A stretch of DNA of 64,000 bases from an uncultured Mycoplasmatota bacterium (GTDB lineage: Bacteria; Bacillota_I; Bacilli_A; RF39; UBA660): NCBI GenBank assembly GCA_900548725.1, contig URLV01000001.1, positions 3,591 to 67,590 on the forward strand, given 5' to 3'. How positions within the stretch are numbered: position 1 is the stretch's first letter; every line of letters starts with the position of its first letter. The notes under the pieces were generated by a model. The model ran no database searches. It had not been told where the DNA came from and worked only from the letters and a program-made list of their open reading frames with translations. Position numbers and translations under genes: made by a program. Below, piece after piece: positions 1-64,000 of the stretch.

Positions 1-624
1 TCTATCTAATACAACTTCTGTTTTATCAAATATTTCTTTTTTACCTTTATTCATTACTAATATTTTATCCATATATAATAATTCTTCCATATTGCTAGTA
101 ACATTTAATAATGTAATATTCTTTTCTTTAATATAATTTAATATTTTAATCTTTCTATCTAGTTCTAAATAAGTTAATAAATCATCTATACAAAATAAAC
201 TTGGCATAATTATTAACAATGATAATATTTTAATATAAATTCTATCTTCTGTATTTAAATCTATAAAATCTTTATCTATTATATCTTCTAATTTAAAATA
301 ATCTATAAAATCATTTATTCTATTATCTATATCAATTTTATTATTATTTATCTTATTTAAATAATATTTTAGTTCATCTAAAGGATTATTAGTATTATAA
401 ATATTATCATCAAAAACACATACTATATTATTTCTTTTATAATCTAAATTGTATTGATTAATGTCAATATTATCTATACAAATATTATTATTTTTAAATT
501 TACCACATATCATTTTTAAAAGTATTGTTTTCCCACATCCATTAGTTCCTATTACCCCAACTAATTCAGATGAATTTATATTAACATTTAAGTGTTTTAT
601 ATTTATTGTCTTTATACCAATCAC
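1..624 (-). CDS. ABC transporter ATP-binding protein, partial (3' end beyond window); GTG start
   Basis: The reverse-strand translation gives VIGIKTINIKHLNVNINSSELVGVIGTNGCGKT (Walker A) and later IDDLLTYL (Walker B/D-loop-like). An in-frame TAG lies just upstream of the GTG. The frame stays open through position 1. Confidence 0.55.
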   Translation of the reverse strand, partial: MIGIKTINIKHLNVNINSSELVGVIGTNGCGKTILLKMICGKFKNNNICIDNIDINQYNLDYKRNNIVCVFDDNIYNTNNPLDELKYYLNKINNNKIDIDNRINDFIDYFKLEDIIDKDFIDLNTEDRIYIKILSLLIIMPSLFCIDDLLTYLELDRKIKILNYIKEKNITLLNVTSNMEELLYMDKILVMNKGKKEIFDKTEVVLDR

Positions 625-665
625 ACCCTAACTATCTAAATTTTATCAAAAAAAATAGACAATGT

Positions 666-878
666 CTATTTAATAAAATCACACTTTACTCTATTTAATA
701 ATAATTTCGTATATTCTTCATCTTCAATTCTATTAATAGCAAAACACTTATTTCCTAAATTCTTAAAACTTGCTCCAGAATGATATAAAATTTTCTCATC
801 TATCATTAAAAAATCTCTATGATACTTCATAGAGATTTGACGACTTATGGCTTCAAAAGTTTCATAAGTACCAATCAA
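666..878 (-). CDS. hypothetical small protein (70 aa, TTG start); its start region overlaps repeat copy A
   Basis: ORF track only. No recognisable motif. Its 5' end lies inside the 40-bp repeat that also occurs upstream of the Abi gene. Confidence 0.2.
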   Translation of the reverse strand: MIGTYETFEAISRQISMKYHRDFLMIDEKILYHSGASFKNLGNKCFAINRIEDEEYTKLLLNRVKCDFIK

Positions 879-880
879 TT
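838..880. repeat. 40-bp direct repeat copy A (hairpin CTTATG-N13-CATAAG)
   Basis: The sequence acgacttatggcttcaaaagtttcataagtaccaatcaat is 36/40 identical to 1791-1830. Confidence 0.7.
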
Positions 881-901
881 TTAGTATATAACTTTTATAA
901 G

Positions 902-1768
902 TTAAATATTCTTATAAAAGCCCATTATTTTCAAAATATTATCTATTTTGATTGATTTAAGCTTATTATCTAAATCTTTTATTTCATTATTAATTAATTT
1001 AACAAATTCTTTTTTCTTTTCTTTAGGTAATAAACTTTCCATGCATTTCATTACCATATAAATATTAACTGATTTTTCATTATAATTTTTTTCAATATAT
1101 TTAAATGATATTCTAAATTTACTATGGAATGAAAATAATCTATCATTATGAGCACATATATTTCTAATCATTGTCATATTTACGATTATTTGTTTTAACA
1201 CTTTATCTGACAATTTAAAGTATTTACTTATATTTTGTCTATCCGGTTGTTTTAGTATAGCATATAATCTACTTAATTCTCCTAATGTTAGAATTTTAGT
1301 TAATACAAACGGTGGAACAAACCCATACTCACCAATATAATGAGTGACAGCTTCATGTTTTCCATTTTGTTTATCTATTTCTTCTTCTATAACATTAATT
1401 GATTCTGTAATAGTCGCTTCATTAACTGTATTATCAAAATTTTCTTTAATTAAATAACCTTTTATACCATATTTTAAAGATATTGTTTCTGCTAATAAAG
1501 ATTTTAAAATTAGTTCAATTTCTAATGAATATTTAAGAAATATATTTCTTAAATTTTTATCAAATTCAAACAAAGAATATATTTCGTCAAAAGATACATT
1601 ATTTTTATATTCATTATTTATATTTTTAAAAACATCTTTATAGGTATTTATGATTGAATAATAAGAATAAATTTTGATTTTGTTTAAAGCATCTCCTTTA
1701 TTATTAACAGATACACCTTTTGATATTATATAATCTAATAATTCATTAGAATTCTTATATTCTTTCAT
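902..1768 (-). CDS. Abi_2 family abortive infection protein (AbiD/AbiF-like)
   Basis: The C-terminal motif MIRNICAHNDRLFSF matches the Abi_2 signature (R-N-x-x-AH-x-x-RL[WF]). The protein is alpha-helical and 288 aa. It has its own RBS, GGAAGTGAG, before the ATG. Confidence 0.6.
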   Translation of the reverse strand: MKEYKNSNELLDYIISKGVSVNNKGDALNKIKIYSYYSIINTYKDVFKNINNEYKNNVSFDEIYSLFEFDKNLRNIFLKYSLEIELILKSLLAETISLKYGIKGYLIKENFDNTVNEATITESINVIEEEIDKQNGKHEAVTHYIGEYGFVPPFVLTKILTLGELSRLYAILKQPDRQNISKYFKLSDKVLKQIIVNMTMIRNICAHNDRLFSFHSKFRISFKYIEKNYNEKSVNIYMVMKCMESLLPKEKKKEFVKLINNEIKDLDNKLKSIKIDNILKIMGFYKNI

Positions 1769-1789
1769 AACTCACTTCCTTTAATAAAA

Positions 1790-1830
1790 AAACGACTTAG
1801 GGCTTCGAAAGTTTCCTAAGTACCAATCGA
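1790..1830. repeat. 40-bp direct repeat copy B (hairpin CTTAGG-N13-CCTAAG); on the minus strand it is followed by a T-run
   Basis: The sequence is acgacttagggcttcgaaagtttcctaagtaccaatcgat. Both stem halves are changed in a compensatory way relative to copy A. The minus strand reads ACTTAGG...CCTAAGT then cgttttttt, which is terminator/attenuator-like and sits immediately 5' of the Abi RBS. Confidence 0.6.
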
Positions 1831-2371
1831 TATAAATCATATCATAAATTATTATCATCGTCAATAATTTGTACAAAACTTTCTAAATTTCCATAAAAGG
1901 TTATGCATTAAAACATATCCACCTGCTAATTAAATGTTATAATAATTACTTAATAACTTTGATTTTTTTTTCAAGAGAACACTTTATATATCAACTTATA
2001 ACTTATAATTTTATATTAACGTTATTAATACTTTCAAAAGAAATTAAGTCTAATATTATTTGTCATGGCATTTAGTTGCTGATATTTTTCTTCCACTTAT
2101 CTCATACATTTTTTCTTTTATATTCATCCAAAACCCTCCCTTTTTAAAGAACAATACAAAAATAAGATATCTGCATATTTATCTTCATATTATTTCTTTT
2201 ATTTTATATTATAACATTACATACATACAACATCAATATAGAAATATATAAATGATTAATTTTAAATTTTTGTAAAAAAAAAGAAACACATCAACAAGAA
2301 TGTGTCCCTTGAATATTATTCTACAATATTTTTTAATTTAAAACATCAAATTAATTTAATATCGTAAACAA

Positions 2372-2396
2372 TCCGTACTCAAATAATACCCGTGAG
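2372..2396. terminator. stem-loop GTACTCA-N11-TGAGTAC, putative bidirectional terminator
   Basis: A perfect 7-bp inverted repeat lies immediately 3' of the minus-strand YihY gene stop. It is flanked by T-rich sequence on the plus strand. Confidence 0.35.
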
Positions 2397-2410
2397 TACA
2401 TTATTATTAT

Positions 2411-3310
2411 TTATTTTTTTCTTTCTTTTATTATACCAGTTTTTTCCAATTCATGATTTTCTACTTTAACATTCAAGCATAATCCAATAACGAATATATA
2501 ACATAACCAGTAAATCCATAACATCAAAATTGCTAGACCACTTAAACTTCCATAATATTTATCATATGCAGTAAAGTTGTTAATCCAACCACTATATAAA
2601 TAAGTAGCAATCAACCAAAATATTGTTGTAAATATTGCTCCCAAATTTAGTCCTTTAGTATCTACATCTTTGTCAGGTGCAATAACATATATAGATTTAA
2701 TAAAAAAATATATTATAAACCATGTAATTGGTCCTCTAATAATAGTTAATATAGGATCTATTATACTTTTTAAATTAAAGTAATCAAAACTACTAATAAT
2801 TTTATTACCCAATAAAGGAACTATTAAAACAAATATATATAAAATACAAAGTAACATAGTCATAACTATAGCTTTCATTCTTCTTTTTAAATAACTTGTT
2901 TGCTTAATTCCATAAATTTGATCACTAGCAACTATAATACTACTAGCACCATTTGCTGCAATAAAGAATAAAATACAAATTACACTAATATATTTTAAAC
3001 TAATTTCTTGTCCCATAATATTAGGAACAATTACTTCAAAATTAATACTACTAAAAATCCTATTTAAAAATGAACTTAAATCTTCAACTGTTAAACCAAA
3101 TGAACTTGCAATAGCAGTTATTATTGATAAAACCGGAACTACACTTAATATTACTGAGAAAGCTAGATGTCCAGGTAAAAAACACATTTCTGGTTTAAAT
3201 AATATTTCCCAAACTTTACTAAAAAAGTCTTTAAAATATTTTCTATTTTTATTAAATATTTTAGATAATAAATCTAATATTTTATTTATCATCATTATCC
3301 TCAAATGCAT
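2411..3310 (-). CDS. YihY/BrkB family inner-membrane protein
   Basis: The protein is polytopic. Its N-terminus, ...LLSKIF...FFSKVWEILFKPEMCFLPGHLAFSVILSVVPVLSI..., is typical of the YihY/virulence factor BrkB family. It has about 6 TM segments. Confidence 0.6.
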   Translation of the reverse strand: MHLRIMMINKILDLLSKIFNKNRKYFKDFFSKVWEILFKPEMCFLPGHLAFSVILSVVPVLSIITAIASSFGLTVEDLSSFLNRIFSSINFEVIVPNIMGQEISLKYISVICILFFIAANGASSIIVASDQIYGIKQTSYLKRRMKAIVMTMLLCILYIFVLIVPLLGNKIISSFDYFNLKSIIDPILTIIRGPITWFIIYFFIKSIYVIAPDKDVDTKGLNLGAIFTTIFWLIATYLYSGWINNFTAYDKYYGSLSGLAILMLWIYWLCYIFVIGLCLNVKVENHELEKTGIIKERKK

Positions 3311-5312
3311 TCTTATTTTTTCTCATCTGTATAGTTGCTTCATTAAATGCATCTTCTACTAATTTTAAGTCATCATTTATCATACTAAATCCCACTGCAA
3401 CACCATACTCATATGGTAATTTCTTAAATTCTTTTAATAATTTTTTAATATAACTAACAACTTGCTTTTCACTATAACCAACTAAATAAATCATAAATTC
3501 ATTACCATCAGTTCTTAAAAGTTCACTATTTTCTAACTGTGTTTTAAATAAAGCATTAGCGCAAGCTTTAATTTGCTTATCTCCTTCTTCATGTCCAAAA
3601 GTATCATTTAAATATTTTATATTATTTAAATCTAATACTATAACAGCTTGTGGATATACAGTATTTTGATTCCATATTTCCATTCTATCATTCAAATAAT
3701 TTCTATTTTTTAAACTAGTTAACATATCAACATATCTAATTTTTTCATTATTTTTTATTTTAGTATTTAATACAACTTTCTTCTTATTTCTAATAATTAT
3801 AAATATACCTATAACAATAACAATTATTAACATAATTATGTATTTAGCCAGCTTAACCGCTCTACTACCAGCTTCATAAGTTTTATAATATTTTATTAGA
3901 GCTAAATCAGTTACTTCATTAGGATTTAAAGAATTTATATAACTACTAAATAATCTATAAAAAGTATCACTATCATTTTTATAATAGAAATTATAACTAT
4001 CTCCATCAACTGTATCACTTAAAATAATATCTACATTACTAACATTATCAATAATATATGAATCATAAGTTAGCTTATCTACTAATACAACATTATTCTT
4101 CCTTAATAATTTTCTTACATCTTTATTCTTTTTATAAGTTTTAGTAACAACATTTTTATAATTACTTAAATAACTATATAAATTACTATTTTCTAAAACA
4201 TATACATCTCCATTATATGCTTTCAAACTATCAACATTAATCTTTAATTCTTTATTACTTATTAAATAATAATCTATTTTATAATTAGTATTAATTTTCT
4301 TATATTGTCCATTATAATTATTTTGTCCAAAAAATACATCTATTTTCTTCTTATCAATATCAAATTTTAAATCTTTGTATTTTCTAACTCTATTATATGT
4401 AAAATCAACATCACTAAATTTATTAAATAAAGTTAAATATTCACTTGCTATACCGCTAAATTTACCTTTACTTAATAGTTGATAAGGTTGAGAAACTATA
4501 AAATCAAATTTATAATTTTTATCAGTCAATTTATCTTCATCTTGATCACTTATATTTAAATTTTCAATGAACAAATTATAATTATTAGTATTATAACTAT
4601 CTTCATAATTTGCTTCCATCCATTGATTATAATATTTAGTTACAATAGAATTTAATACATCATCATTACCTAAATGTAAATAATAATATACTTTAGCATC
4701 ATTAAAGAAATAACATATGTTATAGCCTTTACTAATTATTTTATCTTCATACTGAATTCTAGGAACTATAATATATGAAACTTCTTTATTTTCAAAGTCC
4801 TTAAACAAATTATCCGTATTATCATAAGATTTAATTGTTCCACTCAAACTATAAAATGAACTTATATAATTTAAATCATCACTAAGGACACCTATAGTAC
4901 TATCTTTTATATCATTAATATTAGTAACGGTACTATCATCTAAACTTAATAGAACATAGTAATCTGTATAAAACAACAAATCTCTCTTATCATATGAATT
5001 ACCAACACTAAATCCAAAAGATTCATTTTTATTAGCAACAGAATACACAGAACTATTTAATTTTAAATCTAAATCTTCATCTAATTTATTTATAAAATCA
5101 AAAAACACACCATTACCATTTTTTCCAAATATATTTATATCATTAACAACGTTTATTGTATAAACACTGTTTTTATTATTACTAATCCAAGTTTTTTCAC
5201 TTATAGTTAAACTATTTTTATCTTTAAAAATTTTATAAACTCCTAATATAATACCACTTATTAGAAGCAGTGAAACAATACTAATTAATATAATCTTTTT
5301 AATTTTTTTCAT
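3282..5312 (-). CDS. membrane-anchored sensor protein with C-terminal GGDEF-type domain carrying degenerate signature (DGNEF)
   Basis: The order is an N-terminal TM, an extracytoplasmic domain of about 430 aa, a second TM (IIMLIIVIVIGIFIII), then a GGDEF fold. The GGDEF fold shows LTSLKNRNYL, VLDLNNIKYLNDTFGHEEGDKQI and RTDGNEFMI where RxGGDEF is expected. Confidence 0.6.
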   Translation of the reverse strand: MKKIKKIILISIVSLLLISGIILGVYKIFKDKNSLTISEKTWISNNKNSVYTINVVNDINIFGKNGNGVFFDFINKLDEDLDLKLNSSVYSVANKNESFGFSVGNSYDKRDLLFYTDYYVLLSLDDSTVTNINDIKDSTIGVLSDDLNYISSFYSLSGTIKSYDNTDNLFKDFENKEVSYIIVPRIQYEDKIISKGYNICYFFNDAKVYYYLHLGNDDVLNSIVTKYYNQWMEANYEDSYNTNNYNLFIENLNISDQDEDKLTDKNYKFDFIVSQPYQLLSKGKFSGIASEYLTLFNKFSDVDFTYNRVRKYKDLKFDIDKKKIDVFFGQNNYNGQYKKINTNYKIDYYLISNKELKINVDSLKAYNGDVYVLENSNLYSYLSNYKNVVTKTYKKNKDVRKLLRKNNVVLVDKLTYDSYIIDNVSNVDIILSDTVDGDSYNFYYKNDSDTFYRLFSSYINSLNPNEVTDLALIKYYKTYEAGSRAVKLAKYIIMLIIVIVIGIFIIIRNKKKVVLNTKIKNNEKIRYVDMLTSLKNRNYLNDRMEIWNQNTVYPQAVIVLDLNNIKYLNDTFGHEEGDKQIKACANALFKTQLENSELLRTDGNEFMIYLVGYSEKQVVSYIKKLLKEFKKLPYEYGVAVGFSMINDDLKLVEDAFNEATIQMRKNKNAFEDNDDK

Positions 5313-5320
5313 AACATCAC

Positions 5321-5794
5321 CTATTGAACATAATTAGTCCATTTTATTACAGAATTACCTGCTTTAATATAACCCATAACTGGAAAGTTTTCTTCTATAC
5401 TAGTATCTTTATTAGTTACTATATATTGTATGTCATAAAATTTCTTTTCATCTTCACTAAAATTTTCTAATGCAGACTGACATATTGCTTCACTATCAGA
5501 ATGTTTTCCAGTTTTTAATTCAATATTAACATAAATCAATTTACCCTTAATATTTATTTTTACACTATCAACTAATTCATTCTCTTTTATTTTATTTTCT
5601 ACTTCACTTTTTTTTGTATCAGTAATTTTTACATTATCTATTCCATCTAATCTATTACCATATTTATCTTTAGTAGTCTGTCCAACAAAATAGACTATAA
5701 CTCCTACTAATATAGATACTATACAAACAAGTGATACTAACATTAAAATAGAATATACTCTATTTCTCTTATAAAATTCTTTAAAATTTTTCAT
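5321..5794 (-). CDS. hypothetical membrane-anchored protein (start moved to ATG with RBS AAAGAGGTGG)
   Basis: There is a single N-terminal TM (SILMLVSLVCIVSILVGVIVYFV) and a strong SD 8 nt upstream of the internal ATG. The ORF-track start is 5830. Confidence 0.4.
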   Translation of the reverse strand: MKNFKEFYKRNRVYSILMLVSLVCIVSILVGVIVYFVGQTTKDKYGNRLDGIDNVKITDTKKSEVENKIKENELVDSVKINIKGKLIYVNIELKTGKHSDSEAICQSALENFSEDEKKFYDIQYIVTNKDTSIEENFPVMGYIKAGNSVIKWTNYVQ

Positions 5795-5855
5795 AATCCA
5801 CCTCTTTAATAAAATAATTATACAATACAATTATTTAATAATCAATCAAAGATAT

Positions 5856-5884
5856 TTGACTATAATCATATTTAATGATAGTAT
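5856..5884 (+). promoter_or_regulatory. putative sigma-A promoter (TTGACT-N17-TAGTAT) for the Fic-like gene
   Basis: The -35 and -10 hexamers have 17-nt spacing. They are followed by RBS AAAGAGGTGG and the ATG at 5911. Confidence 0.35.
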
Positions 5885-5910
5885 AACTTATCAAAAAGAG
5901 GTGGCCAATA

Positions 5911-6804
5911 ATGGGATATGAAGATTATATAGAAACATATGGAATCAATTTAACAGAAAAAGAAGCAACTAACATAATAAAATCTTTATTTGAATTGTAC
6001 GAAATAAAAAAGGAAAAAGGTACACTCTATCATCCTGGTGATGAAATTCCATACAACATAATAAATCTATACATGAATTTTATAAATAAAAAAGATCACA
6101 CAATAATATATGAAAACTATAAGTATAAATTTATTTCTAATGAAAGTATTGTAGAACCAGGTATTACTAAAGAAGAAATTGATGGAATAGAAAATGTATA
6201 TAATTACATAAGCATTTTTCAAAAAAATACACCAATAAACATATTCATTGAGTCATTTAAATTACATGCAAAATTATATGAAAAATGTCCTCACCCAGAA
6301 TTTGGAACAAAGTTAAGAGAAGACACTGCAGTTTTGTATGACACACCATATGAAGTTTTGCCAGGCGATTTATCAACTAAGGAATTTAATAAATACATTA
6401 GCAAAACATACGTTTATCAACCTTCAAATAAATTAATAAATTCATTAAACAACAAAACATGGGTGGATTTAAAGATATATAACACTATTTTCAAATATAT
6501 AAATGATTGTATTATTGATTGTGTAAATTTAATAAAATTACAACCATTTGATGATGGAAACAAAAGAACATTCAGAGCATTATTAAATTTATTATTTAAA
6601 CAAGCCGATATTCCACCAATTTACATAAAAAAAGATGAAAGAGATATTTATAAAAGAGAATTATTAAAAGCCATATGCGATGATAATTATGAAGATATTA
6701 TACAATTTTATTATTACAAAATTGCTGATTCAATAATAAGTTTAGGAATTAATAAAAATAAAGAAGAAAAACCAAAAAAATTAAAAAGAGAAAAAAGATA
6801 CTAA
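5911..6804 (+). CDS. Fic/DOC family protein with degenerate active-site motif
   Basis: The protein carries QPFDDGNKRTFRALLNLLF, which aligns to the Fic motif HPFx(D/E)GNGRxxR with H->Q and G->K substitutions. The rest is helical and has a lysine-rich C-terminal tail. Confidence 0.5.
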   Translation: MGYEDYIETYGINLTEKEATNIIKSLFELYEIKKEKGTLYHPGDEIPYNIINLYMNFINKKDHTIIYENYKYKFISNESIVEPGITKEEIDGIENVYNYISIFQKNTPINIFIESFKLHAKLYEKCPHPEFGTKLREDTAVLYDTPYEVLPGDLSTKEFNKYISKTYVYQPSNKLINSLNNKTWVDLKIYNTIFKYINDCIIDCVNLIKLQPFDDGNKRTFRALLNLLFKQADIPPIYIKKDERDIYKRELLKAICDDNYEDIIQFYYYKIADSIISLGINKNKEEKPKKLKREKRY

Positions 6805-6885
6805 AATTTTTACTTAGTATCTTTTTATATAAAATCTCCCCGTTAAAACATTATCTATTTCTAAAATCGCCAACAGACAATATAT

Positions 6886-8868
<1,983 letters not shown>

Positions 8869-8871
8869 TTA

Positions 8872-9756
8872 TCACCATAAATTCTTACTATATTCACCAT
8901 TATTAATTAATTTATTTATTGCATTTTTAACACTATATTTATCTTCTTTATAAGTAACTCCATACCAAACACTATCTGTTTCAATAACTTTAACACTTAT
9001 ATCGCCAGATTTGATATGTAGATCAACTACTTCAGGAATTAAAAATTCATCTTTTTCTTTATCTTTAATATTATTTAAGAAACTAACAAAATCATTTTCT
9101 AAATAATCAAATATTTTTGGAGTAAACAAAAGCATATTCATACTAACTAATCTATTAAGTTCTACATCATATTCTTTACCATCTACTAAAGACTTACAAT
9201 GTATATGATCATCAACTTTTTCAATACTACTTTCATTTATACCAGTAAGTACTCCATTTTCTATTTCACAAACACCACGTTTAACACTACCATTTTCAGT
9301 TATAGTATTACAAGCTCTATAACCAATCAAACCAAATTCTTTATCACTTATTCCATCACTTAAAAATTGATAAGCCTTAACAAAAGAATTTCTACCATAA
9401 AAATCATCTGCATTTATTATTGCAAAAGGTTCATTAATAGCATTTTTACATTCCAAAATGGCATGTCCAGTTCCCCAAGGTTTAACTCTTTCAAAATCTA
9501 TATTAACTGGAACATCTTCCATTTTTTGAAAAACATATTCTACATCAATCTTATCTTCTACTCTTTTACCAATAGTATTTTTAAAATCTTCATACATTTC
9601 TTTTTTAATAACAAATACTATCTTATTAAATCCTGCCTTCTTAGCATCATATACTGAATAATCAATAATAAATTCTCCGTTAGGACCCATAGGTTCCATT
9701 TGTTTTAAACCACCAAATCTGCTACCCATACCAGCAGCTAATATTAATAATGTCAT
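8872..9756 (-). CDS. sugar-phosphate nucleotidyltransferase family protein
   Basis: The N-terminus is LILAAGMGSRFGGLKQMEP, a G-x-G-x-R nucleotidyltransferase signature. Length is 294 aa. Confidence 0.55.
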   Translation of the reverse strand: MTLLILAAGMGSRFGGLKQMEPMGPNGEFIIDYSVYDAKKAGFNKIVFVIKKEMYEDFKNTIGKRVEDKIDVEYVFQKMEDVPVNIDFERVKPWGTGHAILECKNAINEPFAIINADDFYGRNSFVKAYQFLSDGISDKEFGLIGYRACNTITENGSVKRGVCEIENGVLTGINESSIEKVDDHIHCKSLVDGKEYDVELNRLVSMNMLLFTPKIFDYLENDFVSFLNNIKDKEKDEFLIPEVVDLHIKSGDISVKVIETDSVWYGVTYKEDKYSVKNAINKLINNGEYSKNLW

Positions 9757-9767
9757 AAATCTTCCTC

Positions 9768-11849
9768 CTATAATTTACTAATACTTTTATGATTTTTCAT
9801 TAATTTTTTTACTCCACTTTTAAATGCAACATCTATCAAATCACCATTCATATTTACTACAACACCAGTACCCAAACTTTCATGACTAATGATATCACCT
9901 ATTTTAATTTCTGCATTTTCACTCTTGTTATACATTTTTTTAGTATCAATTTTCTTTTCTACTTTGACACCCGCATCATTTTCTTCAATACAATTGCTAT
10001 CGATTTCATCTATAAATCTACTAGGCATATTCATAGTATCTTTACCATATAACATTCTTCTTTTAGCGTTAGTGATATATAATCTTTCTCTAGCTCTTGT
10101 AATACCAACATAACACAAACGTCTCTCTTCTTCAATACCATTTTCCATCAAACTCATTGTATGTGGAAATAATCCTTCTTCCATACCAATTAAGAAAACA
10201 ACATCAAACTCTAAACCTTTAGCACTATGTATAGTCATCAAAGTAACTTCATCACCATCTTCTTTATGACTAGACATATCACTTATCAAACTTATTTCTT
10301 CCAAGAACTCACCTAAACTAACCATACCAGTTCTCTCTTCAAACGAAGCAGTAATACTTTTAAATTCCATCAAGTTATCAAGTCTTAATTCATTTTCTAA
10401 TGTTTTATCTTCTTCTAATTCACGTCTCAAACCAGTCTTAGTTAAAACACTATCAATTAATTCTGTTAAACTCATATTATTGCTATCATTAACTAAATCA
10501 GTTATTAAATTCTTAAATTCAATTTCTTTATTAGTAGATAAAGCATCAAACATACTTATACCTTCTAACATACTAACATTCTCTAAATTTTTAATAGCAG
10601 CATCTCCTATACCACGTTTAGGAACATTAATGATTCTTCTTAAACTAACTTCATCATTATTATTATATATAAGTCTTAAATAACTAATTAAATCTTTAAT
10701 TTCTTTTCTATTATAAAAGTAATAGCTACCAACAACTTTATAAGGTATTCCTTTAGCAAGCATTCCTTCTTCAACTACACGACTTTGCGCATTTGTTCTA
10801 TAAAGTATTCCAATATCTTTTCTATCATATCCTTCATTTAAAAGCTTGTTTATTTCTTCAATAACTAGTGTTATCTCATGTTTTTCATCATAAGCTCTCA
10901 TATACTTAATCTTAATACCTTCACCCTTTTCACTCCATAATTTCAAATCTTTTCTCTCTTTATTATTTTTTATTACAGAGTTAGCAGCATTAAGTATATT
11001 ATTAGTACTTCTATAATTTTCTTCCAACTTAATAACTTTACAATCTTTATAATCTCTTTCAAAATTTAATATATTTCTATAATCAGCTTGTCTAAAAGCA
11101 TAAATACTTTGATTCATATCACCAACAACAAATATATTTTTATTCTTATTAGCAAGCAACTTAGTTAATTTATACTGTACTGGATTAGTATCCTGATATT
11201 CATCAATTAAAATATATTTATATCTATTCTGATATTGTTCTAATATATCTTTATGTTCACTAAATAATATTACAGGTTTACATAACAAATCATCAAAATC
11301 TATACTATTATTCTTAATCATTTTATCTAAATATATATGATAAACTTCTTTAACAACTAAATCTATATCAGTATTAAAACACTTTTCTATTTCCATATCA
11401 CTTAACATCTGACTTTTAATTAAACTAATTTTATTTCTTATATAATAAGGACTATAATGTTTAGGATCTAAATTCTTATCTTTAAGAATCTTTTTTATTA
11501 TACTTAAAACATCATCACTATCTATTATAGTAAAGTTTTTATCTAATCCTAAATACATATAATTTTCTCTTATTATTCTAAGACCAAACGAATGAAATGT
11601 CCCTATAAAACTAGATATATCATATCCAAATATTTTATTAACTCTTTCTTTCATTTCTTTAGCAGCTTTATTTGTAAATGTTATTGCAAGTATATTATAA
11701 TCTCTTATTCCATTTTCAATTAAATATGCAATTCTAGTAGTAAGTACTTTAGTTTTACCACTACCAGCACCAGCCATTACTAAGCATGGGCCATCTATAT
11801 GTTTAACAGCTTCTATCTGTTGTTTATTTAAATTATTTAATAGTTCCAT
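9768..11849 (-). CDS. pcrA: ATP-dependent DNA helicase PcrA (UvrD family)
   Basis: It has Walker A AGAGSGKT, a DExQD-like IDEYQDTN, and UvrD C-terminal motifs (VTLMTIHSAKGLEFDVVFL, YVGITRA). It sits adjacent to ligA, as in Firmicutes. Confidence 0.92.
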   Translation of the reverse strand: MELLNNLNKQQIEAVKHIDGPCLVMAGAGSGKTKVLTTRIAYLIENGIRDYNILAITFTNKAAKEMKERVNKIFGYDISSFIGTFHSFGLRIIRENYMYLGLDKNFTIIDSDDVLSIIKKILKDKNLDPKHYSPYYIRNKISLIKSQMLSDMEIEKCFNTDIDLVVKEVYHIYLDKMIKNNSIDFDDLLCKPVILFSEHKDILEQYQNRYKYILIDEYQDTNPVQYKLTKLLANKNKNIFVVGDMNQSIYAFRQADYRNILNFERDYKDCKVIKLEENYRSTNNILNAANSVIKNNKERKDLKLWSEKGEGIKIKYMRAYDEKHEITLVIEEINKLLNEGYDRKDIGILYRTNAQSRVVEEGMLAKGIPYKVVGSYYFYNRKEIKDLISYLRLIYNNNDEVSLRRIINVPKRGIGDAAIKNLENVSMLEGISMFDALSTNKEIEFKNLITDLVNDSNNMSLTELIDSVLTKTGLRRELEEDKTLENELRLDNLMEFKSITASFEERTGMVSLGEFLEEISLISDMSSHKEDGDEVTLMTIHSAKGLEFDVVFLIGMEEGLFPHTMSLMENGIEEERRLCYVGITRARERLYITNAKRRMLYGKDTMNMPSRFIDEIDSNCIEENDAGVKVEKKIDTKKMYNKSENAEIKIGDIISHESLGTGVVVNMNGDLIDVAFKSGVKKLMKNHKSISKL

Positions 11850-11964
11850 ATTCTACCTCACATATTAATTATTATATCAAATATCAATCTATTATTAAAT
11901 ACCTTTTTTTATAAAATAAAAACATTTGTTCACAAAAAAACTACAAAGTTGTAGTTCTATTATT

Positions 11965-13137
11965 TTAGTTTTCTAAAGATTTCTTTAATTCTAAAATATA
12001 CTGTATTCTAAGATTTATTTGATAAATTATTTTATCTATTCTTTCTTTTGATATCAATTTATTTTTTGAAAGTATATTTTTGACCTCATCAGTAAAATTT
12101 TCTAATTTAGAAACATCAAACCAATCCAAATTTTTTACTAATCTAATTTGAGTTTTTTCGTAATCATCAAAAGGTTTTGTTAAAAAGAATTCCCCTACAT
12201 ACATATCATTTTCATCATACCACAAAGAACATCCATTATCGAATATTGGAGCAACACCTACAAATTCTAAAGTATTAACATCTCTTATAACACCAAAATT
12301 ATTAAAATGTCTATCTTTATTTGCAATTATAAAATCACATACTATCATTTTATTTATTAAAGTTTCTGCATCTTTAAGTCCTAACTTATTTAAACAATTT
12401 AAATAATGGGTATATTTATTTTCATCATTTATAAATTCAAAAAAATCATTTATTTTCCAAGCAGGAACTAATTCTGTATCCTTTGTAATAAAATTTTTAC
12501 ATTTTGATATAGCTCTCTCATTATCATAAATTACACTATACGAAACATATTCGTTTTTATTCAACAATCTTTCATAAAGTTTAGTAGCAATTAACTCATT
12601 AAAAGGTTCTTGATTATAAATCTTACTTCCAGCTTTCAATAAATATCTATCTCCATCTATTATTTTCCATCTTTTTTCATAATTACCATTACTTGTCATA
12701 TCAGGAGTATTCAAATTCAACTTCAAAGATGTTTTACCACCACTAAATAATATTTTACCTATATCTTCGGAAAACTCATTATCAAAAAAATTAATTTTCT
12801 CCCACTTTATATCTTCATCAATACTCTTTACCCAATATTGGTCTGATAAAGAAAGACAATAAGCTTTTGAATCTAACAAATCAAAATTATCTTTATCATA
12901 AATATAACTATTATGCAAAACTTCTTTTAAACCATTTCTAGACGCTGGAATTTGTCTATTCTTCCACCATTTATTAAATTCTACTTTATTTATTTCATTG
13001 TTTTTTATTAAACCAAATGGTGCATAATCTTCATTTAAAGGATAATTTCTTTCAAAATCAACAATAATATGTTGTTCTTCATCATAAATAAAATCAAATA
13101 TTTTTTTATTTTTATTCATTAACGTAAATTTCGCCAA
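11965..13137 (-). CDS. HipA-like serine/threonine kinase family protein (no adjacent HipB)
   Basis: The C-terminal region IIANKDRHFNNFGV...APIFDNGCSL resembles the HipA_C catalytic and Mg-binding motifs, which in HipA read ..D.H.KNFS.. and ..AP.YD... Confidence 0.45.
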   Translation of the reverse strand: MAKFTLMNKNKKIFDFIYDEEQHIIVDFERNYPLNEDYAPFGLIKNNEINKVEFNKWWKNRQIPASRNGLKEVLHNSYIYDKDNFDLLDSKAYCLSLSDQYWVKSIDEDIKWEKINFFDNEFSEDIGKILFSGGKTSLKLNLNTPDMTSNGNYEKRWKIIDGDRYLLKAGSKIYNQEPFNELIATKLYERLLNKNEYVSYSVIYDNERAISKCKNFITKDTELVPAWKINDFFEFINDENKYTHYLNCLNKLGLKDAETLINKMIVCDFIIANKDRHFNNFGVIRDVNTLEFVGVAPIFDNGCSLWYDENDMYVGEFFLTKPFDDYEKTQIRLVKNLDWFDVSKLENFTDEVKNILSKNKLISKERIDKIIYQINLRIQYILELKKSLEN

Positions 13138-13222
13138 GATTGCACCTCTTTCTAAATTACATCTAACAATATTATATCATACAATCCTAATAAAATAGAC
13201 TTTATAGTTATTTTTATATAAT

Positions 13223-14575
13223 TTATTTAAATTCTTTTTTTATACATCTTTCAATATTCTCCTTTATATTAGACAAATAATATTTTCTCATATCATCTAA
13301 AATATAACCAATAACTTCAAAAGAAACTTCTCTTTGATTTCTATCAGTAGTATCAATTAAATAAAAATTAATATCTTCCTTATTAGCCAATTCTTTCATA
13401 TTTAATAACGATTTATTATACTCATCAACATTCTTTTCATTTAAAAAGTTTCTTTTTTCAATAGATAAATTAGCATTATAATCTCTACTAATTGCAGTAA
13501 AACTATCTGTATAGGTTGCAATAACAATATTTATTTTATCTTTTATTAAAGGAATATATTCTAATTTATAATTATTATAATTTTTTAAATCTAATTCATC
13601 TTTTAAAAATAATCTATCTACCCATATTAATCTATCAAAAAGTGACCTATCAACAATTATAATATCATTATTACATTCAATTGTTTCATTCAACTGTTTC
13701 AAAACATATTTTGGTATTTCAAAATTGACTGTACTAGTATAATAATTTTTTAACTTAGGATATATATTTTTCTTATAATTATCAGAAGTAGTAAACTCCT
13801 CTAAAATATCAACACTAAATTTACCTTTTTTAAAAAAATCTTTCAAATTATTTATTAATGTAGTTTTTCCAGTTCTAGGTGTACCAGTAAACTCTATAAC
13901 ATATGGTTTAAAATTAAATATAGTAGATAATTTTTTAATCTCTTGTTTTTGATAATGTATCTTTTTCAACATTTTAATTTCTTTTTCATTATCTTTAAAC
14001 ACATTATCTAGTATCTCAAAATTATTAACGTCACCAAAAATTTCATCAATTAAATTTTTTAATTTTTTAAACATTTCAAAATTTTCATCTTCATTTAATA
14101 TTAAACTATCATAAAGTGAAGTAAAATACCACTTTTGTTTTTCATATCCTCTATTAAAATTTGAAAAATCATATTTACCATTTTTTTCAAACACTATTTG
14201 TAAGTCTTCTAAATTCGATATTTTATCAGCACAAACAACTGACTTATGTCTAATATCTAATGTTTTAACTTCATCTATTGTATATTGTTTTCTTTCTTCC
14301 CAAGATAATTTTTTATCTGGTTCACTATCACCCATTACAAGTGATAAAATATCTTCTCCAAATTCTTTTAATATATCTTTATCCTCATATTTAGTATCTT
14401 CAACTACATCATGCAAATAACCCGCAGCTATAACATTATCATCAAAATCATATTCACTCAAAATATTTGCAACATTAATCGGATGAATAATCATAGATTT
14501 ATCTCTTTCATTTTTTCTTACTTGTCCATAATGTGCATTTATTGCAAATAATTTTGCCTTTTCTTTTATATCCAT
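13223..14575 (-). CDS. fusion protein: N-terminal SpoT/Rel-type HD (p)ppGpp hydrolase (small alarmone hydrolase) + C-terminal P-loop nucleoside/nucleotide-kinase-like domain
   Basis: The N-terminus reads AINAHYGQVRKNERDKSMIIHPINVANILSEYDFDDNVIAAGYLHDVVEDT...VVCADKISNLEDL, a RelA/SpoT hydrolase HD signature. The C-terminus has Walker A FTGTPRTGKTTLINNL and a DRSLFDRLIW motif resembling the ERS motif of the dNK/thymidylate-kinase family. Confidence 0.6.
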   Translation of the reverse strand: MDIKEKAKLFAINAHYGQVRKNERDKSMIIHPINVANILSEYDFDDNVIAAGYLHDVVEDTKYEDKDILKEFGEDILSLVMGDSEPDKKLSWEERKQYTIDEVKTLDIRHKSVVCADKISNLEDLQIVFEKNGKYDFSNFNRGYEKQKWYFTSLYDSLILNEDENFEMFKKLKNLIDEIFGDVNNFEILDNVFKDNEKEIKMLKKIHYQKQEIKKLSTIFNFKPYVIEFTGTPRTGKTTLINNLKDFFKKGKFSVDILEEFTTSDNYKKNIYPKLKNYYTSTVNFEIPKYVLKQLNETIECNNDIIIVDRSLFDRLIWVDRLFLKDELDLKNYNNYKLEYIPLIKDKINIVIATYTDSFTAISRDYNANLSIEKRNFLNEKNVDEYNKSLLNMKELANKEDINFYLIDTTDRNQREVSFEVIGYILDDMRKYYLSNIKENIERCIKKEFK

Positions 14576-14652
14576 ACTACCACCATCACTATCAAATTAA
14601 TTATACAATATACTTTATAATTATCAAAAAAACAACCACCATAGGCAGTCAT

Positions 14653-14958
14653 CTAAATATTATAATTTATTAAATCATCTATAGAATTATTTAATAAATA
14701 TAAAAGCATGTTTTTATCTAATTTAGTAAAATTTTGCTTAACTAATGATAATGGTAAGAAAAATAAATCTATTCTATTTTTAATAACATTATAAATATCT
14801 TCCACACCAAAATCTTTTAAATATTTTATAATTTCTTTAACGTTTCTCTTAGAAAAATTTAAATTCTTAAGAAGAACATTATCATAAGTATTAATTATAT
14901 CTTTAATCTGATCATCACTTAAATCATATTCTTTGAGATAACTTAACACTTTCCTCAC
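14653..14958 (-). CDS. hypothetical protein (101 aa), operon member
   Basis: ORF track. The gene overlaps its upstream neighbour by 35 nt. No motif was recognised. Confidence 0.35.
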   Translation of the reverse strand: MRKVLSYLKEYDLSDDQIKDIINTYDNVLLKNLNFSKRNVKEIIKYLKDFGVEDIYNVIKNRIDLFFLPLSLVKQNFTKLDKNMLLYLLNNSIDDLINYNI

Positions 14959-15598
14959 CCATTTCTAATAGAGGTCTTACTGCATTAATAACTTCTTCTA
15001 TATTTGCTACATTATTTTTATATTTTAAACAACTAACAAATATATCCAAGTCTTTTTCTTTCCCTCTATAATTACATAAATTACGTAAAACTCTTTCTCT
15101 ACTAACTACATGTACTCCAAAAGAATAAGTTCCTTCTTTATTTAAGTATTTGTTATCAAGCTCTGAAACTATGTTCTTTATTACATTATGGTCATTAAAG
15201 AAATTTTCTAAACGTACTTCATCAAAGTTTTCATTAACAAACATTTTATTAAGTAAAACCTCTTCATCAGACGAAGTACTATCTATTTTACCATAAAGTG
15301 ATTTATCTTTGCAAGTTTTTGCTTCTCCATAAGTTTTTTGTATGTTAAGACCTCTGATAAAATCAATATTATCTAAACTTACTCCATCACTTTTTTTCCA
15401 TAATCCTTTTTCTATTAAATAATCTAATCTATCACTTAAAGATTGCATACCAAGTATCACATAACCATTGTTATTATTATCATTAGTTAAACTAATACCG
15501 TATCTACTTAAAACATGAATGTTGTCAAAAATAACATTAGGTTTAGTTACTAAAACACCACCAACATGTTCTAAAACATTTTTACATATTGCCCCCAC
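14924..15598 (-). CDS. hypothetical protein (224 aa), operon member
   Basis: ORF track. Its start overlaps the stop of the upstream gene. No motif was recognised. Confidence 0.4.
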   Translation of the reverse strand: MGAICKNVLEHVGGVLVTKPNVIFDNIHVLSRYGISLTNDNNNNGYVILGMQSLSDRLDYLIEKGLWKKSDGVSLDNIDFIRGLNIQKTYGEAKTCKDKSLYGKIDSTSSDEEVLLNKMFVNENFDEVRLENFFNDHNVIKNIVSELDNKYLNKEGTYSFGVHVVSRERVLRNLCNYRGKEKDLDIFVSCLKYKNNVANIEEVINAVRPLLEMGEESVKLSQRI

Positions 15599-16512
15599 TA
15601 ATTATCAACCTCCACGCTATTAAGTTTATCAACTAATCCTTTATTAATATTATAATCATTAACAAAGAAAACATCAAAATTAAGCATTTTCTTAAAATCA
15701 ACATTATTTTCTTTTATCAAATTATAATTATTAACAAAATTATCATAATTACACATAACACAATTATATTTACATTTACTATTAACTAAATCTTTAATAA
15801 ATATAGAAGGTATATTACTTACTACTTTATTAATATTTGCATGTTCATTTTCAAATATCTTTATTATATCATTTACATTATCTAAATTAGAATGTAACAT
15901 AATACTAATTAAAACATTTTTATCCTCTAACTTATCAAATAAAACCCTTTTCATTCCATTATCAGTTTTTATATTAATAGCAAAACTTTTAAATTTTTCT
16001 AAATCAACATATTTACTTAAATCATTTAATAAATCTTTATCTATATCATTTTCATTAATTTCCAAATAATCAAGTATATCTTTTAATTTAACATCAATAT
16101 TATCAAAATTAATATCAGAAGAAATAGGTATATCTTGAGATTTAACTTTCTTATTCATCAAATAAATATTATATCTATTTAAATTAAGCATAATATCATA
16201 CATAATAAAATCTATACCCTTATTTATATTATTAACAATGTCTTTTAGATAACCATCAACATTATCTCTAGTTGTATCATATTTTTCTTTTAAATATTCA
16301 TCTAATACACTACCTATATCACATCCAGTAACTATCCTACTAACTTCTTTATAGTTAGTAATATATTGAATTTTTTCTGTACGATTTTTAACACCATTTA
16401 AAATACTAATAATATTTTCTATATCTTTTAATGAATTTTTATCGTGTTCTTTATTTTCTTCACATTTTTTAAACATAGAAAAATATTCTAGTAATACATC
16501 AATAAATTCCAA
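15598..16512 (-). CDS. hypothetical protein (304 aa) with C-terminal CKYNCVMCNYD cysteine cluster, operon member
   Basis: ORF track, with 1-nt overlap to the next gene. The cluster has four Cys within 9 residues near the C-terminus. Confidence 0.4.
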   Translation of the reverse strand: MEFIDVLLEYFSMFKKCEENKEHDKNSLKDIENIISILNGVKNRTEKIQYITNYKEVSRIVTGCDIGSVLDEYLKEKYDTTRDNVDGYLKDIVNNINKGIDFIMYDIMLNLNRYNIYLMNKKVKSQDIPISSDINFDNIDVKLKDILDYLEINENDIDKDLLNDLSKYVDLEKFKSFAINIKTDNGMKRVLFDKLEDKNVLISIMLHSNLDNVNDIIKIFENEHANINKVVSNIPSIFIKDLVNSKCKYNCVMCNYDNFVNNYNLIKENNVDFKKMLNFDVFFVNDYNINKGLVDKLNSVEVDN

Positions 16513-16523
16513 AATATTACCTC

Positions 16524-17486
16524 CTAACTTTCAATTTTTTTAATAACATCATAACTATCTACTAATTCAAGTAAATCTTTTAAATTTTTCTCTATTTTTA
16601 AAGCATCACTATCTTTATCTTCCTTAAGCATTTCTTTAGTTTCTTTATAAATTTTATTCATTGTATCTAAAATAGGAACTTTTTGATATTTAACTAACAT
16701 ATCATTATTTAAATTCATTTTCTCTATTTGTTCATCATCATAATCTAATATTTCTAATGAGGTTTTAATAATCTCATCAGTTATATTATTAATTAAATTT
16801 TTTTCTCTAATCAAAATACTTTCTACAAAAGATAATATTTCTTCATCACTATACTCTATAACATCATTTTTTTTATCGGCTTCACTTTTTCTAGCAAAGT
16901 CAATATTCTTTTCGCCTATATATTCCAATATTTGCCATTTTTCACTAGTAATAATTCCACTTTTTTTAAGAACTTCATTAAATTCTTCTATATCATATAT
17001 AGGTTTAATTAATTTATCATTCTTAAAATAACTTATATACTTTTTATATAAATTATTACTTATCTTCAAACTATTATAATATTCTTTATTATTATTATTA
17101 AAATCTTTAATATACTCTTTAATATATTTTATTTGTTCATCAAGCCAACTAATATATGATTCTATCTGTTCTTTATTGCTAACATTTATTTCTCCATCAC
17201 TTACTAGTTTTTGATTAACTTTTATACTAACTGTTGCATTAAAGAAAATTTTCATTTTTTCTTCTTTGTCATCAAAATTAAATACGTCTAATATTTTCAT
17301 AAAGTCATCTTTATCAAGTAAGGCCAAATCCTCCCCTTTTAAATCATCTATATCCTTTAACGTTTTCAATGTAAGCATATTTTTAACATCAGTTATTCTA
17401 TCCATCTTACTTTGAAAATCTTTTAACTGCTCATCAACAGTATCTATTTTCTTAGATAACTCTGTTATAAAGGAATTGATATACAT
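16524..17486 (-). CDS. hypothetical coiled-coil-rich protein (320 aa), first gene of operon
   Basis: ORF track. The RBS is GGAGG. The promoter TTGTTT-N17-TATACT lies upstream on the minus strand. Confidence 0.45.
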   Translation of the reverse strand: MYINSFITELSKKIDTVDEQLKDFQSKMDRITDVKNMLTLKTLKDIDDLKGEDLALLDKDDFMKILDVFNFDDKEEKMKIFFNATVSIKVNQKLVSDGEINVSNKEQIESYISWLDEQIKYIKEYIKDFNNNNKEYYNSLKISNNLYKKYISYFKNDKLIKPIYDIEEFNEVLKKSGIITSEKWQILEYIGEKNIDFARKSEADKKNDVIEYSDEEILSFVESILIREKNLINNITDEIIKTSLEILDYDDEQIEKMNLNNDMLVKYQKVPILDTMNKIYKETKEMLKEDKDSDALKIEKNLKDLLELVDSYDVIKKIES

Positions 17487-17512
17487 AATATCTAGCCTCC
17501 AATACTATAAAA

Positions 17513-17541
17513 AGTATAACATATTTTTTATATGAAAACAA
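17513..17541 (-). promoter_or_regulatory. putative sigma-A promoter (TTGTTT-N17-TATACT) of the six-gene minus-strand operon
   Basis: Read on the minus strand it is ...TTGTTTtcatataaaaaatatgtTATACT..., followed by GGAGG and the ATG at 17486. Confidence 0.35.
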
Positions 17542-17584
17542 TTGTTTTATCTGATTTTTAATCTATTTTTTATGTTTTATCTTA

Positions 17585-17613
17585 TTGTAAGAATAGTCTA
17601 ATTAAAGTATAAT
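17585..17613 (+). promoter_or_regulatory. putative sigma-A promoter (TTGTAA-N17-TATAAT) for divergent plus-strand small genes
   Basis: The -10 is perfect and the spacing is 17 nt. RBS AGGAAGTGA follows, then the ATG at 17633. Confidence 0.4.
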
Positions 17614-17632
17614 TAAAATAGGAAGTGATTTC

Positions 17633-18049
17633 ATGACAACATTAAAATCAAAAATAAAAATAGTAGACTCATTACCATATGTAGAAAAGAAAAAAACTAA
17701 TCCCTTAAAAATACTCATAATACCAGTAATTATTCTACTAATAACACTTGTTATTTATTTAACATATAACAGATTACTTCCATACATTAATGCGGTAAAC
17801 ATAAATAAAATAGTAGGTAAAAAAACAAATATTACAGAATGTAATACTAAAGATTATATAATAATTAACGACGATAAATCATACACGATGAGTTTAACAG
17901 ACAATAACTGTATAACTAACTATTATGAAGGAAACTTATCAATAAAAAATAATATAATAACATTTACTAAAACAATCAAAGGAACAATAGACAATAATTA
18001 TAATATTATAATAAACAACAACATATTCGAGGATGATAAAAATGAATAA
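17633..18049 (+). CDS. hypothetical membrane-anchored small protein (138 aa)
   Basis: It has an N-terminal TM (LKILIIPVIILLITLVIYL) and a Cys/Asn-rich C-terminal domain. Confidence 0.4.
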   Translation: MTTLKSKIKIVDSLPYVEKKKTNPLKILIIPVIILLITLVIYLTYNRLLPYINAVNINKIVGKKTNITECNTKDYIIINDDKSYTMSLTDNNCITNYYEGNLSIKNNIITFTKTIKGTIDNNYNIIINNNIFEDDKNE

Positions 18050-18305
18050 AGAGATAAATGACATATTAAATAATATAGATTTTGAAAACAATAAACTTAT
18101 TAAAATAAATGAAAATTTATATTTAACCAATAATCAAATAGATATTCTCAAAAGATATAATATTGATTATGAAACATCAAATAGTCTAAGAGATTTAATG
18201 ATTAAAATAGAAGATATTTTAGATTATGAAGAAGATATACCAGAACTAGAAGACCTACTAGATAAATTATCTGAAAGAAATTATTATGAATTTACAAACA
18301 AATAG
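18033..18305 (+). CDS. hypothetical acidic small protein (90 aa)
   Basis: ORF track. Its start overlaps the stop of the upstream gene, which suggests translational coupling. Confidence 0.35.
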   Translation: MIKMNKEINDILNNIDFENNKLIKINENLYLTNNQIDILKRYNIDYETSNSLRDLMIKIEDILDYEEDIPELEDLLDKLSERNYYEFTNK

Positions 18306-18325
18306 AATGTAATATCCCATACATT

Positions 18326-18547
18326 CTATTTTAATTTTTTTACAAATCTAGCTACTAAAACATCATCATAAATTGAAGAAAACGTTTCAGCATCAAAGTT
18401 AACTATATCGCCATTTCTAACATAGTTATATAATATATCTTTTTTCATTAATAAATATTTTTTTATATTTACTTTATTAAAATTATTAAGTTCAATTATA
18501 GTTCCTACATTTCCATCATAATCTTTTATTATTCCTATTTTTTTCAT
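18326..18547 (-). CDS. hypothetical small protein (73 aa), overlaps the 3' end of the 1419-aa gene by 32 nt
   Basis: ORF track. The arrangement is a translationally coupled small ORF after a giant gene. Confidence 0.35.
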   Translation of the reverse strand: MKKIGIIKDYDGNVGTIIELNNFNKVNIKKYLLMKKDILYNYVRNGDIVNFDAETFSSIYDDVLVARFVKKLK

Positions 18548-21500
18548 AACTAACTCCCATTATTTTATTTTTTACTTGATTCATTTCATCACATACAAAT
18601 TCTTTATTAAAACCTCTATCAATTATAAATTCATCTAATATATTACCAAATTCATCAAATACTATATACCAATCTTCTCCTAAATACATAGAAGATATTA
18701 AATTTTTATAACCACAACTCTCATTATAAATTTGTATATCTGAAATATCTTTACCACAAACAATATCGTTAATCATTCTAATTTTATCAATTTCATTTAT
18801 TATTTCATATACATTGTTAATTAATTTAACTGGCTGTCTACTAACATCATATAGTGTTTCTTTATTATCAGTTAGTTTAATAGATGTTAAATTACCACGG
18901 CTTGTTGCTAGTACAATTGCACATGAATTAACATCAGAATAGAAATTTGATGATAATCCTTTCTTTATGTCATCACAATGTATATTAGTTATTTTATCTG
19001 TGTAAGAACGCATTGAAAAACCATCAGAAATAACCACATTATCAATAGGAATTTCATCAACTTTAGTTTTATCGATTAACATTTTTGAAAATTTTTCTAA
19101 AGCATCTATTAAATCAACGGCATCATACTTTGAATCTACACTATATCTAAGTTGATTTAAAAATATAGTATTTCCATTTCTAAATCCACTAACTCTACTA
19201 ACGAAATTACCTGTATCACTCATAAATTTTATATGAAAACCATTAACATCAGTTAAGCAAAATCTAAATAAACTATCAGCATGTCCCTTAATTCTCATAC
19301 AAGCACCTGTTCTTTCACCCATAGTTAGATTTGTCATATCAGTACTATTTGTAATTTGTACATTTATTTTTTTATTATTAATTTCAATATTTTCATTAAG
19401 TGGTGGAACACTTATTTTTTCTCTTTTATACATTTCTTTAATTAGAGCAACAGAATCATTTAATCTAACTTCACTTCTATAAGGAGCCGAATTTGGCCCA
19501 GGATTACTTTTAATTAATTTAAAATCTTCTTTTCCCAACAATTTAGTATATTTATAAGAAGTACTAGCATATATCAAAGCTTCATTTAATAAACTAGTTA
19601 AAGTAATACTTCTTTCAGTTGTTATACCATTCATTTTTCTTTCATCATTCATATGTCGATTCTGTTCAAGTAAATTAGGATAAATTCTATAAAAATTATT
19701 TAAGAATGAACATATAGTATCTTTATCTATATCCAAATCAACTTCATTAGATAAATCACTAAAAGTGTTACCCCAACCAATAAGTTTATATTTTCTCAAC
19801 AAATTTAATAAATCATTATATAAAACATCATTATTTAATAAATTATCTTTCAATAAATTTATATTCATATTGCTCAATACTGAAACTGTATCTTCTTTAG
19901 AGTAAGGTATATTATACAACTTCTTACAATCTATACAAATAAATTTATAACTATTTTTATTTAAATAAAATTTATCCATAAGATTACTAAAAATTTTCAT
20001 CAGCTGTAATACTTCGTTTTTGTTTTCAATCTTTTCACCTTTTTTAAGTAATACTATATTTTTTAATAAATTTTCATTATCTAATAATTCTTTCTCTTCC
20101 AAAGTTAAATTATTTACATCAATTCTCTTTAAGTAATAAATTATAGTTTCAACATCTTTTGTTTTAATCCATTCTCTTATAAATGAATTTTTTTCATAAG
20201 TTTCTTCCAATTTTAAATTTTCTTTACTTTTATTAAAATTATTTTTAACAAATTCATTTCTCTTTTCTAAAATATATTTATTAGTAAATATATTTAAAAT
20301 TTCTAAATTACTATTAATTTTATTTACATCATATAAATCTTTAATAAATTCATCAACTTTTTTATAATTATATTTTTTTAGTGTATTAGAAATATAATTA
20401 GTATCTTCAATCACAATATCTTTTAATTTAGAATCGCATAAATAATAACTTATTTCATCAATTTCTTTAAACAAATCTTTAAAATTACCAGAAATTAAAT
20501 AATTTCTAATTCTATTAAATATTCCTAATATATTTCTATTATTTAGAGTAAATTTTTTCTGTAATAATACACTTAATACATTATCTATATGTTGTTCATT
20601 GGTTAATATCATTTCTTGTACATTAAACATATTCATTATCTTTTTATAATTATTATCATCTAAATTCAATAAATTAATAATATTTTCACTATTTAAAAAT
20701 CTATAAACAACATTACCATATTTACTAATTAAATCAACTAAGTGATTATAAGAACATTTATAATACTCACTATAATATTTAACAACTTCTTCATCTAAAC
20801 TACCATGATTAATAAAATCATCATCATGCATAAAATTATTTATATAATCGATTCCTAAATGATACTTAATAGCATATTTAATTTTTAAATTAACATCTTT
20901 AAATGAATCTATAAATTGTTGTATAGATATATTATCATTTGCACCTAATTCAAAAAATTTATCTAAAAACTCTATTTTATATTCATCACTTATTCCAGTT
21001 ATATTAGTTAGAATTTGTAAAGCTTTTGTTTTAGAATTAACATAAATTTTTTCTATACATTCTTTCTTTTTATCTTCACTATGAATTGAGTTCAAAAACA
21101 TGATATAATCATTTTTCTCTTTAAAATTATATTTATTTAGCAAATATAATTTATAATTATCATATTCTTTATCCTTAAAACAAATCACTAATTTAGGAAA
21201 AAAGCTATCTTCTAAATTATCAACATTATTTTCAATTATTTTTAATAAATCAATTTTAATAGAATAATTTTCAACAGAAATTAAAATATTTTCAAAATAT
21301 TGTACCAATTTAATTGTATCAGGATATAAAAAATTATTAAAGTTATCTACAATAAATTTAGTATTAATTTCATTTATTGATAATGAACTTATTAGTTTAC
21401 TTATTTCTAAATCATCCAAATCAAAACTATTGTTTATAATGTATTTTCTCTTATTATCATCATTAAATTTTTCTAATATTTCCAATAATATTTTATCATC

Positions 21501-22775
21501 TAAAATATATTTAATTTTATTATCATTTCTAACATAATTTATAATTTCAATTTTTAAATCATCGTTACCCAAACTTTTAATTAACTCAATTTTCAGATAA
21601 GGATCAATATCACTGTTTTTAATAATTTTAATTTTATTATCATCACTTAACTTTTCTAAAACAAGCCAATCTTCTGAAAATATTAAGGGTAAAACGTTAC
21701 TTTTTTTTATAGATAAATATATATTAAGCTTAATTTTTTCATCTTTAATAGAATATAATATTTTTTTTCTGAAACTTTCAAACAATTTTTCATTTTTAAC
21801 AATTAAAACTTTTATATCATCAGGCATTTCTAAAAAACTATTACTTTCAATATAACCTTTTTTATTCAATTCTATCATGTAATCAATTAAAGTATTATCT
21901 AAATTATAAGTTTTATAAATATATTTATCATAAAAAATACTAACAACATCATATTTGTTTAAATATTTTTCATAATTAATATTTTTTAATACTTCTAATA
22001 TTTCATCTAAATTTAAATATTCTAATGTATCGCAAATGTCATTCGAATTTAATTTTTCCAATAAAATTTCATTTTTTAGCAGTTGAATTTTATCATTATT
22101 ATTAAAACTTTCCATAGCTTGTCTAATAACACTACTATAAATATTAATATCTTTATCCAAAACAATTTTTTTAAACTTATCCAAATCAGCATTTTGTAAA
22201 ATAATATTAAAACAATTCTTACTAATTTTATTATTTTTTAAATATTTTATTTGATTATCTAAACTCATAGAAGAAATAACTTGAGCTATTACATTAGAAC
22301 TTTTATAATCATTAATCATTTTTTGTTTTTCACCATCAGTCAAAGTATTTAAATATAAAGAAGTATGATTATACTTATTCAAATTTTCTTTTTTCATCTC
22401 TTCATTTTTAAAAGACATAATTAAATATTCTGATAAATCATTATCATATTTCATTAAATGTAAAAAACTATTTTTTTCATCATCAGTTAATCCAAATAAA
22501 GAAATATAATATCTATCAACATCATCAAAATACAAATACTCATTACTTATACTATTTAATATTTTTTTACTTTCTTCACGACTAAAAATATTAGATAAAA
22601 ACATTACTACATCTTTAGTATATTTTAAACGTTCTTCTAAAATATCATTATATTCTATGATATTATCAACAAATTGTAATCTATCAGAAAAAGAATAATT
22701 ATCAATAAAATAATTAGTATTGCTATTGTTTTTAATTTCATTAATTATTTTCTCTAAATCACTTTTCTTTATCAT
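18516..22775 (-). CDS. giant hypothetical protein (1419 aa), cytoplasmic (no signal peptide or TM), N/K/I-rich helical N-terminal 1000 aa and a Cys/His-containing C-terminal domain
   Basis: It is an uninterrupted 4.26-kb ORF. No known motifs were recognised. The C-terminus has ..TMGERTGACMRIKGHADSLFRFCLTDVNGFH.. Confidence 0.5.
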   Translation of the reverse strand: MIKKSDLEKIINEIKNNSNTNYFIDNYSFSDRLQFVDNIIEYNDILEERLKYTKDVVMFLSNIFSREESKKILNSISNEYLYFDDVDRYYISLFGLTDDEKNSFLHLMKYDNDLSEYLIMSFKNEEMKKENLNKYNHTSLYLNTLTDGEKQKMINDYKSSNVIAQVISSMSLDNQIKYLKNNKISKNCFNIILQNADLDKFKKIVLDKDINIYSSVIRQAMESFNNNDKIQLLKNEILLEKLNSNDICDTLEYLNLDEILEVLKNINYEKYLNKYDVVSIFYDKYIYKTYNLDNTLIDYMIELNKKGYIESNSFLEMPDDIKVLIVKNEKLFESFRKKILYSIKDEKIKLNIYLSIKKSNVLPLIFSEDWLVLEKLSDDNKIKIIKNSDIDPYLKIELIKSLGNDDLKIEIINYVRNDNKIKYILDDKILLEILEKFNDDNKRKYIINNSFDLDDLEISKLISSLSINEINTKFIVDNFNNFLYPDTIKLVQYFENILISVENYSIKIDLLKIIENNVDNLEDSFFPKLVICFKDKEYDNYKLYLLNKYNFKEKNDYIMFLNSIHSEDKKKECIEKIYVNSKTKALQILTNITGISDEYKIEFLDKFFELGANDNISIQQFIDSFKDVNLKIKYAIKYHLGIDYINNFMHDDDFINHGSLDEEVVKYYSEYYKCSYNHLVDLISKYGNVVYRFLNSENIINLLNLDDNNYKKIMNMFNVQEMILTNEQHIDNVLSVLLQKKFTLNNRNILGIFNRIRNYLISGNFKDLFKEIDEISYYLCDSKLKDIVIEDTNYISNTLKKYNYKKVDEFIKDLYDVNKINSNLEILNIFTNKYILEKRNEFVKNNFNKSKENLKLEETYEKNSFIREWIKTKDVETIIYYLKRIDVNNLTLEEKELLDNENLLKNIVLLKKGEKIENKNEVLQLMKIFSNLMDKFYLNKNSYKFICIDCKKLYNIPYSKEDTVSVLSNMNINLLKDNLLNNDVLYNDLLNLLRKYKLIGWGNTFSDLSNEVDLDIDKDTICSFLNNFYRIYPNLLEQNRHMNDERKMNGITTERSITLTSLLNEALIYASTSYKYTKLLGKEDFKLIKSNPGPNSAPYRSEVRLNDSVALIKEMYKREKISVPPLNENIEINNKKINVQITNSTDMTNLTMGERTGACMRIKGHADSLFRFCLTDVNGFHIKFMSDTGNFVSRVSGFRNGNTIFLNQLRYSVDSKYDAVDLIDALEKFSKMLIDKTKVDEIPIDNVVISDGFSMRSYTDKITNIHCDDIKKGLSSNFYSDVNSCAIVLATSRGNLTSIKLTDNKETLYDVSRQPVKLINNVYEIINEIDKIRMINDIVCGKDISDIQIYNESCGYKNLISSMYLGEDWYIVFDEFGNILDEFIIDRGFNKEFVCDEMNQVKNKIMGVSYEKNRNNKRL

Positions 22776-22865
22776 ATTTAAACCTCTACTATTATTAGTA
22801 TATCACAAAAATATTGCTAACAAATGCTAAGTTTTCAACTAACACAAACAATTAACAAAAAAATA

Positions 22866-23303
22866 CTAGTAAACACTAATATTTTTATTTTCTCTTTTCA
22901 AATCACGTTCCTTAATACTTTCTCTTTTATCATATAATTTTTTACCCTTACATAATCCAAGAAGTACTTTAGCATAATTTCCTTTAAAATATAATTTAAG
23001 TGGTATCAAACTATATCCATCTTTCATTACTTCACTTTTCAATTTAACAATTTCATTTCTTTTTAATAAAAGTTTTCTTTCTCTTCTTTCAGGAACATTA
23101 TATCTATTCCCCTCTTCATAAGGAGCAATATACATATTTATAATAAATACTTCACTATTTTTAATTCTAGCATATGTGTCTTTTAGATTAGTACTACCTT
23201 TTCTAATTGATTTAATTTCTGTACCAGATAAAACTATACCACATTCAATTTCTCTTTCAATAAAATAATCAAAATATGCTTTTCTATTCTTTATCTCCAT
23301 CAT
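22866..23303 (-). CDS. smpB: SsrA-binding protein SmpB (start at internal ATG with RBS GGTGGGGGA)
   Basis: The sequence KNRKAYFDYFIEREIECGIVLSGTEIKSIRKG...YNVPERRERKLLLKRNEI is canonical SmpB. It overlaps the rnr stop by about 20 nt. Confidence 0.9.
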   Translation of the reverse strand: MMEIKNRKAYFDYFIEREIECGIVLSGTEIKSIRKGSTNLKDTYARIKNSEVFIINMYIAPYEEGNRYNVPERRERKLLLKRNEIVKLKSEVMKDGYSLIPLKLYFKGNYAKVLLGLCKGKKLYDKRESIKERDLKRENKNISVY

Positions 23304-25398
23304 TTTTATCCCCCACCAACTCAAAATCAATAGTTCTAGCTTCTTTGCTAGCACCTACAACCTTTACACGTACTTTATCACCTAAAGTATAACGTTTCTT
23401 AGTATTCTGTCCAATCAAGCATAATAGTTCTTCAACATAATTATAGTAATCCCCCTTTAAACTATTTACATGAACCAAACCTTCAATTAAATTATCTAAT
23501 TCAACAAATAATCCAAAAGATTCTACACCACTTATAACACCATCATACTCTTCTCCAATATGTTTTTCCATATATTCAGCCATTTTCATGTCATCAACTT
23601 CACGTTCTGCATCAACACTAGCTTGTTCTCTTTCACTAGCTTGTCCAGCAATATAATCTAAGTTAGCGTTATAATAATCAATAGTTTCATTATCAATTTT
23701 ATTTTCATATAAATATTTTCTTAACAATCTATGAACTTCTAAATCAGGATAACGTCTAATAGGTGATGTAAAATGAGTATAACATTTGCTGCCCAATCCA
23801 AAGTGTCCTATATTATCTTTTTGATATACAGCCTTTCTCATACTACGTAATAACATACTAGAAAGTATTTTATATTGAGGAACATCTTTTAATTGATTTA
23901 ATAATTTTTGCATACTTACTGGAGTGAAATCTTTAACTTTTCCATTAACTTTATATCCAAGTAAACTAACTAATTTTAAAAATTTATCAATCTTATCAGC
24001 ATTTGGGACATCATGAACTCTATAAATAAATGGTAAATCCATATTATAAATGTGTGTTGCAACTGTTTCATTAGCAGCAATCATAAAATCTTCAATCATA
24101 CGTTCTGCATCTTCTCTAACTCTTTTTTCTATTCCAACAACATTTTTATCTTCATCAACAATAATCTTTGCCTCATCTAAATCAAAATCTATATATCCTC
24201 TTTTGATTTTATTTCTACGTAATATATGAGCTAACTCATTCATTTGTTTTAATACATCACCAAATTTCTCATAACTAGAATCAACAATATTACGCATAAT
24301 AATATCATTAACTTTCTTATAAGTCATTTTCTTTCTAGATTTTATAAATGATGGAAATATATCATAATCTACAACGTTACCTTCGTTATTTATTTTCATA
24401 ACGCAAGATTGTGTAAGTCTAACAACTCCTTCATTCAAAGAACAAATACCATTTGATAATTTATGAGGAAGCATAGGTATAACACTATCTGCCAAATAAG
24501 AACTAGTACCGCGACTTAAAGCATCTTTGTCAAGATAACTATTTTCAGTAACATAGTATGAAACATCTGCAATATGAACTCCTAAAACATGTAACCCATT
24601 TTCAAATTTATAACTAATTGCATCATCTATATCCTTAGTATCATCACCATCAATTGTAAAAATTACTTCATTAGTTAAATCTGTTCTTCCCTTTAATTCA
24701 TTATCACTTACAACATTAGGTATAGCATCTGTTTGTTCCATTGCTTTATTACTAAATTCTTCATAAATATTATATTTATAAGCGACTAACTTAATATCAA
24801 CACCAGGATCATCTTTATGACCAATAACTGTTGTTACTCTACCCATATACTTATTCTTAGACATCTCTTTAGTTATGCTAACAATAACTTTAGTACCTTC
24901 TACTAAACCATTAGTACTCTTAGAATCTAATTTTATATCTAACTTTTTATTCTTATCTTCCAACTTGACAAAAGGTTTGTTATCAACAAAATATATTTCA
25001 CCTATCAAATTACTTAAATCTCTATTTAAAACTCTAAGTACTCTACCTTCAGTTTTACCATGATTATTAATTATTTCAACTAATACTCTATCATCATTAA
25101 CAGCACCATTAATATTATCTTTATCAATATATATATCTTCCCCATCTTTAATAATTAGAAAACCAAATCCTTTTTTATTCAAAGATAATATACCTGCTTT
25201 TAAACTAGGACAATTCTTAAATAAAATATACTTATTCTTTTTAGTTTTATAAACAACACCATCTTTTTCTAATTCACATAAAACATTATTTAATCTACTT
25301 AAATCTTCTGGACTAGTTAATTCCAATAGATCATTAATTTCTATAACATCAAGTGCCTCATATCTATCACTCATTACATTAATTATTTGTTCTTTCAT
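23284..25398 (-). CDS. rnr: ribonuclease R
   Basis: It has an RNB catalytic domain (HFGLGSKCYTHFTSPIRRYPDLEVHR), cold-shock domains, and a C-terminal S1 with a lysine-rich tail. Length is 704 aa. Confidence 0.9.
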   Translation of the reverse strand: MKEQIINVMSDRYEALDVIEINDLLELTSPEDLSRLNNVLCELEKDGVVYKTKKNKYILFKNCPSLKAGILSLNKKGFGFLIIKDGEDIYIDKDNINGAVNDDRVLVEIINNHGKTEGRVLRVLNRDLSNLIGEIYFVDNKPFVKLEDKNKKLDIKLDSKSTNGLVEGTKVIVSITKEMSKNKYMGRVTTVIGHKDDPGVDIKLVAYKYNIYEEFSNKAMEQTDAIPNVVSDNELKGRTDLTNEVIFTIDGDDTKDIDDAISYKFENGLHVLGVHIADVSYYVTENSYLDKDALSRGTSSYLADSVIPMLPHKLSNGICSLNEGVVRLTQSCVMKINNEGNVVDYDIFPSFIKSRKKMTYKKVNDIIMRNIVDSSYEKFGDVLKQMNELAHILRRNKIKRGYIDFDLDEAKIIVDEDKNVVGIEKRVREDAERMIEDFMIAANETVATHIYNMDLPFIYRVHDVPNADKIDKFLKLVSLLGYKVNGKVKDFTPVSMQKLLNQLKDVPQYKILSSMLLRSMRKAVYQKDNIGHFGLGSKCYTHFTSPIRRYPDLEVHRLLRKYLYENKIDNETIDYYNANLDYIAGQASEREQASVDAEREVDDMKMAEYMEKHIGEEYDGVISGVESFGLFVELDNLIEGLVHVNSLKGDYYNYVEELLCLIGQNTKKRYTLGDKVRVKVVGASKEARTIDFELVGDKNDGDKE

Positions 25399-25475
25399 AA
25401 TATCACATACCCTTTAAAAAATTATATCATTAAAAAAGCATAAATACTATAATATTCATGCTTAAAAGTGTAAAC

Positions 25476-25691
25476 TTATTTAATATATAATATAAATGAT
25501 ATTATAAAGAATACAGCACCTAAAACAGCAGTTAATCTAGTAATGAATAATTCTGATCCTCTTTCTTTTTGTTTAGAAAATAAATCAGCATTACCACCAC
25601 TTATTATTTGTGCTCCATTGCTAGCTTTATTACTTTGTAATAAAACTAATACTATTAATAATATCGAAACAACCATTAATACAGTTTCCAT
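25476..25691 (-). CDS. secG: preprotein translocase subunit SecG
   Basis: It is 71 aa with two TM segments and the central LQSNKASNGAQIISGG motif. It lies upstream of rnr-smpB, as in Bacillus/Clostridia. Confidence 0.8.
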   Translation of the reverse strand: METVLMVVSILLIVLVLLQSNKASNGAQIISGGNADLFSKQKERGSELFITRLTAVLGAVFFIISFILYIK

Positions 25692-25854
25692 TTAATCACC
25701 TTCCGTTATATCACTAAATATCAATAATTAATTTATCATAAATTAAGAAGTATTTCAACTAATAAATAATAAATATATAAATTTAATCTATCATACAAAA
25801 ATTAAATTGTCAATAAACTATATATTTGTTATAATTATATATAGGTGAATAAGC

Positions 25855-27099
25855 ATGAGAATGATAGAAATAAGTAAAGAAAAATTTGAGGAATTTGCAA
25901 ATAAAACCCCATATAGTAACTACTGTCAAACAGCAAATTATGGAATGGTAATGTCAGAAACAGGATTTGATTATTCTTTTGTTGCTTACACTACTAACGA
26001 CTTAGAAATACTTGCCGCGGGCATGTTTTTAACAAAAAAAATTGGTAAAAGATACTACTATGCATATTGTCCTAAAGGATTTATTATTGATTACAATGAT
26101 ACTGAATTAGTAAGAAAATTTACAAGAAATTTAATTAAATATTATAAAAGGAAAAAAATAATATTCTTAAAAATTAATCCTGAAATACCTATAGCCACAA
26201 TAGATTATAAAAATAATTTTGAAAGAATAACAAACGAAAACACAAATATATTAGATAACCTAAAAAATCTAGGTTTCAAAAAAAGAAAAGAATTAGTTCC
26301 ATTAGAATTATTACAACCAAAATTAACTGCATTAGTAAATTTGAGAGAATATGATGTAAATAAATTAGAAAAAAAAATTAGGAGTAATATATTAAAAAGT
26401 GAAAATAATGGTTTAGAACTAATTATAGGAGATGGAACAAAAGTAGAAATATTATATGAATTCATTAAAAATATGAAAGATAGAAGTTTAAACTATTATA
26501 GAAACTTTTATAATGCTTTTAAAAGAGAAGAAAAAGCAGATTTACTATTAGTAAAAGTTAACTACGAAACTTATTTAATAAATGCAAAAAAAAGAGTAGA
26601 AGAAGAACAAGTTAAAAATGAAGAATTAAATGCACGTTTAAGAACAGATACTAGTGAAAAAAACTTGAACGAAAAAATGAATTCAGATAAAGCATTAGAA
26701 CAATACAAACAAGATGTTATATTTGCAACAGAAGGAATGAAAAGAAGTGAAGATACTTATATTGCTGGAGCAATTACTGTTAAATATAAGGACAAAGTTA
26801 GTATCTTTATTGCTGGCGTAGATAAAAATTATAATTATCTAAATCCTAATTACTTCTTACATCATAAAATATTTGAAATGTATAAAAATGATTATAATAT
26901 ATGTGACATAAATGGCATTGCTGATGATTTTGAAAACGAATCTAAATTCAAAGGATTAAATAGATTTAAAATAGGTTTTAATCCAGAAATAGTAGAATAT
27001 ATAGGAGAACTAGATTTAGTAATCAACAATTGGGGATTTAAAAGAGTAGAAAAAAACAATTTATTATCAAATGAATTTACAAAGAAAAAAGATGTTTAA
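25855..27099 (+). CDS. FemAB-family peptidoglycan branch aminoacyltransferase
   Basis: Length is 414 aa. The N-terminus MIEISKEKFEEFANKTPYSNYCQTANYGMV..., a central coiled-coil insert and a C-terminal ...FKIGFNPEIVEYIGE... are characteristic of the FemA/FemX/MurM family. Confidence 0.65.
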   Translation: MRMIEISKEKFEEFANKTPYSNYCQTANYGMVMSETGFDYSFVAYTTNDLEILAAGMFLTKKIGKRYYYAYCPKGFIIDYNDTELVRKFTRNLIKYYKRKKIIFLKINPEIPIATIDYKNNFERITNENTNILDNLKNLGFKKRKELVPLELLQPKLTALVNLREYDVNKLEKKIRSNILKSENNGLELIIGDGTKVEILYEFIKNMKDRSLNYYRNFYNAFKREEKADLLLVKVNYETYLINAKKRVEEEQVKNEELNARLRTDTSEKNLNEKMNSDKALEQYKQDVIFATEGMKRSEDTYIAGAITVKYKDKVSIFIAGVDKNYNYLNPNYFLHHKIFEMYKNDYNICDINGIADDFENESKFKGLNRFKIGFNPEIVEYIGELDLVINNWGFKRVEKNNLLSNEFTKKKDV

Positions 27100-27247
27100 A
27101 ACTTAATCGCTTAAACATCTTTTATTATACTCTTTAAACATATTAATTAATTTTCACACTAATTTTTTATAAAATAACAATTTAAATATCAATTATCTTG
27201 TATGTTTTTACATAAAAAAGAGTTCTAAAAACTAGAAACTCATCTTA

Positions 27248-29050
27248 TTATCTATTATTTCTATATCTATCTTTAGGATCTAGTATAGCTTTTCTAATTC
27301 TAATAGCATCAGGTGTAACTTCAACATATTCATCATCTTCAATAAATTCTAAAGCCTCTTCTAATGAGAATGTTTTTGGTGGTACTAATTGAATAGCATC
27401 ATCACTACTTTTACTTCTTGTATTAGACATTTCCTTATTTTTACAAGGATTTACATTTAAATCGTTATCACGATTATTTATACCAACTACCATACCCACA
27501 TAAACATCAGTTGCAGGTCCAACAATCAATGTACCTCTATCTTGTAAATTAAATAAAGAATATCCTAAAGTCTTACCAGTTTCCATTGAAACTAATACAC
27601 CATTTTTACGAGTAGTTAAATCACCAGCATAAGGTTTATATTCATCAAAACTACGTACCATAACACCTTCACCCTTAGTATTAGTTATAAATGCACTTCT
27701 ATAACCAATCAAACCACGTGTAGGAGCACTAAATTCCATATGAGTGTAATTATCATCAGTAGTTTGCATTGATAAAAGTAATCCTTTTCTTTCTTGTAAA
27801 TCACTAATAATTGTACTAGCATAATCACTAGGAGTATTAACAATTACTTTTTCAAATGGTTCACATTTAACACCATCAATTTCCTTAATTAATACTTGAG
27901 GTTTTGAAACAGATAATTCATATCCTTCTCTTCTCATATTTTCTAGAAGTACAGATAAATGCAATTCTCCACGACCACTAACTTTAAAACCATCACTATT
28001 TTCTAATTCTTCTACTTCTAATCCAACATTAGTTTCAAGTTCCTTTTCTAATCTTTCTCTTAAATGTCTATTAGTTAAGAACTTACCACTTTGTCCAGCA
28101 AAAGGACTATTATTAACTAAGAAATTCATAGACAATGTAGGTCTATCAATATGTATTGAAGGTAACGGATTAGGTTTTCCTAAACTACAAACAGTATCAC
28201 CTATACTTATAGTACTACATCCAGCAATAGTAACTATATCACCATAATAAGCTTCTTTCTTCTCTACTCTGTTAATACCTTCATTAACAAACAATTTACT
28301 AATTCTAAAATTAGATTCTTTACCATCATTGCTAATTAAAGTAACGTTTTCTCCAGCTTTAATCATACCTTTATTAACTCTACCAATACCAAGTCTACCA
28401 ATATAATCATCATAATCTAATTGACTTATTTGTAATTGTAAATCATCATTTTCATTACCTTCAAATGGTTTTACTTGTTCTAAAACTGTATCTAAAAGTG
28501 GACTAATAGAATCTTCCATATTATTTAAATCTCTAGTAGATTTACCTTGTTTTGCAATACCATAAACAATTGGAAAATCTAATTGTTCATCATTAGCATT
28601 CAAATCACAAAATAAATCAAATGTCATATTAACAACTTCTTCAGGTCTTGCATCCTTTTTATCAATCTTATTAATAAATAATATAGGTCTTAAATTTTGT
28701 TCTAAAGCTTTATTTAAAACAAATCTAGTTTGAGGCATAGGACCTTCTGCACTATCAACTATTAATATAACAGTATCTACAGTTTTAATAACACGTTCAA
28801 CTTCACTTGAAAAATCAGCATGTCCTGGAGTATCTACAATATTTATTTTATAATCTTTATATCTTATAGCACAATTCTTAGAATAAATTGTAATACCTCT
28901 TTCTCTTTCAAGATCATTAGAGTCCATTACACAATCTACAACTTCTTCATTTTCTCTAAAAACACCATTTTGTTCAAGTAATGCATCTACTAAAGTACTT
29001 TTACCAGCATCTACGTGAGCAACAACAGCAACATTAATTATCTTATCCAT
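27248..29050 (-). CDS. typA: translational GTPase TypA/BipA (start at ATG with RBS AAGGGAAG; track start 29059 is GTG)
   Basis: It carries G1 [21 protein letters not shown], and the EF-G-like domains. Confidence 0.9.
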
Positions 29051-29120
29051 ATAAAACACTTCCCTTTTTTAATAACTAGTTAATCATACAACAAATAATA
29101 TAGTTTTGCAAGAAAAAATG

Positions 29121-29840
29121 CTATTTAACTAGCTTTTTCTCCATTTCTTTAACACTTATTTCTATATCTTGTAAATCTCTAACAAACTTTCTATCAACAA
29201 AATAATCAGCACCAATAACACTATTTAATGTATTAAGCATATTTATAAGTGTATTGATCATACTTTTGTACATATAACCACGATTTTCAAAATCTATTAA
29301 AGATAAATCAAAATCAATTAATTTAATATTATTATTAACTAAAAGAAAATTTTTAGCATGAGCATCACAATAAATAATACCATTTATATATAACTCATTA
29401 ATAATATCAATAATTTTCTTATAATATTTAACAACATTAACATTTTTTGTTCTTTTAGCATAAGAAAAAATTGTTTCACTATTAGGATAATACGGAATTA
29501 TTTGGCCAATAATATTTCCTTCACATGTAACTAGTCCCTTAGGAAAATCAGTTAACTTTACATTATCTTTCCTCTTATTTAATTGATAAACTAATTTTTC
29601 ATCATTATATCCATTAAAACCATAATCAGCGAATTCATCATAAATTCTATATGCTATATCTTCATTTTCTTTATCTTGATAAATATATACTCCATTTTCC
29701 TTACCAAAAACATTTTGTTCTCTATCAGTTTGATTTACAAATTTACCAATATTACATAACTCTTCTTTTTTAAAAGCTTTTTCTATTACTCCATAATACT
29801 TTACGCCTTTTTTATTAACATAATCTTTATTAATATCCAT
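29121..29840 (-). CDS. small protein-kinase-like fold protein (Kdo/RIO/APH-like catalytic loop)
   Basis: The motifs IIYCDAHAKNFLL and KLIDFDLS correspond to the H/D-x-x-x-x-N catalytic loop and the DFD metal-binding motif of the kinase-like superfamily. Length is 239 aa. Confidence 0.4.
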   Translation of the reverse strand: MDINKDYVNKKGVKYYGVIEKAFKKEELCNIGKFVNQTDREQNVFGKENGVYIYQDKENEDIAYRIYDEFADYGFNGYNDEKLVYQLNKRKDNVKLTDFPKGLVTCEGNIIGQIIPYYPNSETIFSYAKRTKNVNVVKYYKKIIDIINELYINGIIYCDAHAKNFLLVNNNIKLIDFDLSLIDFENRGYMYKSMINTLINMLNTLNSVIGADYFVDRKFVRDLQDIEISVKEMEKKLVK

Positions 29841-29869
29841 ACCTAATTCCCCCTCTTATTCAATTTTTA

Positions 29870-31096
29870 TTATATTTTCTTTATTAATGTTTTATTTTTT
29901 TTACTCAATCTAATAGTATCTGATAATATCATACTTTCCTCATCAGTAGGTACAACATATACTGGACATTTTGAATCACTTGTAGTTATTATACCTTCTT
30001 TTATTTCTTTAAAACTAGCAACTTTATCATTCAATTCATTATCTAATTTACTATTAATAATATTAGATATATAATTAACAACTTCTCTTCTAACATAACT
30101 ATTATTTTCACCAACACCAGCAGTAAAAACTATTGCATCAACATTACCTTTTAATAAGAAATAATATTCAGCAATATATTTAATAATTGAATTAATATAA
30201 ATCTTCATGGCAAGTATAGCGTTTTTATCGCCTTTACTAATTAGTTCATCAACGTCTCTTAAATCACTCTTACCGCATAATCCAATCATACCAGATTGTT
30301 TATTTAGTTCATCAGTAATAACATCAACACTTTTACCAGTTTTATTAACTAGATAATCTACAATTGCTGGATCAATTGATCCAGAACGAGTTCCCATCAT
30401 TAATCCATCTAATGGAGTAAGTCCCATACTTGTATCAACACATTGTCCATTTTCTATAGCACAAACACTAGCACCACTACCGATATGACAAACTATTAAA
30501 TTAGGATTATTTATTTCTAATTTATCTTTCATAACATTATTTATATAATTATAACTAGTTCCATGAAAACCATATTTACGAACACCATATTTTTCATAAT
30601 ATTCATATTTTATAGGATATATATATCTCTCACTTTTCATAGTTTGATGAAATGCAGTATCAAATACAGCAACTTGTTTAACATCAGGAAGTATATTTTT
30701 CATACATTCAATAATAGATATTTCACCAGGTAAATGAAGTCCCCCTAAATCAATTATAGATTTTAAATTATTTATTACATCATCATCAATTATAACTGAC
30801 TCATTATAAAATTCAGCACCATGTAAAACTCTATGACCTATTCCACTAATTTCACTTATTTCATTTATAAATTTATTAGCTAATAATTCATTAATCATAA
30901 CATTACAAGCATCAATATGATTCATAATTTCACAATTTTTTTCAACTTTTTTACCATCATATTTCAAAGTATAGAAACTATCTTCTAACCCTATCTTTTG
31001 TATATATCCATTAACCATTTCTTCTTTATTAGTATTATATAAAGAAAACTTTAATGAACTACTACCACCATTAATTACCAAATACTTACTATCCAT
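29870..31096 (-). CDS. ackA: acetate kinase (start at ATG with RBS AGGAGG; track start 31153)
   Basis: The N-terminus is MDSKYLVINGGSSSLKFSLY. It also has VCHIGSGASV and VFTAGVGEN. Confidence 0.9.
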   Translation of the reverse strand: MDSKYLVINGGSSSLKFSLYNTNKEEMVNGYIQKIGLEDSFYTLKYDGKKVEKNCEIMNHIDACNVMINELLANKFINEISEISGIGHRVLHGAEFYNESVIIDDDVINNLKSIIDLGGLHLPGEISIIECMKNILPDVKQVAVFDTAFHQTMKSERYIYPIKYEYYEKYGVRKYGFHGTSYNYINNVMKDKLEINNPNLIVCHIGSGASVCAIENGQCVDTSMGLTPLDGLMMGTRSGSIDPAIVDYLVNKTGKSVDVITDELNKQSGMIGLCGKSDLRDVDELISKGDKNAILAMKIYINSIIKYIAEYYFLLKGNVDAIVFTAGVGENNSYVRREVVNYISNIINSKLDNELNDKVASFKEIKEGIITTSDSKCPVYVVPTDEESMILSDTIRLSKKNKTLIKKI

Positions 31097-31222
31097 AACC
31101 AAACCTCCTAAGTAATTGATATATATAATACAAAAAAATACGTATTTTGTCAAATTCGAAATACGTACATTTATTCTTATCTAGAATTGTCATTTTTGTA
31201 TCGCAACACCTTCACTTTAATG

Positions 31223-31423
31223 TTAGTAGGCATAGCTTTCCATTCCTAATAATAATTTCTTTTTTAAACGTACTATAAAAGATTGTATATTTTTATAATT
31301 AGTTAACTTTAATACAACATCATATATACTTATATAATACTTTTTATCTTCTAATACAATATAAGTTCTAATACTTTCATCATGATGCATTTTATTTATT
31401 ATCTGTAATTTATTTTTCATCAA
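31223..31423 (-). CDS. small BRO-N-like (phage antirepressor N-terminal domain-like) protein, 66 aa
   Basis: The sequence ESIRTYIVLEDKKYYISIYDVVLKLTNYKN matches the core pattern of BRO-N/KilA-N-like DNA-binding domains (IR..v.dge.wF.a.Dva..L). The RBS is GGAGGG. Confidence 0.3.
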   Translation of the reverse strand: MMKNKLQIINKMHHDESIRTYIVLEDKKYYISIYDVVLKLTNYKNIQSFIVRLKKKLLLGMESYAY

Positions 31424-31439
31424 AACCCTCCATTATCAA

Positions 31440-31470
31440 TTGACAACTATATATAATAAATGTTATTATT
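31440..31470 (+). promoter_or_regulatory. sigma-A promoter TTGACA-N18-TATTAT driving the small RNA of repeat copy 1
   Basis: The hexamers are consensus-like. The same TTGACA/TATTAT pair sits at the equivalent position of copy 2. Confidence 0.5.
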
Positions 31471-31476
31471 TAATCA

Positions 31477-31558
31477 AGTAGAACGTCTACCCCCTGTAGG
31501 TTAGATATCTACCTTTGTTGGTCAGACATCCGTCCTAACTGAGTGGCGGATGTTTTTA
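31477..31558 (+). ncRNA. candidate small RNA (~80 nt) ending in an intrinsic terminator; antisense or convergent to the 24-aa peptide ORF (copy 1)
   Basis: The transcription start is inferred 7 nt after the -10. It has a 5' hairpin GTAGAacgTCTAC and a terminator CATCCGtcctaactgagtgGCGGATG followed by TTTTTATTTT. Confidence 0.45.
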
Positions 31559-31569
31559 TTTTAATTTAA

Positions 31570-31644
31570 TTATTCTTTATCTAAGAAGAGTAATATTAAA
31601 ATAACAATGATTCTATTCATAAATTTTTCTAAATTTTTGAACAC
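31570..31644 (-). CDS. 24-aa hydrophobic peptide (V/M)FKNLEKFMNRIIVILILLFLDKE, copy 1 (GTG start), candidate type I toxin
   Basis: The RBS is TAAGGTGGTGAtatt-GTG. The peptide is identical to copy 2 except for the start codon. Its 3' end converges on the sRNA terminator. Confidence 0.45.
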   Translation of the reverse strand: MFKNLEKFMNRIIVILILLFLDKE

Positions 31645-31811
31645 AATATCACCACCTTACTACTTTTACTCTTTATTAATTCGGTTAGTAAGGTAGACAT
31701 CAACCCAGACGTTCGATTTGTTATACTAATACAATATAATAATAAATTAAAGGCTTTCGGCAAAACTTATAAAAACTTACCAAAATATTACAAAAAATGA
31801 CAAATAAAAAA

Positions 31812-31840
31812 TTGAATAAAAATAACCTATATTATATAAT
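31812..31840 (+). promoter_or_regulatory. putative promoter TTGAAT-N17-TATAAT for the YfhO-like gene
   Basis: The hexamers have 17-nt spacing. RBS AGGTGA and the ATG at 31859 follow downstream. Confidence 0.35.
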
Positions 31841-31858
31841 TTTAATTAGGTGATACTT

Positions 31859-34411
31859 ATGAAAAACTTTTTAAAAAAATATGGATATTTAATAGCAGTA
31901 TTTATATTAGGAATATCAATAATATCTACAATATACATTTTACAAAAAGTTGCACCATTTGGTAGAAATTCACTTCTAACAATAGATTTCTTTCATCAGT
32001 ACGGACCCATGCTAGCAGAACTATACGACAGAATAAAAAAAGGGGCAAACATTATTTATAGTTTTAATACAGGATTAGGATTACCATATTTTAGAAACTT
32101 TTTTAATTACTTATCATCACCACTAAATATAATAATGTTTTTATTCAAAAGAAAAAATATTATAATGTCTTATTCAATAATAATAGGTTTAAAAAGTATA
32201 TTATCTTGTATAACATGTTCATACTATATACATAAAAAATTTAATACAAACAAATTATATATGATAGGAATATCACTTCTATACGGATATTCAGCATACT
32301 TTACAGCATATTATTGGAATATAATGTGGTTAGATGGAATGTATATTCTTCCTTTAATAACACTAGGTATAGAAAATATAATTAATAAAGATAATGGGGT
32401 TTTATACACACTATCTCTAACATTAATGTTGTTTACAAATTATTTTATAGGTTATATGACATGTATTTATTCATGTATATATTTCTTATCATATTTAATA
32501 ATAAAAACAAAAAAATTTAACATTAAAAATATATCAAAAAAATGTTTAAAATTTGCACTTTGTTCTTTAACTTCTGGTTTACTATTAGCATTTGAACTAA
32601 TACCAATGTATGAATCTTTAAAAAGTACAAATGCAACTATGGGGACTATTCCAACAGACCAATACTATGCATTTACTATAATTAACTTTTTCAAAAATCA
32701 TTTAACTGGAATAACAAAAACAGTATTTGCATCAGACATATCAAATGCTCCAAACGTATCATGTGGAATACTTTCTATAGGATTATATCTATTATTCTTA
32801 CTTAACAAAAAAATAAACATTAAAAGAAAAATAATATACACATTAATTCTTATATTCTTATTAACTTCATTTTATGTTGCTCCTTTAGATTATATATGGC
32901 ATGCATTCCATGTACCAAATGATTTGCCATACAGATACTCATTTATGTATAGTTTTATACTTATATTAATAAGTGCTTATTCACTCAAAACTATAAAAGA
33001 AATATCATTTATAAAAGTATTAATAACATATGTTATTTGTTTATTATTCATAACATTTGTATACCTAACAAAATATAACAATATAACATCAAATATGATA
33101 ACAATAAATTATTTATTAATATCAACTTATTTCTTAATCTATACTTTATATCATTTTTATCCAAAATTTAAAAACTTAAGTACAATATTATTTATAACAG
33201 TTTGTTCTATAGAATGTGTAATATCTGTAAATCATAATTGGGATATTTTACAATATATAGATGAATTTTATTCAACATACAATAACGTACATAATAGCAT
33301 AAATGAAATTAAAGAAAAAGATAATGAACTATTTTATAGAACAGAAAAAAATACAATACTAACACTTAATGATGGAGCATGGTATAACTATTACGGACAA
33401 AGTACATTTACATCAATGGCATATAATAGCCTAGCAGAATTAAATAATGATTTAGGACAACCAGGTAATAGAATCAATAGTTATTATTATAAACAAAATA
33501 CTCCAGTATACGATTTAATGTTTGATATAAAATATATGATTGGAAAAAATAATGACGATAAAAGATATGATCTAGAGCTAAATAAAAATAACACTTTAAC
33601 ATATAAATTTAATTACACAACAGGATTGATGTTTGGTGTAAATAAATCAATAAAAAAATGGACCAATAATTTTATTAATCCAATAGAATATCAAAATGAT
33701 TTTATAAATTATGGAACAAATATAGAGAATGTATTTCATAGATTAACACTCAACAACAAAGAAATAATATCAAAAGATAAAAAAGAAACAATAATAAAAT
33801 ATAATTACATAAACGAATATGACAATATATACTTATATTCAAATAATTCATCCATTAACTACATTATAATTAATGATAAAATATATTATAAAAATGATAT
33901 AAATATTAGTGATATTCAAATAAAATTAAATAAATCATTTAAAGAATGTAATATATATGATGAAGAATATGTTATAAATACAATATCAAATGATAGCAAT
34001 ATAGAAGTATATGTATCATATAAATCATATTTAAATGAAGAAATAGATATTTATACTATAGATAACAATAAATTTACAAAAGCCTATAACATACTAAATT
34101 CAAATAGAATAAACGTCACTGATTTCAAAGAAAATAACATAAAAGGAAACATTACTCTTTTAAATGATACTTCAATCTATACTTCAATACCATACGATAA
34201 AGGATGGAAAGTATATTCAAATAATAGAGAAATTAAAACTTATAAAATTAATGATAGTCTATTAGGATTTGATTTAAAAAAAGGAGAAAACAACATAGAA
34301 TTAAAATATATTCCTAACAATTTAGATATAGGTATATCTATAAGTATTACAACACTAATAATTACCATAACATATTTAGTAATCAAGAAAAAACAACAAA
34401 TAAAGGCTTAG
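31859..34411 (+). CDS. YfhO-family large polytopic membrane protein (putative glycosyl/glycolipid transferase-type)
   Basis: It has about 13 N-terminal TM segments, a large C-terminal extracytoplasmic domain and a final TM. Length is ~850 aa, typical of Firmicute YfhO. Confidence 0.5.
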   Translation: MKNFLKKYGYLIAVFILGISIISTIYILQKVAPFGRNSLLTIDFFHQYGPMLAELYDRIKKGANIIYSFNTGLGLPYFRNFFNYLSSPLNIIMFLFKRKNIIMSYSIIIGLKSILSCITCSYYIHKKFNTNKLYMIGISLLYGYSAYFTAYYWNIMWLDGMYILPLITLGIENIINKDNGVLYTLSLTLMLFTNYFIGYMTCIYSCIYFLSYLIIKTKKFNIKNISKKCLKFALCSLTSGLLLAFELIPMYESLKSTNATMGTIPTDQYYAFTIINFFKNHLTGITKTVFASDISNAPNVSCGILSIGLYLLFLLNKKINIKRKIIYTLILIFLLTSFYVAPLDYIWHAFHVPNDLPYRYSFMYSFILILISAYSLKTIKEISFIKVLITYVICLLFITFVYLTKYNNITSNMITINYLLISTYFLIYTLYHFYPKFKNLSTILFITVCSIECVISVNHNWDILQYIDEFYSTYNNVHNSINEIKEKDNELFYRTEKNTILTLNDGAWYNYYGQSTFTSMAYNSLAELNNDLGQPGNRINSYYYKQNTPVYDLMFDIKYMIGKNNDDKRYDLELNKNNTLTYKFNYTTGLMFGVNKSIKKWTNNFINPIEYQNDFINYGTNIENVFHRLTLNNKEIISKDKKETIIKYNYINEYDNIYLYSNNSSINYIIINDKIYYKNDINISDIQIKLNKSFKECNIYDEEYVINTISNDSNIEVYVSYKSYLNEEIDIYTIDNNKFTKAYNILNSNRINVTDFKENNIKGNITLLNDTSIYTSIPYDKGWKVYSNNREIKTYKINDSLLGFDLKKGENNIELKYIPNNLDIGISISITTLIITITYLVIKKKQQIKA

Positions 34412-34453
34412 TAAATTAAAACTAAACCTTTTTTTAAATACAATAATCATTTA

Positions 34454-35398
34454 TTAATCATCTAAATTAATATCTCTAATAAATAATTTTTTAACATTCT
34501 TTTTAGGCATCATTACATCAAAATCATTAACTGTACTAAAATTATATTCTAGTACTGCCCTATCTAATTTATCACCATCAATACACCAAGCTTTTTTAGG
34601 ATATTGTAAAAATTTGAAATTTATCTCATTAGTTTTATAAAATTCTATACCACTAATGTTATTAGGATCATGATCTATTAACAATCTTAAAGCTTTTATA
34701 ATACTTCTCCTACTAGGAAAATTACATAACAATACTTCAAATTGATTATCATCTAATTTAACATCTTTATAAAAATTATTTATACCAGCAATCCTATTAG
34801 CGTTACTAACCAATATAAAAGAATAATATCCACTTTTTTTAAGTCCATTAACTTCAAAATCTATATAATAAGATTTTATAGGTCTAAAATAATCTTTAAT
34901 ACCCTCTATTAAATAAGCAAAATAACCATATTTCTTTTTTAAATATCTAGGAGTATCATAAGCAATATTAATAAATTTACCTAATCCAGCAACATAAACA
35001 AATGGTCTTTCATTTACAATACATATATCAATTTTTTTTACTTCACCTTCAAGAAGTAATTTTAAATTTGCTTCAAAGTTTTTTCCATACCCAAACATTG
35101 TACCAACATCATTACATGTTCCAACTGGAATGTTTGCAATTAAAAGTCTATTAGTTCTTAAATAGTTTCCAGTAACTACTTCATTAAATGTTCCATCTCC
35201 ACCAACACTAACAACTAAATCAACATATTCCAAATGACTTACTATTTCTTTAGCATGTCCTGCATATTGTGTTGGAACAATCTTTAAATTATATCCATAC
35301 TCTGGAAATATTTTTTTTGCACTTTTTAAATTCTCCTCATTCATTGTATGTCCGCTATTGGGATTATATATCATAACACATTGTTTCAAATAGATCAC
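34454..35398 (-). CDS. diacylglycerol/lipid kinase catalytic-domain protein (YegS/DagK/BmrU family); GTG start
   Basis: The motifs are MIYNPNSG...VVSVGGDGTFNEVVTG (DAGK_cat GGDG). Confidence 0.7.
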   Translation of the reverse strand: MIYLKQCVMIYNPNSGHTMNEENLKSAKKIFPEYGYNLKIVPTQYAGHAKEIVSHLEYVDLVVSVGGDGTFNEVVTGNYLRTNRLLIANIPVGTCNDVGTMFGYGKNFEANLKLLLEGEVKKIDICIVNERPFVYVAGLGKFINIAYDTPRYLKKKYGYFAYLIEGIKDYFRPIKSYYIDFEVNGLKKSGYYSFILVSNANRIAGINNFYKDVKLDDNQFEVLLCNFPSRRSIIKALRLLIDHDPNNISGIEFYKTNEINFKFLQYPKKAWCIDGDKLDRAVLEYNFSTVNDFDVMMPKKNVKKLFIRDINLDD

Positions 35399-35461
35399 CC
35401 TTTCACAATTAGTATAATATAAAAAATAAAATTTTACAAAACAAAAAGGACAAAAGTGTCC

Positions 35462-35854
35462 TTAATCATTGATTTCAATGACAGTTTTATTATCTTGTTT
35501 TTCTTCTTTAGGAACAGTTATACATAATGTACCATTATTAAATTTAGCATTAATTAAACTAGCATCAACATCTCCAACATAGAATGATCTTGAATATTCA
35601 CCATAACTTCTTTCTTTTCTAATATAGTTTTTATCGTTATCTTCTTCAGTTTCTTCTTTTTTTGCAGTTATAGTTAAATAACCATTTTTACATTCTACAT
35701 TAATGTCTTTCTTATCAAATCCAGGTACATCAACTTCAATATTACATTTACCATCTTTTTCATAAATATCACATTTCATAACTGATCCATCCTTTGAACT
35801 AACAAAATCATCAAAAAAATCATCTAAATAATACTTTCTAGGTATTAAACTCAT
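35462..35854 (-). CDS. Hsp20/alpha-crystallin family small heat-shock protein
   Basis: The C-terminal alpha-crystallin domain reads ...GYLTITAKKEE...FYVGDVDASLINAKFNNGTLCITVPK. Confidence 0.8.
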   Translation of the reverse strand: MSLIPRKYYLDDFFDDFVSSKDGSVMKCDIYEKDGKCNIEVDVPGFDKKDINVECKNGYLTITAKKEETEEDNDKNYIRKERSYGEYSRSFYVGDVDASLINAKFNNGTLCITVPKEEKQDNKTVIEIND

Positions 35855-35894
35855 ATATCTCTCTTCCTTTCACAATTATAATTATACCACTATT

Positions 35895-35921
35895 TTAGCA
35901 CTTGTCAATACTATGTGCTAA
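35895..35921. promoter_or_regulatory. CIRCE-like HrcA operator TTAGCACTT-N9-ATGTGCTAA upstream of hsp20
   Basis: It is close to the CIRCE consensus TTAGCACTC-N9-GAGTGCTAA. It is nearly identical to the 27-mer upstream of htpG. Confidence 0.55.
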
Positions 35922-35950
35922 TTTTTTTTAAAAAATTTAAAAAAAGTACC

Positions 35951-36793
35951 CTATATTAGTATACCTACAACTTCAATAAATATACCAACGAGTACTCCAA
36001 TTAAATATAAAGTTAAACAAATACATAAATTTTCCTTAATATTTTTATTAGATTTAAATAAAACTAACAAAGCAACTCCACTACCAGCTAATAAACCAGC
36101 CATACATGTTCCTAAATTAATTGCTCCCTTTAAAAACATTTCAGTTAAAATAACACTTGCACCACAATTAGGTATTAAACCAACTAATGAACCCAAAAAA
36201 GGTCCAAACAAAGTATCTTTCATAAATATTTTACTAATTAAATCATTACCACAATATAAAAATATAACATTTAATATAAAACTAACACCAATAATAAATA
36301 TTAATATATTAAAAGTGTGTTTTAAACTAGATTTAACAATACCATGATCACAATGACAATGTTCTTCCTCACATATATGATAATCATATTTATTTTTATT
36401 ATTCTTTCTAATAACTAAATCTATAACAAAACCAAATAAAATACCAGAAATAACTTTTATTAAAATTACTATTAATATAGTTTTAAAATTAACATTTTGA
36501 CTTAACATAATAGGAAGCATTTCATCACTGGTAGATAGATAAATAGAAAACAAAGTTCCTAAAGAAATAACACGTGTTATATATAAATTAGTTGCAACAA
36601 CAGAAAAACCACATTGTGGTATTACTCCAAGTAAACTACCAATTATAGGTCCAACTTTACCAGATTTACTTATAACATTTTTAGTTTTATTATTTAATTT
36701 ATGTTCTAAAAGTTCCAATAACAAAAAAGTTATAAAAAGAAATGGTAATATTTTCAAAGCATCAACTAATGTATCAATTATTATATCTTTCAT
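35951..36793 (-). CDS. polytopic membrane permease with central His/Cys-rich loop (putative metal transporter)
   Basis: There are 8-10 TM segments with repeated GVIPQCG / GLIPNCGASV motifs and a loop HICEEEHCHCDHG. The specific family is uncertain. Confidence 0.35.
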   Translation of the reverse strand: MKDIIIDTLVDALKILPFLFITFLLLELLEHKLNNKTKNVISKSGKVGPIIGSLLGVIPQCGFSVVATNLYITRVISLGTLFSIYLSTSDEMLPIMLSQNVNFKTILIVILIKVISGILFGFVIDLVIRKNNKNKYDYHICEEEHCHCDHGIVKSSLKHTFNILIFIIGVSFILNVIFLYCGNDLISKIFMKDTLFGPFLGSLVGLIPNCGASVILTEMFLKGAINLGTCMAGLLAGSGVALLVLFKSNKNIKENLCICLTLYLIGVLVGIFIEVVGILI

Positions 36794-36855
36794 AAAAGTC
36801 CTCCAAACAAATGAGATTATATATTAATATAAAAGAAAAGTCAATTTATTTTAAA

Positions 36856-38439
36856 TTAACTCTCTATTCCAAATCTTTCTATATATTCTTCATAACTAAT
36901 TTCTTTATCTCTTATTGTACCATCTTTTTTTATTTCTATAAGTCTATTACAAACAGTATCAATTATCTCTTCATCAAACGTACTTATTACTAATGAACTT
37001 TTATATCTTTCTAAGCCTTCATTAAGTGCAGTTATACTTTCAATATCTAAATGATTAGTAGGTTCATCTAATAACAAAACATTTCCATGATTTAACATAA
37101 CTTTTGCAAACATACATCTAACTTTTTCTCCACCAGATAATACTTTTACATCTTTAAAAACTTCTTCTCCACTAAATAACATTCTACCTAAGAATCCTCT
37201 AACAAAAGTATCATCAGTACTATCAGTAAATTGTCTTAACCAATCCATCATATTCATACTATTTTGAAAATATTTATCATGATTTTTTTCATAATAAGAC
37301 ATTTTGACTGTTGAACCTAATTTAACACTACCAGAGTCAGGTTCTAATTCCCCACTAATTATATTAAGAAGAGTAGTTTTAGCAATCTCATTATTACCAA
37401 TAAGTGCTATCTTATCACCTTTTCTAATAACAAACTTCACATTATGTAAAATATCTTTATAGCAAACATTATCCACAATAACAACATCATTACCTAATTC
37501 TCTTTCAATATCAAAATTAATATATGGATATTTTCTACTACTAGGTTTAATTTCATCTAATTTTATTTTTTCTAACGCTTTCTTTCTACTAGTAGCTTGT
37601 TTACTTTTACTAGCATTAGCACTAAATCTTCTAATAAAATCCTCTAATTCTTTTATCTTATCTTCTTTTTTCTTATTAGAATCTTTCATTTGTTGTTGTA
37701 TTAATTGACTAGATTTATACCAAAAATCATAATTACCTACAAACATAGTAATCTTTTCATAATCTATATCAACCATATGAGTACAAACTTTATTTAAAAA
37801 AGCTCTATCATGGCTAACAACTAACACAGTATTTTTAAAGTTAATTAAAAATTCTTCTAGCCACATCTTACTTTTTACATCTAAACCATTTGTAGGTTCA
37901 TCTAAAAGAAGAACATCAGGATCACCAAATAAAGCACTAGCAAGTAATACTTTAACTTTATCACTATCTTTTAATTCTTGCATTTCAAGATAAAATAAAT
38001 CTTTACTAACTCCTAAACCATTTAATAATTTTTCGGCATCACTTTCAGCATCCCAACCATTCATGTTTAAAAATTTATCTTCTAACTCTGCAACTCTAAT
38101 TCCATCCTCATCTGTAAAATCAGTTTTACTATATATTTCTTCCTTTTCCTTTATAATTGAATATAACTCCTTATTTCCCATAATAACAGTATCAATTACT
38201 TTATAATTATCATATAAATTATGATTTTGAACCAAAGTAGATATACGTTCACCTTTACCAAGTATTATTTCTCCATTTGTAGGATCTATTCTTCCATCCA
38301 ATATTTTTAAAAAAGTACTTTTACCAGCTCCATTAGCGCCAATTATTCCATAACAATTGTCTTTTAAAAACTCTAAATTTACATTTTTAAATAAAGTCTT
38401 AGTAGTAAATCTTAATTCTAAATCTATAACCTTTAACAT
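36856..38439 (-). CDS. ABC-F family ATPase (two tandem ABC domains, no TM); start at ATG with RBS AGAGGTGA
   Basis: It has Walker A GANGAGKST and GNNEIAKTT, and LSGGEK signatures in both halves. Confidence 0.8.
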   Translation of the reverse strand: MLKVIDLELRFTTKTLFKNVNLEFLKDNCYGIIGANGAGKSTFLKILDGRIDPTNGEIILGKGERISTLVQNHNLYDNYKVIDTVIMGNKELYSIIKEKEEIYSKTDFTDEDGIRVAELEDKFLNMNGWDAESDAEKLLNGLGVSKDLFYLEMQELKDSDKVKVLLASALFGDPDVLLLDEPTNGLDVKSKMWLEEFLINFKNTVLVVSHDRAFLNKVCTHMVDIDYEKITMFVGNYDFWYKSSQLIQQQMKDSNKKKEDKIKELEDFIRRFSANASKSKQATSRKKALEKIKLDEIKPSSRKYPYINFDIERELGNDVVIVDNVCYKDILHNVKFVIRKGDKIALIGNNEIAKTTLLNIISGELEPDSGSVKLGSTVKMSYYEKNHDKYFQNSMNMMDWLRQFTDSTDDTFVRGFLGRMLFSGEEVFKDVKVLSGGEKVRCMFAKVMLNHGNVLLLDEPTNHLDIESITALNEGLERYKSSLVISTFDEEIIDTVCNRLIEIKKDGTIRDKEISYEEYIERFGIES

Positions 38440-38561
38440 AATTTCACCTCTAAAAACGATTATATTATATTTTACCACAGTGTGAAACTATTTTCTCATA
38501 TTTTATTAAAAAAGTTTCACACCACAAAAAAACAAACATCAAAAAAAATAGACCATAAAGT

Positions 38562-40433
38562 CTATTTTGAAATCAAATCACATATTAAATTACTTATCTC
38601 AGTAGGATTATTTATTCCAAGTCCTTCTATAAGTCTTGCTTCACTATATAAAACTTTACTATATTTCTTTAATTCTTCTTTATCAGTTTCATATAATGAT
38701 TTTAATTTGTTAGCAATAGGATGATTTTCATTAATTTCTAGTACTATTTCTGCATTAACACTTTCATCTCCTGGCATAGAATTAATTACTTTTTGCATTT
38801 CAACAGAAACATTACCTTTACTTGTTAAACATACAGGATGATTTTTTAACTTACCAGTAAATCTAACACCACTAATACCAATAGTATCTTTCATTAAAGT
38901 TAATAAATCTTTATTATCAGTATTTAATTTTTCAATATCTTCCTTTTTATCTTCCAAATCTAAATCAGCATCACTAACATTTTTAAAGCTTTTACCATCA
39001 TATTCTCTTAATGCTTGTAATGTAAATTCATCTACATAATCAGTTAAATATAATATTTCATAATCTTTATCTTTAACTTGTTCTATTTGAGGAAGTAAAT
39101 CTATCTTATCAACACTTTCACCACTAGCATAATAAATATCTTTTTGGTCTTCTTTCATATTAGAAACATATTCTTTTAAAGTAATTAGATCTTTAGTCTT
39201 ACTAGAATTAAACATTATTAAATCTTGTAACTTATCTTTATCCATTCCATAATTATTATAAATACCAAATTTAATATTAGTTCCAAATACCTTAAACATC
39301 TTTACATAATTTTCTCTGTCATTTTCTAACATATCTTTAAATTCTTTAATTATCTTATTTTCAATATTTTTAGCAATTAAATTAACTGCTTTTGTTTTTT
39401 GAAGCATCTCACGGCTTATATTTAAAGATACGTCCTCAGTATCAATTACACCTTTTATAAAACTAAAATAATCAGGTAATAATTCACTACATTTATCCAT
39501 AATTAATACACCATTAGAATATAAACTTAATCCTTTTTCATATTCTTTAGTATAAAAATCATAAGGTGCATGGCTTGGTACAAACAATAATCCTTTATAA
39601 CTAACAGCACCTTCTACACTAGTACTTATAACTTTTAAAGGTTTCTCATAATCATAATAAGTATCAGTATAATAATGTTCATATTCTTCGTCACTAACAT
39701 CTTTTTTATTCTTTTTCCAAATAGGAATCATACTATTAATAGTTTCAATTTCTTTAACGGTTTCATATTCATCACTATCATCTTTTTTATGACTATGACT
39801 TACTTCCATCTTAATTGGATATCTAATATAATCACTATATTTTTTAATCAAATCTTTTAATTTGAACTCAGTTAAATAATCATCATAATTATCATCATCT
39901 GTATTATCTTTAATATGTAAAATTATATCAGTACCAACACTACTTTTATCACATTTTTCTAACGTATAACCCTCTAATCCCTTAGAATTCCATCTATAAG
40001 CATCCTCACTATCATAAGATTTACTTATAACAGTAATTTCATCTGCTACCATAAATGCACTATAAAAACCTACACCAAATTGACCTATTATATCAATATC
40101 TTTATTCTTTACTTCATTCATTTCTTTAAAAGCTAAAGAACCACTTTTAGCAATAGTACCTAAATTATTCTCTAAGTCACTTTCACTCATACCACAACCA
40201 TTATCACTAACAGTTATAGTTCTTAAATCTTTATCAAAATTAATATTAATTTCTAAATCATCTTTATTAACTTTAATAGATTTATCAGTTAAACTTTTAT
40301 AATATAATTTATCTATTGCATCACTAGCATTACTAATTAATTCTCTTAAAAATATATCTTTATTAGTATATATAGAATTAATCATTAAATCTAACAACCT
40401 TTTTGATTCACTTTTAAATTCTCTTTTTTTCAT
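38562..40433 (-). CDS. htpG: molecular chaperone HtpG (Hsp90)
   Basis: It has the GHKL ATPase N-terminus (FLRELISNASDA, GQFGVGFYSAFMVAD). Length is 623 aa. Confidence 0.9.
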   Translation of the reverse strand: MKKREFKSESKRLLDLMINSIYTNKDIFLRELISNASDAIDKLYYKSLTDKSIKVNKDDLEININFDKDLRTITVSDNGCGMSESDLENNLGTIAKSGSLAFKEMNEVKNKDIDIIGQFGVGFYSAFMVADEITVISKSYDSEDAYRWNSKGLEGYTLEKCDKSSVGTDIILHIKDNTDDDNYDDYLTEFKLKDLIKKYSDYIRYPIKMEVSHSHKKDDSDEYETVKEIETINSMIPIWKKNKKDVSDEEYEHYYTDTYYDYEKPLKVISTSVEGAVSYKGLLFVPSHAPYDFYTKEYEKGLSLYSNGVLIMDKCSELLPDYFSFIKGVIDTEDVSLNISREMLQKTKAVNLIAKNIENKIIKEFKDMLENDRENYVKMFKVFGTNIKFGIYNNYGMDKDKLQDLIMFNSSKTKDLITLKEYVSNMKEDQKDIYYASGESVDKIDLLPQIEQVKDKDYEILYLTDYVDEFTLQALREYDGKSFKNVSDADLDLEDKKEDIEKLNTDNKDLLTLMKDTIGISGVRFTGKLKNHPVCLTSKGNVSVEMQKVINSMPGDESVNAEIVLEINENHPIANKLKSLYETDKEELKKYSKVLYSEARLIEGLGINNPTEISNLICDLISK

Positions 40434-40470
40434 TCATAACATCTCCCATAACTAAGTTATATAATATATT

Positions 40471-40497
40471 TTAGCACTTGTCAATAGTTTGTGCTAA
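40471..40497. promoter_or_regulatory. CIRCE-like HrcA operator TTAGCACTT-N9-TTGTGCTAA upstream of htpG
   Basis: It is the same 27-mer (25/27) as upstream of hsp20. A TATAAT-like hexamer is adjacent. Confidence 0.55.
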
Positions 40498-40530
40498 TTA
40501 ATTTTAAGAAAAAAAGTAGTTAACAAACTA

Positions 40531-41070
40531 CTAATAATTTTCTTTCTTTATTTCAAAATAACTTTGTGGGTGACTACATACAGGACAAACTTCTGGAGCA
40601 TTTTTTCCTATACAAATATGTCCACAATTTCTACATTGCCAAATTTTATCCCCATCTTTAGAGAATACTAATTCATTATCAACATTACTTAATAATGCTC
40701 TATATCTTTCTTCATGATGCTTTTCAATTTCAGCTACACCTTCAAATAAATTAGCAATTCTATCAAATCCTTCTTCACGTGCAGTTTCTGCAAACTCTTT
40801 ATACATATCAGTCCATTCAAAATTTTCTCCATTTGCAGCATCTAATAAATTTTCACTAGTACTAGGAACTTCTCCACCATGCAATTCTTTAAACCACATT
40901 TTAGCATGTTCCTTTTCGTTATCAGCAGTTTCTAAAAATATTTCTGCTATTTGTTCAAACCCATCTTTTTTAGCTTTACTAGCATAATAAGTATATTTGT
41001 TTCTTGCTTGACTTTCTCCTGCAAAAGCAGCCATTAAATTAGCTTCTGTTTTACTTCCTTTTAATTCCAT
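40531..41070 (-). CDS. rbr: rubrerythrin
   Basis: It has an N-terminal ferritin-like diiron domain (E..EH motifs) and a C-terminal rubredoxin-like CRNCGH...CPVCSHP. Confidence 0.85.
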
Positions 41071-41074
41071 TTTT

Positions 41075-41443
41075 TCATTTCTCCTTCTCTAAACATTCTT
41101 TACATTTTCCAATAAAACTTAAATCGTAATTCATTACTTCATAATCTTTTATATTAGGTAATTTTTTTATATAATCATACATAACATCATCTATTTTACC
41201 ACAAATACTACATACAACATGAGCATGAATTATATTTTTATCAAATCTATCAACACCATCACTCATTTTTAATCTAATAATTTTATTCTCATCAACCAAA
41301 TTATTTAGATTTCTATATACAGTACCTAAACTAATATTAGGAATTACTTTTCTTGCTTCCAAATAAACTCCATTTGCATTTAGATGATTAAAACTATTAT
41401 TTATTATATTAAGTATTACTTCTTTTTGTTTAGTATTTCTCAA
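41075..41443 (-). CDS. Fur-family transcriptional regulator (PerR-like by context); TTG start
   Basis: It has a winged HTH and C-terminal [13 protein letters not shown]...CKEC. It lies 4 bp upstream of rbr. Its RBS is AGAGGTGA. Confidence 0.75.
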
Positions 41444-41454
41444 ACAATCACCTC

Positions 41455-41477
41455 TTATTAGTAATGATTACTAATAA
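41455..41477. promoter_or_regulatory. perfect 23-bp palindrome TTATTAGTAAT-g-ATTACTAATAA, candidate Fur/PerR box
   Basis: It lies 12 bp upstream of the fur-family start, abutting the RBS. It resembles the Per box 7-1-7 TTATAATnATTATAA extended to 11-1-11. Confidence 0.45.
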
Positions 41478-41672
41478 AACTATACTACATTTTAAACTAC
41501 AATGCAATAAAAAAAGACAATATTTGTCACAATTTGATAAGTTTTTAGAAGTTTTGTCGAAAGTCTTTAAATTAAAATTAATTTATATTAATATAACTAA
41601 TCGAACGTCTGGGTTGATGTCTACCTTACTAACTGAATTATTAAAGAGTATAAGCAGTAAGGTGGTGATATT

Positions 41673-41747
41673 ATGTTCAAAAATTTAGAAAAATTTATGA
41701 ATAGAATCATTGTTATTTTAATATTACTCTTCTTAGATAAAGAATAA
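41673..41747 (+). CDS. 24-aa hydrophobic peptide MFKNLEKFMNRIIVILILLFLDKE, copy 2 (ATG start), candidate type I toxin
   Basis: The RBS is GTAAGGTGGTGAtatt-ATG, close to the Firmicute consensus AAGGAGGTGA. The TAA stop lies 10 nt before the shared terminator stem. Confidence 0.45.
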   Translation: MFKNLEKFMNRIIVILILLFLDKE

Positions 41748-41757
41748 TTAAATTAAA

Positions 41758-41840
41758 ATAAAAACATCCGCCACTCAGTTAGGACGGATTTCTACTCTCA
41801 AGGTAGACAATCTAACCTACAGGGGGTAGACGTTCTACTT
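41758..41840 (-). ncRNA. candidate small RNA copy 2 (convergent to the peptide ORF), with minus-strand intrinsic terminator
   Basis: The minus-strand promoter TTGACA-N17-TATTAT lies at 41847-41875. The terminator stem is CATCCGCC..GGACGGAT followed by TTTTTATTTT on the minus strand. Confidence 0.45.
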
Positions 41841-41846
41841 AATCAA

Positions 41847-41875
41847 ATAATAGCATTTGATATTAGTTTTGTCAA
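41847..41875 (-). promoter_or_regulatory. sigma-A promoter TTGACA-N17-TATTAT for sRNA copy 2
   Basis: It sits at the same position and carries the same hexamers as the copy-1 promoter. Confidence 0.5.
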
Positions 41876-42026
41876 ATGCTTTTTTATTATGATTATGTAT
41901 GTTTATTTTCCATAAATTCTAATTTTACATTTTTTTACATCAATTTAACTATGAATAATACGTTTTTTTGTTGATAATGTTATACTATAAATAGAATAAC
42001 TTTGTAAATATTATAGGAGAATTTAT

Positions 42027-44960
42027 ATGTTTGAAAAAATTAAATTAAAAAACATTATAGGTAAGATAAAGAAAAATAGTGATTCAAAAAAAATAGAAAT
42101 ATTATATAGTAATTTAGGAGCTAAATTAAAAAATAATATAGAGTTATGTGACTTAATATTTCAGAAAGATAAAACTTTATTAAAAATCTTACCATTTGAA
42201 TATCAATTAGATAAATTAAACACTAATAAAGATAATTATAATTATAAAAATATTATAAAACTTGTTTCTAACGACGTAAATCATGAATATTTAAAAAATA
42301 ATATTTCTGATACATATGTATTATCCAATTATATAGACAATAATCCAGATTTTTTAAAAGAATATTTATTAAATAACTTAGAGTTATTGAATGATATTAC
42401 AATTAAGAAGTATGCAAGAGAGACTATGTTAAACTTTTTAGCAACAACTAATTTGTTAGATAAAATTATAAATAATGAAGAAATATTAAAAAATAATGAG
42501 TTAGTATTTGATATTTTAAAGAAGGATAATAATTTAATGAATTTAGTTTCTAGCGAAATTAGATTAAATTTTTTCTTATCTGAAACAAATCATATTTACA
42601 CTGATGATGTAAGCGATTTAAAGTTATTTCAATATTTAACTTCAAAAGAAAAAGAGCTAGCATTTATAGAAACAATAAATAGAAAAGGAAGTAGAATAAG
42701 TAATAATGAACTAGAATTTTTAATTAGTAAAATGGATGCTGAATTGCAAAAAAAGGTTGCATTAATTAATTTGGATTTTATTAAATATTGTAATAAAGAA
42801 GTTCAATTAGATTTATTTTATACTGATAATACATTAATTAAATATTTAGATGAAAACACTAGAATTGAAGCCTTAAATGAAATTCCTAATGCAATATATA
42901 ATATGAGAGAAGAGATCACAAACTATTCATATGAGAAATTTAATAACTTAAATGTGAATAATTTAAATATAAATGATTTAATTAAATCTTCTATATTTAA
43001 TGCAAAAGGTTCAACATTGGATATTGCTTCAACCAACGGAAATTATGATATGTTTTATGGTATAAATCAGTATACTAAGTCACAATATGATTTTTATCAA
43101 AGAATGAGTGACGAACAAATTGCAAGATTATGTATGTATGATACAAATTATATTCTTCCCATCGCTAATGTAAATCAAGAAAATTTATTAAATGCAAAAT
43201 CTAGAATTAAAAATATTTTTAAATTAATTTATGGTGAAGAAATTCAAAAAAAATATTCTGAACTAATAGATGTTATAATGGATAATTATCATTTTGATTG
43301 TATAGACAATCCTAATTGCATAATAGATTCTTTTAAAATTATTTTTAACAAAGATATTATAAAAAGTAATGATGTAGATTTAATAAATAAATACATTATA
43401 AGTAATATAAATAATAATACAAATAAGGATTTATTTAATAATATAATGGAAAATGCATATGGAAATAATGCAAAGGAAATATTAAATTCTAGAATTAATT
43501 TAAATGAACATAATATCAATAGTTTAGAAATTTTTAATCCCATTATAGTTGAAAAATTCGGTATTGGTTTAATTCATGATTTAATAAGCTATAATATATC
43601 AAATATGTCATATTTTTTAAGTTTAGTAAAAGATAATAAAAAATTATCTAATTTGTCTGATTTATATGAATTAGAATCAAATATATATGGCAAAAACATT
43701 TCGACTTTTCAAAGAACACTAAATGACTACGATAAAATGGAAAGTTTACTAAATGATATTGGAGAAAATGAATTAAGCGATGTTGAATTAAATAATTTAT
43801 ATAGTTTAATTATTAATAGAAATTATGGTGAAATTATAAAAAAAGATGATTTAATAAACTATGAAAACATCGTTAAAGATAAACTATTAAAGGAAATAAG
43901 TAATATAACTAATCTAGACTATATCAAAGAAAAGATATGTTTAGGAATATTTGGAAACAATTATAAAAATAATACTGAAAAAAATGATGAAAATGTCTTT
44001 TCATATTTAAAAATGTATAATGCTTCTAATGCATATAATAATGATTTATTAACCCTCAATGAAAAAATTATGTTAGATTTCATAGATGTAATCAGTAAAG
44101 AAAATAATAAAAATATTATTATTGAGTTAATAACTAATTTATTTCAGGAAAAAAATGTGCTAGGTAATATAGATTTTATAACTGCTTTTAAAAAGATTGA
44201 AAATAATCAAGAAAAATTATTAAATGATAATTTAGTTAGTGTAGAAAAATTAGAAAATGAATTATCAAAAGATAATGGTAATGTAATAAAAATATTTAAA
44301 AATGGAGTTCCAATTTATATTTTAAATGGAATTGATTTTGGGATACTACGTCATAATATTGGAGGAACTAATAATGGTTATATATATAATGCTATTAATA
44401 ATGGTAATTCATTAGATAATATTGAAAAGTTTGAGGAACAATTTGGGAGTTCTACTATTTCAATGTCGTATAGCTCTAATAACAGAAATTATATTACTTA
44501 TGATCATGATATATTGAAGACTTTTCTTGGATTCGGTTATTCAAAAATTCCAGATAACGCTATTGTAGGAATGGATGCAGGTAAAGGAACAAGAGATATC
44601 AGTACGGAACACGCTCCAAAATTAACTACTTCTTTTGCCAAAAATGGTTCAATAAATTTTGATGAAGTACATAATTCAAATAGAAGTGAAGAAGTTTCTA
44701 TGTATAGAAGATTAAGAAATCAAGAATTAATAACAAATGAAAATCTAGGTGGTAGATATGATTTTGATTATTTTAGTGGATTTATTAATGTTAGTAATTT
44801 AGAAAATTTGGAAAATCTTAGTTTGCACATTGATAGAGTTAATGTTTATGAAGAAGCAAAAAAAAGAAATATACCTATTATTTTAGTTAACTGCTATGCT
44901 TATGCAAAAAATAAAGATAACGAAGAAAAAATTGAAATAGAGAAAGGAATTTCTAAATGA
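42027..44960 (+). CDS. giant hypothetical protein (977 aa), cytoplasmic, N/K/I-rich helical body with a G/N/S-rich C-terminal domain
   Basis: It is an uninterrupted 2.9-kb ORF with no signal peptide and no recognised motif. The RBS is TAGGAGAA. Confidence 0.5.
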   Translation: MFEKIKLKNIIGKIKKNSDSKKIEILYSNLGAKLKNNIELCDLIFQKDKTLLKILPFEYQLDKLNTNKDNYNYKNIIKLVSNDVNHEYLKNNISDTYVLSNYIDNNPDFLKEYLLNNLELLNDITIKKYARETMLNFLATTNLLDKIINNEEILKNNELVFDILKKDNNLMNLVSSEIRLNFFLSETNHIYTDDVSDLKLFQYLTSKEKELAFIETINRKGSRISNNELEFLISKMDAELQKKVALINLDFIKYCNKEVQLDLFYTDNTLIKYLDENTRIEALNEIPNAIYNMREEITNYSYEKFNNLNVNNLNINDLIKSSIFNAKGSTLDIASTNGNYDMFYGINQYTKSQYDFYQRMSDEQIARLCMYDTNYILPIANVNQENLLNAKSRIKNIFKLIYGEEIQKKYSELIDVIMDNYHFDCIDNPNCIIDSFKIIFNKDIIKSNDVDLINKYIISNINNNTNKDLFNNIMENAYGNNAKEILNSRINLNEHNINSLEIFNPIIVEKFGIGLIHDLISYNISNMSYFLSLVKDNKKLSNLSDLYELESNIYGKNISTFQRTLNDYDKMESLLNDIGENELSDVELNNLYSLIINRNYGEIIKKDDLINYENIVKDKLLKEISNITNLDYIKEKICLGIFGNNYKNNTEKNDENVFSYLKMYNASNAYNNDLLTLNEKIMLDFIDVISKENNKNIIIELITNLFQEKNVLGNIDFITAFKKIENNQEKLLNDNLVSVEKLENELSKDNGNVIKIFKNGVPIYILNGIDFGILRHNIGGTNNGYIYNAINNGNSLDNIEKFEEQFGSSTISMSYSSNNRNYITYDHDILKTFLGFGYSKIPDNAIVGMDAGKGTRDISTEHAPKLTTSFAKNGSINFDEVHNSNRSEEVSMYRRLRNQELITNENLGGRYDFDYFSGFINVSNLENLENLSLHIDRVNVYEEAKKRNIPIILVNCYAYAKNKDNEEKIEIEKGISK

Positions 44961-45127
44961 AAAAAGAGTATTTAAAAACAAAAATGAATACAGATAATAG
45001 TAAAACCTTAAAATATTTAAAAGCAGTGTATAAAGTTGTAGATAATAACAGTGATATGCGTAATAGCAAAACGATTAAAAGAATGTTAAAATATGATAAA
45101 AATAAGAATAAAGATTTAAATGATTAA
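44957..45127 (+). CDS. small lysine-rich protein (56 aa), start overlaps stop of the 977-aa gene (ATGA)
   Basis: I translated it by hand: MKKEYLKTKMNTDNSKTLKYLKAVYKVVDNNSDMRNSKTIKRMLKYDKNKNKDLND. The arrangement suggests translational coupling. Confidence 0.3.
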   Translation: MKKEYLKTKMNTDNSKTLKYLKAVYKVVDNNSDMRNSKTIKRMLKYDKNKNKDLND

Positions 45128-45365
45128 TTTTAGATAAAAAAATTAACACAACAAATAATTATAAGAGTAATTTATAAAATTGAAAAAATTTTACTACATA
45201 ATAAAAAAAAATGTTGTTTCACTTGTTTGTGAAATAGAAAAAGAATTAAAACATATAAAAGAGCAAAAAAATAAAAAGAACTTTATATTAAATTCTTTTT
45301 TATTTTTTCATTAATTAGTTCAGTCGAAATCAAAATATTATTTATTAGCATAAACTAACTACTTA

Positions 45366-45995
45366 TTACAATATTATATCTTGTATACCAACTTCTAAAA
45401 TTTCATCATTTGCCCAAACAACAGCAAGTCCGTTTTCAATATCTTCTTTAAAATTGTACAATATAGCAAACTTGCAATATTCTTTATCTTTACTTTCTCT
45501 TTTTATATAAATTTGCTTTGGAATAATATATTTATAAAAATTTGTATCATCTAATTCTATATTATATTTTTTTTGACAATAATCTTTTAATACACTATAT
45601 GATTTAAAAAATATTTCTTTTATATTATCCATAAATTTATTAAATGTTCTATTTTGTAATATAGTTATTTCTTCATTATCAAAAACGTCAAATTTAATTT
45701 TTAAATTAATATATCTATTTAAAAAATTATAATTTAAAATATATTCGTTTTTTTTAGATTTCATTTCTTCTTTTATTCTAATTTTATTTAATTTAATATA
45801 ATAATATTCACAAGCACTTTCTTCATCATTAAATTCTTTTAATGCACAACGAGTTCCTCTCTCGTAAAAAAAGACTAGCCATTTATCACTTTCTTCCATA
45901 ATACAATATTTATTATCACTTGCTCTACCAAAAAACATTTTATTTTCAAGTTCTTTGTAAGGCTCTAATTTTTCTTTTAATTCATTTAATTTCAT
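45366..45995 (-). CDS. hypothetical protein (209 aa)
   Basis: ORF track. No motif was recognised. Confidence 0.4.
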   Translation of the reverse strand: MKLNELKEKLEPYKELENKMFFGRASDNKYCIMEESDKWLVFFYERGTRCALKEFNDEESACEYYYIKLNKIRIKEEMKSKKNEYILNYNFLNRYINLKIKFDVFDNEEITILQNRTFNKFMDNIKEIFFKSYSVLKDYCQKKYNIELDDTNFYKYIIPKQIYIKRESKDKEYCKFAILYNFKEDIENGLAVVWANDEILEVGIQDIIL

Positions 45996-46121
45996 AAGCC
46001 CTCCCTTTCTAAATTGATAATTTAATTAAAATATTAAAACAAAATATAAATTAAACCTCATATTATCAACCTTATTCTTTATTTGATTATATCATTTTTA
46101 ATTATTTTAAACAAACATAAA

Positions 46122-47027
46122 CTATTCAGTCATTTTTCCTTTTCTATACATAACTAAAAACTCATCTAATGGTTTAACTAAACTATTATCTCGTACACCA
46201 ACAATACATTCTATGTTATCAGATAAATAAGATTTAAATAACTTAGTAAATTCTTCAGTATTCATTATGCTATCATAGTTATCTAATACTACTACATATT
46301 CATCTTTGCTATCAATCATTTCATTTATAATATTAATTAAAGCATTCTCTATAATAATATTAAATATAGTCTTTTGACTAAAATTAGTTAATAATATAAC
46401 TTGATTTTTACTCTTTAATTCAATACCTCTATCAACACTAATTTTATCTAATAAATTAGGTCTATGAGCAAAATATCCTAAATATTGTTTTAAAACAGAC
46501 ATTATTCCACCTTTAGTTTCTACTGGTGCATTTATTACACTTGATGTAATTATATTTATGTAATTCAAAACATCTAAATTATTAATATATTTAGTCATCT
46601 CATCCATTTCATCTATACTTACTTTTATTATTTCTTTTAAATTTAAACTTCTATTATTATTTAAAATATATAAACATATTCCAGTAAACATACTTCTAGC
46701 AGCATTATCCCAATAAGGATCAACACTATCTTCAGTGTGAATTAATAATTTTCCAAAATTTACTATCTTTTCTATTGCGTCATCTATATTTCCATTTTTA
46801 AATAATTTTTCTGCATCGTATAAAGGATTATAAGCAATATTGCTATTTAAATCACTTATATCTAATTTAATTATTTCATAATTAGTATTTTTAAATAATT
46901 CTTCATACTCTTTCTTAGTATCAAGTATTAGCATACTCTTATTTTTATTTATTAACTCATTAACTCTTTTCTTTATTGCATTTGTTTTACCAGTACTTTC
47001 AAAATCTTCATATAATTTTTTTCTCAT
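46122..47027 (-). CDS. TraG/TraD/VirD4-like type IV coupling protein fragment (301 aa, degenerate P-loop, lacks N-terminal TM region)
   Basis: The motifs FESTGKT....MLILDTKKEY, YNPLYD and DPYWDNAARSMFTGICLYIL match the T4CP pattern G.GKS/T...vlDPKGE...NPL...dpFW..aA..Ll..l. The size is about half of a full T4CP. Confidence 0.45.
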   Translation of the reverse strand: MRKKLYEDFESTGKTNAIKKRVNELINKNKSMLILDTKKEYEELFKNTNYEIIKLDISDLNSNIAYNPLYDAEKLFKNGNIDDAIEKIVNFGKLLIHTEDSVDPYWDNAARSMFTGICLYILNNNRSLNLKEIIKVSIDEMDEMTKYINNLDVLNYINIITSSVINAPVETKGGIMSVLKQYLGYFAHRPNLLDKISVDRGIELKSKNQVILLTNFSQKTIFNIIIENALINIINEMIDSKDEYVVVLDNYDSIMNTEEFTKLFKSYLSDNIECIVGVRDNSLVKPLDEFLVMYRKGKMTE

Positions 47028-47086
47028 TTTTATATCTCCTTTTTTCTAGTATTTATATTACTTATTTCATAATCAAAATTATCTAA

Positions 47087-47431
47087 TTATATTTTACCAT
47101 TAACAATATTACTTCTTGTTTTATCTATCATTTTTATTGTATTTTTCATTTCAATTATATTATTTAATAATTTTTCTCTTTGTTTTAAAAATATATCATC
47201 ACTTAAATCATCTTTATATATTTTTATTTCTTCTAAACTAAAACCCATTTGTTTTAATAATATAATTGCATAATATTCACTAACATTATCTTCATCATAG
47301 TATCTATATGAAGTAAACTTATCTATAATTTTAGGTTTTAATAAATCTATTTCATCATAATATCTAATTGTTTTAATATTAGATTTAACTACATTTGCAA
47401 ATTCTCCTATCTTATACATATTAACCAACAC
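47087..47431 (-). CDS. MerR-family transcriptional regulator
   Basis: The N-terminal HTH is MYKIGEFANVVKSNIKTIRYYDEIDLLKP. Confidence 0.75.
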   Translation of the reverse strand: MLVNMYKIGEFANVVKSNIKTIRYYDEIDLLKPKIIDKFTSYRYYDEDNVSEYYAIILLKQMGFSLEEIKIYKDDLSDDIFLKQREKLLNNIIEMKNTIKMIDKTRSNIVNGKI

Positions 47432-47458
47432 TCTCTAAATTAAGTATATCATAATAAG

Positions 47459-47647
47459 TTAATACTTTAATATTTTCTTTCTAATTCCACCATTAACTTT
47501 ACTATATTCTAAATCACTTTTTAGTTGTTCATTTTTATACATTAATTCATCTATTATTCTTTGTTGCTCTTGATTAATAGAAGCTAACATCTTATTTTTG
47601 TAAATTAATGAGCTTATAGTATTCTTAATTTCTTTCAAATCTTGCAT
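47459..47647 (-). CDS. small coiled-coil protein (62 aa from ATG with RBS AAGGGAGGAA)
   Basis: A strong SD lies upstream of an internal ATG. The track start is 47701. Confidence 0.35.
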   Translation of the reverse strand: MQDLKEIKNTISSLIYKNKMLASINQEQQRIIDELMYKNEQLKSDLEYSKVNGGIRKKILKY

Positions 47648-47839
47648 ATCATTTCCTCCCTTCGTTAAGTAATATAACATTACATCTAACTGGAGAGTCA
47701 AGTAAATAATATTGACATTAAGTTCAAGAATTTATAAAAATAATTCTCACTTTAAAATTATTGTTGATAGATAAAGAATAATCTAAGCAAAATGAAATAA
47801 AAAGAATATACTAAAACATAGCATACTCTCTTTTCAAGT

Positions 47840-48790
47840 TTATCTTGACATACCTCGGGATTGTGAAATACCTTCACTGATAAAATATTTATCTTCAGCC
47901 GAATCATATGAATAAGTATTTCTACCAATTGCATATTCTCTTAATCCTTCTGCTACTTTAGGATTACTTTCCCTTTGAATCATTGCTTCAATTTCTTCTT
48001 GAGATAATGGAGGAATAACCACATTTTGTGGATATGGGTCATAACCACCTAATAGTATCATATCACTTAAACCATGTTCTTGATTTAAAGGAGTAATCGC
48101 ACTATATCTAATTCCTCTTTTTTTATCTTCACTAAGAATTCTTGCAGTATCTAATTTATCCCTTACTAATAAAGTCCTTGATTCATATTTATCATTCCAA
48201 AACCCAGAATCAAATGCTTGTCTTGGAATATAAAGCATTGAATCAATACTAGCTCTATCAAAAGTTTCAGATAATTTTCCTTTAGTAAAACTCTTATATT
48301 CTCTGTCTCTCATAACACCATTAGATGTATAATATTTTTTTTCAGACCAAGTAGAATTATTGCATTCATCCATTTTGCAGTCTATATTATTCACCCTAGA
48401 ACCATTAGTAGTTAAAGTAATAAATCCGTATTCATCAATTGTTGCCACTTCTTCAATGACATCTTTTTCTCTAATACTTTGTCCATTTAAACCAATAAAC
48501 GGTTTTTCTTCTTCTGTTCTAACACATCTAAATGTTTCAGGATTCGAACTCGAAATACTCATTGAATATTTTTTACCATCAGAAGAAATCCAATCAAACG
48601 ATATATTTCTGTTTTCTTCTTTAACAGTTGTGGTTTTAACAGATTCAGACATTCCCATTTGGCTTATTAAACCATCAATTTGCGAGATGACAGAACCAAA
48701 TGCAGGATTCTCTAAAAAGCTCTTGTCAATGCCTAAACCTATAATACGTTGACTAAGTTTATCTCTTAATTCTTTCACAGTATAATACAT
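47840..48790 (-). CDS. hypothetical protein (316 aa), visibly higher GC than surroundings
   Basis: ORF track. The composition is G/C-richer (many GGN/CCN codons) and the protein is Ser/Gly/Glu-rich. It is divergent from the XRE regulator. Confidence 0.45.
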   Translation of the reverse strand: MYYTVKELRDKLSQRIIGLGIDKSFLENPAFGSVISQIDGLISQMGMSESVKTTTVKEENRNISFDWISSDGKKYSMSISSSNPETFRCVRTEEEKPFIGLNGQSIREKDVIEEVATIDEYGFITLTTNGSRVNNIDCKMDECNNSTWSEKKYYTSNGVMRDREYKSFTKGKLSETFDRASIDSMLYIPRQAFDSGFWNDKYESRTLLVRDKLDTARILSEDKKRGIRYSAITPLNQEHGLSDMILLGGYDPYPQNVVIPPLSQEEIEAMIQRESNPKVAEGLREYAIGRNTYSYDSAEDKYFISEGISQSRGMSR

Positions 48791-48993
48791 TAATATAACA
48801 CCTCTTCTAAATTCATAATTTTTCCTTCTTTCCTATAATTTAATAAATCATTCACACTAAACAACCTAAAAACATAATACTCTCCACAACCACTCCTATC
48901 GTTACAATTAAATTATAGCAAAATATTTTGTCGTATGCTAGGGGCAAGTGAATAAAAATGTAAAAATAATGGGACAATTTAATTGGTGATTAC

Positions 48994-49428
48994 ATGTCTT
49001 TAAATAAACTAATTGAAATAAGAGAAAAGAAAAACCTATCACAAAGAGCAATGGCAAACGAATTAAATGTAAGTAAATCAACATACGCTAGATGGGAAAC
49101 ATTAGAACAATATATTCCACTAACAAAATTAAATACTATATGTAATAAATATAAAATAAGTATGGATTACTTAATGGGATTAACTAAACAAAATAAAAAA
49201 TATCCAATTGTAAAAGAATTAGATAAAAAATTAATAGGAAGTAATTTAAAAAAAATAAGAAAAGATAATAATGTAAATCAAGAATATATAGCAAGTATTT
49301 TTAATACTACTCATTCAACTATAAGCGCATACGAAAATGGAAAAACATTAATATTAACAATATTTTTAGTAGAATTTTGTAAGCAATTCAACGTATCTAT
49401 GGATGAAATATGTAAAACAAAATTATAA
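48994..49428 (+). CDS. XRE-family transcriptional regulator with two tandem HTH (Cro/C1-type) domains
   Basis: The first HTH is LSQRAMANELNVSKSTYARWE. The second is IRKDNNVNQEYIASIFNTTHSTISAYENGK. Confidence 0.7.
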   Translation: MSLNKLIEIREKKNLSQRAMANELNVSKSTYARWETLEQYIPLTKLNTICNKYKISMDYLMGLTKQNKKYPIVKELDKKLIGSNLKKIRKDNNVNQEYIASIFNTTHSTISAYENGKTLILTIFLVEFCKQFNVSMDEICKTKL

Positions 49429-49487
49429 AATTATTTCACTACAAAAAAATAATTGCAAAAACTATAAACATACTTTGCAATTATTTT

Positions 49488-50195
49488 TTAATCTCTATCA
49501 TCCTCATCTTCATTATTTATATCTTTATAATTAAAATGAGCCCATTTAATACTTATAATATTTACATTAGAACTAAGAACATTAACAACACTTTCTACTC
49601 TATTAGGTTCATTAGTAATAATATTAGCACGTAATTTAACCTCATCTTTAGTTATTTCATTTTTTTCTAAACTTTCTAAAGTTAATCTATTATTTTCTAA
49701 AGAATTATATAAAATATTTCTAATATCCATTTCTGCATCTTTTTTGCATTCAATTCTTATACTACATAATTCTAAATTATTTTTCTTAATAACATCCATA
49801 ATTTTAATAGATACAATTCTTAAAACAACATTTGATATCAATACAAATAATGTTCCAATACTAGCTTCAAAAAGCATTCCAGTAGAACACAAAACACCTA
49901 TAGCAGCAACACACCATAAAGTAGCAGCGGTGTTAAGACCTTTTATCTTTGAACCATCCCTTAAAATAACACCAGCACCTAAAAAACCTATACCACTAAC
50001 AACTTGAGCTGCAATTCTAGCATGATCATTTACTCCAATACCAAAAGACACAGTAACAAACATAAATGCCCCCAAACAAACTAACACATTAGTTCTCAAA
50101 CCTACCATTCTATGTCTATATTGTCTTTCTAATCCAACTAATAAACTCAATATAAAACAAACACTAATTCTAATTAAAAAAGTTGTATAACTCAT
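49488..50195 (-). CDS. MgtC/SapB family membrane protein (start at ATG with RBS AAGGGGA)
   Basis: It has LVGLERQYRHRMVGLRTNVLVCLGA and GIGFLGAGVILRDG motifs, plus the C-terminal ACT-like soluble domain. Confidence 0.75.
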   Translation of the reverse strand: MSYTTFLIRISVCFILSLLVGLERQYRHRMVGLRTNVLVCLGAFMFVTVSFGIGVNDHARIAAQVVSGIGFLGAGVILRDGSKIKGLNTAATLWCVAAIGVLCSTGMLFEASIGTLFVLISNVVLRIVSIKIMDVIKKNNLELCSIRIECKKDAEMDIRNILYNSLENNRLTLESLEKNEITKDEVKLRANIITNEPNRVESVVNVLSSNVNIISIKWAHFNYKDINNEDEDDRD

Positions 50196-50280
50196 AAATA
50201 ATCCCCTTTCAGAACCATCGATTATACTACAATATATTATAAAAATAAAGTATAAATTCAAAAAAATAGCACATAACGTA

Positions 50281-51012
50281 CTACTTTTTACCAAACAACA
50301 AAAATCCTTTTTTATTATTAACTTTTTTCTTCTTATACAAATTTAAATATTCACCTAAAGCTTTACTTTGTTTAAAAGGAAACAAGAACGAATATTTTTC
50401 TCTATTTTTATCTTGTATATCCTTAATATGTTTTTTTAATTCTTCATATTTTACTATTAAATCATTATCCTTAGCAAAACGTCTTATCTTAACCAATACT
50501 TTAGTAGAATAAATATAATCTAGTACAATTATTCCAAAGAATATTCCTAAAATAAATGAGAATGATTGATTAACTTTAAACCAATCTAAAGCATTCATAA
50601 TTTTATCAGCAATAAAGTAATAATATACAGCTCCTAACAAAGTCCATATAAGTGTAAATTGAGGACATATAATTCCTTTAAAATTACCAGGCATATCACT
50701 ATAATCCCATAATTTAACTCCACTAGCTTCAATAAATATTAATCCACCAATTAATTCAATCAAAGTCATAGATAACCCCATTAATATAATTATCAAAAAA
50801 GGATTAACAACCAACTTAGAAAATATTAAATATATAACGGTTAAAGTACAAAGCCCAAAACCATATATAGGCAAATAAGGTCCAACTAAAAAACCTGGAT
50901 TAACCCATTTTTTATGAACTATTCTTCTAAAAAACAATTCTAATACATATCCAAATGTACTTCCTATAAAAAATATAAATACAAAATATAAAAACCAAGA
51001 CATCATAACCAC
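50281..51012 (-). CDS. membrane protein of the 'putative ABC-transporter type IV' (PF06541/DUF1113-like) family
   Basis: It has 5-6 TM segments and the motif GPYLPIYGFG. Its start overlaps the upstream paralog. Confidence 0.5.
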   Translation of the reverse strand: MVMMSWFLYFVFIFFIGSTFGYVLELFFRRIVHKKWVNPGFLVGPYLPIYGFGLCTLTVIYLIFSKLVVNPFLIIILMGLSMTLIELIGGLIFIEASGVKLWDYSDMPGNFKGIICPQFTLIWTLLGAVYYYFIADKIMNALDWFKVNQSFSFILGIFFGIIVLDYIYSTKVLVKIRRFAKDNDLIVKYEELKKHIKDIQDKNREKYSFLFPFKQSKALGEYLNLYKKKKVNNKKGFLLFGKK

Positions 51013-52541
51013 TCCTTTAACATTATATAAAACGTTATACCTTCTCCACTATTGGGTCTTATTTTAGTAAAACATAAATCTATTAAATATAATACTACCA
51101 ATATAATAACAATTATTTTCTTAGATTTCAAATTAATTTTTCTATATATATTATTTAATAAAGGCGCTAGAAAATATGTAAATACCATACATCCAAGGCC
51201 AAATACTAATAATCCCTCTAAGCAAACTCTACCTTGTATATTTAAAAAGAATCCATCATAATCCCAATATCTATTATGTAAAAATGTTTCTAAATAAACA
51301 GCAGTAAAATATTCAATCAATCCACATAAAATAGTCGAATACAAAAATATTTTCCAAGGTTTGTTTCTATATTTTTTAAATAAAACTATAACACAAGTTG
51401 CACCATAACCATATATTGGAAGCCAAGGTCCATACATCGTACCTTTATTAACAAATTTTCCTTGAACAAATAAATTTAAAAGTACTTCCCAACACCAACC
51501 AATCATAGCACACGTAAAGAAAAACATTATTATAGTCCAAACATCATAATCAGCCTTATAATCTAACTTTAAAAAATTAAACATTTTCTTTTCTGGTATA
51601 AAATACTTATCATTAGGGTAATAACCATCATTATATTTATTACCATCTAACATTTCATCTTTAAAATATTTTCTATATTTTTTCTTATTCTTTTTTAAAA
51701 ACTCATTTCTTATATTAAAATAAAATTCTGAATAAATACTTTCTCTATAAACATCAAAATAAAATATATTACTAATATTAAATGTTAAAGAACCTAAAAT
51801 AATATATCCAATAAAACTAAATTGTATTTTAAACAAATTAAATTTATTACCGTTCATCATTTCATTACTCAATATAAAAGCATCTTTCCTACTTATAGTA
51901 GGATTTTCACTTACAATATAATCTATCATAAAATATGAATAATACTTAATAATTCCACCAATAATAGTTAAAAACCACAAAAACAAATAAATTGTTTTAC
52001 ATAACATTATATAAGCAATATTAATAGTCTTTTTAACTTTATAAACAAACATTATTCTATCAACATTAACTTTTTTATATCTACTATGTTCCAAATAATA
52101 TCTATTTTTACCAACTAATATAATATTCTGTATAAATATATAAATTAAAATAAATAACAAAAATCCAAAAATTTTTATAAAGAATTTAGGTATAGATTTA
52201 ATAGTAATAAATTCTAATATCGCATCAACAAAACCTAATACTAAAGAACTACTACCATTCATCTTATTAAAGAAAACAGATAATACTCCTCTAGTAGGTT
52301 TATAACTTTTAGTAATATCAATTACTTTTTTAGCAGAATTCACTATATTATTATATATATATAAATTATTCTTACTTATAACATTATTACCAATATTACT
52401 GAAACTATCAGATATAAAACTATTATATTTATATCCACCACTAACAATAATTACAAAAAGAAAACTAATTATTATACTATGCCAATAATTATATTTAACT
52501 TTTTTCTTCGCTCTTTCTTTAATACTTCTATTACTGCTCAT
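51003..52541 (-). CDS. large membrane protein whose C-terminal half is a second PF06541-like domain (GPWLPIYGYG)
   Basis: The N-terminal domain of about 300 aa has multiple TM segments. The C-terminal domain is paralogous to the downstream gene. Confidence 0.45.
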   Translation of the reverse strand: MSSNRSIKERAKKKVKYNYWHSIIISFLFVIIVSGGYKYNSFISDSFSNIGNNVISKNNLYIYNNIVNSAKKVIDITKSYKPTRGVLSVFFNKMNGSSSLVLGFVDAILEFITIKSIPKFFIKIFGFLLFILIYIFIQNIILVGKNRYYLEHSRYKKVNVDRIMFVYKVKKTINIAYIMLCKTIYLFLWFLTIIGGIIKYYSYFMIDYIVSENPTISRKDAFILSNEMMNGNKFNLFKIQFSFIGYIILGSLTFNISNIFYFDVYRESIYSEFYFNIRNEFLKKNKKKYRKYFKDEMLDGNKYNDGYYPNDKYFIPEKKMFNFLKLDYKADYDVWTIIMFFFTCAMIGWCWEVLLNLFVQGKFVNKGTMYGPWLPIYGYGATCVIVLFKKYRNKPWKIFLYSTILCGLIEYFTAVYLETFLHNRYWDYDGFFLNIQGRVCLEGLLVFGLGCMVFTYFLAPLLNNIYRKINLKSKKIIVIILVVLYLIDLCFTKIRPNSGEGITFYIMLKEWL

Positions 52542-52691
52542 AACAACCTCTTTTATATAATAATAATATATTATATTTTTTTAATATATTCAACCTCATA
52601 AGATAAATAACATATGTTATTTAAACCAAGGCAAAAGCATATAAACAATTTTACTTATTTCATATGATATATTAGAAAAGGAATGATTTTT

Positions 52692-53063
52692 ATGAATAAC
52701 TTTTCTATAGATTTTATAATTGGCGGATGCGATATATTATTTAAAACATTATTAGTGTTTATAATAATAGATTATATTACAGGTCTTCTAAGAGCTATAT
52801 ACACAAAAAAATTAAGTAGTAAAATAGGTGCAAAAGGTATTATAAAAAAAGTAGGATATATATTTATAGTAATACTTGCAGCATTATTAGATAAATTATT
52901 AAATAGTACTGGCAATATTAGAAATATTGTAATATATATGTTTATCGCAAACGAAGGTATATCTATATTAGAAAATTGGACTAGTATGGGTATAAAAATA
53001 CCTAAAATTTTAAAAGACAAATTTAATGACATCAATAAAGATATTGATGATAAGAATAAATAA
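52692..53063 (+). CDS. TcdE/UviB-type holin (toxin-secretion/phage-lysis holin family)
   Basis: The sequences LLVFIIIDYITGLLRAI...SSKIGAKGIIKKVGYIFIVILAALLD...IYMFIANEGISILENWTSMGIKIPKILKDKFNDIN follow the holin_tox_secr pattern. They align to the TcdE region ILYESVSILKNMCLCGLPVPKRLKEKI. An alternative upstream ATG is at 52683. Confidence 0.7.
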   Translation: MNNFSIDFIIGGCDILFKTLLVFIIIDYITGLLRAIYTKKLSSKIGAKGIIKKVGYIFIVILAALLDKLLNSTGNIRNIVIYMFIANEGISILENWTSMGIKIPKILKDKFNDINKDIDDKNK

Positions 53064-53231
53064 ACTTAATTACACATGTATATTAACTTGATTTAAATAA
53101 TTTTTCCTAAACTAATACACTAACCTCCTCAAACTTTTATAGACTACATTATTGTAGTCTTTTAAAATGCTTTAGTATTATTTTTCATAAATATTTTTCA
53201 ATTATTTATAATTTAATTTTTATGCAAATAA

Positions 53232-53252
53232 AAAGCCCTATAAAATAGGGAA
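53232..53252 (-). terminator. intrinsic terminator after tRNA-Cys (CCCTATtttATAGGG + TTTTT on minus strand)
   Basis: A stem-loop is followed by a T-run 10 nt past the tRNA 3' end. Confidence 0.45.
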
Positions 53253-53261
53253 TAATTCAAT

Positions 53262-53335
53262 TGGAGGACCCAGTCGGATTTGAACCAACGATCAGGGAGT
53301 TGCAGTCCCATGCCTTACCACTTGGCTATGGATCC
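53262..53335 (-). tRNA. tRNA-Cys (GCA), CCA encoded
   Basis: The hand-folded cloverleaf has acceptor GGATCCA/TGGGTCC with one GU, D-arm AGCCAAGTGGTAAGGC, anticodon loop CTGCAAC, T-arm GGTTCAAATCC and a 3' TCCA. Confidence 0.8.
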
Positions 53336-53477
53336 ATATCAAAAATTAACAAATAAATTTATCAATTCATGTAAATTATTTTACACTAAGATATATCTTT
53401 TGTCAATTCAAATACTAAAATTTATATAAAATATTCTAATATATTATATGTAAAAATTATACATATATTAGTTTATA

Positions 53478-54797
53478 CTATTCTTTAGTTACTAATTCTT
53501 TATATCTTTTTCCTTTTTCTTCAAAGTTTCTAAATTGATTATAACTAGGCGCAGCAGGAGACAAAAGACAAGCACATTTAGTTTCCTTTTTTGCTATCAA
53601 AACTGCTTCTTCTAAAGTATTTACTAAATATATTTTTCCTCTAGTTAATCTAGTTGCCAACTTATGCCCAGTTTCTGGCATACATATAAAATTACTTATA
53701 TTAGAATTATTTAAATAATTTATTAAATTATCATAATTTATACCCCTATCTTGACCTCCAAAAATTAAAGTATCAACATCAGTATAAGCTTTTAAACAAT
53801 TTATAGTTGCTTCAGGAATTGTAGCAATAGTATCATTATAATATTTTATATTATTATATGTGCCTACCATTTCCATTCTATGTTCTAGTGGTTTAAAATT
53901 ATTAATAGTATTAACCGCTTTATTTAAATCCAAACCTAATAAAATTGAAATTCTAATCACAAACATTATATTAGATAAATTATGTTCTCCCAATAAATAT
54001 CTCTTTTCATTAACACTGTAAACTTTTATATTATTAAAATATATTTCATTATCAACAATTTTAAATTCATTTTCTATATCTAAAATATGTGCTTTATAAT
54101 TAAATTTACTAATATAATTATTAATATTAGGAGATGTAGAAGTATACAAAGCATAATCATTTTCATTTTGAAATTTAAAAATATTTAATTTAGATAAATG
54201 ATATTTTTCTATTGAACCATGATAGTTTAAGTGATCTTCATACAAATTTAATATAACTGAAATATGTGGTGAATATTTAACTAATTCAAGTTGATAGCTA
54301 GACATTTCAATAACTAACTTAGTATCATTTGTTATATCATCTAAATAATCTAATACTGGATTCCCAACATTACCTATCAACATACATTTAACATTTTGTT
54401 CTTTTAAAACATTATACAATAGTGTTGAAGTAGTACTCTTACCCTTTGTACCTGTTATGCCAATCACATTATCTCTAAAATTTTCTAAAACAATTTCTAT
54501 TTGTGAGGTAACCTTATCTATTATGTCATCAATATTTTCTATTTTAATTCCAGGTGATTTTATTATTAAATCATAAATCGACAAATTATTTAAATAAGAA
54601 TCACCCAATACAAATTCTAAATTGTTATCATATTTTACAATTAAATTATTACATATATTTTCATTTCTATCTACTATAGTCAATTTTTTATTAGGCAAAT
54701 GCTTCCTAATATATCTATAAGTAGATATTCCTTCTTTACCAAAACCTAATATTGCTATATTTTTATTTTCTATTTCTGAAATAATTCTATTTAACAT
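53478..54797 (-). CDS. murD: UDP-N-acetylmuramoyl-L-alanine--glutamate ligase (MurD; possibly MurD2-type)
   Basis: It has the Mur ligase P-loop GITGTKGKSTTSTLL and the Mur ligase middle and C-terminal domains. Length is 439 aa. Confidence 0.8.
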   Translation of the reverse strand: MLNRIISEIENKNIAILGFGKEGISTYRYIRKHLPNKKLTIVDRNENICNNLIVKYDNNLEFVLGDSYLNNLSIYDLIIKSPGIKIENIDDIIDKVTSQIEIVLENFRDNVIGITGTKGKSTTSTLLYNVLKEQNVKCMLIGNVGNPVLDYLDDITNDTKLVIEMSSYQLELVKYSPHISVILNLYEDHLNYHGSIEKYHLSKLNIFKFQNENDYALYTSTSPNINNYISKFNYKAHILDIENEFKIVDNEIYFNNIKVYSVNEKRYLLGEHNLSNIMFVIRISILLGLDLNKAVNTINNFKPLEHRMEMVGTYNNIKYYNDTIATIPEATINCLKAYTDVDTLIFGGQDRGINYDNLINYLNNSNISNFICMPETGHKLATRLTRGKIYLVNTLEEAVLIAKKETKCACLLSPAAPSYNQFRNFEEKGKRYKELVTKE

Positions 54798-56136
54798 ATT
54801 TATCTAATTCTCCTTTTAATAGATTAACAAATTCAAAATCTAAATTATTTTCATTATTCCATCTTTTCTCAAATTTTATAGAATCATTTTTCATCTCAAA
54901 ATTATCTTTATAATACTTTAACAAAAATGGTAAATTTTCTGTTTTATTAATAACATTTTTTAAAGCATAATTAACCTCATCATAAGTACCTACACATTCA
55001 AATGGTTTTACCTCCCCATTCCCAGTTAATTCTATAAAAGTTTTTAATAATTCTTCATTTTCAAATAATTCTTCTTTAAATATATTTACTAACTCATCTT
55101 TATATAAAAATGGACTTAAAATTATATATACAAAAAGACATTTAGGACAATTACAACACCATACCCATGGCTTTTGTTTGCTACCAACATTACAGCTCTT
55201 AAACACTTGATGATATTTTTTATAATTTGAAAATAGTAGAGCAATCTGATATTCAGATAAAGGTCTCAACAAACTAAAATACTTAATATCAATTTTAAAG
55301 TATTTTTTTGTATAATTATTAAAATCATTTTCAAATTCAAATGTTTTAGAATATTGATGATTTATTTTTGTTCCTTCAACATTCGATTCATTTGCACTAG
55401 ATTCATTTGATAAAACAATATATTTCTTCTTATATACAAATGCACTCAAAAAAGATGTAAATGCAACCAAAGCACTAAATGGTGTATGTCCATTAATAAA
55501 ACCTTGACTATTTAATTCAATAAGCTTTTTATCAATACTTCTTTTAACTACAATTATCTCATCATCATTATATCCAGCAATTTTTGTACAATCTAAATTT
55601 ACCTCTTTAGGATTAATAATAAATGGAGTATTTATATTTCTTTGAGATTTTAATACTTCTAAAGTCACATTCGAGTCTTTACCACCACCTACTGGTATAA
55701 GGTTACCTACACCAACAAATTCAGGATAAGTTATTTTATTCTCATCAACAACACAACTTATATTCATAAAATCGTCATAATTCACATTTATATTATTAGT
55801 ATAAAACAGTTCACCTAATCCATAAAAATATAATTTTTTAAAAAAATTTATCTGTTCTTCATTTAAATATCCAGCTTTAATAATAACATTTTTACTACAA
55901 GTACATTTCCAATAACTGATTAATTCCACTAAACCTATATGGAAAATTAAATAATCAGTAAAAGAATTTCGTTCAAATTTTTTTAATTCTAAAGTAGGAT
56001 AAAAATGAGTTAAATCAGGTATATTAAAATCATAAGTTATTAACATTTTATCATCTTTAGTTTGTACATTAAATCCTTCATAAATAAAAGTATCATATTT
56101 ATTTCTCAATAAATTGTAAACATCCATTAATACCAC
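54787..56136 (-). CDS. PP-loop (SGGxDS-type) adenine-nucleotide alpha-hydrolase family protein with CCNCPKC cluster; candidate MurL-like epimerase partner of murD
   Basis: The motif LIPVGGGKDSNV is a PP-loop ATP pyrophosphatase signature. The cysteine cluster is WVWCCNCPKC. Its stop overlaps the murD start by 11 nt. Confidence 0.4.
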   Translation of the reverse strand: MVLMDVYNLLRNKYDTFIYEGFNVQTKDDKMLITYDFNIPDLTHFYPTLELKKFERNSFTDYLIFHIGLVELISYWKCTCSKNVIIKAGYLNEEQINFFKKLYFYGLGELFYTNNINVNYDDFMNISCVVDENKITYPEFVGVGNLIPVGGGKDSNVTLEVLKSQRNINTPFIINPKEVNLDCTKIAGYNDDEIIVVKRSIDKKLIELNSQGFINGHTPFSALVAFTSFLSAFVYKKKYIVLSNESSANESNVEGTKINHQYSKTFEFENDFNNYTKKYFKIDIKYFSLLRPLSEYQIALLFSNYKKYHQVFKSCNVGSKQKPWVWCCNCPKCLFVYIILSPFLYKDELVNIFKEELFENEELLKTFIELTGNGEVKPFECVGTYDEVNYALKNVINKTENLPFLLKYYKDNFEMKNDSIKFEKRWNNENNLDFEFVNLLKGELDKYVK

Positions 56137-56252
56137 CTAATAACATTATACTATAAAATACGTTTTTTTATAATTTACTAATGATTTAATTTACACAAAT
56201 TATATAAAAAAAAGAAAAAAACCTAATAAAATATAAAATTTATATTAGGATT

Positions 56253-57815
56253 TTATTTTAATTCATAAACAAGTTTAACATCTCTAAACTCAATATTTAC
56301 TCTTATATCACTTGCATTCATAACTTCATATGGAACAGATAGCATTACTTTACCATCTACATTTCCAACAGCATTAACATCTTTATAATTTTTATTTTTA
56401 TCATTATACTTGTAACTAACAGTTATAAACTTATCAAAAAATTCCTTATCATCTTTAAAATATTTACTAATATCTTTCTTACTATCTAATTCTAATTTAT
56501 AATCTAAAATAAGTAAAACATTATCAATATTTTTATCTCTTATAACAACACTCTTGTCATTATCTTTATAAACATAACTAGATTTAATATCAAAATCACT
56601 TATGGTAATATTACTACTACCATAACTTCTTTTATCAAACACAGAATTCTCATTTAATTTTAAAAACAATTCATTTCTTTCTTCATTTATTCTTTTAGCA
56701 CTAACTTTAACTTCTTTATAAGAACCTTTACTTCCTTCTTTACTATATTGAATCTTATCATAAAATTTTATAGTATATTTGTTTGATTTGTAAGTGTTAG
56801 GTACCTCAAAAATTAAAATATATTTATACACATTACCATATTTTATAACACAATTATTATATGGAGTACCTAAATCATAAAAATATTTATTAAAATAATT
56901 AGTAGCGTAAACATATTCCTTACCATACATTAATCTTATTCTTTTAAAATCAACACTATTTGATTCTTGAATATTATTTTTAACACTAACATTTGCTACA
57001 ACATATTTTTTATCTTTTTTAATAATATTATAATTTAAATCATATTTTGTTTCATAAACATTACCAACTTTATAATTAAATGTACCGGCATTAAAACTTC
57101 TACCAACACTAACTCTATTAGAGTTAAACAGATTAACACTAAATACACTTATAAAAATAACACCAACTACTACACATAATATTATATTTATCAAAAATTT
57201 ATTTTCTAAATAATAATATCTAAACTCTCTAAACCATCTTCTTATACCTCTTTTATATTTATAAGTATTCTTATCAAATATTACCTCTACTTCTTCATTA
57301 TCCTTTTCATCTTGTTTAAGTTCAATAATATCTTTACTAAAATTAAATTTTTTTAAGTTAAAACCGATAACAATCATAACATATTTAATTAAAAAATATA
57401 TCATTGGAATCATTATAAGAAAAGATATATCTTTATAAAGTTTCAAAGTAGTTATCTCTACTATACTTTCATCTAAAGTTAAAAATAAATTACTAACACT
57501 TATTAAATATATAAAAACAAACACTAAATATATAACACAATATAAATAATCATATAACGGTTTCTTTTTCCTAATAAATAATAATATTATACTTACTAAT
57601 ATAGCTATTACTATAAATAATAACAAATACATTCTAAAGCCAATATTATCACTTTGTAACGTACTATAATTAACTACTTTACCTAAATATATATTATTAA
57701 CTACTTGTCTTAATAAATTTAATTTATAAGTTATAAAAATAAGCAATAAACTTAATATTAAATTAATTAATCTAAAATATTTAATAAAAAATGCATAAGG
57801 TTTCTTAAATACCAT
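56253..57815 (-). CDS. hypothetical membrane protein (5-6 N-terminal TM segments, beta-rich extracytoplasmic C-terminal domain)
   Basis: ORF track plus hydrophobic segments. No motif was recognised. Confidence 0.4.
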   Translation of the reverse strand: MVFKKPYAFFIKYFRLINLILSLLLIFITYKLNLLRQVVNNIYLGKVVNYSTLQSDNIGFRMYLLLFIVIAILVSIILLFIRKKKPLYDYLYCVIYLVFVFIYLISVSNLFLTLDESIVEITTLKLYKDISFLIMIPMIYFLIKYVMIVIGFNLKKFNFSKDIIELKQDEKDNEEVEVIFDKNTYKYKRGIRRWFREFRYYYLENKFLINIILCVVVGVIFISVFSVNLFNSNRVSVGRSFNAGTFNYKVGNVYETKYDLNYNIIKKDKKYVVANVSVKNNIQESNSVDFKRIRLMYGKEYVYATNYFNKYFYDLGTPYNNCVIKYGNVYKYILIFEVPNTYKSNKYTIKFYDKIQYSKEGSKGSYKEVKVSAKRINEERNELFLKLNENSVFDKRSYGSSNITISDFDIKSSYVYKDNDKSVVIRDKNIDNVLLILDYKLELDSKKDISKYFKDDKEFFDKFITVSYKYNDKNKNYKDVNAVGNVDGKVMLSVPYEVMNASDIRVNIEFRDVKLVYELK

Positions 57816-57867
57816 ATAATCACCTATCCTATACTAAATAAAGTATAACAAAAAAAAAGATATAATT

Positions 57868-58170
57868 CTATCTTTTATATGCAAATAATTGTCCTTCTTC
57901 TAATAATATTCTATTATTTACTTTATTAAATTCTCTATAATCAACATTAAATAAATCTAATATATCATTTAAATTATCTCCACTTTTAGTTAAATAATAA
58001 CTATATCCTGATTTAGGTATCATTATTTCTTGATTTTCATATATGTAATCTTCCATCTTTAACCCATTTACTAAACTCAATAATTCTGGATTTATATTAT
58101 ATTTTTTACCAATACCATATAATGTATCTCCCTTTTTTATAATATAAGTATCATATAATTCATTATTCAT
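57868..58170 (-). CDS. LysM domain protein
   Basis: The LysM domain reads YIIKKGDTLYGIGKKYNINPELLSLVNGLK...IMIP. Confidence 0.7.
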   Translation of the reverse strand: MNNELYDTYIIKKGDTLYGIGKKYNINPELLSLVNGLKMEDYIYENQEIMIPKSGYSYYLTKSGDNLNDILDLFNVDYREFNKVNNRILLEEGQLFAYKR

Positions 58171-58215
58171 AATTTATTCACCTATAATAATATATTACAA
58201 AACATAAAAAAAGTT

Positions 58216-58686
58216 CTACTTACTAGAACTATTTTTATCTTTATCAGGATACATTTTTTTTGCTTCCATCATATACATAGATATTACGCTTTGTACCTCC
58301 GGTAAAGATTTTTTAGAAAAGTTTGAAAAATACATCACTTCTTTAACTGTATCTATACATATTTTACCCCAAAATATTCCAGAAAAAATTTGCATGTCAT
58401 TATACATTTCAGGAGTAATTGAATTTAATGTATAGCCATATAATATTTGATCTTGCGCTATTAATATTCTATCACTAGTAACACATAATACTGCTGTATC
58501 AAATATTTGTGTTGCACTATCATTTTTTTGTGCTGCAAAAGCATACAAGATTCTTTCTCCAGGATTTAAATGTTTTTCTATAACAGCACAATGTTTTCTA
58601 ACTCTCCACATTATAGTACTAGGATATCTTTTCTTAAATTCTAATACACATTGTAATACAGTTTTTTCTTTAGACATATTTATCAC
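58216..58686 (-). CDS. bacterial PH-domain-like protein
   Basis: The core GERILYAFAA....TAVLCVTSDRILIAQDQ..Y..L..I is typical of the bPH/YdbT-like family. Confidence 0.35.
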   Translation of the reverse strand: MINMSKEKTVLQCVLEFKKRYPSTIMWRVRKHCAVIEKHLNPGERILYAFAAQKNDSATQIFDTAVLCVTSDRILIAQDQILYGYTLNSITPEMYNDMQIFSGIFWGKICIDTVKEVMYFSNFSKKSLPEVQSVISMYMMEAKKMYPDKDKNSSSK

Positions 58687-59495
58687 TCACTTATCATATT
58701 ATTTGTTTTTAATTTATCTATTAATGAACTTCTATTAACATATCCGCTTATACAATCAACAACTTTTCCATCTTTAGTAAATAACGTTAATGGAGTACCA
58801 AATCCATCTGATAATTTAAATTCCTTACCTTCACTACTACATTTAGCAGGAACAGTTAAGTCCATATTAGTTATTTTTTCATATTCAGTTTCATCATAAC
58901 TTAATGAATTAAAGAAATAAATATCTACTTTATATTTTTCACTAACAGCATTATATACTGGTTTAAATTTGTTACAATAGAAACAATTATCTCTACCAAA
59001 TACAGCCATAGTAGTTTTATCACTTTTTACTAATTTTTTATATGATTTAAAATTCTCTGCAACTTTATAAGCTCTATTTTTATCAGTAATATTTCCTAAA
59101 TAGTAAATATTTGCATCATTAGTAATATTTTTTTCATCATATTTAGCATAAGTTTTTTGAATATCACCTTCAACAATTACAGCAACTTCTACTTTATCTC
59201 CTAAAGTTTTTTTAACATCATCACTAGATTTAACAGTATAAACACTATAATCTGTTGCATAATCTGTCTTAGTTAAATCTCTAACGCCTCTTAAACCACT
59301 CTTTGTTGATTTATCAGCATCACCTACATAAACTATAAATGATTCTTTAGCATTCATTTTTTCAGTAATATCTTTACTAGATAAAACACTAATATTTTGT
59401 TTACCAACATAATCTACTATGATAGGTATAAATAATACAACAACTATTGCTATAAATATAATTAAACCATAATTAACTTTTTTCTTTTCTTCCAT
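58683..59495 (-). CDS. membrane-anchored thioredoxin-like (CxxC) protein
   Basis: It has an N-terminal TM. The C-terminal thioredoxin fold carries GRDNCFYCNKFKPV. Confidence 0.5.
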   Translation of the reverse strand: MEEKKKVNYGLIIFIAIVVVLFIPIIVDYVGKQNISVLSSKDITEKMNAKESFIVYVGDADKSTKSGLRGVRDLTKTDYATDYSVYTVKSSDDVKKTLGDKVEVAVIVEGDIQKTYAKYDEKNITNDANIYYLGNITDKNRAYKVAENFKSYKKLVKSDKTTMAVFGRDNCFYCNKFKPVYNAVSEKYKVDIYFFNSLSYDETEYEKITNMDLTVPAKCSSEGKEFKLSDGFGTPLTLFTKDGKVVDCISGYVNRSSLIDKLKTNNMISE

Positions 59496-59578
59496 CTCAA
59501 TAACCTCCTAAATAAATTGTACCATTATTTAAAAATAATGTAAATTATTGTAAGAAAAAAAGACGTTATTTTTTTAAA

Positions 59579-61063
59579 TTATAACACTTTCATATCACTT
59601 TCTTCTATTAAATTTTTATCAATTTCAGCATAATAATATTTAATAGCATCCATAAAATCAGCAAAAACCATATACACATCATTATTAATTTGTACATTAT
59701 ATTTATTTTTTATAAAAATAGAATAATTAATAATATCATCTATACTAAAAGTAAATATTCTAAAAAAACTTACAATATTTTTAATATATTCATCATTAAC
59801 AACATTACCACCAATTTTACTAGGATAATATATTCTATTTACGTCATAGCATAATTTTAAAATATAATCAATTTCATTTACATCACAACATTTTACTAAG
59901 TTATAAAACGTACTATTACTAACTTCTCTCAAAATACCTTTACAATTATTCATATTTACAAAAGATATTTTATCTTCAACATCTTTATCATTTTTGACCA
60001 ATTCTATCAATTCTTGTGAAAGTAATTTTAAATCAAAAGAGAAAAATTTCTGTAACTCATTTGGCATTGATATAAATTCATCTTCACTTAAATTAATATA
60101 AGTTACTTCTCTAACTTTGTCATAATTTAAAGAATTAGTAACATCTTGTTGTAATTTTACTAATATTTTTCCAATATCAAATTCCCCTTGTTTAATTAAT
60201 AAATCTCCATCAACAACAATATTAAAATCTTGTGTAAGTGTTGGATTTATTTTAAACTGAGCAACACTTTTTATTTGCGTAGCTAAATGAAATAAGAATT
60301 CTAAATTAACATTAGATACATTTTGACCAGAATATCTAGCTTCTTCAAAAGTTTTTTTATGTTTATCAACCCAATCTAAATACTCAGTTTGATACATTTT
60401 TCTTCTAGGAAAAATAATATTACATATCTTTAAGACATCAAATAATGATACTTGATTATAAAGCTCTGTGTTTTCCATAGGTATCGTACACATTCTCATC
60501 TCTAATAACATTTTAGTATCACTAGACAATAAATCTATCAATCTATCTAATTGATGACCATTCATTTTTATTTTCCTGCCTTGTTTACCTTCTTTGTAAA
60601 TATTTCCTTTATCATCAACATATATATTATTATCACTTAAATCAGTTTCTTTATTACCATTATTATCAACTTTTATATAAGTGTATTTTCTAGTTCCATT
60701 TTCTTCTAAAAAATAAATAGGATTACCATTTTTATCTACTTTAAAAGAAGAGTTTTTTAAAACATTCCAAATATCTTTTACACTATTATAGTTTAATTTA
60801 TTTTCATATATATACAAAGCTTTTAAATACATTTCACAACACTTAGCCAAATCAGAAGCTACTGCACTGCAAGAATCATATATTTGTTCAGGAAGAAGAT
60901 TATTTATTTTAGTACTTAAATTATTTAAATAGAGAACTATTTCATCATAAAATTCATTAGCCTCTCCATAAGTACGTTTATAGGATTCTCTTTTATCATC
61001 TAGGTTAGGATTATACGTATTTTTTATATCTATTTCTCTAAGATTTAGCACTTTAATCACCAC
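59579..61063 (-). CDS. hypothetical protein (494 aa)
   Basis: ORF track. No motif was recognised. Confidence 0.4.
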   Translation of the reverse strand: MVIKVLNLREIDIKNTYNPNLDDKRESYKRTYGEANEFYDEIVLYLNNLSTKINNLLPEQIYDSCSAVASDLAKCCEMYLKALYIYENKLNYNSVKDIWNVLKNSSFKVDKNGNPIYFLEENGTRKYTYIKVDNNGNKETDLSDNNIYVDDKGNIYKEGKQGRKIKMNGHQLDRLIDLLSSDTKMLLEMRMCTIPMENTELYNQVSLFDVLKICNIIFPRRKMYQTEYLDWVDKHKKTFEEARYSGQNVSNVNLEFLFHLATQIKSVAQFKINPTLTQDFNIVVDGDLLIKQGEFDIGKILVKLQQDVTNSLNYDKVREVTYINLSEDEFISMPNELQKFFSFDLKLLSQELIELVKNDKDVEDKISFVNMNNCKGILREVSNSTFYNLVKCCDVNEIDYILKLCYDVNRIYYPSKIGGNVVNDEYIKNIVSFFRIFTFSIDDIINYSIFIKNKYNVQINNDVYMVFADFMDAIKYYYAEIDKNLIEESDMKVL

Positions 61064-61233
61064 TTCTAAAATAAAATATATAATATTTTTTCATTGAATT
61101 TCACAATTAAATTATATTATAACTCAAAGTATAAATACAACAAAAAAAATTTTTTTATTAAATTTAAAAACAAAAAAACCAACATCTCTGTTAGATAATA
61201 TATCACACTCATAAAATGAGTTTATTTATTAAT

Positions 61234-61590
61234 TGGTGGAGCCGGTGAGAATTGAACTCACGTCCAAAATACTTTCTTATCCAACATCTACAAGTTTAGT
61301 TAGAACAAATTATTCATTAATAAAAAAGAGTCTAACAATCCTATTTATTAATATAGTTTATAAATATTCATCAATTATCCTAAACAAAACAATTGATATA
61401 TCTTATATATATGAACCCTAATCAAATCTATAAGCAAATAAGATTAAAGTGCTTTATTGCCAAATTAGGCAAATGCTAAAGCGTTATTATTAAATGTTTT
61501 GTCAGTTAATTTAAACTGGTTGCTAATTAAGGGATAGCACACCACTTGCAGTTAGATAGAAACATATCCTGTCGAAACCATTACGACCCC
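61234..61590 (-). ncRNA. ssrA: tmRNA (ssrA), tag (A)DKTFNNNALAFA
   Basis: The 5' end is GGGGTCGTAATGGTTTCGACAGGA. The 3' tRNA-like end is GGACGTGAGTTCAATTCTCACCGGCTCCACCA. The tag reading frame is UAACU-GAC AAA ACA UUU AAU AAU AAC GCU UUA GCA UUU GCC UAA, which parallels the B. subtilis layout. Confidence 0.85.
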
Positions 61591-61613
61591 ATGAATATAA
61601 TATACCACATTTA

Positions 61614-61913
61614 TTAATCATTATCAACTATCTTAATAATAAGTTCTCCATCTTTACTATATAAATATTTTTCTCTAGCATATTTAGCAACATAATCTGG
61701 ATCCTGTAACTTTTTCACATCAGTTTCAAGTACTTCTTTATCAGATAATAATTTACTATACTTAGTTTCTAAATCTTTCTTTTCCCTCTTATTTTTCATA
61801 ATCTCTTTCCAATACGTAATTGTAGTATAAGACATATAAGATATCAATAAAACAAAAATAGAAAACCATAAAAACATTCTTCTTTTAGCACCTTTATTAA
61901 CTTTTCTTTTCAT
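61614..61913 (-). CDS. divIC: septum formation initiator DivIC/FtsB family (start at ATG with RBS GGTGGAGAG)
   Basis: It has a single TM followed by a coiled coil (KKDLETKYSKLLSDKEVLETDVKKLQDPDYVAKYAREK). Its position after yabP-yabQ fits. Confidence 0.65.
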   Translation of the reverse strand: MKRKVNKGAKRRMFLWFSIFVLLISYMSYTTITYWKEIMKNKREKKDLETKYSKLLSDKEVLETDVKKLQDPDYVAKYAREKYLYSKDGELIIKIVDND

Positions 61914-61961
61914 ATACTCTCCACCATAATAATAATACCACAAAATTAAAAAATAATTAAA

Positions 61962-62183
61962 TTATTTATATATAAACATGTAAACAAATGTAAATATAAT
62001 AATAATATAATTATAAATATTATAACTACCATCATAATAAAAATAATATAAAGTTATATAACCAGCAAAAGATAAAATCAATAAAATATATTTCAACACT
62101 TTGCTAAACTTTATCTTTTTTATTAAATAAAACAATAAAAACCAATATAAAAACGTAATTAAAATATTAATAAATATTTTCAT
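61962..62183 (-). CDS. small membrane protein, YabQ-like by synteny
   Basis: It has two TM segments and overlaps the yabP stop. The order yabP-yabQ-divIC is conserved in spore formers. Confidence 0.35.
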   Translation of the reverse strand: MKIFINILITFLYWFLLFYLIKKIKFSKVLKYILLILSFAGYITLYYFYYDGSYNIYNYIIIIFTFVYMFIYK

Positions 62184-62476
62184 TTAAATAATTTGCTAAA
62201 GAATCCGTCTTCTTTTTCTCCATCGATACCATCTAAATAATTAACACTATTAATTTTACCTTTTATACATATATTACCATCATTAGTATCTAATTTTATT
62301 AATTCTAAATTACTACCTTTAATGACTAAATTACCCATAACAGTATTAATATGAAATTCATTTTCATTAAAATTATGTACTTTCTTAGTACCATTAATAA
62401 ATATATTACTACGTTCTAATATTTTAATACTATGACTAATTACATTACTATCAAAACTATTTTCCATTAATATCAC
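62180..62476 (-). CDS. yabP: sporulation protein YabP
   Basis: The sequence HSIKILERSNIFINGTKKVHNFNENEFHINTVMGNLVIKGSNLELIKLDTNDGNICIKGKINSVNY fits the YabP beta-repeat pattern. Confidence 0.6.
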   Translation of the reverse strand: MILMENSFDSNVISHSIKILERSNIFINGTKKVHNFNENEFHINTVMGNLVIKGSNLELIKLDTNDGNICIKGKINSVNYLDGIDGEKEDGFFSKLFK

Positions 62477-62530
62477 CTAATTAAATATATAAAATTATAT
62501 AAAAAAAAGACCAATTATAGGTCAATTTTA

Positions 62531-62788
62531 TTATTCAGCTTTATTATAAGCATCAATTATAGCATCTTCAAACATTTTTCTAGCATCAGAGTTGATTGGA
62601 TGAGCTATATCTTTATATTCACCAGTAGCAGTTTTTCTACTAGGCATAGCTATAAATAAACCGTTATCTCCTTCTATTATTCTAATATCATGAACAGCAA
62701 ATGAGTCATCTAATAAAATAGATGCTTTACCTTTCATTCTAGAGCCTTCTTTTTCAACTTTTTTTACATTTACAGATGTTATTTTCAT
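62531..62788 (-). CDS. spoVG: septation/sporulation regulator SpoVG
   Basis: The sequence MKITSVNVKKV...GKASILLDDSFAVHDIRIIEGDNGLFIAMPSRKTATGEYKDIAHPINSDARK is near-identical in pattern to B. subtilis SpoVG. Confidence 0.85.
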   Translation of the reverse strand: MKITSVNVKKVEKEGSRMKGKASILLDDSFAVHDIRIIEGDNGLFIAMPSRKTATGEYKDIAHPINSDARKMFEDAIIDAYNKAE

Positions 62789-62885
62789 AATTAACATGCA
62801 CTCCTTTCAAGTTTTATAAACTCTAACTACATTTTATTATAAATATTTCCTAATTGCAAGCATTTTGTCTAGCATTTCTATTATT

Positions 62886-63659
62886 TTATCTAGGATAACC
62901 TACATACATCATACCTTTTGATTTTAACCCACCAATTCCATCTTTACCATATTTAGTTTTGGATAATAAATCAATTAAATTAATATCCTTATCTTTTTCA
63001 GTAAGAGCTAAATTAATTGCAATAATAGCAGGGTCTAAAGCATGAATATTGATACGCTTAGGACTAGATGCAAAATTAGCGCCAGCCTTAATAAGAGCTT
63101 CATAATCACTTTGACAAGCACCAGCAATAATAACTAACTTTTCATGACTTTTCTCAAAATCTCTTGCCTTATATACAGCATTAACAAAATTTTTAGAATT
63201 TTTATAATTATTTATATCATTTACATCCTTTGATTTATTTATTGAATCATGGCCAGTAACAATTAAAATATCTGGTTTATATTTTTTTAATAACTTTAAT
63301 GTAATATTACCTATATCATTCTCATTAATATATTCACCAACTGCAAATACATTTGCTTTTTTATAAAATTCTAAACAACGATTTAAATAATCTCTATCTC
63401 CATCAATATGTAATATTTTAGCAGGCAAATAAAAATACTCACTTCTATCCATATTATCTCTAACAATAATATTTCTTACAAATTCTTCATCTTTATTTTG
63501 ATAATCACATTTAACTAAATCATCAACTTTAGCATCCGCAAACAATCTAATATCTACACCTTTTAATATAACTAAATCATCTTTAAAATCAACTATTTCA
63601 AAAATAGTATCATTGTTGTAGCTGTTTCTAGTAACATAGTCACCAACATTAAACTCCAT
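62886..63659 (-). CDS. yabG: sporulation-specific protease YabG (peptidase U57)
   Basis: Conserved motifs are DILIVTGHD and IIAGACQSDYEALIKAGANFASSP. It sits between ksgA and spoVG, as in Bacillus. Confidence 0.55.
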   Translation of the reverse strand: MEFNVGDYVTRNSYNNDTIFEIVDFKDDLVILKGVDIRLFADAKVDDLVKCDYQNKDEEFVRNIIVRDNMDRSEYFYLPAKILHIDGDRDYLNRCLEFYKKANVFAVGEYINENDIGNITLKLLKKYKPDILIVTGHDSINKSKDVNDINNYKNSKNFVNAVYKARDFEKSHEKLVIIAGACQSDYEALIKAGANFASSPKRINIHALDPAIIAINLALTEKDKDINLIDLLSKTKYGKDGIGGLKSKGMMYVGYPR

Positions 63660-63715
63660 TATATCACCTAATTAAATATATAAAAAATAAGAAAAAAAAG
63701 AACAAATAATATTAA

Positions 63716-64000
63716 TTATAAATTGTTTACAATCTCAACAAATATTTTATAATCAACATCTTCTGCTCTATTAGTTAAATTTAAATTATATTTTTTTAAT
63801 ATAGACTCTATTTTTTCCAAATCATAATTCTTTAAATTATTTTTTAAGTTTTTTCTTTTTTGCATAAAAGCATCATTAATAAACTTTTTATATTTAGAAA
63901 AACTGACTATATCTAACAAATCTTTTCTTTTATTAAATCTTATAACAGCACTATCTACGTTAGGAACTGGATAAAAATTATTTCTATCAACAGTAAATAA
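63716..64000 (-). CDS. rsmA: 16S rRNA (adenine1518/1519-N6)-dimethyltransferase RsmA/KsgA, C-terminal part (5' end beyond window)
   Basis: The minus-strand frame is open to the window edge, giving ...FYPVPNVDSAVIRFNKRK...FMQKRKNLKNNLK...LTNRAEDVDYKIFVEIVNNL. Confidence 0.7.
   Translation of the reverse strand, partial: LFTVDRNNFYPVPNVDSAVIRFNKRKDLLDIVSFSKYKKFINDAFMQKRKNLKNNLKNYDLEKIESILKKYNLNLTNRAEDVDYKIFVEIVNNL

What the first reader, a model, noticed from the sequence alone, without database searches (positions are those of the whole stretch)
31440..41875. Duplicated ~300-bp module with its own promoter, a terminated small RNA and a convergent 24-aa hydrophobic peptide ORF: a type I toxin-antitoxin-like architecture, present as two inverted copies
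Two copies, about 31440-31735 and 41586-41875, are roughly 93% identical and in inverse orientation. Each has a consensus-like sigma-A promoter (TTGACA-N17/18-TATTAT) at the same outer position. Each promoter points inward to an ~80-nt RNA that starts with the hairpin GTAGAacgTCTAC and ends at a strong intrinsic terminator (CATCCG..CGGATG + T-run). On the opposite strand a 24-codon ORF, (M/V)FKNLEKFMNRIIVILILLFLDKE, sits behind a near-perfect SD (AAGGTGGTGA), and its stop lies a few nt from the same terminator stem, so it converges on the small RNA. The peptide sequence is identical in both copies while the start codon differs (ATG versus GTG). Nucleotide differences between copies cluster in a 14-nt patch of the sRNA just upstream of the terminator, and the SD, ORF and terminator stem are preserved. 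The element also has short terminal inverted repeats (gaacgtct / agacgttc). This layout of a small membrane peptide and a convergent sRNA sharing a bidirectional terminator is that of type I TA loci such as fst/RNAII, bsrG/SR4 and txpA/RatA. It could equally be a small mobile repetitive element carrying such a cassette. I cannot match it to a known family from memory.
Basis: seen in the sequence. Interest (0 to 1): 0.85.

Follow-up and report, generated by a model that had tools for sequence, protein, structure and literature searches.

The report
Candidate type I toxin–antitoxin repeat
A 380-bp unit present twice in this window encodes a conserved 24-residue peptide and a convergent small antisense RNA; it looks like a new sequence family of an already well-known kind of bacterial toxin–antitoxin module, found so far only in uncultured gut bacteria, and toxicity is untested.

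Summary
The window has two inverted copies, 91-92% identical, of a ~380-bp unit (31434-31800 on +, 41883-41518 on -). Each has a near-consensus extended -10 promoter driving an ~86-nt terminated RNA. On the other strand each has a strong ribosome-binding site and a 24-codon ORF.

The same unit occurs in 10 strain-level gut metagenome contigs and in 5 GTDB species of uncultured Bacilli. It sits in several intergenic loci and in tandem arrays of 1-3 units (period 382).

The ORF is intact in all 39 copies. A diverged copy found through the RNA alone keeps length and frame, with substitutions 7/1/13 by codon position. The RNA keeps promoter boxes, a 5' hairpin with a C-rich loop, and a terminator. 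Compensatory changes support the hairpin.

The peptide mRNA probably reads through the RNA gene, so its 3'UTR is fully antisense to the RNA. Its ribosome-binding site is predicted to be sequestered, and its 5'UTR pairs with its 3'UTR. This is the bsrG/SR4 layout.

There is no Rfam, Pfam or NCBIfam match. My best reading is a new family of type I toxin–antitoxin. Toxicity and transcripts are untested, and the hydrophobic stretch is short. The shared bidirectional terminator and the terminal inverted repeats are not supported.

The parts
31440..31469 (+). Copy 1: promoter of the small RNA (TTGACA, N18, TG-extended TATTAT)
   Evidence: It scores 11/12 with the TG extension. The -35 and -10 boxes are invariant in all copies and in the diverged relatives, while the spacer varies (pairwise difference 0.29).
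31476..31562 (+). Copy 1: ~86-nt small RNA (putative antitoxin). It has a 5' hairpin at 31478-31512 with a C-rich loop, a variable single-stranded linker at about 31513-31523, and a terminator hairpin at 31524-31555 followed by a U-run.
   Evidence: MFE -26.1 kcal/mol, z -3.2. CM score 110.6 bits. 95.5% of cells pair, against 39-52% in slid controls, and one UA<->CG compensatory pair occurs in 5 sequences. The ends are inferred from the promoter and terminator, not measured.
31570..31644 (-). Copy 1: 24-codon ORF (GTG start), VFKNLEKFMNRIIVILILLFLDKE. Putative toxin.
   Evidence: The ORF is intact in all 39 copies. Against the diverged L015 copy, substitutions by codon position are 7/1/13 (p=0.006).
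31649..31658 (-). Copy 1: Shine-Dalgarno AAGGTGGTGA, 4 nt from the start codon
   Evidence: Sequence reading. It is conserved, with GAGGTGGTAA, AAGGGGTGA and GTAGGTGGTAA as variants in the relatives.
31686..31714 (-). Copy 1: mRNA 5'UTR elements. The anti-SD CUACCUUACUA is at 31686-31696. A same-sense partial copy of the RNA's 5' hairpin (GAACGUCUGGGUUGAUGUCUACC) is at 31692-31714, and it is complementary to the mRNA's own 3'UTR.
   Evidence: The SD is predicted to be paired (P unpaired <= 0.14) in 9 variants. In the anti-SD/SD helix 94.6% of cells pair. In the 5'-3' helix 98.5% of 22 pairs pair, and 3 pairs have changes on both sides.
31720..31772 (-). Copy 1: region holding the peptide-mRNA promoter. 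The start site is unresolved. Candidates are TTATAA-N17-TAATTT, TTGCCG-N16-TATTAT, and the invariant TATAAC at 31720-31725.
   Evidence: Conserved blocks GTTTTGTCGAAAG, CTTTAA and TAGTATAAC appear in all copies. The scan hit is at 31763-31736. Only weak consensus matches were found.
41847..41875 (-). Copy 2: promoter of the small RNA (TTGACA, N17, TG-extended TATTAT)
   Evidence: 11/12, with TG.
41755..41840 (-). Copy 2: ~86-nt small RNA
   Evidence: CM score 102.5 bits. MFE -24.1 kcal/mol, z -3.5.
41673..41747 (+). Copy 2: 24-codon ORF (ATG start), MFKNLEKFMNRIIVILILLFLDKE
41659..41668 (+). Copy 2: Shine-Dalgarno AAGGTGGTGA
   Evidence: Sequence reading and the fold.
41603..41631 (+). Copy 2: mRNA 5'UTR repeat (41603-41625) and anti-SD (41621-41631)
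41545..41573 (+). Copy 2: candidate peptide-mRNA promoter TTAGAA-N17-TAAATT. In the relatives the -35 is TTGACA or TTGACG.
   Evidence: This is inferred from conservation of position only.
41852..41890 (+). Copy 2: intrinsic terminator of the peptide mRNA. It is an 11-bp palindrome (GCATTTGA..TCAAATGC) plus a T-run, and it overlaps the small RNA's -35 and -10 region.
   Evidence: Terminator scan: 1 found against 0.0 expected. It forms in the MFE of the 305-nt mRNA. The same palindrome is in array-internal units and in L017 and L026, but not in copy 1.

Best explanation
Each ~380-bp unit is a two-gene cassette of the type I toxin-antitoxin kind.

One strand carries a weakly promoted mRNA of about 300 nt. 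It encodes a 24-residue peptide with an amphipathic N-terminal half and a short hydrophobic core (RIIVILILLFL). The other strand carries a strongly promoted, terminated RNA of about 86 nt.

The hairpin behind the ORF is not a terminator on the mRNA strand. The mRNA therefore runs on through the whole RNA gene, and in most copies it ends at its own terminator embedded in the RNA's promoter. As a result the small RNA is perfectly complementary to about 86 nt of the mRNA's 3'UTR, just downstream of the stop codon.

The mRNA appears to be built to translate poorly. Its ribosome-binding site is held in an 11-bp hairpin with an upstream anti-SD. Its 5'UTR also pairs over about 22 bp with the 3'UTR segment that is antisense to the RNA's 5' hairpin.

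The likely action is as follows. The small RNA contacts the 3'UTR through its conserved terminator loop or its single-stranded linker, and forms a long duplex. This displaces the 5'-3' helix and leaves the SD locked. The duplex is then cut by a double-strand RNase such as RNase III, so the peptide is not made. If the RNA is lost, the peptide is made and harms the cell, presumably at the membrane.

Shown here: the anatomy, its conservation, coding-type selection on the ORF, structural conservation of the RNA, and predicted mRNA helices that survive sequence change.

Inferred: both transcripts and their ends, the duplex-dependent decay, and above all toxicity and rescue.
For: 1. The anatomy is the same in both window copies.

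2. The ORF codes for a peptide.
- All 39 copies (2 in the window, 37 in 22 loci) are open and 24 codons long. The one exception has a frameshift in the last codon.
- ATG and GTG interchange at the start, and TTA/TTG synonymous changes occur.
- L015 and L021 were found through the RNA terminator only. They differ from the standard ORF at 21 of 72 nt without any indel. By codon position the differences are 7/1/13 (chi-square p=0.006), with 6 synonymous and 9 mostly conservative codon changes.
- Other frames carry stops, or lack an SD and a start codon.

3. The RNA is a gene.
- The -35 box and the TG-extended -10 box are invariant while the spacer varies by 0.29. The terminator is invariant within the clade.
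- L025 and L026 were found through the peptide only, and both carry the convergent RNA with the same promoter type. L026 has a re-built 12-bp 5' stem and a covarying terminator stem. The C-rich apical loop is kept in both, and the terminator loop CCUAACUGAGU is identical in L026 and differs by one base in L025 (CCUAACUGAAU).
- UCUA/UAGA changes to UCCA/UGGA as a compensatory pair in 5 sequences. 95.5% of cells pair, against 39-52% in slid controls.
- Folds are 3.2-3.5 sd below shuffles.

4. mRNA design.
- The mRNA has its own terminator overlapping the RNA promoter.
- The SD is paired with P(unpaired) <= 0.14 in 9 variants, and 94.6% of cells pair in the anti-SD helix.
- In the 5'-3' helix, 98.5% of cells pair over 22 pairs, against 24-43% when slid. 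Three pairs change on both sides, and 0 of 500 shuffles reach the observed score.

5. Population behaviour is typical of type I loci.
- There are 1-6 copies per genome at different intergenic sites, tandem arrays of 1-3 units, and presence/absence differences between strains.
- The only incomplete copies are RNA-only. L022 is a clean deletion of the peptide gene at the syntenic parB locus.

6. The dimensions fit the class definition: mRNA 150-400 nt, peptide 20-60 aa, antisense RNA 60-200 nt on the 3' side in Gram-positive families (T1TAdb, PMC8594479).

7. The 5'-3' helix, the SD hairpin and the terminator-loop contact match what was measured for bsrG/SR4 (PMC3834814).
Against: - No transcript data exist, and neither toxicity nor rescue has been tested.
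- The hydrophobic run is only 7-10 residues. Position 19 is L, N or R in different variants. That is short for a transmembrane helix, although toxins of 18-26 residues are known from my own recall (Ibs, ShoB).
- The peptide-mRNA promoter is only a weak consensus match, and its start site is unresolved.
- In silico, blocking the 3'UTR does not change SD accessibility. A translational switch is therefore not supported, and only duplex-dependent decay remains as the proposed mechanism.
- One species (CAKOJI) shows an RNA-only copy and no peptide copy in what was retrieved. The RNA may have a function of its own.
- The covariation evidence rests on about five independent lineages.
- The 5'UTR/3'UTR co-variation could also come from gene conversion between the two same-sense copies.
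- Most loci were found through the RNA, so 'no toxin-only copies' is partly an ascertainment effect.
Confidence: 0.62

Rival explanations
1. The gene pair is real but is not a toxin-antitoxin system. The 24-residue peptide is a harmless small protein, for example a membrane-associated modulator, and the cis-antisense RNA tunes its expression.
For: The ORF and RNA conservation is the same as under the best explanation. The hydrophobic core is short and is interrupted by N or R in variants. There is no match to any toxin family in Pfam or NCBIfam.
Against: - Several features are typical of selfish type I loci and not of ordinary small-protein genes: multi-copy number, tandem amplification, strain-variable presence and location at edges of variable islands.
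- The mRNA is heavily locked, with SD sequestration plus a 5'-3' helix.
- The antisense promoter is far stronger than the sense promoter.
- The decayed copies kept the RNA and lost the ORF.
Confidence: 0.2
2. The functional gene is the small RNA, a family of trans-acting regulatory RNAs with a C-rich loop. Such loops in Firmicute RNAs pair with ribosome-binding sites. On this view the variable linker acts as a seed, and the peptide ORF is secondary or incidental.
For: RNA-only copies keep an intact promoter and terminator (L022, L023). The RNA's loops are its most conserved parts. The linker is single-stranded and differs between paralogues.
Against: - The ORF shows coding-type constraint, and its SD and start codon are kept.
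- No trans duplex was found between the RNA and the mRNA 5' region better than shuffled controls (about 1 sd).
- Cognate linker-to-5'UTR pairing is no better than non-cognate pairing (-11.5 vs -11.2 kcal/mol).
- 39 of 41 RNA copies are physically coupled to the ORF.
Confidence: 0.08
3. The unit is a small non-autonomous mobile or repetitive element, like a MITE, BOX or Correia element. It carries promoters and spreads by transposition, and the ORF and RNA are by-products.
For: The unit is dispersed at about 8 different intergenic sites and occurs in tandem arrays. It contains an internal inverted repeat.
Against: - The inverted repeats are internal. Conserved promoters lie outside them on both sides.
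- No target-site duplication or clean empty site is visible at the perR junction.
- There is no transposase nearby.
- There are no copies in viral contigs.
- Sequence constraint follows codon phase and RNA helices, not element termini.
Confidence: 0.04
4. The promoter plus terminated RNA is a 5' leader or attenuator for the downstream gene (yfhO, perR, rnjA, lexA, rny), and the ORF is a leader peptide.
For: In most loci the RNA points towards the next gene.
Against: - In 5 of the 7 loci with resolved flanks (8 distinct sites overall; the essC-side site is unresolved) the unit lies between divergent genes. That orientation then follows from geometry alone.
- The downstream genes are unrelated and have their own promoters. 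One example is the perR promoter with its operator palindrome at 41455-41510.
- The units form tandem arrays.
- The ORF is on the opposite strand from the RNA.
- There is no Rfam riboswitch or leader hit.
Confidence: 0.02

Closest known systems
bsrG/SR4 of Bacillus subtilis (also bsrE/SR5, bsrH/as-bsrH)
   Same: - The genes are convergent, and the antisense RNA is complementary to the 3' part of the toxin mRNA.
- The antitoxin promoter is stronger than the toxin promoter.
- The toxin mRNA has a long helix between its 5' end and its 3' region, and its SD sits in a stem.
- The first contact is through the antitoxin's terminator loop.
- Decay of the duplex is RNase III-dependent (PMC3834814).

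Here a 22-bp 5'-3' helix, an 11-bp SD hairpin and a conserved terminator loop are predicted.
   Different: - There is no sequence similarity: no Rfam hit and no Pfam or NCBIfam hit.
- The peptide has 24 residues against 38, with a much shorter hydrophobic stretch.
- The RNA is ~86 nt against ~180 nt, and it does not overlap the ORF.
- The units lie in tandem arrays in housekeeping intergenic regions rather than on a prophage (the prophage location is my own recall).
- The SD-tightening switch shown for SR4 is not reproduced in silico.
txpA/RatA and yonT/SR6 of B. subtilis
   Same: These are Gram-positive type I loci in which the antisense RNA lies on the 3' side and acts through duplex-dependent mRNA decay (PMC3531473, listed; T1TAdb).
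   Different: In those systems the RNA overlaps the ORF's 3' end, and the toxins are 58-59 residues. No homology was detected.
fst/RNAII (par) of Enterococcus faecalis plasmid pAD1
   Same: It has convergent transcription of a small-peptide mRNA and an antisense RNA with a terminator between them. The RNA does not overlap the ORF (T1TAdb).
   Different: - par uses a bidirectional terminator and direct repeats, so that the 5' ends of the two RNAs are complementary across the start region (own knowledge).
- Here the hairpin is a terminator on one strand only.
- Here the repeats are inverted, so the RNA and the 5'UTR are same-sense and cannot pair.
- There is no Fst-family Pfam hit.
SprA1/SprA1AS (PepA1) of Staphylococcus aureus
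   Same: It encodes a small membrane peptide, the antisense RNA is on the 3' side, and the ORF is not overlapped.
   Different: SprA1AS acts in trans through its 5' domain on the start region (own knowledge). No such pairing beyond chance was found here.
Ibs/Sib and Ldr/Rdl of Escherichia coli
   Same: They encode very short hydrophobic peptides (Ibs has 18-19 residues). They have several copies per genome, some in tandem, and variable RNA segments make each antitoxin specific for its own toxin (own knowledge). Tandem repeats were used as a search criterion for such loci.
   Different: These are Gram-negative families. The RNA lies inside the mRNA and covers the ORF or the 5'UTR. No homology was detected.
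hok/Sok and aapA1/IsoA1
   Same: A long-distance 5'-3' pairing keeps the full-length toxin mRNA inert (own knowledge; PMC6733600 and PMC9841398 are listed).
   Different: In those systems the antisense RNA binds the 5' region, and activation needs 3' trimming. Here the RNA binds the 3' arm of the helix itself.

Membership tests
Type I toxin-antitoxin systems (the class) | Small protein of about 20-60 residues encoded on a short mRNA (150-400 nt) | tested here: met
   The ORF has 24 codons. The predicted mRNA is ~305 nt from the candidate promoter to the terminator. The class dimensions are from T1TAdb. The mRNA ends are predicted, not measured.
Type I toxin-antitoxin systems (the class) | The ORF is a real coding sequence | tested here: met
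   All 39 copies are open. Substitutions by codon position are 7/1/13 against an independently found relative. The SD and the start codon (ATG or GTG) are kept.
Type I toxin-antitoxin systems (the class) | The peptide is hydrophobic or membrane-active | tested here: inconclusive
   The hydrophobic run IIVILILLFL has 10 residues. It falls to 7 when position 19 is N or R. The N-terminal half is amphipathic by inspection. The peptide is too short for the structure and homology tools.
Type I toxin-antitoxin systems (the class) | Expression of the peptide is toxic | not testable with these tools
   This needs inducible expression in a host.
Type I toxin-antitoxin systems (the class) | Antisense RNA of 60-200 nt with its own promoter and terminator | tested here: met
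   The promoter scores 11/12 with a TG extension, the terminator is present, and the RNA is ~86 nt. Conservation and covariation support it. Transcription itself was not observed.
Type I toxin-antitoxin systems (the class) | Base-pairing between the RNA and the toxin mRNA | tested here: inconclusive
   The complementarity is perfect if the mRNA extends through the RNA gene. That is inferred from two things: there is no U-run after the hairpin on that strand, and a downstream terminator lies at 41852-41880. No trans pairing with the 5' region was found.
Type I toxin-antitoxin systems (the class) | The RNA neutralises the toxin | not testable with these tools
   This needs co-expression or deletion experiments. 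The only indirect hint is that the incomplete copies are RNA-only.
BsrG/SR4-type (Gram-positive, 3'-overlapping) families | Sequence or covariance-model similarity to SR4, RatA, SR5, SR6 or their toxins | tested here: not met
   Rfam finds no hit at gathering score over the window, and no relevant hit at E<=10 over 31300-31900. Pfam and NCBIfam give 0 families for both peptide variants.
BsrG/SR4-type (Gram-positive, 3'-overlapping) families | The antisense RNA overlaps the 3' end of the ORF | tested here: not met
   The RNA's U-run ends at ~31562 and the ORF stop codon occupies 31570-31572.
BsrG/SR4-type (Gram-positive, 3'-overlapping) families | The toxin mRNA has a 5'-3' helix and its SD in a stem | tested here: met
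   These are predicted helices. 98.5% and 94.6% of cells pair, the first with 3 doubly changed pairs. No structure probing was done.
Fst/RNAII (par) | Fst-type toxin sequence | tested here: not met
   No Pfam or NCBIfam hit at E<=10.
Fst/RNAII (par) | Direct repeats that make the 5' regions of the two RNAs complementary, and a bidirectional terminator | tested here: not met
   The repeats are inverted, so the two RNAs are same-sense there. The hairpin has a U-run on one strand only.
MITE-like mobile element | Inverted repeats at the element's termini, flanked by target-site duplications | tested here: not met
   Homology between copies extends ~45 nt beyond one repeat and ~90 nt beyond the other. 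No duplication is seen at the perR junction, but no clean empty site was available.

The most novel reading that the evidence does not exclude
The hypervariable single-stranded linker of the RNA, together with its complement in the mRNA 3'UTR, may be a paralogue-specific address. It would make each unit of a tandem array an orthogonal toxin-antitoxin pair, while everything else in the unit is kept nearly identical by selection or by gene conversion. The conserved scaffold, with its C-rich loop and invariant terminator loop, may have a second role shared by the RNA-only copies. If so, this would be a naturally modular, re-addressable antisense device. The family would extend to a sister system with a 34-residue peptide, seen at L023 6100-6445.
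Probability: 0.2. Interest if true: 0.6.

Novelty: new member of a known kind. Interest (0 to 1): 0.45.

Why it matters
Type I toxin-antitoxin families are hard to find by homology. According to PMC12390103 (abstract listed), they have so far been reported only from Proteobacteria, Firmicutes and Tenericutes, and that paper itself proposes a cyanobacterial locus. This would add a family from an uncultured, very AT-rich gut Bacilli lineage.

It has one of the shortest candidate toxins (24 residues). The cassette is compact: the toxin mRNA's terminator is built into the antitoxin's promoter. It also has natural tandem arrays whose units differ almost only in a 10-16-nt RNA segment.

Three uses follow. 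It gives a testable case for how paralogous antisense pairs avoid cross-talk. It gives small parts for RNA-based control devices. It gives an annotation for a repeat that sits at the edges of strain-variable islands in these genomes. It does not change the general picture of how such systems work.

Tried and rejected
1. Known RNA families. Rfam gave only tmRNA and tRNA at gathering score over the whole window. At E<=10 over 31300-31900 it gave only chance hits.

2. Known protein families. Pfam and NCBIfam gave nothing for either peptide variant. The neighbouring 66/111-aa and 977-aa ORFs also have no significant family.

4. Literature string search for the peptide sequence: 0 papers.

5. Viral contigs: 0 hits for the terminator motif. 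JGI metagenomes: 0 hits for the RNA 5' hairpin motif. A degenerate peptide pattern then gave 2 loci.

6. Trans pairing of the RNA with the mRNA 5'UTR or start region. Duplex energies were about 1 sd from shuffles.

7. Co-evolution of the linker with its own 5'UTR. Cognate pairs gave -11.5 and non-cognate pairs -11.2 kcal/mol.

8. A switch in which RNA binding to the 3'UTR closes the SD. The SD is already paired with or without the 3'UTR blocked.

9. It is disfavoured by the T->C variants.

10. A shared bidirectional terminator. There is no U-run on the mRNA strand.

11. A LexA (Cheo) box in the GAACGTCT motif, considered because L025 and L026 lie next to lexA and recA. By inspection it does not fit GAAC-N4-GTTC, and I did not pursue it.

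12. Inversion of the 10-kb segment between the two inverted copies. The same orientation relative to the flanks is seen wherever flanks are shared.

13. The antisense-frame ORF (29 aa, 31607-31696 +). It has no SD, and its substitution pattern would be 1/7/13, which is atypical for coding sequence.

Full report
**What is in the window**

The repeat finder gives arms 31524-31799 / 41518-41793 (276 nt, 92% complementary) and 31453-31506 / 41810-41863 (54 nt, 91%), separated only by a short divergent patch. Three sub-motifs of 24-29 nt occur exactly twice each in the 64 kb, with none expected in shuffles.

Each copy has a TTGACA box, a 17-18-nt spacer and a TG-extended TATTAT box, at 31440-31469 (+) and 41875-41847 (-). 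Each promoter scores 11 of 12.

About 7 nt downstream of each promoter begins an RNA of about 86 nt. It ends in an 11-13-bp hairpin with a U-run.

On the other strand each copy has AAGGTGGTGA, 4 nt, a start codon and 23 further codons. The ORFs are at 31570-31644 (-, GTG) and 41673-41747 (+, ATG). The translation is the same in both: (M/V)FKNLEKFMNRIIVILILLFLDKE.

Rfam recognises nothing here, either at gathering score or at E<=10.

**Where the sequence comes from and how the unit behaves in relatives**

The rubrerythrin gene between the copies is found, identical, on many human-gut metagenome contigs. Ten of these (L001-L010) carry the same 10-kb core, perR-rbr-htpG-abcF-arsP-hsp20-dagK-yfhO.

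In those strains the unit is present at the yfhO end as one, two or three head-to-tail copies. Tandem Repeats Finder gives period 382, 2.9 copies and 94% matches in L005. This sets the true unit length at about 380 bp. At the perR end the unit is present in some strains and absent in others. The DNA outside both ends differs between strains.

A scan of one genome per GTDB species with an 18-mer from the terminator found 12 real loci in five species. All five are 'uncultured Bacilli bacterium' MAGs from Hadza gut samples, with 1-6 copies per genome. Two further hits in cyanobacteria are what chance predicts for an 18-mer.

The loci are ordinary intergenic regions. They lie next to yfhO, perR, parB, an ezrA-like gene, rnjA and a type VII secretion (essC) locus. 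The two metagenome loci lie next to lexA and between recA and rny. Five of the seven loci with resolved flanks (eight distinct sites overall; the essC-side site is unresolved) lie between divergent genes. No transposase is nearby, and viral contigs have no copy.

**Is the ORF a gene?**

All 37 copies in the 22 loci and both window copies are open, and each sits next to an RNA copy. One copy (L020) has a frameshift in the last codon.

Within the main clade the start codon alternates between ATG and GTG. Leu21 alternates between TTA and TTG. The amino-acid changes are FM->LL and V->F.

The most useful comparison is with L015 and L021, because they were retrieved through the RNA terminator and so were not selected for the ORF. 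Their ORF is MFKNLKQLINRIIIILILNILNKD. It has the same length and frame and no indel. The 21 nucleotide differences are distributed 7/1/13 over codon positions 1, 2 and 3 (chi-square p=0.006). Six codons change synonymously. The flanking untranslated parts do carry indels.

The two sense-strand alternative frames contain stops. One antisense frame is open, but it has no ribosome-binding site and would have an atypical 1/7/13 pattern.

I conclude that the peptide is translated and is under purifying selection.

Its hydrophobic core is short. It has 10 residues, and only 7 in the variants where position 19 is N or R. Membrane insertion is plausible but not established. Pfam and NCBIfam have no match.

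**Is the RNA a gene?**

Across all copies the -35 box, the TG-extended -10 box and the terminator are invariant or nearly so. The promoter spacer differs by 0.29 per site.

Two loci found through a degenerate peptide pattern (L025, L026) were not selected for the RNA. Both carry the convergent RNA with the same promoter type.

In L026 the 5' hairpin is rebuilt as a 12-bp stem, and the terminator stem has changed on both sides (GGCAUCGGCC/GGCUGAUGUC). The C-rich apical loop (CCCCCUG) is kept in both loci, and the terminator loop (CCUAACUGAGU) is identical in L026 and differs by one base in L025 (CCUAACUGAAU).

Of the 24 distinct RNAs, 21 fold into the same three-part shape: a long 5' hairpin, a single-stranded linker and a terminator. 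The two window RNAs fold 3.2 and 3.5 sd better than shuffles.

On a 16-sequence alignment, 95.5% of cells pair, against 39-52% when partners are slid. One pair switches UA to CG in five sequences. The long hairpin is therefore the better model.

A covariance model built from these sequences finds only the two copies in the window.

**How the two genes relate**

The hairpin behind the ORF has its U-run only on the RNA's strand. On the peptide strand it is followed by the variable patch. It is therefore not a bidirectional terminator.

In copy 2, in array-internal units, and in L017 and L026, the peptide strand has its own terminator farther on. It is an 11-bp palindrome plus a T-run at 41852-41890, and it is made of the RNA's -35 box and the sequence just before its -10 box.

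The predicted mRNA is about 305 nt. Its last ~150 nt cover the whole RNA gene, so the RNA is perfectly complementary to the 3'UTR but does not reach the ORF.

Copy 1 and the other units that are first in an array lack this terminator. There the mRNA would run on into a small ORF of unknown function, which is 66 aa here and 111 aa elsewhere.

The promoter of the peptide mRNA is uncertain. A positionally conserved TTNNAA-N17/18-TAWWTT and an invariant TATAAC are the candidates.

**The mRNA is built to be silent**

In nine variants the ribosome-binding site is predicted to be paired, with mean probability of being unpaired at most 0.14. Its partner is the upstream CUACCUUACUA. On a 24-sequence alignment that 11-bp helix has 94.6% of cells paired. 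All changes are one-sided and keep the pairs. Slid controls give 28-67%.

One arm is in the 5'UTR (GAACGUCU..GGUUGAUGUCUACC). The other is the 3'UTR segment antisense to the RNA's 5' hairpin.

For this helix 98.5% of cells pair, against 24-43% when slid. Three pairs change on both sides, including UA->CG in six sequences. None of 500 column shuffles reaches the observed score.

The two helices share five nucleotides, so they compete in part.

The same design was determined experimentally for bsrG mRNA and its antitoxin SR4 in B. subtilis. There, nt 1-35 pair with nt 232-262, the SD lies in a stem, SR4 binds the 3' part starting from its terminator loop, and RNase III degrades the duplex (PMC3834814).

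I tested whether blocking the 3'UTR changes SD accessibility in silico. It does not. I therefore propose duplex-dependent decay, not a translational switch, as the main action. Both are inferences.

**The variable linker**

The 10-16 nt between the 5' hairpin and the terminator fall into about six classes with indels and mosaic structure. They differ by 0.345 per site within the main clade. Third codon positions of the adjacent ORF differ by 0.038, and the terminator by 0.000.

The same class occupies the same array position in different strains and species.

The linker does not pair better with its own 5'UTR than with others. The RNA as a whole shows no trans duplex with the 5' region beyond chance.

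Because the RNA is cis-antisense, any linker is automatically matched in its own mRNA. The linker could therefore serve as a paralogue-specific nucleation site, as is known for Sib/Ibs (own knowledge). Alternatively the rest of the unit may be homogenised by gene conversion. This is unresolved.

**Comparison and membership**

The dimensions fit the class definition used by T1TAdb: mRNA 150-400 nt, peptide 20-60 aa, antisense RNA 60-200 nt, on the 3' side in Gram-positive families.

Several traits are typical of chromosomal type I loci. These are the multi-copy number, the tandem arrays, the strain-variable presence, and the decay pattern. The two incomplete copies are RNA-only, and L022 is a clean deletion of the peptide gene at the parB locus that is intact in L015 and L021.

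The unit is not a member of any described family:
- No covariance model or profile matches it.
- The par features (direct repeats, bidirectional terminator) were tested and are not met.
- Unlike the BsrG and TxpA families, the RNA does not overlap the ORF.

Functionally it most resembles bsrG/SR4.

The rival readings are a harmless small protein with an antisense regulator, a trans-acting RNA family, a MITE-like repeat, or a leader for downstream genes. I rate them at 0.20, 0.08, 0.04 and 0.02, for the reasons given in their entries.

**Verdict**

This is a real, conserved, repeated two-gene cassette. It is best explained as a new sequence family of type I toxin-antitoxin in uncultured gut Bacilli (confidence about 0.6).

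Its parts are well defined in silico. Both transcripts, the toxicity and the rescue remain to be shown. It is a solid and useful find, but it belongs to a known kind.

Noticed in passing
L023 6100-6445 (MAG CAKOOU010000019; not in the window): The covariance model gave a 34-bit hit to a second, distant small RNA. It has a TTGACA-N17-TAGACT promoter, a 5' hairpin AAGUAG..CUACC, the linker CCAUUGUUGGUAAGCACU and a terminator. It converges on a 34-aa hydrophobic ORF, MMIMSTKLFIIRVIDRLIVIIILSLIFILLRKGV, preceded by SD GAAGGGGTG. Its ..DRLIVIIIL.. core resembles ..NRIIVILIL.. of the window peptide. By eye the linker is complementary to AGUGCUUGCCCAACUAUU just 5' of that SD. This may be a sister family with a full-length transmembrane toxin that acts at the 5' end.
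   Followed up: partly
window 41455-41510 (- strand): The perR-rbr operon has its own promoter (TTGCAT-N17-TATAGT), followed by a perfect 7-1-7 palindrome TTAGTAATCATTACTAA. This is a likely PerR/Fur-type operator and suggests autoregulation. It is retained in strains that lack the adjacent repeat unit.
   Followed up: partly
window ~31200-31430 and 41900-45000; L001-L012 flanks: The 10-kb core between the two copies is syntenic in all 10 strains examined. The DNA just outside each copy is strain-variable. Depending on the strain it holds a 977-aa ORF with no Pfam domain, a 518-aa or 158-aa ORF, a MerR/TrwB-like block, or a type VII secretion island with essC, a YukD-like gene and WXG100-like genes. 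The repeat units therefore mark the edges of variable islands.
   Followed up: partly
window 31223-31423 (- strand): A 66-aa ORF (MMKNKLQIINKMHHDES...) starts immediately after the small RNA's promoter on the peptide strand. It would be co-transcribed with the copy-1 peptide mRNA, which lacks a terminator. It is a truncated form of a 111-aa ORF in other strains (L012 5462-5797). It has no significant Pfam or NCBIfam match.
   Followed up: partly
window 31513-31523 and the equivalent patch in copy 2 (about 41793-41804): The RNA linker differs about nine times more between copies than synonymous sites of the adjacent ORF (0.345 vs 0.038). It looks mosaic between classes. The cause could be diversifying selection, a mutational hot spot, or gene conversion of everything else. 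It is unknown which.
   Followed up: partly
window 41801-41888 (+ strand): The strand opposite the copy-2 RNA, which is the 3' end of the peptide mRNA, itself scores 24 bits against the RNA model. It too consists of a long hairpin, a spacer and a terminator. The two transcripts end in mirror-image architectures.
   Followed up: no
window 61234-61590 (-) and 53262-53335 (-): There is a tmRNA (129.5 bits, tag peptide DKTFNNNALAFA) and a tRNA-Cys(GCA). These are ordinary genes and are unrelated to the finding.
   Followed up: no
L025 12600-13614 and L026 4700-6300: The two most diverged units lie directly next to lexA and between recA and rny. Some type I toxins are SOS-regulated. By inspection the conserved GAACGTCT motif does not fit the Firmicute LexA box GAAC-N4-GTTC.
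   Followed up: partly
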